In this document: positions 1-64,000 of the stretch, piece by piece
Position numbering within the stretch: position 1 is the first letter of the stretch
How the letters are laid out: the number at the start of each line of letters is the position of its first letter
Program-made: the position numbers and the translations under genes
DNA from: Botryllus schlosseri
Lineage: Eukaryota
Length of the DNA stretch: 64,000 nucleotides
NCBI GenBank assembly: GCA_051294905.1
Contig: CM119372.1
Coordinates: forward strand, 36,396,001 to 36,460,000
Direction: 5' to 3'
Notes under the pieces: model-generated
Told to the model about the DNA's origin: nothing
The model's input: the letters and a program-made list of their open reading frames with translations, nothing else
Databases searched by the model: none

Positions 1-1269
1 CTCCGCCTTTTCCAAATCTATTTTCGCCAAACTACTATAAAGATGCATGGTGATGTCGAGTTCAGTTGTAATAACATCATGTGCAAGCAAGTTGATGGTT
101 GTTGCCTCGAGATCTCCACTCGACTCCATGCCGACTTTACATCTAATACGATAGGTGGGGTTTCACGGAAAGAAATTGTTCGCTAGTACAGATCGGCTAT
201 TAATGTACCCTACTATCGCAACGTATAGATGACGCGTTTGTCGTGTTGAAAAAAGGGGCTCAATGTTAGGGTTTACCCTATTTTGGAATCCGGAAAGGAG
301 GACACCTCCTGTTACAAATCATAAAAAGTCCGATAATACTGTACCGATTTGTGCTGGAAATCATGTTGTGTTGACTAAAAAAAACGGTCAGCTTTCCGAC
401 TCGACTCCATAATTACTCACTGTTTTACGGTACTGCTTTGGTGTCTGCTAAACAAAAATATAATTTCTCCAGTCTTGCTCCCGAATGGCACGCTCTAACG
501 TCCGCATTTCAGGTCTCGTGTCCTTTATGGCGTTTTTTAGGTGAGCCTGAGCATGTCCATTAGCAAAAGGAGGATGCATTTCTAAAAAAGGGGACATTTA
601 GGCGTACTCTGAGACATTTTCGATGTCCTGAAAAAGTAGGACATATGGTAACCCTATTCAATATGATTAATTCAATGACGTTTAGCCATTTTAGAACTTT
701 TGTTGAAGTATCACAATTCGTCATAGTTTTTGGAAGATGGAGAACAATTTTGTTACATCGGTTTATCGAAACTGGAAAGTCTAGCCTACTTTACATTCAA
801 TGGCCCGCCCAATAACATTTGTGGGATTCATTGTGCCAGTTGAGACGTGAAATGACCATTTCAATTCTTGTCGAAGTCAGTGAGCTCCATGAGCTGGCCT
901 GGCCCTCCGTTTACGGCGTTCCGTAGCAATCCTACGATAAAAGGACTTAAACGCAAAATTTCATAACACTTTTCATTTCTAACCAAACGTGTCGAGATCT
1001 CGAGAACGCGTAGGCTATATGAGGTTAGAGAAAATCAGCTTTGTTGTCGCGAGACTACTAACTGTCCTGCGGGAAGCTTTTGTAGTTGAGATATATAAGT
1101 TGATAATATATGATCAACATATTATTATTACCGACCGCATGATTACAACAAATATTACAGATATAATTTTTAAAAGTGACCGAATCGATCGCTATAACTG
1201 ATGTTATGCAATGTCCCAACGTAATCACTGGTTGCGGTTGCTTGTCTCAAGTTTAAATTGTCACTTATT

Positions 1270-1640
1270 ACTTTGACAAAGTATTTTATTCGTCAGATTA
1301 TATTTCGTCTACCAAACACACTCACTAAATGCGATATACAAGACTCAATGCGATGTAATGAACAGATAGGAGGGTGCCGAGACGGCCAGCTACTGTTTCT
1401 TGATCTGGCATCAACCTTGGTCTAGTGCCCGATGCGATGTCATCGTCTTTTTCATGTTCATTTTTTATTCGCGGTTCTTTTTAGTCGCACTTTCTTCCTC
1501 TTGCTTTTCTTTCGTTCTTCATCGGGTCTTAACAACAGCAACATGTGGGACGAGAAGCCCAGAATAATATCCGACAGCGGGACTTGAACCCGGGCTGACG
1601 CCCGGCATTTCGCTATCCCCCCACGGATGACTACCGCAGT
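1270..1640 (-). mobile_element. tRNA-derived SINE (relative of the 16760 copy)
   Basis: Minus strand: B-box GGTTCAAGTCCC, core GTCGGATATTATTCTGGGCTTCTC, shared tail CTCCTATCTGTTCATTACATCGCATTG. Confidence 0.6.
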
Positions 1641-3697
1641 CGATGGTAAGTTTATTTTGTGAACTGGTCCATTCACTCATTGCTGTCTGTGTGAACTGTG
1701 AAGCATGTTCTGAGTGGTGCGCCATAATAAAAATGACGCCTCCCACACTTTATTGAGATTTAGATTTGTATTAATGCAATGCCGATTCCAAGCACGCGGT
1801 AATGAAGCAAGGATGTGGCAGGTAGGGCATCCACCGTAACTGCAGCCATCTTATCACGCAAATAACTCGATGCACTGTGGTAACCCCACGCATGGAAGAA
1901 GCAGAAGACCCTCGCTTTGAATGATAGATTAGAAGGATTTCTCATCTCGGTGTTATATTGACTGACATTTACCGAAATTTTGTAGCGTAACAATTCGTTA
2001 CCAATACATGCTGTCAACTCAACATGCAATTATTATTAACCGCATGATTACGACAAGAGGGTCAAGCTGATGTTGACCGTTACGGCTGTTCAGTAACATT
2101 ATGCTTGATACGACGTAATCACTATGTTGCGTCAGATATCTCAAATGTACGTATTTTAAATTATCATCTGGCATCTTGAAAGGTGATTTTAATCAGGATT
2201 TTGAGTCTTATAGGTTACTTTGACCACGTCGAATAGCTCGTGAAAAGAGCTCGAATGTCCCTGCGATGGATGCTTGGATGAGGGTCACAATGGCTATAGG
2301 ATCACTACAAGAATATTATTTGGACGAAGTATACTCGCCCATGCGGGAGCCTAATACGCGCTGGCAATTTAATTGGCACAGACGCACAATATTTCCACAT
2401 TCACTAATGATATGCGCTAAGCTATGTAAATTACTGCAACGATATTAACATCAAACAAAGATAGAATACATCAGATACGACTTGATTATACATCTTCTGA
2501 CACAGAGTAACAGACGAAAAAGTAAAAGTAACACAGTCAATTTCTACTCAATTGCAATAGCCATTCCCAAGACATGCCAAATCTACTTCAAGTAGAAGTA
2601 GATAAGATAATAAAAGGTCAGAAAAGTATTCCTACTCATGTACCAAATTATAGTTTCAAAACGTAGATTTCTTCCAGGGATCGCATACTTTTAGCAGTTT
2701 TGAAACTGAATGATGCATCATCGCGATTAATGTAGAAGGGCTCTAATCTAGGGTTCCGATATTTTGGAAATCTGAAAATAGGACACTTTTTAAAATTTCC
2801 AGACTTGCAACATCGGAGGTAAATCTGGAAAAAATGGTAAATTTTTCCCACATAGTAGTCGGTTGACTTGAAAAAAAGGTCAACTTTCACGCTCAGCGCC
2901 CAAAATACAGTTTTTCTTTTGCATTTTCAATTGGTTGACTAAATAAAAGGGTCAACTTTACAGCCCAGCTCCAGAAATACCCGCCTGAGCATTACTTACT
3001 GCTGATTACTGTATCTCAGTCGAGTTTTGCCCAATATTTAATCAAAATTCTCAAAAAAGAGGACAAAATCTCCCAAAAAGAGGACATTTGGGATGGCAAC
3101 ATCCTCGCCATCTCATCCGTGTAAGCCAGGGACGGGCAACACGTCCCGCCACGTGATATTTAGCGCCCCGCAGAGTTTCCGGCCGTACATAATAATGTGG
3201 CCCGCGGCTAAAAGTGTCACCACAAACCACAAACAGCACTACAAATAGGACTAATTTACGGAATTATAATCATGCAGCCATCAACAGCAATTCCAGTCAA
3301 TTGTAAAGCAAACCTACCACCTATCCCAATACGACTTCCTACTCTTTAAAACAAACATTGTCTAACGTTAGTGCATTATGTTTCATAACAGAAGTGGACG
3401 TAGCCTAAAACAATAACCATAAATGGAGCATATAAAACAACTATCTGAGTATAACCTATCCTCAAAAAAGTACAGCTATGCTTTGTTACTTTTTTCACCT
3501 CTGCAATCAGCCGACCTAGCAGTCAGACGCTTTACGACAGCGTATAATCTCGTGTGAGGCTATGGCACACGAGAGAACCGTTTGCGCCCAAAATTAAAAA
3601 AAAAATGTCACTACAAATATAGCATGACTACCGCTGCTTAAATCGTATTAATCCATAAGTTCTGTAATTGTACTCCTAATCGCCCTCGGGATTTGAC

Positions 3698-4693
3698 ATG
3701 ACGGAACGCAGCAACAAATCAGGTCTATTCACTACGTCGGCATATGCAGGTGTGAAATCAGAGAATGAAGTGGAAGCTGCGGCCAAAATTTGGAAAGACC
3801 GGATGATTCTGTCTTGCACGTCAGGACTCTTTCTATTCGTGACATGTTGGATTGGGGTCGCGCTCGGCAGGTCGTACGTGTGTTACAGCGCTCACAAGAG
3901 AACTTCACAGGCGAAGAAGTTGATAGAGTTCTGTTCCCTCTGCTGCGCTATTTTGTCAGCGTGCGAGTTCGCAGTTGATATATTCGAAAAGGTTTTCGTC
4001 AGTCACTTAGTCCCTCATCTCTGCAGTAGCACGAAGTATTCAAAAATCGTTCTTAGCAGAGTCGCGCTTATGTCGTCGTACTTTGTCTTTTGGATGCGTC
4101 AAAGATCATTGCTTACGGAACCGATATTGAAGTATTCCACGCCCTATCACATGCGTGTACTGAGTTGGATTTCCCTCGCCACCTTGGTAACATTTCCAGT
4201 CGCTAACGCTGGCATCTACGCGACTGTCTACAAGTTTTCTATGACGCCACGGGGCTGTATAATAATCGCGTCGAATGCCCCACCCTCGATGTCATTGATG
4301 GCAAGTATTCTTTCTTCGTCGGTAATCCACTCGCTACTCATCTACCCATTCGCAAAGCTCCTAAAAAAACACGCCAAGAGTGTAGAAATGACAGGAGTCG
4401 TTCTGAAACCGGTTATAATCCGGGCGTTGTCGTGCGAGTGTGTCTGCGCGTTATCCGATATCATAACTTTCGGTCTTTGTGCGTTCAAAGGATCTGTAGA
4501 CGTATGGCTCATCGATATCTTGTTTCAAGGAAGCATCGCCGTCAACACTATCATGGTGGTTGTTGCTTTTACGAGCTGGAAAAAGATTTTGATTCCGCGA
4601 TGCACGCAGCACCGAAAGACAGATCTTGTGAACTTTGTAATTGTGGTCATGGGTTCACCCTCGACGGGGACTCGCGCGATCCGAATGGACTAA
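3698..4693 (+). CDS. Intronless 7-transmembrane (GPCR-like) orphan receptor, 331 aa
   Basis: Longest host-like single-exon ORF with a true ATG start. It has about seven hydrophobic segments (e.g. LSCTSGLFLFVTCWIGVALG, VALMSSYFVFW, VLSWISLATLVTFPVANAGIYATVY, LMASILSSSVIHSLLIYPF, VNTIMVVVAF), Cys before TM3 and in extracellular loop 2 (RGCII), and a basic FWMRQR motif after TM3. Family not identifiable from sequence alone. Confidence 0.75.
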   Translation: MTERSNKSGLFTTSAYAGVKSENEVEAAAKIWKDRMILSCTSGLFLFVTCWIGVALGRSYVCYSAHKRTSQAKKLIEFCSLCCAILSACEFAVDIFEKVFVSHLVPHLCSSTKYSKIVLSRVALMSSYFVFWMRQRSLLTEPILKYSTPYHMRVLSWISLATLVTFPVANAGIYATVYKFSMTPRGCIIIASNAPPSMSLMASILSSSVIHSLLIYPFAKLLKKHAKSVEMTGVVLKPVIIRALSCECVCALSDIITFGLCAFKGSVDVWLIDILFQGSIAVNTIMVVVAFTSWKKILIPRCTQHRKTDLVNFVIVVMGSPSTGTRAIRMD

Positions 4694-4942
4694 CGCCACT
4701 ATATGCATGATGTATATAATATATAGATATGAACGCGACGTAGAGAAGAGCATTCTTTTTCGATCGCTGCATCCTCCGAAATGTATTCGTTCCTGATACA
4801 ATAACACAACGTGAGGAACAACATTCCAAATTCATGAGATGCGTATTTGTCTCTAATGTTATTGCTTTTTCCAAGTAACCAGATGAAGCCACCTAAATAT
4901 TGATTTCGTATTCTGAAACAGATCAAGTTTGTGCCTATAGGC

Positions 4943-5258
4943 AGGGTTGCCGTACGTCCGTTTTTCTCACATTTCTCTTCATTCTAAATAGCGTTGTCTG
5001 ATAAGACTAAATAGTCTGTATTGTTCACATCCGTCCGTATTTTTGACTCGTGTAAGAGTTTGTCGTTTGTAATTATTTCCGGCACTAAGGCCGTGATCCC
5101 GGACTGGGCGAAATATATGACATCATCGTAGTGATCCGGTTAACGCAAAGATTGGAAATAGGTGATATTAGGAGTGGACAAACATCAGCTACTCATCAGC
5201 TATATACTTGGAGTATTCGGATGCCCTACGTTTTATATCAATATCGATGGCAACCCTG
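4943..5258. mobile_element. hAT-type MITE (CAGGGTTGCC ends)
   Basis: CAGGGTTGCCGT...ATGGCAACCCTG with a near-TSD CCTATAGG / CCTATACG. Related GGGTT(G/A)CCATA elements with AGGAC-rich subtermini occur at about 268-653, 2749-3103, 12118-12384 and 32767-33166. Confidence 0.6.
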
Positions 5259-8200
5259 CCTATACGACCATACGTGGTTCTCAAAAGTATGGGTCGCCGA
5301 GGACAGTGAAAACATCTATTCCAAGTATAGCTTAGGCTACTATAATCATAGATGCAGCCATTTACTGGCTGGTACAGAATTTTCTTCGCGCAATCGTGGA
5401 TATTGCATGTCTATTGTCTATATACGGCGTTAGCAACTAGCCAATATAAGGTCGTCGCAAACAATTTGTTACGACAATCCGACCCGATCATAAATTTCAT
5501 TCCTATCCTTTTCTTAACGGAATTCCATCATATTTTACATAAAAGTTTTACTGACAATTTGTAGCCTATCTCAGTAGAAACCCCCAGTACACACGTGCAA
5601 TAGCCTTGCAACTTAAAGAGAAAGAGATAATTGGTGTTCGGCCACTGACATATCACAGTCACGTTTGCCACGGTTACTCCGGTGAGCCTGTTACCGCTTA
5701 CTGCGGGAATGGGTAAAGTCGGGTCTCGGAAAATATAATTTATAGAAGCCGTGATTTATATAGTCAAAACAACCTTCAGCATGTCGCGGGCGTAAGTTGC
5801 TGTTCAATGTGCGGTTTGGCAAAATCACGGTCTAAAATTTTTAAAAACAAATCGCCAATGAGTGGCAATAGAACATCAATAGTGAATATATCCACAGTGA
5901 GTCTTGGGTATAACTCGAAAGTAAACAATCGCTGTGTAGTTTTGATAGTTTTTGAAACTGTTTGCAAGTTATCGGTATTTACCAATCAAATGAAGTGCCT
6001 TATTGTTGTTACGCTATGAGCTGCCGATTTTATACATAGTGAAAGACTGTGCCCCAGTGACGTAGTGCGACGAGGTTCATGGCTGATGAGCCACCAAACC
6101 TCCCCCATACTCACACACCCACACCCCCCCCCTACACACACACACACACCTTTAAATTAACTGATAAATATACACAAATATGTAAATAACAACAGCAAGA
6201 AAAGGCGGGCAGGTGAAAGCGTTTTTTTAATTGCCCACTCTTAGCCGTTGCAATTCTACAACACATATTAAAATTTTACCTACAGTGAAATATTCAGTTA
6301 TTTAAGACAGATTGCTCGACGAAACAGACGAAAGGAAAACGAAAAGTAATTTTATTTAATGTTTTACTTTAGGTTTTATATTCTCAATTGTCCTTTGTTC
6401 GTCAATTTCTTTTTTACACGATTGAAATGGATACTGTATCAACAACACTAAATATGTCACCTGCTAACGTCAAGTTAAATTGTTGAAAACATCATTCAGA
6501 CTGTGGAAAATCAGGGTGATATTCATGATGAGGGATGCAGAATATATATAACCTACAAGGCTAGCTGATTAAGTTGGCGACCTGTTTCTCATCACATTAG
6601 CCATCTTCACACTTAGGCTATTTAGGCTGCTCCTCGCCATCTGATCCGCATAAACGGTGTCATACAAAAGTCTAGAAGTGGTCCGTGATACAAGTCGGCA
6701 GATATGGAATCATGATGTAGGCAGGATATCGGCATGTGTAAATGATCATTGCAGTCGAAAAACATCATAAATGCCACAAACAACAACAACGCAGGCTATG
6801 TGAGTAGCTATTACATACCAAAATTTAAGATAGGTGTGAATGGGGAATTACATTACAGCTACATCGCGAAGGGAATGTATTTGCTCGGCATTACGAATGA
6901 TGGGTGAAAAAATGTTCAAATTTAGTTATTCATGATCTTCGAGGCAGAACATCATAATCATTGAAGGGTTTCACAATTTTTTCATACTTGTACCGCAGAC
7001 AGGTGAGGCACTGCCTCACTTGCCTCCCCTGACCACACATCACTGCTGTACACCCGGGAGGGAATTGGTGGTCAGCCTTTTATCAGATTTCATTTGACCA
7101 CGATGATATTTTCTTTCGTTTACCTTTGCTATCACTTCAGGAAACGAGAAAGCATGTCTTTGCAGTATTCAGTGTCATGTGCTCATACAGTGGAAAAGTA
7201 CCCAACGATGGTATTGATTTTGTAAAGTAGAAGATATGATTTTGGGATATACCTGCAGTACCTTTATGACCGATTTGTCATAAGAACTGATCGAAAGACC
7301 CCTACGTCACGGTAATAGAATATATTTACGAAAATGACACCTATTTGTGTAGCAACCGGCCCATTCGGAATGTATATGTGATAATTGTTCATTGCTATTG
7401 CGGTAGTGTTGTGGGGGCCACAAAGTGTCTGGTTCCGACTAGCTGGAATGGACACTTGGTGAACCCATGACAATGCCTGTTCCTTCTTGTCAAAGCTGGG
7501 TGCCGCGAGGACGTATAATAAAGTTCTCTGAAAACGATTGTTGCATCTCTTAACGTCGACAATATCATGAGTTCTTCCACATTTGTAGCTTCATCAGTCA
7601 TTCTGCGGTGTAGTCTCTAAGGCCCTTTTCATACCGGGGTTCCGGGAATAACATTTCTCGAAAATGTTTACCGGAACCTCTCTATGTGAACATAACACTG
7701 GTTTTCCGGGGCGGTATGAACGCGCTTATTTTCGGAGATTTTTACGGGACCGACCGAGTATGAACGCGAATGCCGCAGCTGGGTTCCCGGAACGCTGTCA
7801 ATCAAACTTTTAGTTACGGTAACGCGCTGTTCATTCAGGCTGCTTGTATTTCGAGGTCAGCTACCTGCGGCATTTTGATCTTCTTGTGTAATGGTGTTGG
7901 AAATGCATTATTCTTGGATTTATATTCTGTATGCTCACAATACGTAGTCACTGACTACTAGTCAGCTTCTTTTTTCTGTGGTTTTGTAAACAGAGCACGG
8001 CTAAAAAGGTAGAACACCATCTCCAAATGAATTGATGCAGCATTGGGTGAGTTGCCTGAAAACTTTAGGACTTCAACACTAATTTGGTAGGTGATCTTAA
8101 CCCTTACCAAATTTGTTACATCAAAGGCAAGTTTCTAACCATGGATATGCTGTGCGTAGGTTAGTCACCGTCATGAAAAGGGGATTTAGTAACATCTGCT

Positions 8201-8559
8201 TTGATAGTGGCAGCAGCAGCACAGCAGAGAATGATGTCCTTAGCTCTGAATCACTAACCAAAATCGAAATTGTACCACTGAATCACTAACCAAAATCGAA
8301 ATTGTACCAACGCGCTGGTAAACCATCATACATCATCCAAGCCATAATTTGGTTTTCACCTATGCCTTCATTTTCTTGTTCCAACCTAGTCATTCCTTTG
8401 CTATGCAATGTTAGGTAAGTGTAACTTAATCTGATCTTTCTGCAGGTCTAGATGGAGGATACTGATGAAAAAGGTGGAACTGTGCAAGTGTGCATCTAGT
8501 TATAATTTCTCTCATGAATAAAAAAACACATCTGGTTAAGCAAGAGCACTGTTTATTGA

Positions 8560-8735
8560 GGAAGTCACACAGGGCATTTCCGACGTCTGGGCGAGCGATA
8601 CTTGGATCACCACCAGGTCTTGTCTTCATTGCGTATACCATCCTCAGTATCATTCTGGCCTTAGCGGATTGCAGTTTCTGAGCAAAGCCGAACACCGCGC
8701 CTTCAGTCGACCAAAATCTTTCAACCTTCATGTGT
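8560..8735 (-). pseudogene. Harbinger transposase C-terminal DDE relic
   Basis: MKVER-(frameshift)-FGRLKARCSALLRN matches the conserved VExxFGRLKxRWRxL motif around the catalytic Glu. Confidence 0.7.
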
Positions 8736-9002
8736 GTTTCTGAAAAAGCAATTGTGAATTTTAAGGACAGCAGAAAGGAAATTTATATTACATATTTGAA
8801 ATTAGCTTTAGCAGAGGGAAAAGGCTTCATGAGCCGGGGCTGAAAGGGATAGGCTGCGTCATCAGTTATGTAGGCTAGTACGGAACCCTCTGGCTCCCAA
8901 TCATGAATTTTTGTCCACCCACAACACTCATACAAAGTACTGGAATTTCAAAATGCGCAACTTTAACTAGAACTACTCAATTTTTTAAACTAGCAACTAG
9001 AA

Positions 9003-9651
9003 CGGGGGTGGCCAACCTTTTCAGCCAAATCGCCACATTCGATTGACGAACTATTCTGCGGGCCACTAGCCGCGCCAAGCGCGAAAATTTTTGGAAGTTG
9101 ATAAATTAATAATATTGTCACTTGACTATATTGCAAGCCTGCTGTCATATCGCTGGACTCAGTTTGCAAGGACAGGACTATTCGGCACCTGGACATATCG
9201 ATATCGAAAGCTTTGTCCAACATGCAGCAATCATTTTGTGCCTAGGTTTCATAGTCGACGGTCTTTCTGCGAGTGCAAACGGGAGGTCGCGAATATATAT
9301 ATAGTTAGACTCAATCTGATACATTATGCGTTCTTTCATTTTCACAAAGGGGTAACAATATTAAAAGCAAGAAATCGAGTGACAAGATGTTGCGCTAAGC
9401 GTTTTTACTTTTGATAAATATATCGCAAGGTATTCTGCTTCATTGTAGTGTACGAAGATCTACCAAAATGTGACTGGCTCATAGATATACAATGCGTCGG
9501 AACTGATATTTCAGTCATCAGATATCAAGTGTTGCGGCCAGACTAATCAAATTTTTGATTTTCCTTGCAAGTTCACAATCTGTGCATTCCATTTTTGATA
9601 ATACTACCAATTTCGGAATTTAACTCGCGGGCCACGGGTTGGCAGGCCCTG
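9003..9651. mobile_element. hAT-type MITE nested in an AACTAGAACT-repeat MITE inside the Harbinger element
   Basis: Ends CGGGGGTGGCCAACC...GGTTGGCAGGCCCTG. 8-bp TSD AACTAGAA at 8995-9002 and 9652-9659. A related left end recurs at about 63867. Confidence 0.75.
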
Positions 9652-10879
9652 AACTAGAACTATCAACTTTTCAAAATCTGCAATTAGAACTACTCACTTT
9701 CAAATATCCGCAACTAGAACCATAAACTATTCACTTTTTCAAATCCACAACTAGAACTACTCAGTTTTAGTAACTAAAAGTAACTAAATGAGTAGGTTGA
9801 TGTACATTGTACATGTCTGACTACACTACAAAAATATACAAATTTAGTCTCATTTTCAGCAATTTCAGTCTTAATAAGTGAGCAGGGTTGTAAACAAGTC
9901 ACAAGTCGATCCCACTTCAATAGTTTTGACTAGATTCAAGTCGGGTCATTTTCAATTTACCACCGAGTCAAATCCGAGTCCAACTCATCGAGCAGAGCGT
10001 CGAGTTCGAGTCATGGTTTTATGACTCGAGTCCGAGTCCAAGTCATTGTGTTGACTGCTCAGTTTCCAGTTTAAGTCTATTGTCCATCAATTTGGGTCTT
10101 ACTTTTGAGACAGAAAGTAGCCTACTTGGCAAGAACAATTGGTCTTTCAGACTTCTTTTCTGACATAATGATTCAAGACCAAATTTGTCTGACCTTTTTG
10201 TAGTGGTATGCTACGCAAAAACTGGCTGACATTCCGCCATGACAAATATAAAAATATTACTATACACAAGGGCTGGGCAAAATCGAGAACCTGAGTGATT
10301 CGATTCTGAATCACTTATAACGCTTCGAGTCGAGTCGAGTATCATCATGATGACATCACAGCACAATGTACTATGCCAAAATTCGAATGTGTAGGCTACC
10401 TTTTATGCCACCACAAAGAAAATAACGCCTATTGTCCGTCACATTAAAGATACTTTGGTGTTTTGTCGACCATGCCGTTTTCATTGCACTGCTTGACAGT
10501 GTTATGGCCTTATGGGATGGTCATGACTTTGGAAATGTGTTATTTCCAGCACCGTTCGTAGCTTTGTACTATATCTCGTATGTTACGACACAGCCAATCA
10601 AGGTTTCAAGGCTTACTCAGTGGAAAATAGTATCAAAACTACGGTATAATTCTCGTTAGTAAATCAACTTTCAGTATAATTTCAGTACTCGAAAAATAGT
10701 ATTTTAGTACTCGACTCGAATCATTAAAGTTAATACTCGATTCAGATTCGAGTACTCGAATCATTGTGGCTAGCCCGACAAGGCACCATCAATTATTTTT
10801 ATTAAAATCAACTTGTTTGTTTGTTTTGGGGTATTCATGGTGTTTGTCGACTACTATGGTCATTTACACCAGGCCGATA

Positions 10880-11170
10880 TTCTTCTTATTTTCCGTAACT
10901 GCCGACTTACCGTATAGCACGGCCCACCTCTAGGCTTTTGTAAGACACCAACTTGTGACAGTTGCCTTCTTAAATAAAATACATCTGATGTTTACCTGGA
11001 TCTATAAACGATTGGCTTCATTGGCTAGCCTCCAAAGAGCGACAGCTACTCATCAAGCAAGAGAAATTGAGTTCGTATAATTTGCTGGCTGCTTTTCGTT
11101 ATGGTCTCGAAGCTCGTCGCAGAGTATACCAAATGTTTCTCTGACGGATTTCTTGAATTCCCTGGTTTCT
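10880..11170 (-). pseudogene. Harbinger (HARBI1-like) transposase N-terminal/HTH relic
   Basis: Manual translation: ...SVRETFGILCDELRDH...NSISLA**VAVALWRLAN...LYGKSAV. This matches the FRMSRxTFxxLC / VAVALWRLA / GKSTV signature. Contains stops. Confidence 0.75.
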
Positions 11171-13630
11171 CTGTACAGTGTACATAAGACTAGATTTACC
11201 CAAACCATTATACAGCAATCACAAAGATAAACTGACTTTGTCGAACGCAGATGTGATCGGTGGTTCTTTTCATTCCAGGACTCTATCCTCTTTGCTGGCT
11301 TTCAGTTTCTGCTCTCAGCTTCGGTTGATAATACAATATACAAGCCAGGAACATGCTCGGGCTCTATTACTGATACAGGTATATTGAGTATATAGAGCCC
11401 CATACACATTGAGAAGGCACATCCGCAACATCCCATAGCTAAAAGTTGGAGCCAACTTCTCCACATCTCACGAATATGCCTCTCCCACGTCGTTTTCCAC
11501 AAGCATATTACAACTGGAACACCCCACAGACATGGTTTCGTAACTATCAACACTTACGGAGAATCGCGTTCATACTGGCCATAATTTCCCGCGAATTTAC
11601 CGAAAAAACGACCTGTATGAACAGAAGTTCGCGGTAACTCTAAATAGGTATGAACGCGCTCTTTTCCCGGAACTGTTTCGGTAATTTTTTCTCTATGTGA
11701 ACATCGCCTGTTTCGGAACTTGTTACCGAAAGAGTTTCGTAAATCCGGTATGAAAAGGGCCTAAGATGCACTTTCCAATTCCGCAAGTACAAACCTCCGA
11801 TTTACTGCTAAAAGTATATGCTATTCCTCGGTCCAAACTACTTTTTAAATCTACAGACCTGGGTACTTCTCAGACATTCATTTACCACTTCTATTTGAAG
11901 CAGTTTTGCTATGTCTTAAAAATCGCTACTTCTACTTAATTGTAATTCAGTAGAGATTTATGGCGATGCTTCTACTAGAGTTCAGCGCTGACTACTCTGA
12001 TAACCTCTAGGAAAGGGGGAGAATGAAAGAAGACCAGAATGGTAAGTCGACTCTAAAGGTTACAAACGCAAGGCCATTGAGATTAAGAAATGTATTAAGG
12101 CTCAAAGCGATAAGCATAGGGTTACCATATTGTCAGATCTGGAAAAGAGAATACGACACTTTTTACAGGCTGCAAAAGTTACCATGGCGAACGTGTAAAA
12201 GGGTGAAATTTTAATTTGTACAGAGCAATTTCATTGGGTTGACTAAAAAAAGTCGTTAGTTCGGCCAACATCTCGCGTCAGTCATGGCCTTTTTGGGCAT
12301 TTTAGTCTGTAAAGGAGGACAAATTACCAAAAGGAAGACAAATCCTTCTAAATGAGGACGTATGATGGTTAGTTGGTTACCCTATAGATAAACACCATTG
12401 TTATCGTTGCTGTGTTAATAACATTAGGAATAATAATTTCATGTTCTAGCGCTCTAATTGCATTTATGTGGCACTATGAGTAACACATACTCTGCAAATA
12501 TCATGCCGGTGGCTCGTTGATGCCCTGGTCTGACAGCAGGTGTTCCTTACTCCGAACCAGTCATTCTAAACCTGTGTAATTTCAAACGACAATGTTATAA
12601 TCGATCGATGTTCTGTTTCTATAATCCAGTGGTTTTCAAACTATGGTACGCGAGACCTTTTCAGGTCGTACGCGAACGGATCGGCGATTTTTAATTGTAT
12701 ACAGTCTACAATTTTCTGTTCTTTACAGTAAACCACTATAAATATACACATGATGCACAATTACTACAGTTGTGCAGCAATTTCACGATGGTATCATTGA
12801 GCCACACTGGATTCACATTGAAGAGGACCAAGCATCCGGTGATATTGGTTAGCTGGGCTACTAGGGCTAACATACTAATGCATCAGTGTAGCAAGGAAGA
12901 TGCATTATTTTTCCGGCTATCTGGTTAGCATACTAATGCATCAGTACAAGATGGTCGATAAATTTTAACCACGTCTAATACGAAGAATGTTTGCTACTGT
13001 GCGCGTGGTTAGTATAGGAAAACCGTTTTTAGCTTGATCATGCACCCCAGCCTGCTGTTAAGATGGCACCTTGATTAATAGAAATGCATAAAAGAAGCAT
13101 TTAGATCCCCTGCCTTGGCGTGTTAGTGCGAGGAAGGGCTTTCGGTCATTAGGAGGCCATATGGCCACTAGGGTTGTTCAAAAATATTTTTTTTCCAAAT
13201 TTCACTCGCTTAGTCATAAAATTGTCACGTTGCCTGAAAAAACGATATACACCAGAGTTCAGTCAATTCCGACCAGTAAAGGCCGTGCAATCTTGAATTG
13301 TAATTTCGACCATTTTTGAATTCATAGAATTTGCGGTGGCAGATTTCAACACTTCGGTATGACCAAACATCTTGTTCCAGGCCTGTCTGAACCTGAAGTG
13401 AGAACTATGCTTTTTTTCACGCGTTTACATCTTGATAAAGGCCTGTGATATAGTTTGGATGATGAAATTGCTAATATATGAAAATTGAATGTGACATGCA
13501 CTGATAAGCTGGAACTACATTGAGAGAGCCTCGTAAAAACGATAGTGATATAGGCTACATCGCATATGAATACTTTCAGCACTGAAATACTGGACCATAA
13601 ATGAAAAATAAATTGCCAAGGAGGTAAAAT

Positions 13631-14850
13631 CAGAGGTGGTCAGTAACGAAGTACTTCTACTTCTTCGAAGTACTCAAGTAGTTTTCCTCTACTTCTGGTA
13701 CTTACTCAAGTAGATCTGAATTTCACTACTTCTACTTCTACTTCATAATATTTTTTGATCTACTTACTTACTTTTCGCTATTTTCGGTTTGTCAAGTAGA
13801 AGTAGTTTAATCCTCCAATCAGGAAGATAGCCTGAGAAATTTCGGGGCTGTTTTCACGGAGTATCGACATTTAATTTTCATAAAAGTTGAGTCAAGCCCA
13901 GAATTTTTGTCACGCATCGCGCGCAGTGAATACGGAGTAACCAGTATGATTTCACGAAAGTATCGGTGAATATAATTTAGGTAGCGGGTTGGCGTGGTTC
14001 CGTTCACCCCGCATTGTCGCCCTTCGTCATATCAAGTATTTCATCACAGTATATAAGGCTTATCATAACGTTTGAAACTGATATTTACTTATCATATTGC
14101 AATCAAGCTGTCCATATAGCGTGTCCTAATCTGGAAAAGTGGACTGTGACTTTTTTTAGTTTTAGAGCTGTTTCAGCATACCAACCTTCGAAACTTTCTG
14201 GACTAAAGACATTACAGATTACATACATGTTCCGTTTTTAGATTTAGATTTCACTTTCAATTCTCAGTACCATATATTTTGATTTCTAATTTATATCAGT
14301 TCTTTTGTCTGGATAACGTACATGTAGAAGTATAGAAAAAAGTGTAGTAATGTCTTCAATTTCCAGAAAAAAGCTACACAATATAGCATTTTACGGTCCA
14401 CCATATTTTTTATTAACGTTTACTAATCGCACAAAGTGTTTACACCGTATCCAACACAACATCTCCGTATTGCTCTTCGACTAAACTACAGGCCTTATAA
14501 TATGGGGGAGTGCGCAGTACAATGGTATTTTCTAAAACGTGCTGTTTGAGTAAACAGAGGATAGTATCGCATTTCCATATCAATACTATCATTTTCATCC
14601 CATGATGTGGACGAATGCATATCGAAAATTGGAGACCTGCTGGTATGCATCAATATGAATCAAGCTCGTCACATTTCGCATAGCTCAATTTGCACCTTTT
14701 TACAATCTATGTGAACGAATTACGATCGTTTTCACAACTACTTACTTACTTGAGTACTTTTAAAGTCAGTCAATTCTACTTCTACTTCAAGTAGTTTTAG
14801 GTTGTTCATGGAAGAAGTACTTCTACTCGTACTCGTACAAAGGTAAGTGC
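13631..14850. mobile_element. MITE with TACTTCTAC/AAGTAG subterminal repeats
   Basis: Left end CAGAGGTGGTCAGTAACGAAGTA with repeated TACTT motifs at both ends. The matching end CGTTTCTGACCACCTCTG is seen in another copy at about 62496-62513. Confidence 0.5.
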
Positions 14851-15489
14851 TTTTCGGCCTAGTTTTTTAGCACACCTTTCGGAGTCCATGTCAGCTTAAA
14901 CTTCATCATGTGTTGGTGCATCGTAGCGAGGTAATGACTGACCACGAAATGCCTATTTCTATAAATAATGTGTATTTCTTGGAGAAGGACAGCCAACAAG
15001 CAAGTCAGGGAGTCAGCTCGTACTTGTCGTGTCGTCAAATGACACGTCTGGTACTTCAAGTCAAGTCGAACACGTAATGTCACCTCACAAAGTTCTGAAT
15101 CAGCTAAAAACTTGATTTCTTATTTATTTTATCAACGAACAAGCCTTTAACATATTGCATCTTTAAATTAGGGTATAAAATTGTAATATACCTGGCGGAC
15201 CGGCAGGAAAGTCGCCACGGACCGGCACCGGTCCGCGGACCGGCGGTTGAGAACCACTGGTTTAGAGAATGAAATTCTAAAATCGCACTATTTTTGAGAA
15301 AAGAAATCAAAGATATGGCTAAAGAGCATTCGAGATGGATGTTAATCACTTTAAAATGTTAAGATACTCTGCAATATTTGCTATTTTATAGAAATTTCTG
15401 TTTGCAGGGTTGATTTTTGAGGTTTTGATATTTTATGATTTGCAATTGAGAATTTTTTAATATTTTTTAATATAACTCGGAAGTAATTG

Positions 15490-16243
15490 GGGACTTAAAA
15501 ATGGTAGCGTTTTTGATGGGTATACAAGGCGGGGTTCACCAAGTATCCGTGGCACCTTTGCCTTTGGCATAGTAGGGCTACCACAGAACACTGCAAAAAG
15601 CATATATGGCCAAAACGAAAAGGATTTTTTGTTGGAGAGAAAAACGTGAAGCAAACTTGATTGATTAACCCAAACAAAGTGCTCATGCGTCCCCTTCACA
15701 TAAAACTTGACCTTATAAAGCAATTTGTGAAAGCATTGGATAAAGGTGGTGACGCATTCCAGTTTCTCCAGAACTTGTTTCCTGAACTATCAGAAGCTAA
15801 AGTAGAGGTTGGTGTGTTTATTGGTCTACAAATTAAAAATATTCTCAAGTCGGATGATTTTATCCAAATGCTTAATAATGTTGAAAAGAAGGCTTGTGAT
15901 AGCTTTAGCTTTGCAGATGTAGTGAATGGATTCTTGGGCAATAATTAGGAATATAACTATGGCGATCTCGTTGCCAATTTGTTGAAGTCGTATGGAAACA
16001 TGGGGTGCAGAATGTCTATGAAACTACATATGCCTGATGCTTACTTGGACGAGTTCAAAGATATTATGGGAGCTTATATTCAGAAGAACAAGGGAAGCGA
16101 TTGCATCAAGACATAAAAGATTTTGAGATGAGATACCATGGGCAATATAATGAAAGCATGATGGGAGATTATGTATGGGCCTTAATGCGGGAAAGTAGAG
16201 ATGTGGAGTACAAAAGAAAATCCCGCAAAACATCCCATTTTAA
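15490..16243 (+). pseudogene. DNA transposase relic, probably Chapaev-3/CMC-like
   Basis: Manual translation across stops and frameshifts: GFTKYPWHLCLWHSRA...LMRPLHIKLDLIKQFVKALD...FPELSEAKVEVGVFIGLQIK...MGCRMSMKLH...EEQGKRLHQDIKDFEMRYHG...MMGDYVWAL. This is a widespread invertebrate transposase motif set; the superfamily assignment is from recall. Confidence 0.75.
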
Positions 16244-16759
16244 TAATTTTATACTCGAACTGTTTTAGCCTGAAATATTTGTTTAGTTTTGCATTTAACG
16301 ATGATATTGATTCGAATACAGTTAAGACATTTATGTGCAAATTTCCACGTACCAAATGCCTGTGCTTTGTGATTTGATTTTAATAACAAAAGTTCTAATT
16401 CGTTGCCTATTATTATGCTAAGTCGAAATTAACCCTATGCTACACAGAAAAATAGCCAAAAGTTGGTTCTAATTTGCTTTGCGAAAAAGCAATCGATAGC
16501 CTACAACTAACGCGTCAGAATATTTGGTAAATACGTTTATAAAATATAACTTCTTAGTCGATGCCAAGCGACTAAAAATAGACCTACAGCGATCAAAGAC
16601 AGTTTGGTAAATATCCATTTCCTATTGGACTAATCAGTATTACCATGCACATGCACTATATTGCACATACTAGCAAATTAAAAAAATAATCTAATCTAAT
16701 TTGTAAAAGCTGAAAATTTTCTAGTTGTCCAAGTCTATTATAAACATGCTGATGTGGGC

Positions 16760-17135
16760 GGGGGAAATAGCGTAGTGGTAACGATAAGCGCCTACTAAGC
16801 TGGCGGAACTGGTTCGGTTCCCGTCGGAGGTTTACCTGGGCTCCTCTTTCCCCACCAAAAAAAGCCCAGAGAAAGACCCGAAGAAAGAATGCACTCACGA
16901 AGAATGGAAGTAACTAGTAGAAAGGGCCGCGGCTTCAAAAAGATCAAAATTGAAAAGAACTGTGACATCGGGCACTCTAGGCCGAGGTGGATGTTAGAGT
17001 AAAGGATCGCTACTGATGCGTGTCGTTCGACATCCTCCTATCTGTTCGTTACATCGCATTGTGTCTTAGCGCATTGTACATTGTGTGTAACTTGTTCAGA
17101 TAAAAATTATAATCCAACGATTATTGATATTATTA
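16760..17135 (+). mobile_element. tRNA-derived SINE
   Basis: A-box TAGCGTAGTGG, degenerate B-box GGTTCGGTTCCC, core GTCGGAGGTTTACCTGGGCTCCTC. The 3' part CATCGGGCACT...CTCCTATCTGTTCGTTACATCGCATTG is shared with the minus-strand copy at about 1270-1640. Confidence 0.65.
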
Positions 17136-17181
17136 TTGATATAGTCTCTGCAGGGAGTTTTTCGAGAACCAAAACTATACC

Positions 17182-17264
17182 GACAAGATAGCGTAATGGT
17201 TAAGCGTCCGACTTCTTGATCGGTAGGTCGTGGGTTCGATTCCCGGCAGGGTCAGACCAAAGAC
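17182..17264 (+). mobile_element. tRNA(Arg)-like SINE head or tRNA pseudogene
   Basis: A-box TAGCGTAATGG, anticodon-like arm CCGA-cttcttga-TCGG, B-box GGTTCGATTCC, followed by GGTCAGACCAAAGAC. The acceptor stem does not pair, so this is not a functional tRNA. Confidence 0.6.
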
Positions 17265-17759
17265 CTGATTAGTAACACTGACCCAAGGGGCGCTGGCGAT
17301 TTTTAAGGGGGTGGAAACGCTCAGGGGGCGATATGGGGGGCGCTGGGCTCAGGGGGGCGATATGGCGGGTGCTGGAGAAAAATGGCTTCGCAGTAGATGA
17401 TGTGGTAGTGGGACATATCCTTAATGAGTATGCAGAGCGAATTAAGACCGAAAACTTCGTTATATATAGCCTACAAAAGACACATAGGTTTAATTGTCGA
17501 TAGGCGCCTAAATGACTGGCACCGAATGTTCCTGTCTTGGCAATCTGAACCTCAGAAGACGAATTCCATCTGCCTGGGAAAAATTAAATGCCAGTGAAGA
17601 AATACCAATTTGAAATCGTGTGGGTCTTTTAGTTTAGTGCGATTGGGCGACAAGAATATATAGAACTAGATATACCTGTTAGGCGATTTTATATTTTTTG
17701 ATATAGCAGACAGGAGGTCACGAAATAACATCATGCAACGAAGTCATACCAACGGGTCC

Positions 17760-19090
17760 GCCCGCCCGAATATGTTTAATTATTAGTTAGGAGCCCTACA
17801 TTTTCCAAGACACCTCACAATGTTCCCTCCACGTTTTGACGAGTCTGTGCACACTCACCAACTTACTGCGAAGACCCTTGGACAACAGTGCGTAACGACT
17901 AAAAAAAGGTCATAACTTCGGATTTAATGTGAACAACGTAGATTTTCTGTGAGCAGAGACCGTGTCAGCACTGCGCACGTGCGGAGCTTAAAGGGAACAT
18001 TGCACCTCACTCAGCTCTACCGGTAAATCCGGGAACGTGAGCAGAGTGGACAAGAAATTGATAACAATATATATGCAATTCCCGATCTCATTGACCGATT
18101 TTATCATGAATTATCGAAAATTTTCGCGCTAGGCGCTGGCTCCCTGAACTGTGGCCCTTATTTCGTAACAAAAGCGAACGACGTGATCGGGGGGTCGGTT
18201 TATCACCCCATGGGAGCCCAAGACACCAGTTTTATTGGGGGGCCTGGCCAATTGCTGTTTCGTTCCTGCGAACGGCCTACAGCTGCTTTCATGACAAAAG
18301 CAAACAACGTGATGGGGGGCGGTCGGTTTATCACCCAATGGGAGCCCAAGACCCAAGTTTTTTTCAGGGGGCCGGACGATGTGTCGTTTCGTTCTTTCCA
18401 ACGGGTATACGCCCGAAGATGTATAATTATTACCTACCGGTGAATCTGTTTACGTGAGCAGGGAGAGAATAAAAATTTATATCAATATATATATGCAATT
18501 CCCGATCATATTGACCAATTCAATCAATAATTATTGAAAGTTTTCGCGCTTCGTGCGTCTAGGCCAGAATAGCTGGTTCAGTAAATGGACACCCAACGTA
18601 GATTACCAGTATCAGCAAATAGCGGATAGCCGAAGGGGGTCTGGGAGCGAAGCCCCCCCCGGAAGTTTGGTTTATCACCCCATGGGGTGCCCAAGCCAAC
18701 GTTTTTTTGGGGGCTGGCGAAGTGCTGTTACGGCCCTGGTAACGAATTAATTGTACCTACTGGAACGCCCGAATATGTTTAATTATTAATTACGTGCCCT
18801 TTATTTTCCAATACAACAGCTCACTCAGCGCTACTGGTAAATTTGATTACGTGGGCTGAGAGGATAAAAAGTTTATAGCGACATATATATGTAATTACCA
18901 CCTATTCATTCATGCATTATAGAAAATTTTGGCGCCTAGGGCAACTAGGCCACACAAACTTTGCTGACCATCGAAATCACGCTACGGGGTTATTGGGGCG
19001 AAGCCCTCAGAAGCTTGGTTTATCACGCTATGGGTGCGCAAGGCAATCGTTTTTAGGGGGGTTGACGAAGTGCTGTTACGGCCCTCCCTC
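17760..19090. repeat. Diverged tandem repeat, about 400-420-bp period
   Basis: Recurring anchors CTAC(C/T)GGT(A/G)AAT...ACGTG(A/G)GC at about 18017, 18434 and 18831, CGCCCGAATATGTTTAATTATTA at about 17762 and 18766, and GGTTTATCAC several times. Confidence 0.65.
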
Positions 19091-19197
19091 TTAGTCATTG
19101 TCTTTATTACATTCCTTACAATATGAGGTTGGGGGGCGTTGGAGCACGATAATCATTGAAAGGGGGCGCTGGAGGAAAAAAGGTTAAGAACCACTGA

Positions 19198-22100
19198 TCT
19201 ACACTAACGCCAAATCGGGATATACGAGGATGATGCAAGGAACCGCTATCATGGTCAAAGATATACATAGAGGTAAAGTTATAAATCATCGAATAATGAT
19301 AGAAAATCGAACCCAATCCATCACAATAAAAGAAAAGGATTGCATAATAACGGTTGTCAATATATATAGCCCTTCAGGGAACAATGCCCAAAAGAAACGA
19401 GACAAACTAAGATACTACTCACAGCTGGAATTGGAACTAGAAAAGATAGATACGTCAATCATATTAAGGGGTGACTTTAATCTAATTCTAGAAAGTAAAG
19501 ACTCTAAAAGAAAAGAAAGAATCTACGAAACAGCTGAAGCAAATCAACTAAGAAAAGTCATTAATGAAAATAAACTCATGGATGCGTATAGACATAAATA
19601 CCCAACAGCTGACACATATACGCATTTTGGCCGCACGAACAATGCCAAGAGATTTGATAGAATATATGTGACCGAAGAACTCTACGAGCATGTGAAACGT
19701 GCAGGGCATGAAAATAACAATGTAGCAGACCCCGCGAGCCCGTATATCGAGATTATTTTCGATGATACTGCGTCTAGCAGAGGGGCTACGTGGAAATGCA
19801 ACAACGCGCTGCTGGCGGAGAAGAGCTACATACAAGTAATTACTAATCTAATTGACACGAGAGAGGCAAGCGTCGATGACGCAGTAGACTTACAACAATG
19901 GTGGGACAGCACCAAAAACGCGATCGCGAAAACTAGCAAAAACTACGGGACACGCGAAAGAATCACGAGAGCTAAGGAAACCAATCTCGAAACCACCAGA
20001 AACCGAATGAGGATCATAACGAAATACGATAATTTTGAAGGTGAAGGCAATATTCGGGAATTTTGGTCGCGACTAAAAGTCAGAAGAAAGATGATAAAAC
20101 TAAACCAACTCGAGAAAAGAAACGGGGTAGTAACTGAGGACAAAACTGAAAGAAGTAATGAAATTTGCCACTTCTATACAGAACTGTGGGCAAAAAAGAA
20201 CGCAATATCAGACCAGCGACAAGATGAGATCCTCGCCGATTACAATCCAGGCGAAAATCTAGAGCTCGAAATCATTGCAAAATTCGATACGATCACCAGA
20301 GAAGAAATATGGCTAACACTGAACACCATGAATAAAGAAAAGGTACCCGGCCAAGACGGACTGACAGTAGAGTTCTATATAAAGTTCTGGGAAAAGATAA
20401 GCAGAAGATTATATCAGGTGATTAATACCGCACTTCTCTTTGCAAAATTTCCAGGAAGCTGGGATCGAGCAAGAGTTACGCTAATCCACAAAGGTCTCGA
20501 CAAAAAAGAGATTCGAAACTGGAGACCAATCACTCTGCTGCACATCGATTATAAGATCTTCGCAAAAATACTAAACAGGAGACTACTAAACGAACTAGGG
20601 GACAGGATCGGAAGATCACAAAAGGCCGCGATCCCAGGGCGAAAGATGGACGACATCCATAGCAACGTGAGTGCGATTACGAGATATTACAATGAAAAAC
20701 AAAGCGAAGGATACATCCTGACAATTGACTACAAGAAAGCATTTGACCAAATCAACCATGATATGATGTTTAAAATAATAGCTAAACTCAAAATATCGAA
20801 TCCCATTCAAAAAGCCCTTCAAAAGATATATGAACATCCTACGGTCCAAATAGAAACCAATGGCACGATGGCGCCACAAATTATGCTGGGAAGAGGCATA
20901 CGGCAAGGATGCCCATTGCCCATTAAGCATGACCCTCTATGCGATATGTGCAGACCCCATAGCGAAATGCATAAAAGCGAACCCGCGGATCAACGGCATA
21001 AAAATCGGGAGTTTTGAGCAAAAATAGATCAATTCGCCGACGACACCACGTATTACGTAACCAACCTAGAATCTATTAACAATATTCTCATCGAGCATAA
21101 CAGATTACAAGAGGCAACGGGGCAAGAAATCAACCCGACGAAAACGGCAGTTCTCCCGCTGAATCCGAAATCGAAGAGGATAATAGAGAAAACAAGACGC
21201 AACGACAAATCTCGTACTAACATAACGATACTAGGAATAAGGTATGGAGAGAATGCACAAAACCTAAACTACGAAAATTTAATCAAAAGAATCCGAAGAA
21301 ACGTAAGCCAAATTAAAGGGCAACGATTAAGCTGGATCGGGAAAATAAAAGCAACGAAAGCGATGATTGCACCAAAGATAACATACACAGCTTATGCATC
21401 GCCGCTAACTGCCGAACAAGTACGAGAGATACAGGGAGAACTATTTCGAATTCTCTGGGCGCCGGAAAAGATCGAAGCAAAAAGCCGGAGTACTCTTATA
21501 AAAGAAAGAAAACACGGAGGTATAGGAATGATTGATATAGTGACCCTTATCAAGGCAAAAAGATTCAAACGAGCCCAAATTCTAAGTATAATAACAGAAC
21601 CGGAGCAAATATGGCATCAAGAAGCAATATGTAACATGGGCACTAGTATAAAAAATATTAACCCAGCGTTATATCATAATAATATGCCACACAGGTACAA
21701 GCCAACGAAGAGCTATACGGAAGAAATCACAACATAAAGCAACATAATAGCCGAATGCGAGGATCCTGAAAGAATCCCGCAAAGAGAAGTTTATGAAATA
21801 TTGCTAAATACCGTAACCGAGTCCAACCAAGAAATGCAGCACTGGAAGGAAATATGGCTAACATCCTCGGCCATAACTAAATATATTAATAACCAAGAAA
21901 GAGAAATATCATACCGAATAGTAACCGAAGCTATATTTACAGGATCAAGAATGAAAAAGGCAAAATGGACCCACAGGAAAAATATGTCAAATAAAAGCCA
22001 ATGCAAACTATGCGGGATAGAGAATGACACGATGAAGCACATGTATGTAGAATGCCAAACATACAAAGAAATCTTTTATTTTATCAGGAAAGAACTCGAA

Positions 22101-22530
22101 GAAAGAGTCGGAGCAGACATCGATATAACCGAGGAACAAGCATACAAAAACACATACTCCGGTCCACACTGGGAAATCCACCACAGTGGCATATACGAGT
22201 GCAAAATGCGAAATATGGAGATTCAAAAGACATATGGACATTATCAATCAATACGCAACGGCCGAAGAAATAAGCGATCTCAAGGAAACAATAAAAAAGA
22301 AAGTTAAATCAAAGATCCAAGGACTGTGATGAAAAACGCCATACCGACCCGACGCGCGCGAATACAGTAATACCAAATATTAATACAGAATCGCCATAAA
22401 AATATATATACCTACAATGGTCTACCGCTTAAGATAAGATACATACATATCTTACAAGCACTTATGTATTTTCTTTTCATGTTATGTTACTTTTCGATAA
22501 TACTGCACTTTGAAATAAAAGCACCAAAAG
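19198..22530 (+). mobile_element. 5'-truncated non-LTR retrotransposon (L1/Tx1 clade) ORF2 pseudogene
   Basis: APE endonuclease motifs (VNIYSP, GDFN, DAYR, YT, DRIY), RT motifs (PGQDGL, WRPITLL, DYKKAFD, RQGCPL, FADD at 21033) and a C-terminal zinc knuckle (CKLC...HMYVEC). Disabled by a 7-bp duplication GCCCATT at about 20911-20924, a 1-nt loss in the A-run at about 21020-21024 and an in-frame TAA at 21735. AATAAA near 22514. Confidence 0.93.
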
Positions 22531-24085
22531 AAGAGTGAGAGGGTACTAGAATGAAAGTAGAAAACAAAGTAACTTACCTCTAGGAAATATATTAGCACGA
22601 GGAATTAGGCTTAAAAAGATAAACTCAAATGTTGTTGTTGTATTGATTTAAAAATATTCATTTCATTTTCTGGTGTGCCCAAATTTCATTCGTGTTGCGC
22701 TATGGGTCACGCCTGTTCTGGTATGTATGCCTACTATGTGGCAGCAGGATATTTATAGTAGCGAGGCCTCGAATTTGTAACTTCCTATTTTGTGTCAGCC
22801 TGCCTCGGCGTGCAGAGCATTTTGCGATGAAACGCAGGTATGCTTTGATATAGTCTCCGCACTCCGCAGTCTGACTTTTACAAACTACTGGATTTTTAGA
22901 ATGCGCTACTAGAACTATAGAACTACTCACTCTTTACCGTCCTCCACTAGAACTAGACCTGCTCACTTTTTAAAACTAGCTACTATAACTATTACTAGAA
23001 CTGATGACCTTCAAAAATCCACAACTTACTAACTACAACAAAACTATTTAGATCAGTGGTTCTTGACCGTTGTTTTTTGTCGAGCCCCAGGAGTTCCCGG
23101 CATACAATGTACACATTAGATCTGTTGGATAATCCCGACTGTGCGAAAAATTATCGAGACGACAGATTTCGCGTCATCGGATGGGGCCGCTCACACTTTC
23201 ATTTGTGTGCCTTGGAGTCGACCTCAATCAAAATACATCAACCCAAGCTTTGTCAACAAAAGGATTTCGTGTACCATCTTAAAATAGTAGGCTACATTAA
23301 ACGCTTCCTTATTTGAGATTTCATTTAATGCTGGTGACGTCATATTTCGAGATACGATTGATTGTTGATATACAATGTTCTTTCCAATTCTCTACTAGTC
23401 GCTGACGATTACCGCTGACGAGTGTCAGCCAAAAATATTCTCGGGTTCATTTCAATATGAATATACTATTCCATTAAGCAATTGGTATCGCACTGTTGCA
23501 TAAGACCCAAGAATACGATGGCGCTTTATTTTCCAAGCCGAACCCCCGAATTTCTAAATTGACAAAACAAGGAAGAGCAGAATTCAGACTGATTTACGAT
23601 AAATATCGATTGTAATGTTTGCGTTTGGCATTTCTAGTTTTTCGGCAACTAATAATTTTCAATGTACATCTAGAGCTACTCCCTTTTCAAAATCTGCAAC
23701 TAGAACTGGAATTACGCGAATAAAAACGTTAGCAGGTTTACATTCAACGAACTAAATTGGCAGTTTTCTCAAGTCTGTCCATAACAGCTGTTATTGTGCC
23801 GATGCTTGGCAACCACATAAGGTCTTTCACTGATAACATTTCACTGGCTCGTTGATGTGCTTGAATGGCAACGAGTGTTTTTACATCAAAATCAGTCATG
23901 GTAAATCCGTTTTAATTCAGAACGATGTTATTGTATTTCTAATCAATCAAAACATCGCGGAAAAGGAGAGGTATACTTTATCGTGCGTGCATTCATCATA
24001 AATTTGCGGAGGGTGCGATAATAATATTTGACGATATGAAATCATATTCTAATAATTATGCTGGATATTACTTTGAACTTGGAAT

Positions 24086-25287
24086 TTACGGTGAATTAAC
24101 CGGGTCGAAGCAACCCAAGAACTCTTTGTAAACGTTGACATTTCCTTTCATCACTTTCACGGTACCCAGGGTTAATTCAGTGTCGAAGTCGAGCTCTTCA
24201 GCGAATATGCTTTTGAGGGTGCTTGAGTCAGACTTGAGGTGAACGTTCTCCGCGAAGTCGGAATCCGGGTCATTTATGACGTCACACACACTGTTGTGCA
24301 ATGTCACCGCGCAATCTTCGTCGTCGTAAAACGAAAACCGCATCCCATATGTCTTGTGCTGACAAACCAGGCCGTTCACTTTCGCGCACAGCATTCCGAA
24401 AACCCGATCCATGGTGGATGTGTTGATGACGTACGCCCGTGCTGATTTTGTTCGCTGGATGTCAAGGTTGAACTGAGTCTCCATAGCGTTGGTTAGGTAA
24501 TAGTTCCGACCATTCGGACTGACTTTCTCGACGCCAATCGCTGTTAAAGCGCTTATCTTTATCTGCCGGGCGACAAACGTGAAGTTTTCGTTGATTCCAT
24601 CCATGGCGAGTATGGCATCAGCCAGTTCAAGCGCCCATTTATCGTCGTCAGTGAGGTATTTTCCGGTCAGCAGATAGTGGTCGTGTGAGTTTTGGTGCGA
24701 TATTTGGGCTTCCTGTAGCATTACTTCGACAGCGCTTGCTTTTTTCTGTCTCTGTGCGTACGCCACCAGTCGTACCATACGCGCGGCGTGCTTATCATCA
24801 GTCATGGGATCCAAATCTCTCGGATTACCGCTGAACCAACCGAGATAATTCGCAAACACTCCACGAACAGACCAGTGTACTGTACCGTAATGTTCCTGCA
24901 GGAAGTCGTTCGAAGCGAGAGTATCTGGGAGCTTGACTTGGTCAACTATTTGAGTCGGGTAATAACCCTTGTTCAATAGCCGAAGGGTCTGATCATGAAC
25001 GTATTTGATGCCGTCTCGGTACACCTGTAGCGCGTCAGATACGGCAGTCTCTCCCGATAGCGGCTGCGTGTGGGACATCACAAGGTGCTGAGGTTTAAGA
25101 TTGCGAATAGCCTCGATGCTTCTGTACCATCTTCTGCTGTTTCTGGCCGGGCTTCCGCGGATAGCGTAAAGGTTCGGGAATGTTTTGTAAACGTTGTCGC
25201 CAGGCAACGCGGCTTTTTCCTTCGGCAGCCACACCGTTATCTGATCGTCAGTCTCGCCGGGAGTGTATATCAGTTCCACTTCGATCC
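24086..25287 (-). CDS. Alkyl sulfatase exon 5 (rest of MBL domain, dimerisation domain, probable SCP2-like C-terminus)
   Basis: Acceptor TTCAG|GG at 25288/25287. Motifs PGETDDQ, GDNVYKTFPNLYAIRG, SHTQP, YRDGIKYVHDQTLRLLNKG and LQEHYGTVHWSVRG are characteristic of SdsA1-type alkyl sulfatases. Stop TAA at 24086. Spliced product about 610-634 aa depending on start. Confidence 0.93.
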
Positions 25288-25568
25288 CTGAATGTAGTAT
25301 CGATAATCGATATTTGCACCAAATGCCGAATTTTCAATAGCTGTTTGAAATATGCTATGCTTGGATGTGGGTTGCGGCAAACGGGTATAGTTAGATTCCG
25401 ATGCTATGTTTTGTCTCAGCCGTACGAGATAGCCTAATGGTAGAGCACTATACCGCCCGGCTGACCAACTGGGCGTAAAACTGGTATGCGTTGGGCGCTC
25501 AGCATTCCACGATAGCCGAGGGAAGAGAAGAATGGTAGTGTAGACTGTAAGACCTTATCTGTAGGTAG

Positions 25569-28208
25569 TAGGGTGGAATGAAAAAAATAAAAATTTGAAT
25601 TTCAAAAAGTGCCTTTGATATTTGGTCCCCAATCTCAAATGAATTACTTCTATCATAATTTTAGGTTCCTGCACCCTCTAGTGGCCGTGCAATTTCACCG
25701 AACGAGCCGTAAATAGCTAATTTTGCCGCAACTTGATATACGCTTATGCTAGAAAGCTAGTTTTGGGCTTAAAAGCTGCGGAAGCAACATGTTTCTATCT
25801 CACTTCCATAGAACTTTGTCTTGAAAATGTACAGAAAAAAATTGACAAGGTAATTGTTATGTTCGTGCATTTTACGTGGGTATCGTTTGTTTCTTACTTG
25901 TCTAGGATTAGTAATAACCGCCAATCATTATTTCCTCGTGTGTCGTGCTTTGTATTTATACCCTGCGTTCTGTTGTCTACTGGTCTTTCGTTTAACTGAA
26001 CTCTGGATAGAGTCGCCTGTCTTAAAGTTATTCTGCTGTATAATATACTGATTTCATATTACAACCTCGTCGTATGAGTTATTGTTGAAACAAGATCAAG
26101 AACATAACACTAATCATTGAATTTCTAGGCCGCCATTAAAATATCGGTTGGTTTTACCAAGTTAGCAATGCCAATTTGCATGTTACAATTTGTTACGTTG
26201 CTGCTTTAACAACAAAATCTTGTTTGGCAGACCTGCGAGTTGATTTAAATATCAACCTAGCATAATTTTGATGAGGAAAAGAGAATGATTGAACTTTCAT
26301 AATATTGCAGCATCACAAACGTTTGTCATGAACTTGGTGGAACGCGTATCTTCTTTTTCAACTCTACAGCAAACGATAGGTCTAGATTGTTCAAAAAGTG
26401 AATCAGTTGCAGTAAATCAGCTATATAATTCATTCATACCTCATACCTGTATGTTTTGTTGAAAATTACGATTTTCGTATCAATTGAAAAATTGGTTAAC
26501 TGGGTTATATATTATACATATTGAACAAGCTGCTGTACTCATCCTTGGAATATTCTGGAACTTTGATAGTCAACCTTAAGTCTCCCAGTAGGAGTGATGA
26601 TAACTCATTTTTAAAGCGTTCTGGTTTCTGGTGTATCTTGGAGTTGATCATGATCATATAATACTCTGGTATATTGGTTTCAAAACTGACTTCTCCATGT
26701 ACACATTGTACAAGGTCATAGGCCGCTGGCTGCATGAATAGATCGCTGCATTATACTCTGCTATGTGTTTGAATTGAACTGATATTGTCTAGTATAAGTA
26801 CAGATTCGGAATTTCATCATGTTCGACTTATAGCATAGTGTCGTTTATCATATGTAAAGTACTTGACATAATGTTATCAAGTAAAAGATCCACGTCTGTT
26901 GTTGCTTGCAAGAGTTGCACAGTGGAGAAACTTTTTAAAGTGTTGTTGGTTTTCCTTCTGGAATACTCCCAACTAAAAGACAAGTGATTGAGGGTATGCT
27001 CAACTTTGATCACTTTAGTTGTGATCAAACAACTGTCTTCAACCGTCTTTTAGCAAGGAGTATTCCAGAAGGAAAACCATCAATACTTTGAAAAGTTTAT
27101 CCACAGCTCAACTTATTGCAAGCACCGACTGACTTGGATCTTTTTCCTGTTAACATTATGTCAAATACTTGTACATATGATAAACCACAATCGGCTATAA
27201 GTCGAACATGATAAAATTCTGAATCTGTACATCTTCCAGACAATATCAGTTCAATACACACACATAGCAGAGTATATTACAGCGACCTGTTAATACAGCC
27301 AGCATTATATGATACTACACATGGAGGAGTCAGTTTTAACACCATTATACCAGAGTATTATATGATCAACTCCAAGATACACCAGAAACCAGAACACTAT
27401 CAAATTAAGTTATCATCACTCCTACTTGGAGACTTGAGGTTGACTCTCAAAGTTCCAAAATATCCCAAAGATGAGTACAACTGCTTGTATAATATGTATA
27501 ATATATAAAACAGCTTACCAATGTCTCACTTGATATCAAAGTCGTCATTTTCAACAAAACATACAGGTATTAGGTACATATAAATTATATAGCTGATTTA
27601 CTGTAACTGATTCACTTTTTGAACAATCTAGGCTAGGCCTATCGTTTGTTTTAGAGTTGAACATGAACAGGAAGATACCATTTTTACCAAGTTCATATCA
27701 TAAAGGTTTGTGATGATGTAATATGATGAAAGTTCGTGATGTAAATTCAATCATTCTCTATACTAATCAAAATTATGCTAGGTTGATTTATAAATCAACT
27801 CGTAGATCCTCCAAACAAGATTTTGTTGTTAAAGCAGCAATGTAATAAATTGTAACATGCAAATTGGCATTGCACACTTGGTAAAACCAACCGACATTTT
27901 ATTGGCGGCCTAAAAATCAATAATTTGCTTGTAACTTTTTTTCTGTACATTTTCAAGACAAAATTTTATGGAAGTGAGATAGAAACATGTTGCTTCCGCA
28001 GCTTTTAAGCCCAAAACTAGCATTCTAGCATAAGTGGGTATCAAGATATCGCAAAATTAGTAATTTTCGGCTCGTTTGGTAAAATTGCACGGCCACTAGA
28101 GGGTGCAGGAACCTGAAATTATAATAGAAGTAATTCATTCAAGATTTGGGACCAAATATCAAAGGCACTTTTGGAAATTCAAATTTTTCTTTTTTTCACT
28201 CCACCCTA
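25569..28208. mobile_element. hAT-type fold-back (palindromic) non-autonomous element, 2640 bp, in sulfatase intron 4
   Basis: Termini TAGGGTGGA...TCCACCCTA. 8-bp TSD GTAGGTAG at 25561-25568 and 28209-28216. The whole element is an imperfect inverted repeat centred on TTTGATCAC-tttagtt-GTGATCAAA (about 27005-27029). The right arm lacks about 260 bp present at about 25850-26120. Confidence 0.9.
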
Positions 28209-28478
28209 GTAGGTAGGGTTGCCATATTTTGAGATCCGAAAAAGAGGGCACTTTTTACGAGTTACATACGATATAATAGCGGACGAGAAAACGGGTATTT
28301 TGGAAATTTGTAGGTAAAATATTATTGGGTTAACTTGAAAAAGGTCATTTTTGCAACCGAAAGACCCTTTCCCCACGTAAAATGGTTGAAGTGGACCTTC
28401 CTTTTTAGTCAGCCATGCCGGAATCTTTTTAGTTGTCCATGTACACCGTACACTGTGTACACTCTGTACAGTGTACAC

Positions 28479-30025
28479 CAGGGGTGGGCAATTATTTTCG
28501 TCCGCGGGCCAAATGAGGAAAATAAATACGTTGGCGGGCCAAGTCAATAAATTTAGCTATATTCTTCAGCTTTGTTTCTAAATTACATTGTTAATAAATG
28601 CTGCTCGGTGAATGTATCGATATTAGGTAATGAGAAAGTGACGGTTAATTAAAAAATATCCACTAGCTGTCATGATTAGAAAATCTTTTAAACATGATAC
28701 ATTTTCGCTCTCTTTAAACCCCATATCCACGTTCTTCTATTGAGACTCTAAAACAGTGGTTCTCAAACATTTTTAGGCACGCCTCGCTTTATGATAGTGA
28801 GCAACTTCCCGCTCTCATAAAGTCGGCAGCTGAGACCCGAATACGGACGCATGCAAGAGAAAGAGTGAAAGAGTTAATGCGCTGATTGAAAGTCGCCCAA
28901 CGAGGAAGCATGATGTTGAAGATACTGACTCTACGATGATACTGAACTGTACCTATATGTGTGTCGTGACGCACAAGGCCTAAACGGCGATAAGCGTCAC
29001 TGTAATACCCGTGTAATAATAATAATAATAATAACTTCCCGCTAACTTATCAATTATCACAAAATATTAAAAAGTGTAACCAGAATGCTAGCAAACCTAA
29101 CAGATAGTTTGATGACATGGAAGATTATGGCTGTTGATGAGAGAATTGTGAAATATCAAAGTCGGACAATACTCAGAGCAACAACTATAATCTGGACGTA
29201 TATCACGCGGGGCGCGAAAAATTTTTTCACTAAACTTCGGCTTCGCGCCACCTTTCTGATGCTCTCACGTTTCCCAGTTCGAGATCCACACTACTGAAAT
29301 GTATATGCAATTGTACAAAGCTTATTTTCTTGGTTGCTGCCTTCCGAGCAATGTGCAGGTTAAATAGTCTTTATGTTGAGCGAAGCCTGCAGTTTTTCTG
29401 AACTTCGCCCTCGCTTGACCGAGTGTTTCGTGCTTTTGTCATAAGACTGACTTTAATTGAAATCCTTAATCTCGGCAACATGATCGGCAAAAACTGAAAG
29501 GATGGGTTTACCCCTGACTCCAGTATGCGAATATTTAGTGCTTTAAATTCTAAACCTAAACCTTATTTGAATTTCAGTTTTCGGTTTTTCTTGGCATGAC
29601 CGTTAATCCTTTATGGGTGATAGATATGACGTTGACGAGTCATATAATAATCGCGATTCGCGAGCACTAATCGACTTGTTTCACGAATTAGGGATTTGGA
29701 AACGTATCACGTCACAATTTGAGAAACACCGTATAATGCGTATTGTGACAATGTCAACAAGGAAGGTTTGCACTAAACTATATGGAGAGAGTGATTTCTT
29801 GCGACTTCAATTGCTACTCATACTTTGCCACGTTGCCTTTGTTTTGAATCTGGATTGCCGGCGTACTCGTGGCAATGAACAGGCTTCAGAGTAAACGAAT
29901 TTCCTGTTCATTTGATACAGCCTATGACTTTAGTCATTCAAAAAGCAAGTTTTATGTTTTGAATTCCAGCAACCTTTCGCGGGCCGCATAGAATAGCTTC
30001 GCGGGCCGCACTTTGCCCAGGTCTG
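28479..30025. mobile_element. hAT-type MITE with further nested repeats
   Basis: Ends CAGGGGTGGGCAA...TTGCCCAGGTCTG with subterminal GCGGGCC motifs. Perfect 8-bp TSD GTGTACAC at 28471-28478 and 30026-30033. It lies inside a TAGGGTTGCCATA-type MITE (about 28214-30117). Confidence 0.8.
28812..29033 (+). mobile_element. 5'-truncated SINE (same family as the split SINE) with TAA-repeat tail
   Basis: AAGTCGGCAGCTGAGACCCGAATACGGACGCATG...GTCGTGACGCACAAGGCCTAAACGGCGATAAGCGTCACTG...(TAA)n. Confidence 0.7.
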
Positions 30026-30532
30026 GTGTACACTGAGCAATCGTTCTCGAAGCTATAAGGAGAACGAATTGCGAAAAAGGAGGACAGGTCCTTCTAAAGG
30101 TGGACGTATGGTAACCGTACCTATAGGTGCTATCGAATATCCATCATCAAAGTATACCTCGATGGGCCGGATCTTTCTCTATCACATGCTAGTACAAAAC
30201 TAATATACTATAAGCCTACATTTTAAAATAAAAAGGAAAATGTATTGAAACATTTTCAGTTGGCACTATGCGGGGAAATCGTCATCAAATGAAGAATTAA
30301 AAAAACTTTACAATAACTTCAGCTCATGCAACTTATATGGTCACGTTATAAAAATAATCACGGCATAAAACGCAGAGTAACGCAGGTGTGGGATGTCCGA
30401 TTATAAAGTGGACATTCGTACTGATGATTTATGAGAAAACAATCTTCGAGTCTGCCGTCACCGACACTCAACGAGAGATGTAACGATGTCATGGACGGAA
30501 TACACCTAGATTTAGGACATCAAAAGACTTAC

Positions 30533-30712
30533 CGGATATCATGTAGGTGGCACGGTTTTCAAATGTAATTGTCGGAATGGTAATTGCGAGATTAGCATTG
30601 GTATTCAACGCGAGAAACGGACCCAATCCACTTCCAGTCACGGGAGTTTGCTGTGGTAAAATAGCTCCCACCTGTCTCAGCCCTCTTTTGAAGCCGATCT
30701 CGTATGTGTCGC
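30533..30712 (-). CDS. Alkyl sulfatase exon 4
   Basis: Probable acceptor TTTCTAG|GC (66-nt in-frame intron 30713-30778). Encodes DTYEIGFKRGLRQVGAILP...GSGLGPFL...PTITFEN. Donor TCCG|GTAAGT at 30533/30532. Confidence 0.8.
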
Positions 30713-30778
30713 CTAGAAATGAATAGCCGTGGAGCATATGTTCAAGGAGCCTACATTCGAAAGGAAACGAGTATTTAC

Positions 30779-30889
30779 TGAATCCAAACATCAGTTCTTT
30801 GGTAATCACATGTGAGTAGACCTCAATGGTAGTGTTCGGGTGCACCTTTTTCTCCTCTTGAATCAATGCGGTCGTTCCGGTGATATGAT
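30779..30889 (-). CDS. Alkyl sulfatase exon 3
   Basis: Acceptor TTTGCAG|AT completes THFHT-D-H (HxHxDH Zn motif). Encodes DHITGTTAL...IEVYSHVITKELMFGF. Probable donor TTCA|GTAAAT at 30779/30778. Confidence 0.8.
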
Positions 30890-33800
30890 CTGCAAATATT
30901 CTACCTATCAGTTCAAGGCTGTGGAGAGGCAATCATTTTTTAAGAGTACTGGGGAACTTCATCCAGGGAACGCTCTAAAATCTGTCCATCCATCTAAAGG
31001 CAATTTCATCACTACCCTTTATACCAGAGGTCTCGAACACGTGGCCCGATGCGGTCCGCGTCGAAATTTCAGATTTCATAATATCCCGAAAGCTTTAATG
31101 GTGGCATGATGCATCTGTCTTCCCTGCACATAGGGTCATTTCATCGTTACTAGGCTACATTTCACAGACACACACACACCATTTCCGTAGCGAATTAAAT
31201 ACGGTATTACGCGATTCACGGATGAGGTAGGTTTGGTAAGAGCGACATCAATACTTATCTATTTATATTTATTGGCTTACCACGCCGCGAAATCCCAAAT
31301 AACAATGTTATGAAACGCCGGGGTGCATTTATTTTCGCGCCCCACGGGAGAAATTTTCGAAGTATTCAAACGATTTTCTTCAATATTACTGGTACCGCAC
31401 TCTTAACGAAAAGAGTGTGTATTTCCTCCCGTATATTACCCCTGATATACGGGTGTGGACAATGGACATACACCGATGACTCACGAGACCTGATCCTCTC
31501 AGACTTATGACGATTTATAAATCGAGTTCAACATTTTAATCCAAATTATGCATGCAAACAGGTACGCTCGAAGGTCTGCACGCAGTAGGGCGGGGCATGG
31601 ACTGGAGTCGGATTGGATATCTGGCCGGATTTTCTTATTTTCGGCCGGAGCTGGTTCGGAGCCGGACCAGTACATTTTACGAAGAATAGGATAACCTGAC
31701 CCTCTTCCACCATCTAATCAATAGATAAAGTGAAACGTGCATGGAAACAAACCCCATGCAAGTCCAAGTTGGCATAATTACTTCTACTTTGAATTGATCT
31801 TTGAGTTTTAAAATTTCCTTTTTTAAAATTTCTTTTCGAACAGGATCACGGTCATTTCTAGAATCCGCCCTAGGAGTCGGACCAGAGCTTTAAAAACAGA
31901 TTCTGAGTAGGACCAGAGAATTTGTCGATCCACTCAGCACTGGCACGTAGACACGATAGATTTAGGGGCGCGATATTATTTTGAGTTAGGCTCTGTTTTC
32001 ACGCACAACCCTTGGCCCTTTGGGTGTGAATGGACACTCGCTGCTACTTGGATATACGTGATCTGATATACCAGTAAAGCTATGGACGTCTGTCGCTACT
32101 CAATAAATTAGGAATCACAAGTCCATTCGAGTCCATTCTTTTTCTGTGCGGATGGCATTTGTACCGCAAGGCTCAGATTACAGAGACCGAAGTAATCATC
32201 TCCGGCAATTTCTGAGCCTGGGCATATTAACATTGAAAGCGCCAACCGAATTGTGCTGCTCATTTTCTGACAAGGTTTTATCGCTGTCAATCTATCTGGG
32301 AGACCACTTCGCTGGTACCTAGTCCGGCCCTACAGAAACGTGATCATCTCAAAGGCCATTTTTAAGGTTTGGTTTGAGTGACCGCTAAGTAGTTTTAAGA
32401 GACCGCTAGTGTTTCATTTAAATACCAAAAATAGCGATATTTGTATAATAGTCTATTCTAAATTTCTATCGCAAACTGTATATCGAGGGTCGCCAACCTT
32501 TTCGAAACCAAGAGCTACTTTTTGGGTACTGATTAATACGACGTGGTACCAGTTACTCCCGCCGTTTATCCGTGCTCAGTTGGATTCCTTTACTTGGACA
32601 TTCAGAGCACAGGGCAGGGTATCCGTCTCTTACCACGAACAGAAAACTCTCACTCACCGGGACTCACACCAGCTTCTCTGGGCCCAGCAGTTGCGTTGCC
32701 TCACTGCGCGACGAAGCGCCATTATCCGAGTCGAGACTCCGGAATATTAACCAGATTATTGTTAAGTAGGATTACCATATTTTGAAATCGGGAAAACATT
32801 TTTTCAAACTTTTTAAACTTAGGATACCGGAAGAAAATCTTGAAAAAATGGTAATTTCTTCCCAATTAGTGGTCGGTTGACTAAAAAAGGTCATCTTTCA
32901 CGCTCAGCGCCCGAAATACAGTTTTTCTTCCACATTTTCAGCTGGTTGACTAAAAAAAAGATTAACTTTCCGGCTCAGGTCCCGAAATAGCCGCCGGAGC
33001 GTTAGTCCAGTGCTGATTTACTGTATCTCGGTCAAATTTTGCCATATATTGAACAAAAATCGCAAAAAAGAGGACAAAATCTTAAAAAGGAGGACATCTA
33101 GGCATCCTCGGAGGACATTTTCAAAAACCAAAGAAAAGGAGACAAATCCTCCTAAAGCTAACCCTACCGTTAAGCATCCGCGTGGGCGAAGAGGAGCAAC
33201 GCCCCGATCGGAAACTGCGCTCCTATGTCGACTGACCCATATTAAACTGATCCTCATATGGAACCCTTCTCCGCTTCGACTTTCAAATCTCTCATTTTAA
33301 TATTTGCTACTGCGGCCGCGGGCTACTAATCTGGTCCTCGCGGGCTACCGGTAGCCCTCGGGCACCACGTTCGTGACCCCTGCTTTATATAATGCCAAAA
33401 ATATTCTCCCACCTAAGAGAAGCTTCGGTTAAGTTACTTCAAAACCAATTGCTAAAACTAAACGTCGTGTTGAGTAAATGCGTTTATGACATCATAAGCT
33501 TCATAATATTAGGATTAAGTCAGAGAGGAGTCCAGAAGGAATAGAATTAATTCGGATGTAGGTTTCGCAAGATACAAGAGTTATTACGTTATTTCTGATT
33601 TCTAAGGTTACTTTAGGACAAACGTTAATCTCTAAAGATACGGCACAAACCTAGGCATCTAAACTACGTATAATCAACGAACGTAAAATCATTTATTCGA
33701 CAAGGCACAGCGATTGTGAAAGTGACCAAACAGCGTGTCCAACAAGGCCGCCAGACATGTTTGCCGCACAATCACAAAAAGTGTGCTTGTTGGCTTCTGC

Positions 33801-34541
33801 TTGTTATGTTTCCACATGTAAAAATCGATCATTAGGCGCCATAACCAGAAATAAACATTGACGAGAATCAAAGGCCCACGTTTTTGTGAACAACTCTTTA
33901 ATTCAGCTGTTAGCTGTACCTCCATTTATTCTTTTTCCGGACGTGAACAATTGATCGTAGGCTATTTTCGTATTATCGACAAGACATAGCAAGAAACAAC
34001 TATACGTCTACTGTAGTTGCAAGTCCAAATTCTGAGAGAGCGCTGGAGAAATTTTGGGACCTTTTCGGTCCTCCAAAATACCTTTAAAACACTGTCAAAG
34101 GCCACAGGCGTTCCTGCGAACATTGAACATACCGTTCTCTCACAATTGCGAATACAGTCAGACTCAAGTGTAAATTCTGCTTATTCGTTTTCGGGAGGTG
34201 GTACCCACATCGAAACCAAGAAAACCCAGCGACCTTAAATCACGCGTGGTGCGAAGAAAAATATCAAGTTGAATACATCTGTAATAAGATTCTGTTAATT
34301 TTTGTGAGGTTCAGACAACTTTCGAAATTTCTGGCGTCCCTTTCCCTCTCTCCCTACTACAGCATCCGCAACCCATTGGTATTGCAGCGGTGGAACATAA
34401 TAGCACTGCGCCAATTGCGCCTAGATTATGTAGTCAAAACGACATTACGCGGAAAATATCACGAAATATCGGGAACTATAGTTTAGTCAGATTGGAGCAA
34501 ATTTTAAACTCACAAGGAAATCAGATTTCTAGAGCGTTTAC

Positions 34542-34667
34542 CTGTATGGAAGTGAGTGAATACAATTGCAACCACTGGTTTCATCGTTATTTTGCGGAAT
34601 TCCACCATTATGCTCTTCATGCTCTCCCCACTTTCCGTTGTGTCGACGATGATCACTCCATCATCGC
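34542..34667 (-). CDS. Alkyl sulfatase exon 2
   Basis: Acceptor TTCGTAG|GC after a 73-nt intron (34668-34740). Encodes GDDGVIIVDTTES...KPVVAIVFTHFHT. Donor ACAG|GTAAAC at 34542/34541. Confidence 0.9.
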
Positions 34668-34740
34668 CTACGAATGTAAAAAGAATGATAGCCCGATTCA
34701 ACCAGAATCAAATTCACACTTTACACAGTTTCATACAAAC

Positions 34741-35025
34741 CTTCGATCATGATGCTGTTGGCCAACGCCCATCCTATAGCGACGTAGATATTGTCATCGA
34801 CTTTGACGACTTCCTTCGTGAGAAACTCCCTCTTGGTGTATTCGACCAATTTCTTCGATGATTCGGTGACGTCGCTCGATTTGGATAACGGCTCGGTGAT
34901 GTAGTCGAATCCTGTATCCTTATCCCCATGATGCCATCCACCTTTGCCTACCATCACCGAGACATACCCCAAACGGTCACAACAGCCGTTGTTAAACCTA
35001 TCGTGAGATACGTTGTCTTTTGCAT
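34741..35025 (-). CDS. Alkyl sulfatase (SdsA1/YjcS/BDS1-like, MBL fold), exon 1
   Basis: Encodes ...EVVKVDDNIYVAIGWALANSIMIEG, the typical start of the MBL domain of this family. Donor GAAG|GTTTGT at 34741/34740. ATG at 35025 gives a hydrophobic leader (MQKTTYLTIGLTTAVVTV) but needs +1 nt at 34971-34973 to join the frame. An alternative in-frame ATG lies at 34954. Confidence 0.75.
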
Positions 35026-38000
35026 TATTGCTTTTATTAGAATAACCTCGAAGACTTAATGCTATACCCTGTATATCGGGTGAACTATGATCATAATGCG
35101 TGAGCGGCGCATACTTATATAATATTCAGTAGCTCCATGTATTTGTATTAAATATATTGACTCTGTTCATCAACTCAGTCTGTCGTCATGGTCACACGGG
35201 AAATACAATAATACACATGTCAAATTGATGGGGTGAAGATAATGAAATTTATACGTTTGTGAGCGCAATGAAGTTTTTTCCAGAAAAGAAATATGGGTGT
35301 GTGTCCCGTGTCGATAACCTGCAACAATCCATCTCGCTTTCATGAACAATGAACATCAATATGGGAGGGGGGGATGTTAACGACCATGCGCAATTGAGTG
35401 TATTGCGATCGCGACATACGATATTCTGCACGCGTCTGCCGAATTGCAAATGCAACGTGCCTTCAACAAACCGAAAGTCAAATTATTTATGATAATTATA
35501 ACTGGTGCATATTCACATAATCCGGGAGCCCAAAAGAAAATGGCGAGATTGATGTAAACTTTGAAAATTTCACTAACCAAGTCAAATTGTTATTCATATG
35601 CAATACATCAACAAAGAAATGCGGTAGATGAAGAATCGACACGGGTTGCAGAGGTGTAGATAATTGAAAATGAAGAATCGAAATTACAGAAATCATGCTG
35701 CGATTTTCGAGTACAAGTGTAATTCATTATTAATATTACTGTTATTGTTACGGGAGGTCAAGAGCCCCACTCAACTAATACATATGATTTATGGTATGAT
35801 ACGCCCTTCTTGGCCGTCATTGGTTGTAGTTAATTAGGCCTGATCACTAGTCGAATTGACACTGTTGTTGTACGCAATCGAAACCCCGTCCATCTGAAAT
35901 GCCAATTCTGTCTGCAGTATACTATTTGTAATCTCACATAGATACGCAATTGCGATCGCGCTGTTACGTCTCGACCGAACAATACGATAAGACATTCCTA
36001 GGTGAAGCCTCGCATTTCTGAACAGTAGGAGTCATTGATTTGCGATTAAGTATCATTACTTTTTTGTGCTGAGTGAAAACTATATTTCAGTGATTTGTTC
36101 TTTTGATATCCGGTTGATGCACAGCTCATTTCATGATCCAGTATTATCTTGTAATGTATTGAATCTGTGAGTATAGGTATTAGGTGGTTGATTTTTTTAT
36201 TTTATGATTCAACGAAAATTTGGGGTTCCGCGAAGGCATGTAGAATTGTAGATTAGCATAAGTGTTGTGCAGATGGATAATGGTCAAGAGCCACTGTTTT
36301 ATGGTGTGTCAAGTTCAATTGAAGAAGATATGTCTCAATAGGTTTCAAGCACTTGTATCCAGCTATATGCGAAAATATATGCTCGTTAGCAACAAGTGGC
36401 TGGCTGGATGCATTTCAACAGTATTTTCCGACAGATGTGAAAAATGAACATCAATTCGGAAAATGTTAACAAGGCACCGTTTAGCATCCGATGTGTACTA
36501 TTGCACCGTGACTAATGGGTATAATCCTAAAATATAGCTACGCGTCTGCCGCATTGTGGAGCTTGCCAACGTTTAAAGCTAAGCTTAGGCTACTCGAGTG
36601 CATGCGGAATTAAAAAATAGTTTGCGGAGATCGACCAAGCAATCTGTAGGATGGAATAACGTTTTGGTATAACATCATATATCATGCGACACATCGGCAC
36701 ACCTGAGCATGTGGGTTAAATTACAGGTTAAGAGTGGGTTAGGGTTGAATTTAGGCCTGGGTTAGGGCAATGCTTGGGGTTAGGATATATAGCGGTTAAT
36801 TTCAGGGTGATGTTTCGGGTTAGGGTTAGTTTTGGGCTCATAAAGTTACATGCTGAAGGGACGCATGCTAAAATGTCCCATGGTCAACTGTCGTTTTCCA
36901 TTGTGTCGCATGCTCAAATTGCTCATATGTCGGCAACCCATTTCAGTTTCTTCCCTCATTCTGATTTGGTGACGGGTGTACGTATATTGTACAACTAAGA
37001 ACTAGCCTACTTGTCTCCAAACTCGTGTTGTAGCATTTTGTATGCTGAAAGTACGCGGAAGCACTCTACTAACTGTTATCATGATCGAAATCAGACCAAA
37101 CAGCAAATACTATTACATAACATTTTTTTGGCAAATTTGGAGTGACAGAGAAACATATATGGGCTCAGTAAGATGGCTGATGCCAGTATTGTTGGCTATT
37201 TATTATGTCTAGTTTAAAATTCCAAATGCCCATAAAATATCGTTACGGCGACGGTGAGTCGCGTAAGGCACGAAGATAAATTTCCAAGTTGAATAAATTT
37301 GCTACCAAGTACTCAGTTTTATGTTTATTTACAATGTATTATCAAGACTCCTATTAAATGAAGTGACGGGGGGAATATCGCGAACTGCGCACAGGAAACT
37401 GATTGATGAATGTTTGAAGAATGTCAAATATTGTGAAAAGTAACTAATAGCAATAGTATAGTATGAGTGAAGTTGTACAATATTAATGAGATGTATTTCC
37501 ATGCATATTTGTAATCGAAATTGCTTAATCGAAGTAACGACACACGAGGAACTGTCTATGTATGTAATCTGTATAGGCTACTGTGAACGTGGTCCGATAG
37601 CGCGATTCATTCGTGGGACTACAATAATATGTTACCAACTGCCCATAGTCACAAATAAAGTGGCGTAGCCTACATGTAATGTAACTTCCGGAACATGAGT
37701 GGATGCTAGGAATGTGTATTTGGATATCTAGTACTTCGCATTTACAGACGGAGGACGAAAAACAGTAAACAAAATGCTCTTTTATAATTTGAAGACAAGT
37801 GCTACCGTTAGTAAAAATAGCTCTTATGAGTCAATATTATCCGTTTACAACACACTCTTACTTGGGTCTATAAACTTGGAATTGAAGAGGATAAATCGTA
37901 AACGAATATCTTATGCAATTTCAATTCTTGAGCACCGACTTACATGATAAAATCGTCGAAGGTGGGTCGTGAAACTTTCGACTTTACGAGCACCATCACG

Positions 38001-38114
38001 TGTTCACCTGAAGCAGACGTTCTCAGTCGTGATTTGTTCTCAATTTGGCACAGTATTTGCGGATTCGGGAAATGGAAAATTCGCCTATCAAACAACATAT
38101 AATGATGGGTTAAC

Positions 38115-38950
38115 CGGGGGTGTCAAACTCAAATTGCGTCGCGGGCCGGGTTCAAGCCTTCAAATCGCTCGCGGGCCGGACCAGTCAACTGATTCCAAAA
38201 TGTTTCCTCGTGCTCTTGCTTTTCACTTGAATACCTTGAAAGCATATATAGATGGTACGCGGATCATAGGATTTTAAAGTATAGCAAGTCGCAAAACCTC
38301 TATTCGCGAACAATGGAATTGGCAAAAATACGATGATGGTCAGTTGAATACAGTTAAGAACTGCTGAAACAGTGGCGTTAACGAAGATATAAGTTGCCAT
38401 ATCCTATGCTCCCTTTGATTTAGTCGTGGTCTGGCATTAGCCCTGCGTATGGGTTGCGAGGAATACAACAAATTTAATTGAAAACGCGGACGTTGGAGTT
38501 TGGTTTATTATTAATAAACCGCGAGTTCGGTTTCTCTCAAGTCTGGGGATATATTGGGTCGAAATTGACACAGCGGTGCGACCATAAATCTTTTAATTAT
38601 ATATTTATGCAACCAATCTATTCTCCCTGTCCACGACGGTTCCGCATTGGCGTTTTCGCTTCTGTGAATAACTACCTTCTTGGTCCATATTTGTATCAAA
38701 CTACGGACTTGGTGTGCACTTTTTGCCTTCTTGAAATTGGATGTTGATTTCACCGACTTGTTATTATGTAACTAGAGTGAAACCACAGCGATGTAGTCGG
38801 GAAATGGGATTATGAACATGGAAGTATTTCCTGCAAAATATCTCAACATTTGTTACAAATGTGCTGGAAAATATATAAAAATAATTCAATCTACTCAGAA
38901 TTGCATCGCGGGCCGGATGCGGCCAGCTGGCCGTATGTTTGACACCCCTG
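38115..38950. mobile_element. hAT-type MITE
   Basis: CGGGGGTGTCAAAC...GTTTGACACCCCTG with GCGGGCCG subterminal motifs. Flanks GGGTTAAC / GGTTAAAC. Confidence 0.65.
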
Positions 38951-39354
38951 GGTTAAACAGTGGTCTTTAGCTATATATATGTTTAAATGCTTTCCGTAAA
39001 AATTCAACCCCTATTGAAGCGAGGCTCGCGAAACGTTTTCGTTGGGCCCGTGACAGCCTGGTGAAAATGTTTACCTTTTTTAAGCCAACATCTAAGCTAA
39101 CATGAAAAACATACGAAATTCATCGTATCCATCGCAAGCGAACTTGGTGATTTATTTTTCGTCAGCAGCTACCCGAACGGTACAAACACGGCAGATTTAG
39201 CGCAATGTTTCCAAAACGGAAAGTGGCGTCCTAATTCCTTTTGATTTAGTTGTTTTCTAACCAGTGTTAAATAATTGATACGGAAGTAGCCCGCGATGCT
39301 TTACCAAAGTGTAATGCGGTCCGCATTCGACATAGTTTGGGCACATCTAAATAT

Positions 39355-39526
39355 TGTATTGTATTAATCGGCACGACACAGTGGAGCTTATCGCCTTTCA
39401 AGGCCTTGTGCTCCACGACATGAATTTCATAAAGTTCATTGGTCTTTTGCTTTTTGTCTTGTTGGGAACGTCTTTTTCATTCTCTCTCGCAGTCATCATC
39501 ATTGTCTCTCGCTCCCATGCGTCCCC
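39355..39526 (-). mobile_element. tRNA-derived SINE, 3' half
   Basis: Minus strand: GGGGACGCATG...TGTCGTGGAGCACAAGGCCTTGAAAGGCGATAAGCTCCACTG...TAATACAATACA. Colinear with the uninterrupted SINE tail at about 28812-29033. Bounded by CACATCTAAATAT at 39342-39354, the partner of the 13-bp TSD. Confidence 0.8.
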
Positions 39527-40069
39527 ATCGTGAGTAGTATAGTAGATCGCTCGCATGACGCGCTTTTTTGCATGGGGTAGTATAGGGCCCGCTCACACGG
39601 TGCCTCGAAACTCGTATTGGTGACCCCACCCTTTTGACCCCCCCTTCCGCTGGTGACCTGCCATGCGTTCTTATGGGATCTCTGGTGACCCCACCCTTTC
39701 AGGTATAGGGCTCGCTCATGACCTGCCGTGAAAACTCGTGTTGGTGACTCCACCCTTTTCGAGTCCCTATCGCTGATGACCTGCCGTATCGTCGGTGATA
39801 CCACTCTTTCAGGTATACGTTGTGTCGATGACCTGTCTGATAACGTTACGGGTATAGGGATCTCTGGTGAAGTGGTGTTGAATATCAAGTATAGTAAACA
39901 GTGACGCCATTACTTAGTATGTATATTCAAAAATATTATATATGACCGATTTGAGTTATTCCCAACGTTTACGGCGAGCGCGACTTTAATATATCTTTAT
40001 TCTTATGGCCGCGGTGGCATGTCGTACTCTCAGGTATAGGCTGCGTTGACATGTCGTAATTTCAGTAAA

Positions 40070-40720
40070 AAGGTGTGAAATAGTTGGTTAAATCTAGGAA
40101 TCAGCCGCATGGTAATGTTTTGGTAATTAGTTTGCCACAGAGCCGGCGTAGACGGCGATTCGAATACCAACAATATCCGCGTTCACATAGTAACACTTCA
40201 AAAAGTTGTGAAATATTTGTAAAATCCTACGAGCGCTCACAAGATAACACGTCAGACATAGCCATCTCTCGCGGTTTGATGTTACAGAGGTAGGAATCAC
40301 GCACAAGTAATATTTTGTCACAGAACCGGCGTAGACGGGGATTCCAATACCAGCAATAGCCGCGTTCACAAACTAACACTTCAAAAAGGCGTGAAATAGG
40401 TTGCAAATCCCGCGATCGCTGACAAGATAACACCTCAGACATAGCGATCACTTGTGACTTGCTGTTACATACATTCCAATCGCCACAATGTAATATTTTG
40501 ATAATCAGTATGTCACAGAACTGGATTTCACTGGTAAAATTGAATAACTAACAAATAACAGAACCGTCGCAGACGGTGATTCGAATACCGACAAATTCTC
40601 ACTTATTTCTGACCCAACCCTAATCCTCTGTGAAGTTGACGCTTATTCAAAAAGGTGTGAAATAATTGTAAAATCCTACGTCGGTGACGCGATAATGCAT
40701 CAGACATAGCGATCTAGGTA
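40070..40720. repeat. About 183-bp diverged repeats in the left arm (mirror at about 51700-52350)
   Basis: CAGA(G/A)CCG(G/T)CG(T/C)AGACGG...ATACC at about 40138, 40321 and 40559. CAGACATAGC recurs three times. Confidence 0.75.
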
Positions 40721-43700
40721 TAGTACGGTGTCGGAATCCATTCGCGAGATGTTCTATAGGTATATTGAGGTAATCCGAAACGAAATATTTTGACTTGGCG
40801 TAGTGTGGGTTGAAATAGGATTGACAAACATGACTACCATCTTTCCAAGTGCCATTTCGAAATTATACGCACATTGATTTGAAACAAATAATGAAACATT
40901 ACAACTCTATTCACGATCCGTCTTTCCGTTTGTCAAAGAGACATTTTAACACCTTACCATACTCAAAAGAATTATTCACAACAATACCCGATGTTAAAAA
41001 TATAGTTTTAACTTCCTTGATTATATCACTACAACTCGCAAACTTGAATTAATTCATCCTGGTTGTATTCATATGACCGATAATTTTTATTCAACTGTAA
41101 AGGTCGTTACTATTCTGTAAGACAAAGTATTTACTAATCGGTGCATATACGACTTGACATAAACCTATTTCATTTTGAGTATACGAGATTTGAATGTCTG
41201 AACAATAAACTGAGAATTAAATTATCACAAGTGAATCCGTATATTACAGCGTAAAAGATATTGGAATGTCAGCAACTCTGTACGGTCATAGTTACTACCA
41301 CATTACCTAATTTACCCGGCCAACTCGTCATGATCATCCCTGAAATCAACACAACATGACCACTGACTTGAGTTAACCCAAAACATCATAAAGTTTTAAA
41401 TCCACTTGTAGCTTACGTATTATTTGAATGCGGGTTATGTTTTATTGCAATCGAGTTAACGGAAATAGTATTAAGGCTCGACATTTTAACATTTTACCAT
41501 ACTCAGTCAATCAGGAAAACCTTGTCAAGTAAATCCGTTTGTAACTTACCCGACCAACTCAAACAGTATCAGTATGAAAAACAGCCAAGCATACACGAGT
41601 CCATACAATCACTAAAACCTAAAATCCATAACAAGTTCGGTTTTACTCATATCCCTACGACGCGTCTTTTTTCAACTTTAAAAGTCGTTACTATTCTGTA
41701 AGATAGAGGAATTACTACGCGGTATATTCTGCAAGACAAAGTTATTATTACTCGATATATTTTGTAAGACAAAAGTAATTTCCACTCGGTGCAGGCGACT
41801 TGAGATTAACATAATATGTTTGAGTATACGAGATTTGAAAGTCTGATCAACGTATAGTTGCGACTTCATTTCTTACAATCGAACGCTGCTGTTATATCGA
41901 AAGTTACCATTCTGTAAACATAAGGATTGATACATTGATGTGCCATATGTAATAGTTGATCATGACTTGATTATTAAATTATTCGTTTTAATTAGACCCG
42001 GCGTTGTGGTAAAGGTTATTATGACAACAACAATCTTTTCAGTACCGTTGTTATTAACATATCGAGTTGTAAAACTATGCGTGTCTGAAATGTTCATGAT
42101 TGAAGAAATTATTCCACCTTGGTACATATCACTCTGCGTATCGCGGATATCAGAAAATATTTTACAAATGTAATTGTTTCCAGTACCCAAACTAAAGATG
42201 AAACAACAATTTCGTTTGCTGATTAACAACCGGTGCAATACTTTATTGTCGGAATCTGCGACATCGAATTGAAACATACGCACATCACACAGTACGAAAA
42301 TATCACTTTGGGCTCCGGAGCGGTGTCATTTAATCTGTGTTAAACTCTGTTCACACTCTCTGTCGAAAATGCGTGAAATGTAAAACCATTAAGAGGTCAC
42401 ACTCTAAGACTTTGATCATCAAAAAAGTAAATAGAGGTATCTTTACTGGATCGATTCTATTCAACTGGTCTTGGTTAATACAAAAAAAACCATAACAATA
42501 ATATCGAAGTATGTGCTACACTGAAATCTACAAAAATGTGTTTGTATTGCTGCGATATCGATTTGAACCTCCAGAATAATTGTCATCATGTAACCAAACT
42601 AAGGAAAGTCGTTGTCAATTTGTATGATGTTCACTGATTGCATACTAGAACTATTTGTGCAACGCACACGATCAAAGAAATTGGAAATTTTCCCATTGCC
42701 ATTCGTCACAATATTCGGTCACTAAAATACGTTACTTGGATGTGATTGAATCGCTGGTAGTTAACTCGATAAATCAAACCCCTAAGAAATTTCACTCACT
42801 CATTAGATATTAAACAGTGTCGCCTAATCGGCGTGGGTCGCTTTTTATAAATACAAATCATACCTGGCCAACAGAAAACAATTTTCACTAGCTTGGTAAT
42901 GAAACCGAAGTCTCCATTCGATATTTTGTTTGTGTCAAATACTTTACAATGAACACATTTGCGTGGTTGAGCTTTACATCATCAAGCTGTTATTTGTAAA
43001 TCAAGATTTCGGGAAACTTGTAAATGTATCGTTTAACTAACCGACATTTAGTGATTGGGGAACATACCAAACGATACACATCCATCTCCGAAATACTGCA
43101 TTGATCTTCATTTCCATCATCGTGATAAGCGAAGTACATTTGTTTTGAATTCATAACAATAGGCTTTTCTATGACATGATAAATTATTGACAAGTTCTGC
43201 TTAGAAGATTGGTTGCATATCACGAAAAATAATATACCACACATATTATTACTGTTACTCCATTCATCGGTATTTTTTCCGTTGTCGATTTTCAAACGAG
43301 TAAAATTTATTACTTGAGTCGCTCTGCTTACTATATTTAAATGTAAACTCCCCCCGTCTTTCAACAACAAACAATGTTAAAAAAGTATGCAATCAAACAC
43401 AGCAAGTTTTACGATACTAATTATTTTCCCACATAACCCATTTCTTACCGAAGACATATGAAATATATTCATGTTACACGAAAATATTCGCTCATGCTAC
43501 AAACCTATACAATGATTGGTGGTGCTTTCAAACTGTTTCGATACCTCAAGAACTTTATTGTCTGAATGGTTGTTCATGTATCGTAATAATCAAGTAGTTC
43601 AACACAGAACTAGTATTAACAGAAACACCAGAGTTGTTTACACAAAAGTTTGTATGTGTACAGTATACGGATACCATGTGTAAGACCAGCACAATTGTGG

Positions 43701-44589
43701 TATCCATACGAGTTTAGTTAACACAATTTACGACACCGAGGTCGCGTCATCTTTCGTAAGACAACAAACCAAGGCTTCAGGATATGTCCATGTCATAGCA
43801 ATAAATCAGCTACTCCAACAACAGAGTGCATATGTTTTCTAGTTACGGTGCTTACATCTTACACACAAATCAATCTACTTTGCTAACGAAAAGTGGTGAG
43901 TCGTCATATGGTTGTCCTCACTAGTAAAACATACTATCATACAAAATGGTCGTTATAGTTTGCACACCAACGGTATATCGTACAAGTAACAAGTCTCGAG
44001 AATCCAGTTATTCAAAAAACGTGAAAGTATTTCTACACCAAGTCGTTATGTTGACGAAAGCGTATATTGTAATATCATGATCGATTTGCATTCGTTGGTC
44101 ACAAACTGTCACTACTCTAAATAATTCTTTTTCGCTCAAACACAAACGCATACTTGTCACCATTCGTTTTCATCAAGCTCGAGTTCAAGAAACTTCTTAC
44201 TACGACATGAATTTTTATTTTTATGTTGTGTAAATAGCTAATAATTAATTCAAGTAACACTATATCAACATCATCGAGTTGTGCTAATAGATTTACATGT
44301 GGTCTTGTGGTTTTCGTCGGGACATACAGCACGAACTAACTGTAGACTCCTCTCTGTTGTACAGCTACTCGGTAATCGAAATGCATTAACATGTAAACAA
44401 CGATCTTGTTTCGTCACACCAAAAATATGTTCACTGTCGCGATACTCCGCACAAGACGTACATAGCCTTTTCACACTCGTAATAGTATACCAACGTCAAG
44501 CGATAACGTTTAACAAGACCAACGACACTGAACCCACGACGTTTACCTATGTAAAATTACCACTTTCACTTGCCAGTCCATCGTTTACC

Positions 44590-45125
44590 TGACTAAACAT
44601 ATTATTTTCCTTTGGAGATCTGACGTTTACCCAGAGTAAGAAACCATTTTCACTTGTAAATATTTTTTTTCCTCGGCTAACAAACCTTTTTTCACTTGGA
44701 AATATATATTTTCTCTGGTTAACAAACCTTTTTCACTTGGAAATATATTTTTTCTCTGGTTAACAAACCTTTTTCACTTGGAAATATATTTTTTCTCTGG
44801 GCAACAAACCTTTTTCACTTGGAAATATATTTTTTCCCCGGGTAACAAACCTTTTTACCTGAGCAACAAACCATTTTCACTTGGTGGTCCGTCGTTTATC
44901 TGAGTAAAAATATCATTTTCCTTTGGAGATCCGGCGTTTACCCAGTGTAACAATACATTTTCACTTGAAAAAAATACTTTTACCTAGAGTAACTAATCAT
45001 TTTCTCCTGGGTAACAAACCCTTTTCGTCTGGAAACTATCATTTAACTGAGTACCAATACCGTTTTCACTTGGAAATACATTTTTTCCCTGGGTAACAAT
45101 ACCATTTTCGTTTGGAAAACGGACA
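44590..45125. repeat. About 41-42-bp minisatellite inside the left arm (mirror at about 47295-47830)
   Basis: Repeating AACAAACCTTTTTCACTTGGAAATATATTTTTTCTCTGGT units. Confidence 0.85.
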
Positions 45126-46191
45126 ACCACACCGGACAATTTGATATTTTTGTATATTGTTACAACGGACAGCGACAAAATATACACCAACAACGACTGC
45201 AATACATTTGTGTAATAGCTTATTCACTTGTTCTGGTGCATCCCATCGAAATCCTCAGTTACCCGCATGCAATGTGCTGTTGTACATCGACGTGTATGTT
45301 TTGGAAATTGGACAATAGGTTTCGACATGTCTGCGATGTCCGGGTTCGTGCTTTGGATTTTCCAGAGTCAAAATGTCTGAATAAAACACCTCCTCGACTT
45401 CGGTAAATGTTTGGCACGCAGATAACGACGGTCGGACATCGACGAATTTATGTTTCCATCGGGCTAACAACTCCGGGTTACTTGTGATTTATCTCACACG
45501 TGTTTACTATGTTGTGTCGCTCTTTATTGATCAATACATACCACACCATTCAGTTTGAAATCGGAAACCCCGAGAAATCGTTAACCGGATCCGGATATCA
45601 ACTCTAAATCGATAAACCACATGCCACACCCCGTGTTTCCATGAAAATTACAAGACATCGCAAAAATCAAGTATACTTCGCTATTATTTGCCCGCACAAG
45701 TAATCACTTAAAGGATGTGTATGACATTACATACATCATGGATAACATCGTGTCTAGCATTACAAACATCATGGGCGACAAATTCGTCTTCTCAAGTCCC
45801 GTCATGCGCAGACTCTGTACATTCAGTGTGGGTATAGATGACTTGGAGATAAACAAACAGACATCTTTGACCGTAACATGGCCTTAGCACGAGAATTCTT
45901 TACACGGGTGCAACGTCGCAGTCAGACATCTTTAACAGTGATTCCGCGTATGGAAATCTTAAATTCGATTGCAGTTTTTGTAATCCGAGTTACTGGGTTT
46001 CTGTGGTGTGAAGACTAAATTCGTGTTGATCCCCGCTGTAAGAGTGTGATGTCCATTTCACACCTAGAGCAATTATAAAACGCATCTTCGAAACTTTTGA
46101 TCTATTTCATCCGCTTGCATTTCGAAACGGATCAGCACCACAAGGCAATTGAAAAAACTTTGTCGTTACCTGATTATATACACGAGTAAGG

Positions 46192-46467
46192 ATGGGACTA
46201 CGCGTAACTTTCCATAGATTCCTCTGGCCTCACACCGTTGTTTTACGACACAGACAAGACGCAGCGGTGGAAATATTGAAAATGAAAAACGATACCTTGG
46301 TTACATTTGATTTGGATTTTACACCTGATGAACCATACACTCGATTGGTGCATTGGGATGACGACTCTATCGTCGAGGTTGAGGGGAAAGAAATGTACAG
46401 ATTTGTTGGTGTCGTGGATATTCAACGAAAATCGGGGTACATGATAGTACATGGTTCGCATATATGA
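46192..46467 (+). CDS. Putative small (91 aa) protein of unknown function in the palindrome spacer
   Basis: True ATG...TGA ORF with globular-looking composition, preceded by TATA-like TTATAAAA (about 46073) and TTATATA (about 46174). It lies wholly in the unique spacer. No homology recognised. Confidence 0.35.
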   Translation: MGLRVTFHRFLWPHTVVLRHRQDAAVEILKMKNDTLVTFDLDFTPDEPYTRLVHWDDDSIVEVEGKEMYRFVGVVDIQRKSGYMIVHGSHI

Positions 46468-49400
46468 CTATGAATGTATCGGTATGCATAATGCTCTGTT
46501 CACTGTATCGATATCACCGATGGTATTTGAACGAATAACCATGTTACGGTCAAAGATGTCTGTTTGTCTATCTCCAAGTCATCTATACCCACACTGAATG
46601 TACAGAGTCTGCGCATGACGGGACTTGAGAAGACGAATTTGTCGCCCATGATGTTTGTAATGCTAGACACGATGTTATCCATGATGTATGTAATGTCATA
46701 CACATCCTTTAAGTGATTACTTGTGCGGGCAAATAATAGCGAAGTATACTTGATTTTTGCGATGTCTTGTAATTTTCATGGAAACACGGGGTGTGGCATG
46801 TGGTTTATCGATTCAGAGTTGATATCCGGATCCGGTTAACGATTTCTCGGGGTTTCCGATTTCAAACTGAATGGTGTGGTATGTATTGATCAATAAAGAG
46901 CGACACAACATAGTAAACACGTGTGAGATAAATCACAAGTAACCCGGAGTTGTTAGCCCGATGGAAACATAAATTCGTCGATGTCCGACCGTCGTTATCT
47001 GCGTGCCAAACATTTACCGAAGTCGAGGAGGTGTTTTATTCAGACATTTTGACTCTGGAAAATCCAAAGCACGAACCCGGACATCGCAGACATGTCGAAA
47101 CCTATTGTCCAATTTCCAAAACATACACGTCGATGTACAACAGCACATTGCAAGCGGGTAACTGAGGATTTCGATGGGATGCACCAGAACAAGTGAATAA
47201 GCTATTACACAAATGTATTGCAGTCGTTGTTGGTGTATATTTTGTCGCTGTCCGTTGTAACAATATACAAAAATATCAAATTGTCCGGTGTGGTTGTCCG
47301 TTTTCCAAACGAAAATGGTATTGTTACCCAGGGAAAAAATGTATTTCCAAGTGAAAACGGTATTGGTACTCAGTTAAATGATAGTTTCCAGACGAAAAGG
47401 GTTTGTTACCCAGGAGAAAATGATTAGTTACTCTAGGTAAAAGTATTTTTTTCAAGTGAAAATGTATTGTTACACTGGGTAAACGCCGGATCTCCAAAGG
47501 AAAATGATATTTTTACTCAGATAAACGACGGACCACCAAGTGAAAATGGTTTGTTGCTCAGGTAAAAAGGTTTGTTACCCGGGGAAAAAATATATTTCCA
47601 AGTGAAAAAGGTTTGTTGCCCAGAGAAAAAATATATTTCCAAGTGAAAAAGGTTTGTTAACCAGAGAAAAAATATATTTCCAAGTGAAAAAGGTTTGTTA
47701 ACCAGAGAAAATATATATTTCCAAGTGAAAAAAGGTTTGTTAGCCGAGGAAAAAAAATATTTACAAGTGAAAATGGTTTCTTACTCTGGGTAAACGTCAG
47801 ATCTCCAAAGGAAAATAATATGTTTAGTCAGGTAAACGATGGACTGGCAAGTGAAAGTGGTAATTTTACATAGGTAAACGTCGTGGGTTCAGTGTCGTTG
47901 GTCTTGTTAAACGTTATCGCTTGACGTTGGTATACTATTACGAGTGTGAAAAGGCTATGTACGTCTTGTGCGGAGTATCGCGACAGTGAACATATTTTTG
48001 GTGTGACGAAACAAGATCGTTGTTTACATGTTAATGCATTTCGATTACCGAGTAGCTGTACAACAGAGAGGAGTCTACAGTTAGTTCGTGCTGTATGTCC
48101 CGACGAAAACCACAAGACCACATGTAAATCTATTAGCACAACTCGATGATGTTGATATATTGTTACTTGAATTAATTATTACCTATTTACACAACATAAA
48201 AATAAAAATTCATGTCGTAGTAAGAAGTTTCTTGAACTCGAGCTTGATGAAAACGAATGGTGACAAGTATGCGTTTGTGTTTGAGCGAAAAAGAATTATT
48301 TAGAGTAGTGACAGTTTGTGACCAACGAATGCAAATCGATCATGATATTACAATATACGCTTTCGTCAACATAACGACTTGGTGTAGAAATACTTTCACG
48401 TTTTTTGAATAACTGGATTCTCGAGACTTGTTACTTGTACGATATACCGTTGGTGTGCAAACTATAACGACCATTTTGTATGATAGTATGTTTTACTAGT
48501 GAGGACAACCATATGACGACTCACCACTTTTCGTTAGCAAAGTAGATTGATTTGTGTGTAAGATGTAAGCACCGTAACTAGAAAACATATGCACTCTGTT
48601 GTTGGAGTAGCTGATTTATTGCTATGACATGGACATATCCTGAAGCCTTGGTTTGTTGTCTTACGAAAGATGACGCGACCTCGGTGTCGTAAATTGTGTT
48701 AACTAAACTCGTATGGATACCACAATTGTGCTGGTCTTACACATGGTATCCGTATACTGTACACATACAAACTTTTGTGTAAACAACTCTGGTGTTTCTG
48801 TTAATACTAGTTCTGTGTTGAACTACTTGATTATTACGATACATGAACAACCATTCAGACAATAAAGTTCTTGAGGTATCGAAACAGTTTGAAAGCACCA
48901 CCAATCATTGTATAGGTTTGTAGCATGAGCGAATATTTTCGTGTAACATGAATATATTTCATATGTCTTCGGTAAGAAATGGGTTATGTGGGAAAATAAT
49001 TAGTATCGTAAAACTTGCTGTGTTTGATTGCATACTTTTTTAACATTGTTTGTTGTTGAAAGACGGGGGGAGTTTACATTTAAATATAGTAAGCAGAGCG
49101 ACTCAAGTAATAAATTTTACTCGTTTGAAAATCGACAACGGAAAAAATACCGATGAATGGAGTAACAGTAATAATATGTGTGGTATATTATTTTTCGTGA
49201 TATGCAACCAATCTTCTAAGCAGAACTTGTCAATAATTTATCATGTCATAGAAAAGCCTATTGTTATGAATTCAAAACAAATGTACTTCGCTTATCACGA
49301 TGATGGAAATGAAGATCAATGCAGTATTTCGGAGATGGATGTGTATCGTTTGGTATGTTCCCCAATCACTAAATGTCGGTTAGTTAAACGATACATTTAC

Positions 49401-52400
49401 AAGTTTCCCGAAATCTTGATTTACAAATAACAGCTTGATGATGTAAAGCTCAACCACGCAAATGTGTTCATTGTAAAGTATTTGACACAAACAAAATATC
49501 GAATGGAGACTTCGGTTTCATTACCAAGCTAGTGAAAATTGTTTTCTGTTGGCCAGGTATGATTTGTATTTATAAAAAGCGACCCACGCCGATTATGCGA
49601 CACTGTTTAATATCTAATGAGTGAGTGAAATTTCTTAGGGGTTTGATTTATCGAGTTAACTACCAGCGATTCAATCACATCCAAGTAACGTATTTTAGTG
49701 ACCGAATATTGTGACGAATGGCAATGGGAAAATTTCCAATTTCTTTGATCGTGTGCGTTGCACAAATAGTTCTAGTATGCAATCAGTGAACATCATACAA
49801 ATTGACAACGACTTTCCTTAGTTTGGTTACATGATGACAATTATTCTGGAGGTTCAAATCGATATCGCAGCAATACAAACACATTTTTGTAGATTTCAGT
49901 GTAGCACATACTTCGATATTATTGTTATGGTTTTTTTTGTATTAACCAAGACCAGTTGAATAGAATCGATCCAGTAAAGATACCTCTATTTACTTTTTTG
50001 ATGATCAAAGTCTTAGAGTGTGACCTCTTAATGGTTTTACATTTCACGCATTTTCGACAGAGAGTGTGAACAGAGTTTAACACAGATTAAATGACACCGC
50101 TCCGGAGCCCAAAGTGATATTTTCGTACTGTGTGATGTGCGTATGTTTCAATTCGATGTCGCAGATTCCGACAATAAAGTATTGCACCGGTTGTTAATCA
50201 GCAAACGAAATTGTTGTTTCATCTTTAGTTTGGGTACTGGAAACAATTACATTTGTAAAATATTTTCTGATATCCGCGATACGCAGAGTGATATGTACCA
50301 AGGTGGAATAATTTCTTCAATCATGAACATTTCAGACACGCATAGTTTTACAACTCGATATGTTAATAACAACGGTACTGAAAAGATTGTTGTTGTCATA
50401 ATAACCTTTACCACAACGCCGGGTCTAATTAAAACGAATAATTTAATAATCAAGTCATGATCAACTATTACATATGGCACATCAATGTATCAATCCTTAT
50501 GTTTACAGAATGGTAACTTTCGATATAACAGCAGCGTTCGATTGTAAGAAATGAAGTCGCAACTATACGTTGATCAGACTTTCAAATCTCGTATACTCAA
50601 ACATATTATGTTAATCTCAAGTCGCCTGCACCGAGTGGAAATTACTTTTGTCTTACAAAATATATCGAGTAATAATAACTTTGTCTTGCAGAATATACCG
50701 CGTAGTAATTCCTCTATCTTACAGAATAGTAACGACTTTTAAAGTTGAAAAAAAGACGCGTCGTAGGGATATGAGTAAAACCGAACTTGTTATGGATTTT
50801 AGGTTTTAGTGATTGTATGGACTCGTGTATGCTTGGCTGTTTTTCATACTGATACTGTTTGAGTTGGTCGGGTAAGTTACAAACGGATTTACTTGACAAG
50901 GTTTTCCTGATTGACTGAGTATGGTAAAATGTTAAAATGTCGAGCCTTAATACTATTTCCGTTAACTCGATTGCAATAAAACATAACCCGCATTCAAATA
51001 ATACGTAAGCTACAAGTGGATTTAAAACTTTATGATGTTTTGGGTTAACTCAAGTCAGTGGTCATGTTGTGTTGATTTCAGGGATGATCATGACGAGTTG
51101 GCCGGGTAAATTAGGTAATGTGGTAGTAACTATGACCGTACAGAGTTGCTGACATTCCAATATCTTTTACGCTGTAATATACGGATTCACTTGTGATAAT
51201 TTAATTCTCAGTTTATTGTTCAGACATTCAAATCTCGTATACTCAAAATGAAATAGGTTTATGTCAAGTCGTATATGCACCGATTAGTAAATACTTTGTC
51301 TTACAGAATAGTAACGACCTTTACAGTTGAATAAAAATTATCGGTCATATGAATACAACCAGGATGAATTAATTCAAGTTTGCGAGTTGTAGTGATATAA
51401 TCAAGGAAGTTAAAACTATATTTTTAACATCGGGTATTGTTGTGAATAATTCTTTTGAGTATGGTAAGGTGTTAAAATGTCTCTTTGACAAACGGAAAGA
51501 CGGATCGTGAATAGAGTTGTAATGTTTCATTATTTGTTTCAAATCAATGTGCGTATAATTTCGAAATGGCACTTGGAAAGATGGTAGTCATGTTTGTCAA
51601 TCCTATTTCAACCCACACTACGCCAAGTCAAAATATTTCGTTTCGGATTACCTCAATATACCTATAGAACATCTCGCGAATGGATTCCGACACCGTACTA
51701 TACCTAGATCGCTATGTCTGATGCATTATCGCGTCACCGACGTAGGATTTTACAATTATTTCACACCTTTTTGAATAAGCGTCAACTTCACAGAGGATTA
51801 GGGTTGGGTCAGAAATAAGTGAGAATTTGTCGGTATTCGAATCACCGTCTGCGACGGTTCTGTTATTTGTTAGTTATTCAATTTTACCAGTGAAATCCAG
51901 TTCTGTGACATACTGATTATCAAAATATTACATTGTGGCGATTGGAATGTATGTAACAGCAAGTCACAAGTGATCGCTATGTCTGAGGTGTTATCTTGTC
52001 AGCGATCGCGGGATTTGCAACCTATTTCACGCCTTTTTGAAGTGTTAGTTTGTGAACGCGGCTATTGCTGGTATTGGAATCCCCGTCTACGCCGGTTCTG
52101 TGACAAAATATTACTTGTGCGTGATTCCTACCTCTGTAACATCAAACCGCGAGAGATGGCTATGTCTGACGTGTTATCTTGTGAGCGCTCGTAGGATTTT
52201 ACAAATATTTCACAACTTTTTGAAGTGTTACTATGTGAACGCGGATATTGTTGGTATTCGAATCGCCGTCTACGCCGGCTCTGTGGCAAACTAATTACCA
52301 AAACATTACCATGCGGCTGATTCCTAGATTTAACCAACTATTTCACACCTTTTTACTGAAATTACGACATGTCAACGCAGCCTATACCTGAGAGTACGAC

Positions 52401-52894
52401 ATGCCACCGCGGCCATAAGAATAAAGATATATTAAAGTCGCGCTCGCCGTAAACGTTGGGAATAACTCAAATCGGTCATATATAATATTTTTGAATATAC
52501 ATACTAAGTAATGGCGTCACTGTTTACTATACTTGATATTCAACACCACTTCACCAGAGATCCCTATACCCGTAACGTTATCAGACAGGTCATCGACACA
52601 ACGTATACCTGAAAGAGTGGTATCACCGACGATACGGCAGGTCATCAGCGATAGGGACTCGAAAAGGGTGGAGTCACCAACACGAGTTTTCACGGCAGGT
52701 CATGAGCGAGCCCTATACCTGAAAGGGTGGGGTCACCAGAGATCCCATAAGAACGCATGGCAGGTCACCAGCGGAAGGGGGGGTCAAAAGGGTGGGGTCA
52801 CCAATACGAGTTTCGAGGCACCGTGTGAGCGGGCCCTATACTACCCCATGCAAAAAAGCGCGTCATGCGAGCGATCTACTATACTACTATCGTG

Positions 52895-53072
52895 GTCTCT
52901 GCTGCCGACTTATAGCGCGGCTCACTTTCAGTCTGGGCTTTTCAATGCACTACCGTAGTAGTGAGGTCGGCGATGAGGAGCCCAGATAAACCTCCGACAC
53001 GTAGACGTTGGTCAGAACCGGGATTCGAACCAGCGTCCATTGGTGTCGTGACTACAGTGTTTAACCAACTGA
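52895..53072 (-). mobile_element. tRNA-derived SINE, 5' half (split by the palindromic element)
   Basis: Minus strand: TCAGTTGGTTAAAC (A-box remnant)...GGTTCGAATCCC (B-box)...GTCGGAGGTTTATCTGGGCTCCTC core...AAGTCGGCAGCAGAGAC. Bounded by CACATCTAAATAT at 53073-53085. Confidence 0.8.
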
Positions 53073-55384
53073 CACATCTAAATATGAGTGGGCATACATT
53101 GCTCACTGCTCAGTCAACAAATGGTTTGCGTTAAAAAGTCACCGGGCAACTTTTTATGGTGGAAATCTAAGCTCAAATATTTGCCAAAGGGGTCCACGAG
53201 ACGAAAACGATTGGAAACCACTGCTAAAATTAAGAAAGCAAGAGGTACATAATCGCGCGAAGTGCTAAAACAAGCAAGTGAAATCAATCTGCCGTAAAAT
53301 ACTCTACTTCATGACAATTTACATCGGTTTTATCACGTATGAGGCGCGTGGCCACTTTCGCTGACCCCGGCTACGCCTATGCGTCGAAACTTGCATTTTT
53401 AGTCAAGAACCTCGTAAATTTGGCTGTTAGGCTGATTAAAGCTCTAGTCGACCTAGCAAGTTCACAATAAATTACGAAGGCAATCTAATTTTTGATGATA
53501 TAACTAATTTTGAGAATTATCTGACGGGGCACTCAAAACCTACTCGCGGGCCGCGGGTTGGCCACCATGCTGTAAATTTATGATTGTAAAATTCGGGTAG
53601 GCTATGTATTAGTTTTCCATGATAGCATTCATATTAGGCCATAGGCACTTTCTGGTACAAACTGATGCTTTCACGACCATTACAATCTATGAAAGAGAGT
53701 AAAATCCGCATAGAGATATATTTTAGGGGTGCGGTGAGCTCTGCTTACCATTTTAATGCGCCTTCTCATGGTGATACACGACAACAGAACTCACTATACA
53801 AATAGAATATATCCCCATAAGGATTGGTGTATTTAGCTTTCTTCTATCCATCGGTTTGGCGTGGAATGTGGACACATCTGATTCAACTATAGCTCCCTCA
53901 GGCCTGGTGCACAAGACCCTAGGAGTCGAGCACCATAAAAACCCCTATATATACATACAATATCATAAAGTCACAATGGCCTGATATGCACCTTACACCT
54001 TACGTTATGGTTGAAATCGGCGAAATACAATATTTGCCTATGCAATGTACTCAATAATATATTGGTCATACGACTAAGCTTTCTACTTTGGATTTTCTGC
54101 AATAGGCAGTAGTTTTGGGATGTGGTTGTATCAGTGAAAACAACCTGTATCTCGGAAACTGAATATATTTTCGGAAATCACCCATTTGCAATACAATGAG
54201 TTATTTCGCTAATGACGTGAATGAGACACCGCCTGCATTTTCCAAAGTAACCGAATCTGATATACCGCTAAAGGACGCGGGTATTCTACTAAATCTAGGG
54301 ACATACTGTTTCATGCGGTCCTGCAAATGGGGCTCCTTTCTTCCCACGTAACCGCAATCGCATCGGCACTCCTTTGTTTTGTTGAAATACAAGAAGAACG
54401 TTCTTGCGTGTTGCATGGTTGTCGTGAAAAATGACGTTGGTGTTCACTCGATTATCCTACTTACTGACCGCAGAAACAACCAAAGTCACCGGAAATAGGA
54501 TGACTCCATTGTAAATACCTATGGTTATTCATTTCGCAGACACTTATGACTCTTTTGCGTCGAATTACGTTAATTTACTCTCGATAGCTCGGTTGGAGCA
54601 AAAAGTATGCGATCACGAAGCGTCCAAGTTACGGCATACGGAACAATATTACAAACGCGGGCTCAGGATCTCGTCTCCTCGCGAATGCCGCCTGCTCACA
54701 ACATCAACGATGTACAACTGGGATGTTAGACATGCGGGCCGCATCCGGCTGGCAAGATGATTTCGTGCGCCCGCGAAGCAATTCTGAGAATATTGAAAAT
54801 GCTTTTATTATCCTGCACATTTCCAGCAAATATTGAGATATTTAGTACGAAATATTTCCATTAAATAAACCTCCGAGACAGAAAATGTCGAGTATGTTCA
54901 TAATCCAATATAACCGCTTGACTACGGTGTTATGGTTTCACTATAGGAACCAATAGGAACAAGTCGTTGACATTGACTCCAAATTTGGAGAAGGCAAAAA
55001 CGTCTACACTCAGTTAAATGTCGATAATTCCTCACAAAACACCCGGAGGAGTAACTTCATATTACGACTGAAACAAATGGAGCATAAAAATATGCGAGGG
55101 CCGCTAGTATTACAGTATTTACTATTTATCGTTTTCCAAGTCAAATCGCAAAATACATTCAAAATTCAGCAATTCGAGTCAAAGTCATAACAAGCGATGA
55201 TGACTTGATGATCGATTTTAATCAACAGCTACCCGATCGGGAAAAATAATTGCCAAATGTAACGCAATGATTCCACAAGGGAAAGCGACACTGAATCTTT
55301 TCGATTTATGATTTTCTAGACAACAGAATAAATTGATACAGAAGTTGCCTGCAGTACCTTGCCAAAGTGCAATATGGTACGCAT

Positions 55385-55946
55385 CAGGGTTGTAATGACT
55401 CGTGTCATGACTCGACTCAAGTAAGACTCGAGTCGCGATTTTTCGGTGACTCGACTTGCCTCGAGTAATTTTCTTAAAAATGAAAGATGACCCGACTCGA
55501 CTCGAGTCAATTTGTGTATTGACTCGACTTGTACTCAAGTCATTGCGCATGACTCGGACCAAGTCATATGACTCGAGACTGGGTCTACCAAGACTGGCAT
55601 TTCTTTGTAATATCGAAGAATAGTAAAGTTATCACACTATTATTATTTCGTATATCAGTACTGTTACTTGAAAATGCTCTCAGAAACTGTTAAAAGTTAG
55701 AAAGATTACTATATTATGGATGCGAAGCATTCGAGATCACCGAGCAGAGTTGTAAAAAAAATCGGAACTGAAGAGTCAACTCAATGACTAGGACTCGGAC
55801 TCGATTCAAAACAATATGACTCGGACTCGACACTCTACGCCGTGACTTGGACTCGGGCTTGACTCGGTGGTGAATTGAAAATGGCTAGACTTGACTCGAG
55901 TCAAAACTATAAAAGTGCAATTGGTTTGTGACTTGGTTACAACCCT
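55385..55946. mobile_element. MITE with GACTCGAGTC subterminal repeats
   Basis: CAGGGTTGTAA...TTACAACCCT ends with arrays of GACTCG/CGAGTC. An inverted relative starts at about 9884. Confidence 0.6.
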
Positions 55947-56318
55947 TGCCGCATTCGAAATAGTTTGGCTATCTCTTTCCTGGAGCATGTTTGTTCCCAT
56001 CTGATTCATCTCTGTGTTGGAGAAAGTTTGGAAGGTAGAGTGCTGGAGGATCAGTTCGATATGATTTGGTTAGTTTTACAAGTTCCTACTTTCTATCCGT
56101 TGTGTTACGAGAATGTCGGATCTGGTCTCTCGGTGAAACATCATATTGCTCACGACGTAGTTTGATTACAAACGGCTTATGTTAACGGAATTGACGATTA
56201 CGCGGACTACGGACTTTTACAATTTTTTACAACAATTTTTTACAACTTTTTAGTGATTATGAATAATCCCAATTTTCGCATACAGTATATGTAATCGCTT
56301 TTGGCAATGTCGCTGTAC

Positions 56319-59300
56319 CAGACTTGTACAAACTACTGGATTTTCAAAAAGCGCAACTAGAACTAGAACTACTCAATTTTCAAAATCAGCAACTAGAACT
56401 AGAACTACGACTACTCAGAAAACCGTTAGTTAATTGACCATCAACTAACTAAATGGGTAGTTTGTACAAGTATGCCTGAGTAGCTTTACTGGTAGTCTTA
56501 CTGATTGTGACTCACTGAAAATTAGGGGTTTTCTGAAGGCTTATAGATTGGCATAGGACAGACCTGGGTCCGGGGGCCAAACACGGACTATATGTGGGTA
56601 CCGCGGAGAAAATTTTAAAGAAAAATAAAATCTGTCCCAAAAGACCCTTTTTAATGTTGATTTACGAAATAATTTTGATTCGCTTTCAGCTTTTCCCATT
56701 TTGGAAACTTCTGTTTCCCTTTTTGCAAGAAACATCGTGATTATAATAATGCACATCAAATCATTCAGCGTGTCATGAAAAATCATCTTGCGTGCCACCT
56801 TTGGCACGCGTGCCAGGGTAGCCGATCCCTAGCGTATTCTATAGTCATAATAAAGTCGTTACAACATGAGTTAATTTAAGTCGGGATCATGACATAAGCA
56901 CGCATTCATTCGGTTGAAGCTGCGAGAAGACGAATCCGGAAACCTGCCGGCGAAATTACCAAAACAACAGGAGGATTTTATCAATAAGCTAGAACAGTGC
57001 TCATCAACCTGTGTGACGGTTCGCACTTGTGCGAATGAAAAAAATTGCAGTGCGAACGACGAAGGTGGTGGGAACAGTGCGAATGAAAATCCGGATCAAG
57101 TGGGGATGAAAATTGTGAATAATTTTAAAATTTTTCTGACGTGGAATAATTCAAATAAACCTAACAGGAAATTTAAGGTCAGTGTAACTTTGTATAGTGG
57201 CGTGGCGACGCAATTGTAAAAAACTTGTTAAACTTACGACGCACCACTAATCGTAGCTCTCACAAGCCCTAGTGAATACATATGTTCGCACTATAATTAT
57301 TACGTAACCAAAATCCTGGTTTGGAAGCTGGTGTGGTGGCAGACATATATAGTATATCAGCCCGTCTGAGCCTGTGACAGGCTGGAAAATGACGTCAAAT
57401 CGATTTTCTTCTTTCTTTCGATAAACAGTCATCATATTTTCGTACCAACTGTTCGCTTAGCGCGAGGCACGAGGATAGAAGTAAATACCATCAATACAGA
57501 CTCACACTTGCAAGTTACTGTAACGCAAATTTTTACCCCCTCAAGGGTTATTACAGTATGGATCGCAAAGGGTATATTTTTGGGTTGACACGGTGCCAGA
57601 GTTATCTGTTAATATGTATGTAATATTTCAGTAGTTCTCAACCTTTTTGTCTTCGAGGACCCCTTTTGGACCGCTACGGACCCCCGCAAGTTTTCGTTTA
57701 AAATTAGCTCAATTATCGTTCAACCGTCATATGTCTCGTGCAAGTATTGATTGTAGGCTACTGATAATGATAAACAACCACAAAATGACTTTTCTTGAAA
57801 ATAACATCACACTATATGTAGAAATTGGGTCAACTTTATTTATTTCGAAACGAATTTTGCAGCTGCATTTATTCTCTTGAAAATCCGCGTCTTCGATTGG
57901 ATATGAACGAGTGCCGAAAATCCATTTCCACAAATATATACTGGTGCGAATGTAATATTAACACGTAACGCTTCTGCATGACGACAGCTTTTAGTGTGTT
58001 TTTGATGAACATATCACGTACAGCCTAGTCATTTCTATCTAACATCTCGTCTTGAAGCTATTTAGTGGTTCTATCACAGAAGAAAATGGATTTCGTGGCG
58101 AGGTTTCAATTCCTTCATTTGAACAGAATAGGAAAAAATTCAATAATTTTTCAAACGACTGTTTACTAATTTGCTGAGACTAACAACTCCAAATCCAAAA
58201 TGCTATCTCTCACATTTCATTTTTCCACAAACCCCCAACAAAACTTGAGAACCACTGTAATATTTGTTGAATTTATTGCAAGAAATCCTGCGATAGTTTT
58301 TACTACTAATTGCTTTTCATGGGTGAGGCTCGGGTCGCGGGATGCCACAAAAACTCAGATTTTGGTGGTAGTCTAAAAGCTGCTTTACCGTTGTTAAACT
58401 GTTATGAATTCTCAAGTTAGATGATTGAGCTAAAGAGCAGAACACACAGTATCGTGAGTTTATTTGCTCTTCTCATATACTCGCGAGACAGAAGTTGGAG
58501 CAACGTATCATAAGATAGCGAGCTTTAATCTGCCTACCCTCCTTAATCGTTTTGTACCTTATGTTCCAAGACATAAGGCAAAAGCTTCAACACAAACATG
58601 TGGGTTTTTCACCCTTCCGACAAACTGGAGCCTCCGGGACATTTGTGTCAGCTCTCAAAAACGATTTCTGCCGGCAAGCATTTTTCACTCGCGAGAAATA
58701 CGCTGTCTTTTGGATAGGAGTGCAGAACAGATTTTAAGACCTGGCCATCCAAGCACTAGTAGACGTTTTTGTACAAACCCAACAACTTGTTTGGCCGAGA
58801 AGGGTTTTCGTGAAATAGTTGACTTTTTATTGATGACACTTGATAGCTTTAGCTACATAGTAGCCAATTTGTTGCACATATGAATAAAATGTTGTTAAGT
58901 ATATCATCTTCGTTTTGTATAACAATTTTCGATTAGTGTGTGCGAATGAAATATATTTTACAAATAAAGTGCGAATGGAGCTCAAAAAGGTTGAAAAGCA
59001 CTGAGCTAGAAAGCTACACACTGCTCCGGATAATGACTAAGCTGTAACATCCCATACATTTAGGTATCTTTTAGGACGTGTCTATGGGTTGATGTGATTA
59101 AAAAGAGTTAACAATGTTTCTTGTTTACCATTGTTTTGAATAATAGCGTGGGATATATATTATATTCGTACTTTGACTCTAAATTCCTAATTGCCTAATA
59201 ATAATACATCCACCCAGAAGCTTGTGTTAACCACGTAATTCATTGCCTTCAATTTATAAATTATTAGAAATACATACACCGCCGAATATACTGCAAACTT

Positions 59301-59800
59301 TTGATATAACTCGCCAACGTATTTCCTGCCTGTAATTCTCAGAAAATAGTTGCCCATTTGTGACGTAGGGGTTCCCAAGTAAATTAAGGTTTAGAACCGT
59401 ATAGAACTGGATTTCATTCTCCTAGTCAACACATTCATTTTTATTCTATCGGAAATATCAGACATTGAATAGACATTTCAAAAGAACGGGGTTTTGAGTT
59501 AGAAATGGGAGAGATACCGACCCCAAAAAGTCACCCGCTGGCTGCGCCACTGTTGTTGCAGCAATGAATCTGAGCGAGCAATGGCTGCACAAACATCATT
59601 CAACAGATCACCGGCATCTCAATTCACGCAAAATCACGACACATGTTTTCTAGTTGTTCGGCAACTAATATTTTTTTCAAATGTGCAACTAGAACTACTG
59701 AACTTTCAATATCTGCAACTCTAACTTGAACTAGAACTACTCGAAAACTCGTTAGTTAGTTCACCATCAACTAACTAAATGTTTAGTTTGTACAAGTCTG
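56319..59800. mobile_element. Composite hAT-type unit bounded by CAGACTTGTACAAACTA TIRs
   Basis: Perfect 17-bp TIR at the outer ends. Flanks CGCTGTAC (56311-56318) and CGCTGTAT (59801-59808). An internal extra right end GTAGTTTGTACAAGTATG lies at about 56457-56474. Confidence 0.6.
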
Positions 59801-60359
59801 CGCTGTATCCGTAATAGTAATTGCATTTGTCCGCAAGAATCATGATGGCGCAGCTGCCGGTCAAGTCGAATATAGCAGCAAATAGTTCTATTGGTGGAAG
59901 ATAACGACAGGTGCTGACGGAGTAGCCCTATTATTTTAAATGGTCCTAGATTTCGAGAAGGCTTTACATGGATATACTATCTGGGGTGACTTTTATTAAG
60001 AAAGCAGCTAAAATCGCAGTACAGTACGCAACATGGCCACGCTGACAACAACATAATTTAAGGCAAGGCTGATTGGTTATCACTAGGGCAAGTTTTTGTT
60101 GCAGTCAAATCCGTGGAAAGTTGAACTAATCATTTGCCTTTTGGACAAGTTCCTTGACAATATTAGGGCGAGATACTCGAATCTATCTGTATCCAAGCCA
60201 CTGTAGCAACACTCAACTCAATAGCCTGAAAAAATTGACCAAGTAAAATATAATTTTCTGCGGTCTAGCCTGAATGTACGTCAAATCAGAAAGGACCTCA
60301 AATTTAGACGACAGTGAAATAATCAAATGATCTATTTATATGTGGTGCTGAATATTTCC

Positions 60360-60615
60360 AGTAAAAAGTTATAGTTGCAGGAAAAATTGAAGAAACTTGC
60401 AAAAAGTTTCATGAATAATCGAAAAAAGTTGCAAAAAGTTCCATGAAAAATCGATAAAGCTGTAATAAGTTGCATGAAAAAATGGAGAAAAGTTGCGAAA
60501 ATTTGCAGCATAAGATTCTTCAAACAGCTTGAAACACCATACTACAGAACTTCTGAGCATTTAAGAAGCTGCCGGAAGCTGTTAAAAAGAAGTTGGAAAA
60601 GTTGCAGAAACTTGC
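60360..60615 (+). repeat. About 11-bp A-tract minisatellite (AAAAAGTTGCA-like)
   Basis: Repeated AAAAAGTT(G/C/T) units with near-helical spacing. Confidence 0.6.
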
Positions 60616-62783
60616 TAAGGCGATTTTTTTACCGAAGAAATAGGAATTTTGATATTTTTACCTTAAACAAATTACTGCTACTGTTGAACGTTCTTTCTCA
60701 ATTCTTGGCAAGCTACTTCGTAAGGACATACATTTTCGACCCGAAAATGTACGAAATTATCTTTCGTTGTACTACAATAACTTTTAATTATTTGTACCAT
60801 AATGTGTAATGAAACTACTGAAATTCTTCATAGGTACAGATTTCGTTTAAGTAAAGTTTTTCCATGAAAACAATGTCCTTTTTTAAGTCAAAAAGGTTTT
60901 CCAGGTCAGGCTAATTCGTAAGGACAGACAGTTTCAACCAGAATTGATGAAAAGTAGTACAATTCTACCATTATGAGCGATAACACCACGTTTACTTACA
61001 CGAGGGAAAAATTTTATCACAATTAAATTTTTTAAGGTAAAAAAATGTCAAAATTTTCATTTTTAGTGCAAATTCTTCCGTTTTTAGGCAACAAAAATCG
61101 CCTTAGTTTTCACTGATCAGGTAATAATTCATCGATGATTTTAATGGATGAAAAAAGCGTCTATGGAAATGTATCAGCCAATCTTCGAAGTTGATCTAAG
61201 GAGGAAATGTTGATGCTGGTAAACCTGGTAGTAAACGGATTTGTTTGCCATTACAAAATGTTACCCATAGGCTATAATTTGACATGTCCATAATACGGAA
61301 TTTGGTAGTTTCATTTCATGTTAAGATCACCGCTTCAAAAGTTTGCCGATTCCACGAGACAACATAGAGGAGAGGGTAGTTAAAGTTAATGGAGGGGTGA
61401 GTTGCAAAATTCCAGAATCGCAATAAGTTGCACTCGCTTGTTAAATGTGAACTTAGTATGGTCTAAGAAAATACATTAGTCCGCTTTCTAAAATGGTAAA
61501 ACAAGGATTTGTCAGTTCTGGTAAACATGGGAACAAACGGAATTGTTTGCTATTACGAGACGTATTCATAGGCTATAATTTTAAATGTCCATTTTACAGG
61601 ATTGCTTTAGCTTTATTTCATGGTGATATCATCGCTTCTGACGTTTACCGATTCCATCACAAGACGAGAAGTGGATAGTTAAATATAATAACGGGTCAGT
61701 CGCAAGATCACATTATTATAATATATTTCAAGGACGCACGCGATAAATTCTAACTTTATACAGATTACGAAATTGTAGTAGCCTTTTTTTAGAGTGACCA
61801 AACCACGGAATGTTATTCGCAGTGCATTTCGAGGTTTAGCCCGCTCATAAAAGGTTTGAAATTGAAACAACCTGGATTGGATATCCTGGCACGAGTAATA
61901 TTGAATAGATATTGTTTTCGAAGGTGTCCCGATGTGCAAGTATTAGCTGAAAAAGCCTGTAAGTCATTAGCAGACATATGCACCTAACAGACATTGACAA
62001 AAGGACGACCCAGCAAATATTACTTGAGTTATTCGCAGCAGAAGTGGTTGAAGAAGTCATCGTTGGTAGTTAAGTAGAAGTGGAAGAACCGCTGCCGATT
62101 TCTACTCAATTACAAGTACACGTTGTGATTTACAAGACTACTTCAGGTGGAAGTAGATAATGAAAGGTTCCAAAAGTAATGAAGTACCTAATAACAAACA
62201 GTGGATTTGATGAAGGGGTCGTAGGCCCTGTACATTTATCAGTTATTAGGAGATCGCCACACTTGAAAGGTAGGGTTTATCCTTGCGGCTACCACAACAT
62301 GACAATTAAAACTACAGATATAGATGCATTTCCCAAGACCAATTCATACTTTCCATAATCCCAAACGCAAAAAGTAAGTAGCTTTTCTAAAAAATTGTTG
62401 AGTGGACGTAGTCTAGAAACACGGACGCTCGAATATTGAGAGCGGGTTGCAAAAAGCTGCACGAGTACTCGGAAAAAGTGAAAGTAGGCCTACTTCGTTT
62501 CTGACCACCTCTGTTGAATACGTACATTGTATCTAGGATGGCCTTAATTCGGCGGAAGGTTAGTGACTGCACCGTGCACACGCTGTTGGTACAAAGTACG
62601 TATGGTTTTTGGAGGAAGGCTATTCGTAACGAACTCAGAAAGCCAGAAAACGTATTACACCAAACTGAGTAAACATTGTTCCATTCGCGAAGGAATTATT
62701 ATTATTTACTTGAACTGGATAAAATCTTGACTGGGTACACAGATCCTATCACTGCTGTCTGGACCCGTATGGGTGCATAGCAA

Positions 62784-63570
62784 CCAGGGCTTTGGAGCAG
62801 CCGTCAATTTAAACTGCTCCAGCTCCGGCTCCGGAGCTTTCTTCTATCATACATTAGCTCCGGCTCCAGCTCCGGAGCCGCATTATTACCACTGCTCCGG
62901 CTCCAGCTCCGGCTCCGGCTCTGAAATTATCGAATGGGCCTGTCTATATCAGGCGTGGCCAACCCGCGGGCCAAATGTGTCCCGCGAGAGGGTTTTGCGT
63001 GACCCTCGATGTAATTTACTATTATATTATCGAAAATGAATTGCTCAGATTGTGATCTTGCAATGTCAACCAAACATTACAAGTGTGACTGCGACACTTG
63101 GGATGTTGATGACTAAAATATCAGTTCCGACCACTGGGGTCCAGTCACATTTTCAGTTAATCGTCGTACATTACAATAAACTAAAATAGTAGTGAAATTT
63201 TTCTCAACACTTTGCGTGTTTAATTGTCACACAATTTCTTGCTTGGTAGCCTACCCCCTACTAAAAATGAAAAACACGCCTACTTTACCCGATCGAGTCT
63301 AACTGTATTCGCAATTGCGGGAGAAAGTCTTTTCGCGTTTGCGCTCGCATAAAGATCGTCGACGGTGAAATGTAGGCACAAAATGATTGTCGCATATTAT
63401 CGGAGACCTTCGATCAGGGCTTTGGAGCCGGAGCCGGAGCCCGGAGCCGGAGCCCCGGAGCCGTGCATTTTCACCGGAGCTGGAGCCGGAGCCGGAGCTC
63501 TACATAAAATTCAGCCGGAGCCGGAGCCGGAGCTGGAGCCCGTTATTTGAGTAGTAGCTCCGGCTCCGAC
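62784..63570. repeat. GGAGCC/GGCTCC hexamer-rich MITE ends
   Basis: Two CAGGGCTTTGGAGC starts (about 62785 and 63415) followed by (GGAGCC)n or (GGCTCC)n arrays. Confidence 0.65.
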
Positions 63571-64000
63571 CTATTTCATAAGATGCCATTATATATATAT
63601 GCAACAACCACATCTGCTGATTTATCATAATTGAACAGCAGGCCTGAATTTTAATGCTGTGCACAGCAATGGCATAGATAGAGTAAACTGCGTTCTAGTG
63701 CAACTATGATGTTGTCGACAATTGACAAGTATTCAGTATGACGTCACAAGCTGGCAAGGCGGCACCTATATGTCTTCGTTGCTACATCGGATGTTACTGA
63801 CGGCTGACAGACTTTAGATTACTATAGATAACTAACCTGTGGGTAGATTAGTAATCTATATAGACCAGGAATGGCCAACCTTTTCGGCTAAAGGGGCACA
63901 TGCAATCGAAGAACGAGTGTGCGGTCCACTAGCCGCGCCAAGCGGATAAACTTTTCTAAGTTTATAAATAAACTAGGTCAATAATATTATTACTTGAGTA

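Follow-up and report, generated by a model that had tools for sequence, protein, structure and literature searches.

Organisation of the locus

The stretch of DNA analysed here, referred to as the window, comprises 64,000 nucleotides of Botryllus schlosseri and is of animal type, as shown by a LINE-like reverse transcriptase and a fragmented alkyl-sulfatase-like gene. It contains an element of 13,356 bp (39533-52888), 95% of which proved to be a single inverted repeat when the window was compared with itself (39533-45881 versus 46539-52888). The two arms are 99.89% identical over 6,350 columns, with seven differences in total (six substitutions and one indel); this is an assembly figure, and none of the records from the public runs aligned reaches across the whole element. 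The element starts with AGTAGT and ends with ACTACT, and the hexamer ATCGTG adjoins both ends in direct orientation (39527-39532 and 52889-52894). The symmetry of the palindrome extends 0 bases outward beyond 39533/52888 and likewise reaches 0 bases inward past the arms; when one of the outer flanks of 1 kb is inverted, the two are 26% alike. A separate foldback element, 2.6 kb long and with an 8-bp duplication, is also present in the window. The features of the locus, together with a comparison copy of the SINE from elsewhere in the window, are as follows:

39342..39354, plus strand: 13-bp SINE target-site duplication, left copy; contigs of paralogous SINEs stop aligning at 39352
39355..39532, minus strand: SINE 3' half, 178 bp including the left hexamer, with a short simple-repeat tail beside the 13-mer
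39527..39532, plus strand: 6-bp target-site duplication ATCGTG, left copy
39533..45881, plus strand: left arm, 6349 bp, starting with AGTAGT; non-coding in the frames tested
within 39533..45881, plus strand: internal sub-repeats of the left arm, with units of about 123, 183, 33 and 41 bp
45882..46538, no strand: unique loop, 657 bp
46192..46467, plus strand: 91-aa loop ORF, conserved in relatives
46539..52888, minus strand: right arm, 6350 bp, ending with ACTACT; six substitutions and one indel relative to the left arm
52889..52894, plus strand: 6-bp target-site duplication ATCGTG, right copy
52895..53072, minus strand: SINE 5' half, 178 bp, with a B-box-like motif at 53021-53031
53073..53085, plus strand: 13-bp SINE target-site duplication, right copy
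28803..29043, plus strand: 5'-truncated SINE relative outside the locus, with its body at 28814-29032 and a (TAA)n tail

The interrupted SINE

When positions 39533-52894 are excised, two segments of 178 bp each are joined, leaving 356 bp between the two copies of the 13-bp direct repeat. This 13-mer has no further copy on either strand of the window and is the sole exact direct repeat of at least 10 bp between 39000-39532 and 52889-53500; the chance of such a pair, with 21 x 21 offsets allowed, is about 1e-5. Of the features by which a tRNA-derived SINE is recognised, a target-site duplication, a simple-repeat tail, dispersed copies and the lack of an ORF are found here. An origin from a tRNA, as claimed in the preliminary description, is likely in view of a minus-strand motif at 53021-53031, which is B-box-like by comparison with an assumed consensus; measured against an assumed tRNA consensus in the same way, the head is apparently clipped by about 10 nt. 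No tRNA was detected in the SINE by ARAGORN, by Rfam at the gathering threshold or by Rfam at E 10, and the fold of the head showed no significant structure (z -1.73). In its length of about 360 bp, its B-box-like motif, its simple-repeat tail, its target duplication of variable length and its many copies, it resembles tRNA-derived SINEs; it differs from them in a head that these programs do not recognise as a tRNA, and it was matched to no named SINE.

The relative at 28814-29032, which is flanked by an 11-bp duplication of its own (28803-28813 and 29033-29043), aligns without gaps across the rejoined junction in 28 of 34 letters, and its whole match scores 84 as opposed to a best score of 39 in 300 shuffles. 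The match to this copy, described before as lying at about 28818-28852, starts at 28820. However, the copy is only 63% alike and 5'-truncated, shares three of the six hexamer letters and scores a junction with one hexamer and a junction with two hexamers almost equally (44 versus 42), and on its own it is a weak witness of a single hexamer.

Order of insertion and authenticity of the palindrome

Stronger evidence for the junction comes from public sequencing data, in which four of the 24 listed runs (X1, X2, X11 and the RNA run X23) were aligned to 38200-46538. In X23, 516 reads leave the reference after 39532, and their consensus agrees with 52895-52924, which lies in the other half of the SINE, in 29 of 30 letters, as opposed to 11 of 30 letters for the start of the element. 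The alignment of contigs from X2 and X11 breaks off at 39352 and at 39532, and these two points mark the 3' border of the SINE at the 13-mer and the junction, respectively. Owing to their roughly 12 differences and their departure from the reference at 39352, the aligned SINE contigs are regarded as paralogues, and the junction reads of X23 are most likely derived from paralogous SINE copies and not from an empty allele of the locus at 39342-53085. The SINE family is colinear across the junction with one hexamer.

These results agree with the preliminary description in its main points, according to which removal of the palindrome rejoins a SINE that carries its own 13-bp repeat, the SINE had retroposed before the palindrome arrived, a consensus of the SINE family should be colinear across the rejoined junction, and the structure is not a sequencing fold-back. 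The order of the two events follows from the geometry of the nested duplications and is supported by the SINE-family reads and contigs that pass through the junction with one hexamer. A fold-back read would have mirrored the flank as well, whereas the symmetry ends exactly at AGTAGT. With ATCGTG at both ends, symmetry that stops at 39533/52888 and flanks that together make up one SINE, the palindrome is almost certainly a real insertion. The 6-bp duplication and the end motif further suggest that this insertion may have been of the integrase type, as had been assumed. The nesting within a SINE is itself ordinary, yet it provides good evidence for the reality of an unusual element, although the nested duplications alone do not prove the 99.89% identity of the arms.

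Coding capacity of the arms and the loop

The longest stop-free frame in the arm and the loop encodes 128 aa. Of the 57 frames that reach 50 aa, 48 were compared with Pfam; none passed the cut-off, and there was one weak match with an E-value of 0.024. No frames for a polymerase, integrase, ATPase, protease or capsid were found in the element. No homologue was obtained for the minus-strand frame 42993-43376 in a search limited to longer proteins, nor for the minus-strand frame 41963-42325 in a search limited to proteins of similar length, and the Atlas scores of 0.75 and 0.82 obtained in the search for arm genes are regarded as leads only. Decayed arm genes were also considered and rejected: the arm and loop contain seven frames with 100 codons or more, which exceeds the number in shuffled sequences, but three to eight such frames also occur in host segments of equal size.

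The loop is the only part of the element that can hold a single-copy gene. The relatives of the loop ORF (46192-46467) fall into three clusters, all of 91 aa and with identities of 96, 78 and 70%, which comprise six member sequences, one of them with 98 aa. All four loop variants among the best-supported 40 of 380 variant positions are synonymous third-position changes, compared with an expectation of 21% of single changes (p about 0.002). Purifying selection thus seems to act on the ORF. No relative beyond its own cluster was found among 1.84 billion representatives, the best hit in PHROGs had an E-value of 0.076 and no locus was found in viral contigs. The Atlas score of the ORF is 0.82, and its structure model, with a mean pLDDT of 33.9, is unusable. 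As a guess from its conservation, it might encode a small accessory protein for the replication or packaging of the element itself. The terminal patterns of 25 and 21 letters gave 0 matches in viral and metagenome contigs, and a comparison of the arm and loop with phage records gave no match; across viral contigs, metagenome contigs, phage records, PHROGs and the 1.84 billion representatives, neither arm nor loop sequence was tied to a virus.

Copies of the element in public data and symmetry of the arms

Part of the stretch is contained in 20 of the 24 listed runs, which come from 11 studies, and no RNA run is among the runs listed as containing it. X1, X2 and X11 yielded 127,555, 12,225 and 1,794 records, respectively, which cover all 30 bins and are mostly 90-99% alike; X1 is possibly the source sample, while X2 and X11 are other samples from other studies, X11 being deposited under another organism label. 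The element is a multi-copy family, for which the depth is not a copy number. The summed depth, read with the same proviso, is far greater in the outer and middle parts of the arm than it is further in and in the loop, which suggests subfamilies that have their arms in common but differ near the loop. One contig of X11 ends exactly at the border of arm and loop at 45881 and another overhangs 46538 by 30 letters, a pattern that would be expected if the assembly graph forked where arm and loop meet. As regards other copies with different 6-bp duplications, none of the 24 loose ends listed (of 24 + 2,971) lies at 39533. In X23, the depth on the arm and loop is 0-7, as opposed to about 200 on the SINE bin, in this one run of which 6% was read.

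The best-supported 40 of the 380 variant positions are distributed over the flank (3), the arm (33) and the loop (4). At 32 of the 33 listed arm positions where the family differs from the window, both arms carry an identical letter, and of the 15 listed positions at which letters other than that of the window make up at least 95% of the summed depth in both X1 and X2, 14 are symmetric. The exception, position 44238, is one of the seven differences between the arms; here the family letter is found in the right arm, which fits a change that occurred after insertion. Lineage-specific changes in both arms together with a late change in one of them imply that the arms are equalised much faster than the family diverges, bearing in mind that these are selected positions and that the assembler could inflate the arm identity.

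Proposed mechanism and alternative explanations

Vertebrate Mavericks are described in the available text of PMC8097293 as having the end motif (AGT)2//(ACT)2 or (AG)3//(CT)3 and a 6-bp target duplication. As the present element has Maverick ends and the matching duplication but none of the enzymes, it would have to move with the polymerase and integrase of a helper. Judged from its sequence, it is probably a non-autonomous, Maverick-dependent element. For the locus as a whole, we consider it fairly probable that a helper-dependent, hairpin-shaped Maverick/Polinton satellite was inserted into a SINE and that its symmetry is tied to its copying.

The course of events would be as follows. A 356-bp SINE retroposed, leaving the 13-bp duplication, and the 13,356-bp element then inserted in the middle of it, leaving the 6-bp duplication; both steps can be read from the locus. 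The (AGT)2//(ACT)2 ends may serve protein-primed replication and integration, with polymerase and integrase borrowed from an autonomous element. The displaced single strand could fold into a stem of 6.35 kb with a loop of 657 nt, an extreme form of a racket intermediate, and each round of copying would rebuild or correct one arm from the other. New copies would thus insert with identical arms, and the seven differences would date from after insertion. For Polintons, a racket-shaped single strand has been modelled from sequence inference, according to the accessible portions of PMC4196379 and 10.64898/2026.07.28.741278, and a comparable replication intermediate is the adenovirus pan-handle, as outlined in the available part of PMC9863843. 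However, replication by a pan-handle would by itself reproduce each arm unchanged, and symmetry needs an additional, hypothetical repair or snap-back step. Whether the symmetry of the arms is coupled to replication is, in our assessment, evenly balanced. The wider proposal, that the element represents a separate class of satellites of animal polintoviruses, heritable and hairpin-shaped, in which fold-back copying over the whole length re-symmetrises the arms, the loop carries a selected gene of its own and integration relies on the integrase of a helper, is put forward tentatively and with slightly more doubt than belief.

Inverted arms that are kept alike by gene conversion are known from sex-chromosome palindromes. 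An element with Maverick ends whose arms are likewise kept alike after insertion by gene conversion in the host, and not by replication, would explain the private variants common to both arms equally well, and a loop of 657 bp between arms of 6 kb would favour intrachromatid pairing. We nevertheless regard this explanation, the main rival, as unlikely: the 6-bp and 13-bp duplications are still perfect, which points to a young insertion and leaves little time for 14 or more private changes to become fixed in both arms, and the change at 44238 in one arm remains uncorrected. Less likely still is a non-autonomous DNA transposon of the foldback type, moved by an ordinary cut-and-paste transposase with 6-bp duplications and resembling Mavericks at its ends by coincidence. 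The long arms with internal sub-repeats recall foldback elements, the window contains the further foldback element of 2.6 kb with its 8-bp duplication, and viral homology was not found in the searches run, but the exact (AGT)2//(ACT)2 ends, the 6-bp duplication and the 13-kb length jointly match Mavericks. An artefact, be it a fold-back read or an assembly in which one arm was written twice, would suit the 99.89% arm identity and the lack of a spanning record, but is very improbable given the symmetry that stops exactly at the end motif, differing flanks that are two halves of one SINE, a unique loop, seven arm differences of which one resolves to the family letter, and the presence of arms and loop in X2 and X11 from other samples and studies, while a collapse of the arms during assembly could inflate their identity but presupposes two real arms of great similarity.

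Because of the nested duplications, a structure of a kind that would usually be put down to a fold-back artefact can be accepted as a genuine insertion. If the arms of a family become identical at each round and drift apart afterwards, such a family would provide a direct population-genomic test of the racket model, and arm divergence could be used to date insertions, as is done with LTR pairs. If the elements are indeed hairpin satellites, every copy in the genome would preserve, as a fossil with a date, the racket intermediate, which has never been observed. Such elements would escape screens that require core genes or that admit inverted repeats of no more than 2,500 bp around a large loop, as does the screen described in the available text of PMC11131425.

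Comparison with known systems

Foldback DNA transposons, such as Drosophila FB and its kin, have long inverted arms with internal sub-repeats and little or no coding sequence. The element shares these features with them but differs in its Maverick-type end motif with a 6-bp duplication and in its arms, which are far longer and nearly identical. Drosophila FB-type foldback transposons are named in the accessible part of PMC6431247.

Copy-back and snap-back defective viral genomes are described, in the available portion of PMC13506859, mainly for RNA viruses and as transient products. In these genomes, too, one genome end is present twice, in inverted orientation, around a small loop or no loop, and they depend on a helper, as the present element presumably does. 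In contrast, the element is integrated in the chromosome, heritable, present in multiple copies and apparently diverged into subfamilies, and it has a conserved loop ORF; the likeness noted here is one of structure.

For palindromes in Mavericks, the excerpted Halocafeteria preprint gives terminal palindromes of 52 nt only. The available portions of PMC3014272, 10.1101/2023.08.22.554363, PMC8097293, PMC6431247, PMC5499653, PMC4196379, PMC13506859, 10.64898/2026.07.28.741278, PMC11131425 and PMC9863843 describe no Maverick that is palindromic over the whole element, and none was found in the accessible full-text literature; a prior entry, in Repbase or in subscription papers, is possible.

The closest counterparts are the Maverick/Polinton elements, with which the element has in common the (AGT)2//(ACT)2 ends, the 6-bp duplication and a length within 12.7-24.6 kb; such elements are described in PMC8097293 (vertebrates), 10.1101/2023.08.22.554363 (nematodes) and PMC3014272 (anole). 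However, the inverted repeats of Mavericks measure 46-1,447 bp in vertebrates (PMC8097293) and 100-1,500 bp in general, so that repeats of 6,349/6,350 bp are about four times as long as the longest reported in these partly accessible sources. Unlike Mavericks, moreover, the element is without the core genes (polymerase B, retroviral-type integrase, ATPase, protease and capsids), and 95% of it is its own mirror image. With its core genes absent and its repeat length outside the reported range, it is not an autonomous Maverick.

SINE copies and the palindrome

The palindrome, a 13,356-bp Maverick-ended element, divides the SINE that it interrupts into equal halves of 178 + 178 bp when the target-site duplication ATCGTG is counted once (39355-53072), and this equality of length is probably due to chance. 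The window holds a relative of this copy:

28803-29043, 5'-truncated SINE relative with an 11-bp duplication of its own and a (TAA)n tail

The overall identity of this relative to the split copy is 63%, and its middle part differs, which hints that modular subfamilies may exist within the SINE family.

In X23, a single public RNA run, the SINE family is abundant on both strands, with depths of 195 and 216 at 39312-39589, as opposed to only 0-7 in the palindrome arms. Within 39533-46538, the arm has a CpG observed/expected ratio of 1.23 and the loop one of 1.30, compared with 1.05 in the flanks.

Reading frames

Three further features of the window are reading frames or pieces of a gene:

3680-4693, plus strand, hydrophobic frame of 337 aa
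19188-22307, LINE-like endonuclease/reverse transcriptase frame, broken by in-frame stops
24086-35125, minus strand, alkyl-sulfatase-like gene in pieces

A 415-aa piece of the alkyl-sulfatase-like gene matches Alkyl_sulf_dimr and Alkyl_sulf_C in Pfam. The Pfam scan of the hydrophobic frame gave no match; judged by eye from its sequence, this frame encodes a putative multi-pass membrane protein.

Second foldback element

The palindrome is accompanied in the window by another element of the foldback type:

25569-28208, foldback-type element of 2.6 kb with the ends TAGGG//CCCTA

Its arms are 81-90% alike, and it is bracketed by an 8-bp direct repeat (25561-25568 and 28209-28216). The element has a hAT-like appearance.

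Follow-up and report, generated by a model that had tools for sequence, protein, structure and literature searches.

A 13.4-kb palindromic element with Maverick-type ends in Botryllus schlosseri belongs to an abundant family with a predicted core gene

What kind of mobile element is a long, hairpin-like palindrome that begins and ends as a Maverick (Polinton) does? The question arises from a locus in the Botryllus schlosseri assembly GCA_051294905.1 (contig CM119372.1, positions 36,396,001-36,460,000); this whole stretch of 64,000 nucleotides is referred to here as the window, and all positions below are window positions. Mavericks are regarded as viruses with a second existence as transposons, and autonomous elements of this type were reportedly described by Kapitonov and Jurka in 2006; dependent elements that exploit them have, to our knowledge, hardly been described.

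A repeat search recovered the inverted arms as two repeat pairs, 39533-41683/50738-52888 and 41667-45881/46539-50753, which leave 657 nt in the middle. Together with the alignment of the arms and the reading of the ends, this bears out a preliminary description of the locus, which had placed arms at 39533-45881 and 46539-52888 around a 657-bp spacer, with ATCGTG as the target site duplication (TSD). The same description had called the arms reverse complements; they are indeed inverted copies, but not perfect ones, since a global alignment of the two (6349 versus 6350 nt) revealed six substitutions (left-arm positions 42824, 44238, 44260, 45267, 45606, and 45852) and one T-run indel (41666), corresponding to 99.9% identity. 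The element reads AGTAGTATAGTAG...CTACTATACTACT at its termini, that is, AGTAGT...ACTACT, and its features are as follows.

39352..39532, no strand: left half of a high-copy host repeat of ~360 bp, the right half of which lies at ~52895-53071
39527..39532, no strand: left TSD copy, ATCGTG, present as a single copy in the uninterrupted paralogous sites L039 and L040
39533..45881, plus strand: left palindrome arm, 6349 bp, colinear with the arms of seven other copies at 72-92% identity
39533..40054, plus strand: left Maverick-like terminal region, beginning with (AGT)2, 91.8% identical to the Maverick C9a's two terminal inverted repeats (TIRs)
40123..40469, no strand: 183-bp tandem repeat, 1.9 copies, with a mirror copy in the right arm
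42860..42870, no strand: approximate mosaic breakpoint, the same in both arms
44636..45118, no strand: tandem repeat arrays with units of 41-42 bp and a mirror counterpart at 47302-47784
45882..46538, plus strand: unique central core forming the palindrome loop, 657 bp, with homologous cores elsewhere that are 75-99% identical
46073..46079, plus strand: TATAAAA motif, ~115 nt upstream of the open reading frame (ORF) start
46192..46467, plus strand: 91-aa ORF P0001 including its stop codon, a putative conserved orphan
46539..52888, minus strand: right palindrome arm, 6350 bp, from the repeat search and the arm alignment
52367..52888, minus strand: right Maverick-like terminal region, ending in (ACT)2
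52889..52894, no strand: right TSD copy, ATCGTG, a perfect match to the left copy

Within the arms, the first 280 nt of the left terminal region hold five GGTGAY subterminal repeats, and the best-conserved part, with a mean identity of 0.90-0.93, consists of the arrays at 44636-45118 plus ~600 bp inward of them. The arms are mosaic: outward of the breakpoint at 42860-42870 identity to the closest relative in the genome is 96% (none was closer among the 40 scored of 3117 candidates), and inward of it a different set of copies matches at 98%. Stop-to-stop frames within the element are at most 136 aa long, and none of the 27 arm and core frames of at least ~60 aa matches Pfam (E<=0.01). Genes for the protein-primed polymerase (pPolB), integrase (rve), capsid, packaging ATPase, or protease were not found in the element by Pfam or by tblastx against one decayed Maverick (C9a), nor were Rfam families in 39000-53500 or tRNAs in 38500-54500. 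The initial view that the element has no recognizable genes thus holds for the polymerase, integrase, and capsid and for long frames, but it missed the 91-aa core ORF at 46192-46467.

Near-perfect palindromes are a known class of artefact in long-read assemblies, and a fold-back chimeric read could in principle have produced such a structure; nor could a long read be shown to run from arm through core to arm. We give this explanation next to no probability: seven positions distinguish the arms, each of which has changes of its own; the two TSD copies match perfectly, and relative to two paralogous sites the insertion is exact; more than 10 further loci, each time with another TSD, have the same architecture; and contigs from other samples cross the junction of core and right arm, reaching 30 letters into the arm (one below the bridging criterion). 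The window element is a real 13.4-kb mobile element. It lies in the host repeat, for which we obtained 1058 first-look candidates, 40 of which were scored at 85-96% identity with the window's own place excluded. In both of the paralogous copies examined (L039 and L040) the sequences that flank the element abut with a single 6-mer, and because these two uninterrupted sites match the boundaries of the element, the boundaries are confirmed. An empty allele at the locus itself was proposed from six reads of a raw RNA run (X23) that fuse the left flank to the right flank; since the flanks are a repeat with 1058 candidate copies, paralogues are a possible source of these reads, which are therefore no proof of polymorphism. 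A spliced intron as the source of this joint was excluded, as no GT..AG is possible within its 6-nt ambiguity.

The window element belongs to an abundant and diversified family, for which genome searches returned ~1,100-1,200 candidates, all of them unverified first-look matches: 1146 with the terminal 300 bp (40 were scored and lie in plus/minus pairs), 1076 with the core, and 1216 with the core ORF. As the preliminary description had anticipated, other copies have TSDs of their own: the ends were read for 13 elements, and every one of these starts and stops with the AGTAGT motif and its complement and is flanked by a perfect 6-bp TSD that differs from those of the others. Between copies, arm identity is 72-92%, that is, divergence reaches 28%. 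Within simple complete copies, the two arms are at least 99.7% identical throughout in seven cases (the window element, C11c, C7f, C10j, C11l, C11x, and C9m), and an eighth, C6s, has arms that are 99.96% identical over the outer 4.5 kb and 98.5% over the inner 2.1 kb. There are also longer forms with two cores, C11d (20.9 kb) and C12s (24.5 kb); the second core of C11d is in direct, not inverted, orientation, which favors tandem duplication over copy-back as its source. An LTR element is nested in an arm of the copy C5g, and since its 438-bp LTRs are identical, dating it gave no age contrast.

How does this family relate to Mavericks? In a survey of vertebrate Mavericks, these are defined by (AGT)2//(ACT)2 ends and 6-bp TSDs (PMC8097293). 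The termini of the window element are of this Maverick type, with the (AGT)2...(ACT)2 motif and a perfect 6-bp TSD, as had been recognized from the outset. One Maverick of the same genome, C9a, carries pPolB (PF03175) and rve domains as well as a fragment of a P-loop ATPase, and both of its TIRs are 91.8% identical to the terminal 522 bp of the window element. The likeness stops there: tblastx of the element against C9a found nothing past the first 560 nt, and 5.8 kb of each window arm has no match in C9a, so that the Maverick-like part amounts to just 522 bp per arm. An autonomous parent with the same ends, for which a search had been proposed, was found in part. C9a matches over the 522 bp and is the only enzyme-bearing element found with ends of ~92% similarity, but it is decayed, its pPolB and integrase both being split. 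Mavericks with open pPolB frames share the terminal motif with the window element, but their subterminal region is only 68-78% identical to that of C9a. Among at least 91 pPolB matches scored genome-wide, ~60 with open frames of at least 1200 aa, the left-end region of C9a was found ~4-8 kb from the pPolB match in 19 cases. All five pPolB-adjacent left ends that were read start with AGTAGT, and one of them has the first 21 nt of the window element; these are identical to the end of L043, which adjoins an open pPolB frame of 1295 aa. Because the ends are common to pPolB-bearing Mavericks of the same genome, mobilization in trans is the natural reading, and we infer that the element would be moved by a Maverick integrase and polymerase.

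Classic foldback transposons combine long inverted arms with tandem repeats and encode no transposase, and the window element, with its very long inverted arms, internal tandem arrays, short middle, and lack of a transposase, has much of this anatomy. It could therefore be imagined as a foldback element that moves by cut-and-paste, belongs to a different superfamily (FB, Galileo/P, or MULE-like), and resembles Mavericks by chance. TSDs of FB and Galileo are 9 bp and 7 bp long, however, whereas 13 of 13 elements of the present family have one of 6 bp. Moreover, 522 bp of the element (1.48 kb including a gene in the copy C9m) are common to elements with pPolB and rve, and a Maverick whose pPolB frame is open has the same terminal 21 nt. 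A chance resemblance thus appears highly improbable to us. We instead consider it likely that the window element represents an abundant, non-autonomous family that depends on Mavericks/Polintons and consists of giant palindromes with ~6-kb arms and a core carrying a 91-aa orphan.

The copy C9m, which represents a sister subfamily, sheds light on the origin of this architecture. Its arms match the left end of C9a over ~1.48 kb, including the intact first gene, and further inward they match the window arm. The gene, an ORF of 206 aa, occurs once per arm, and its C9a homologue of 207 aa is 92% identical. As many as 149 of 150 scored genomic matches to this ORF are stop-free; ~49 minus/plus pairs of matches lie mostly 11-12 kb apart, and in all 10 pairs that were cross-checked a match to the core ORF lies between the two members. 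Comparison with the Maverick homologue gave a dN/dS of 0.30. The 207-aa C9a homologue has no match in Pfam, the sequence databases hold only one relative of the 206-aa arm protein, and its AlphaFold2 model reached a pLDDT of 38; an OB-fold look of this model is an impression only. Since the arms of C9m keep a Maverick left end together with its gene, they support an origin of the family from a Maverick end duplicated head-to-head, as these alignments would suggest. The preliminary description had proposed such a duplication for the window element itself, the arms of which are Maverick-like over 522 bp only; taking the two copies together, ~4-5.8 kb of the arms lies outside the Maverick-like part.

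The same description went further and likened the element to snap-back or copy-back defective genomes. Taken literally, it would be a sporadic product formed at or just before this insertion by a polymerase turning back on one Maverick end. The Maverick ends and near-identical arms would fit such an event, the arms of C9m indicate that the left end of a Maverick was the starting point for those of the family, and the two-core forms C11d and C12s demonstrate that rearrangements of this sort occur. On the other hand, arm order and an ORF-bearing core are homologous in copies that have diverged by up to 28%, so that the breakpoints are not fresh and the palindrome is ancient and inherited; the window arms resemble a Maverick over 522 bp only; and the direct second core of C11d points to tandem duplication. 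As an event at the window locus, the snap-back is largely refuted, with architecture and core inherited across about a thousand candidate copies, and we assign it a very slight chance.

The core contains what we interpret as one small conserved orphan gene in the palindrome loop, newly recognized here. Its 91-aa ORF is open and free of internal indels in 10 of 11 aligned cores, and the eleventh, from C16i, has lost 1 nt at codon 3, yet is open in the shifted frame. Likewise, 148 of 150 scored genomic matches to the ORF are full length and stop-free. The dN/dS of the ORF is 0.13-0.27, against a median pN/pS of 0.86 for arm controls, which indicates that purifying selection acts on the core ORF and not on the arms. 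Upstream of it, the TATAAAA at 46073-46079 is a candidate promoter element, partly kept as (C/T)ATAAA in divergent copies. No homologue of the protein outside its own family was found in the databases searched: the best Pfam match (TriTu, E 0.14) was under the threshold, a database of 5.8 billion proteins held only three relatives of the same length and 70-96% identity, a representative protein library returned only its own cluster, for which the look-up gave no name, and low-complexity repeat proteins, the best score in the ESM Atlas (0.81) was uninformative, and a profile search of the PDB reached E 0.95 at best. The Maverick C9a has no counterpart either (best E 1.3 among 452 frames; tblastn empty), and AlphaFold2 gave a poor fold (pLDDT 40). 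The protein would presumably aid the propagation of the element; the repeats of the element or the helper machinery might, for instance, be what it binds.

Inverted arms transcribed as one unit would form double-stranded RNA, and the terminal 522 bp are common to Mavericks; one may therefore ask whether the locus is a host-serving or self-limiting hairpin, in which read-through of the arms feeds a small-RNA response that silences the family itself or Mavericks with the same ends. Transcription of the arms was not seen in one raw RNA run (~6% sampled, at least 98% likeness required), where 22 of the 25 bins contained entirely in the left arm were without reads and the other three held traces only, and the core ORF had zero reads under the same settings. 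In addition, TSDs and about a thousand candidate copies are the behavior of a mobile element, and selection is seen on the core protein frame, not on the arms. Such a silencing role therefore has, in our estimate, a very low probability. Pieces of the core were also present in sequencing runs guessed to be RNA, such as X16, for which the run type is unrecorded.

For a Maverick-dependent family, a possible life cycle can be outlined. The integrase of a Maverick would insert the element, as inferred from matching ends and an equal length of the duplication, and its protein-primed polymerase probably copies it. For protein-primed replicons, a panhandle or racket intermediate has been proposed in which mismatches can be repaired, and a displaced single strand of the palindrome, folded back on itself, would be an extreme form of it. 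The arms may thus be near-identical because insertions are young, because folding back of the displaced strand allows mismatch repair, or both; alternatively, intrachromosomal gene conversion may have homogenized them. The seven differences between the window arms are private changes distributed over both, a pattern that fits young age and conversion alike. It is tempting to go one step further and to see in the family a genuine satellite, or hyperparasite, that lives on endogenous Maverick viruses. Its self-complementary 13-kb genome would be copied by the helper's protein-primed polymerase through folding back, inserted by the helper integrase, possibly packaged in helper capsids (either singly or in the two-core form of 21-25 kb), and equipped with the 91-aa protein as a hijacking or interference factor, to which the fuller subfamily would add two copies of a Maverick-derived 214-aa protein. 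We offer this reading tentatively and think it rather unlikely; if it were true, full-length fold-back copying would keep the arms identical and spread recombination breakpoints to both arms.

Comparison with known systems places the family between several of them. Intact vertebrate Mavericks measure 12.7-24.6 kb and have inverted repeats of 46-1447 bp (PMC8097293). The window element shares with autonomous Mavericks the termini, the 6-bp TSD, the presence of inverted repeats, the terminal sequence, and a size (13.4 kb) within the reported range, but differs in its 6.35-kb inverted repeats, its unique part of 657 bp, and the absence of genes for enzymes and capsid. Butterfly Polintons have gene-bearing inverted repeats of ~2 kb (bioRxiv 10.1101/2025.02.07.637071). 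Long inverted repeats that can hold duplicated genes are a trait of both, the sister subfamily having its 214-aa gene in each arm; unlike the butterfly elements, which keep a full Polinton gene set, the palindromes are nearly all inverted repeat and lack the enzymes.

Foldback transposons such as Drosophila FB, Galileo, and sea-urchin TU have long inverted arms with tandem repeats, are often non-coding, and show concerted evolution of their arms. The window element is likewise hairpin-like, nearly all inverted arm, and furnished with internal tandem repeats; it departs from them in its Maverick TSD and termini, which are the ends of self-synthesizing elements, in ~6-kb arms that are mostly non-repetitive, and in its conserved loop gene. 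In protein-primed replicons such as adenoviruses and linear plasmids, snap-back genomes keep two origins, and a panhandle lets the repeats template and repair each other. The palindromes resemble these in the inverted duplication of one end and the possibility of folding back, but whereas snap-back genomes arise anew repeatedly in infections, the family has one ancient, inherited architecture, about a thousand candidate integrations, and a selected gene of its own. Transpovirons, finally, are linear elements of ~7 kb with inverted repeats that encode a helicase-polymerase fusion and other proteins and are found with giant viruses of protists (PMC5499653). Both would be inverted-repeat elements of the Polinton-like world that have no capsid genes and need a larger partner; in contrast to transpovirons, the palindromes lack the helicase-polymerase fusion and would ride Mavericks instead of giant viruses. 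In a full-text search of the literature, non-autonomous Maverick families that are palindromic or bear a gene did not come up, and the phrase "non-autonomous Polinton" occurred in a single paper.

The family is notable for the combination of about a thousand candidate copies, Maverick ends, arm identity within copies despite divergence between them, and an orphan gene that appears to be under selection. It provides a natural system for questions of protein-primed replication and of the homogenization of inverted repeats. Summed over such elements, the perfect 6-kb inverted repeats amount to megabases, and this makes them relevant to genome stability and assembly. Beyond this, the family lets one ask whether satellites exist for the endogenous virus-like elements found in animals.

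The palindromic element lies in a eukaryotic assembly of 495.5 Mb (window, G000:C2:36396001-36460000), where a repeat search of the window delimited its two arms, set within a copy of a ~360-bp host repeat.

Features of the window element and its insertion site (window coordinates)
39352-39532: left half of the host repeat
39533-45881: left inverted arm
46539-52888: right inverted arm, 657 nt from the left arm
52895-53071: right half of the host repeat
39499-39909 (-): frame of 136-148 aa, mirrored at 52512-52958 (+)

The preliminary description of 6.35-kb inverted arms around a 657-bp spacer was borne out in its coordinates, with arms that are 99.9% identical rather than perfect: a global alignment contains six substitutions and one indel in a T run, and comparison with other copies showed each differing base to be a change confined to a single arm. 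The element starts with AGTAGTATAGTAG, finishes with CTACTATACTACT, and carries on both flanks the 6-bp target site duplication ATCGTG that had been noted earlier. Its host repeat has 1058 candidates in the genome ("candidates," here and below, are unverified first-look numbers), with 85-96% identity among 40 scored, the window's own place excluded. In both of the two paralogous copies fetched, the flanks abut and the 6-mer is present once, which confirms the boundaries and the duplication without reliance on the palindrome itself. In two other samples, contigs run across the junction between core and right arm and extend 30 letters into the arm, one below the bridging criterion. RNA reads from run X23 cover the left flank (host repeat), and six RNA reads join the left flank to the right flank; we did not accept these as proof of an empty allele, since they may derive from paralogous copies of the repeat. 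The frame mirrored at the two ends reads outward past the element end through the terminal repeat and has a similar counterpart in another family copy, C5g (L015:313-681, on a stretch fetched from the same genome); it probably arises as a side effect of the subterminal repeats, which are conserved and G+C-rich. Elsewhere in the window, positions 20001-22000 show an AT skew of 0.378, far higher than the remainder.

The same genome contains a decayed Maverick, C9a (23.9 kb), whose inverted repeats span 736 bp at 95.6% identity. It bears a DNA_pol_B_2 domain (PF03175; 27.6 bits versus a cutoff of 25.8) split across three frames, a P-loop ATPase fragment, and an rve integrase in two pieces. Over its first 522 bp, the window arm is 91.8% identical to the C9a ends; neither blastn nor tblastx found a further match between C9a and the rest of the arm. 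A 206-aa frame of C9a (L009:2791-3411), upstream of the polymerase frame (L009:4071-5174), carries the same motif block as the N terminus of the latter. Genome-wide, 91 of 349 candidate pPolB matches were scored, ~60 of them with open frames of at least 1200 aa, and there are 19 instances of the C9a left-end region at a distance of ~4-8 kb from a pPolB match. All five Maverick left ends read near pPolB begin with AGTAGT and share the motifs ATCG[C/G]TCG and GGTGA/GGCGA; one of them, adjoining an open pPolB frame of 1295 aa, is identical to the window terminus over the first 21 nt. According to PMC8097293, intact vertebrate Mavericks are recognized by (AGT)2//(ACT)2 ends, duplications of 6 bp, and inverted repeats 46-1447 bp long. 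Because ends and duplication features are common to the family and to Mavericks, we infer that a Maverick integrase inserts the family.

The terminal 300 bp yielded 1146 candidates, the 40 scored occurring as +/- pairs 11.5-41 kb apart. The set retrieved for comparison comprised 14 palindromic elements plus a longer one whose repeats are short. The other copies anticipated earlier do carry different target site duplications: all 13 elements with ends read have AGTAGT at both ends and perfect, differing 6-bp duplications. The central dinucleotide of these is CG in 7/13 and CA or TG in 4/13, and ACGT occurs within three, which, in this small sample (n=13), is suggestive of a preference for weakly palindromic targets. 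In self-comparison, the simple copies share one plan, the arms measuring 5.8-6.4 kb and the cores 0.28-1.7 kb; C7s and C14s are in part asymmetric or truncated.

Identity between the two arms within single family copies
C11c: 99.9-100%
C7f: 99.97%
C10j: 99.7-99.8%
C11l: 99.8%
C6s: outer 4.5 kb 99.96%, inner 2.1 kb 98.5%
C11x: 99.905%
C9m (sister palindrome): 99.913%

Between copies, the arms are colinear at 72-92% identity with many indels; the palindromic architecture is thus inherited within the family. Overall length stays at 11.5-14.6 kb across subfamilies despite this heavy indel turnover, which is compatible with a size constraint without demonstrating one. Two members carry, inside one duplication pair each, a tandem duplication of the inner-arm-plus-core unit, giving two cores, two copies of the 91-aa ORF, and a size near that of C9a:

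C11d, 20.9 kb: L012-L014, C11:19810176-19831040
C12s, 24.5 kb: L035-L037, C12:7175697-7200209

The preliminary description had seen no autonomous genes in the window element. This holds insofar as no frame inside it exceeds 136 aa and 0/27 frames match Pfam, but the core contains a conserved ORF of 91 aa. In an alignment of 11 cores from 9 elements, positions 46192-46467 are free of indels in 10/11, the remainder of the core being indel-rich; the exception, C16i, has lost 1 nt at codon 3, after which the shifted frame is still open. The start codon is present in 11/11 and the stop position is the same in 9/11, with C7f and C11l extending two codons to TGA. In the deeper comparisons, dN/dS is 0.13-0.27 (Nei-Gojobori), and differences fall mostly at the third codon position (e.g., 28/13/40). 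For comparison, the median pN/pS was 0.86 across 72 control window-frames drawn from gap-free arm blocks; stops interrupted all but 4 of the 72, and no frame combined the absence of stops with a value of 0.40 or less. Among 1216 candidate genomic matches to the product, 148 of the 150 scored are full-length and stop-free. The ORF was found in 12 of the 14 palindromic elements (with one internal TGA in C11x) and is absent from C10j and C5g, the copies with the shortest cores. At the sequence level, these patterns show that the core gene is under selection. The protein is basic in its N-terminal 22 residues and acidic thereafter; searches detected no relatives besides three database proteins of equal length, no counterpart in C9a, and no confident predicted fold, and one raw RNA run (~6% read, at least 98% likeness) contained no reads on the ORF.

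The origin of the arms is reflected in C9m, a 13.3-kb palindrome whose core ORF is 96% identical. Its arms match ~1.48 kb of the C9a left end at 77-91% identity, including an intact 206-aa frame that shares 92% identity with the first gene of the Maverick left end, and match the window arm from ~2 kb inward at 77-84%. The sister subfamily holds one intact arm gene of 206-214 aa per arm:

L048:1247-1864 (-): arm gene
L049:5012-5629 (+): arm gene

Genome-wide, 149/150 scored matches to its protein are stop-free. They include about 49 -/+ pairs, mostly 11-12 kb apart, with identical scores and 214-aa frames, and all ten pairs cross-checked enclose a core-ORF match; lone matches (217-aa frames) adjoin pPolB matches. 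Between palindrome and Maverick copies dN/dS is 0.30, and neither a family nor a confident fold was found for the protein. The family thus comprises a fuller form, with three ORFs, alongside a reduced, commoner form that lacks the arm gene and to which the window copy belongs. This supports the earlier proposal that the arms derive from the head-to-head duplication of one Maverick end, as an ancient event and not one at this locus.

The family integrates with Maverick-type ends and duplications; the integrase would be supplied in trans, and probably the polymerase as well. The near identity of the arms may reflect youth, homogenization, or both. Youth fits the young age of everything nearby, including the point changes private to either arm and the identical 438-bp LTRs of a 6.3-kb retroelement (L015:5305 to L016:1643; open gag-pol-like frame of >1400 aa) in one arm of C5g. 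A single strand folding back while strand-displacement replication proceeds, the panhandle or racket idea, could bring about homogenization, as could chromosomal gene conversion. Mosaicism is seen in the window copy, whose outer arm is nearest to a C4 copy (96%, none closer among the matches scored); identity to that copy falls to 84% at ~42870, inward of which other copies are 98% identical. That this breakpoint is common to both arms, with no scored copy of the outer arm above 96%, fits a recombining, turning-over population and is compatible with either youth or homogenization.

Excerpts from a preprint on butterfly polintons describe gene-bearing inverted repeats of ~2 kb (bioRxiv 10.1101/2025.02.07.637071). 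Full-text searches of the literature brought up no report of a nonautonomous Maverick family that is palindromic or carries genes. The window element is real and unusual, a structurally and genetically new variant among Maverick-dependent elements, and its family may, as a candidate reading of the sequences, have a satellite-like biology.
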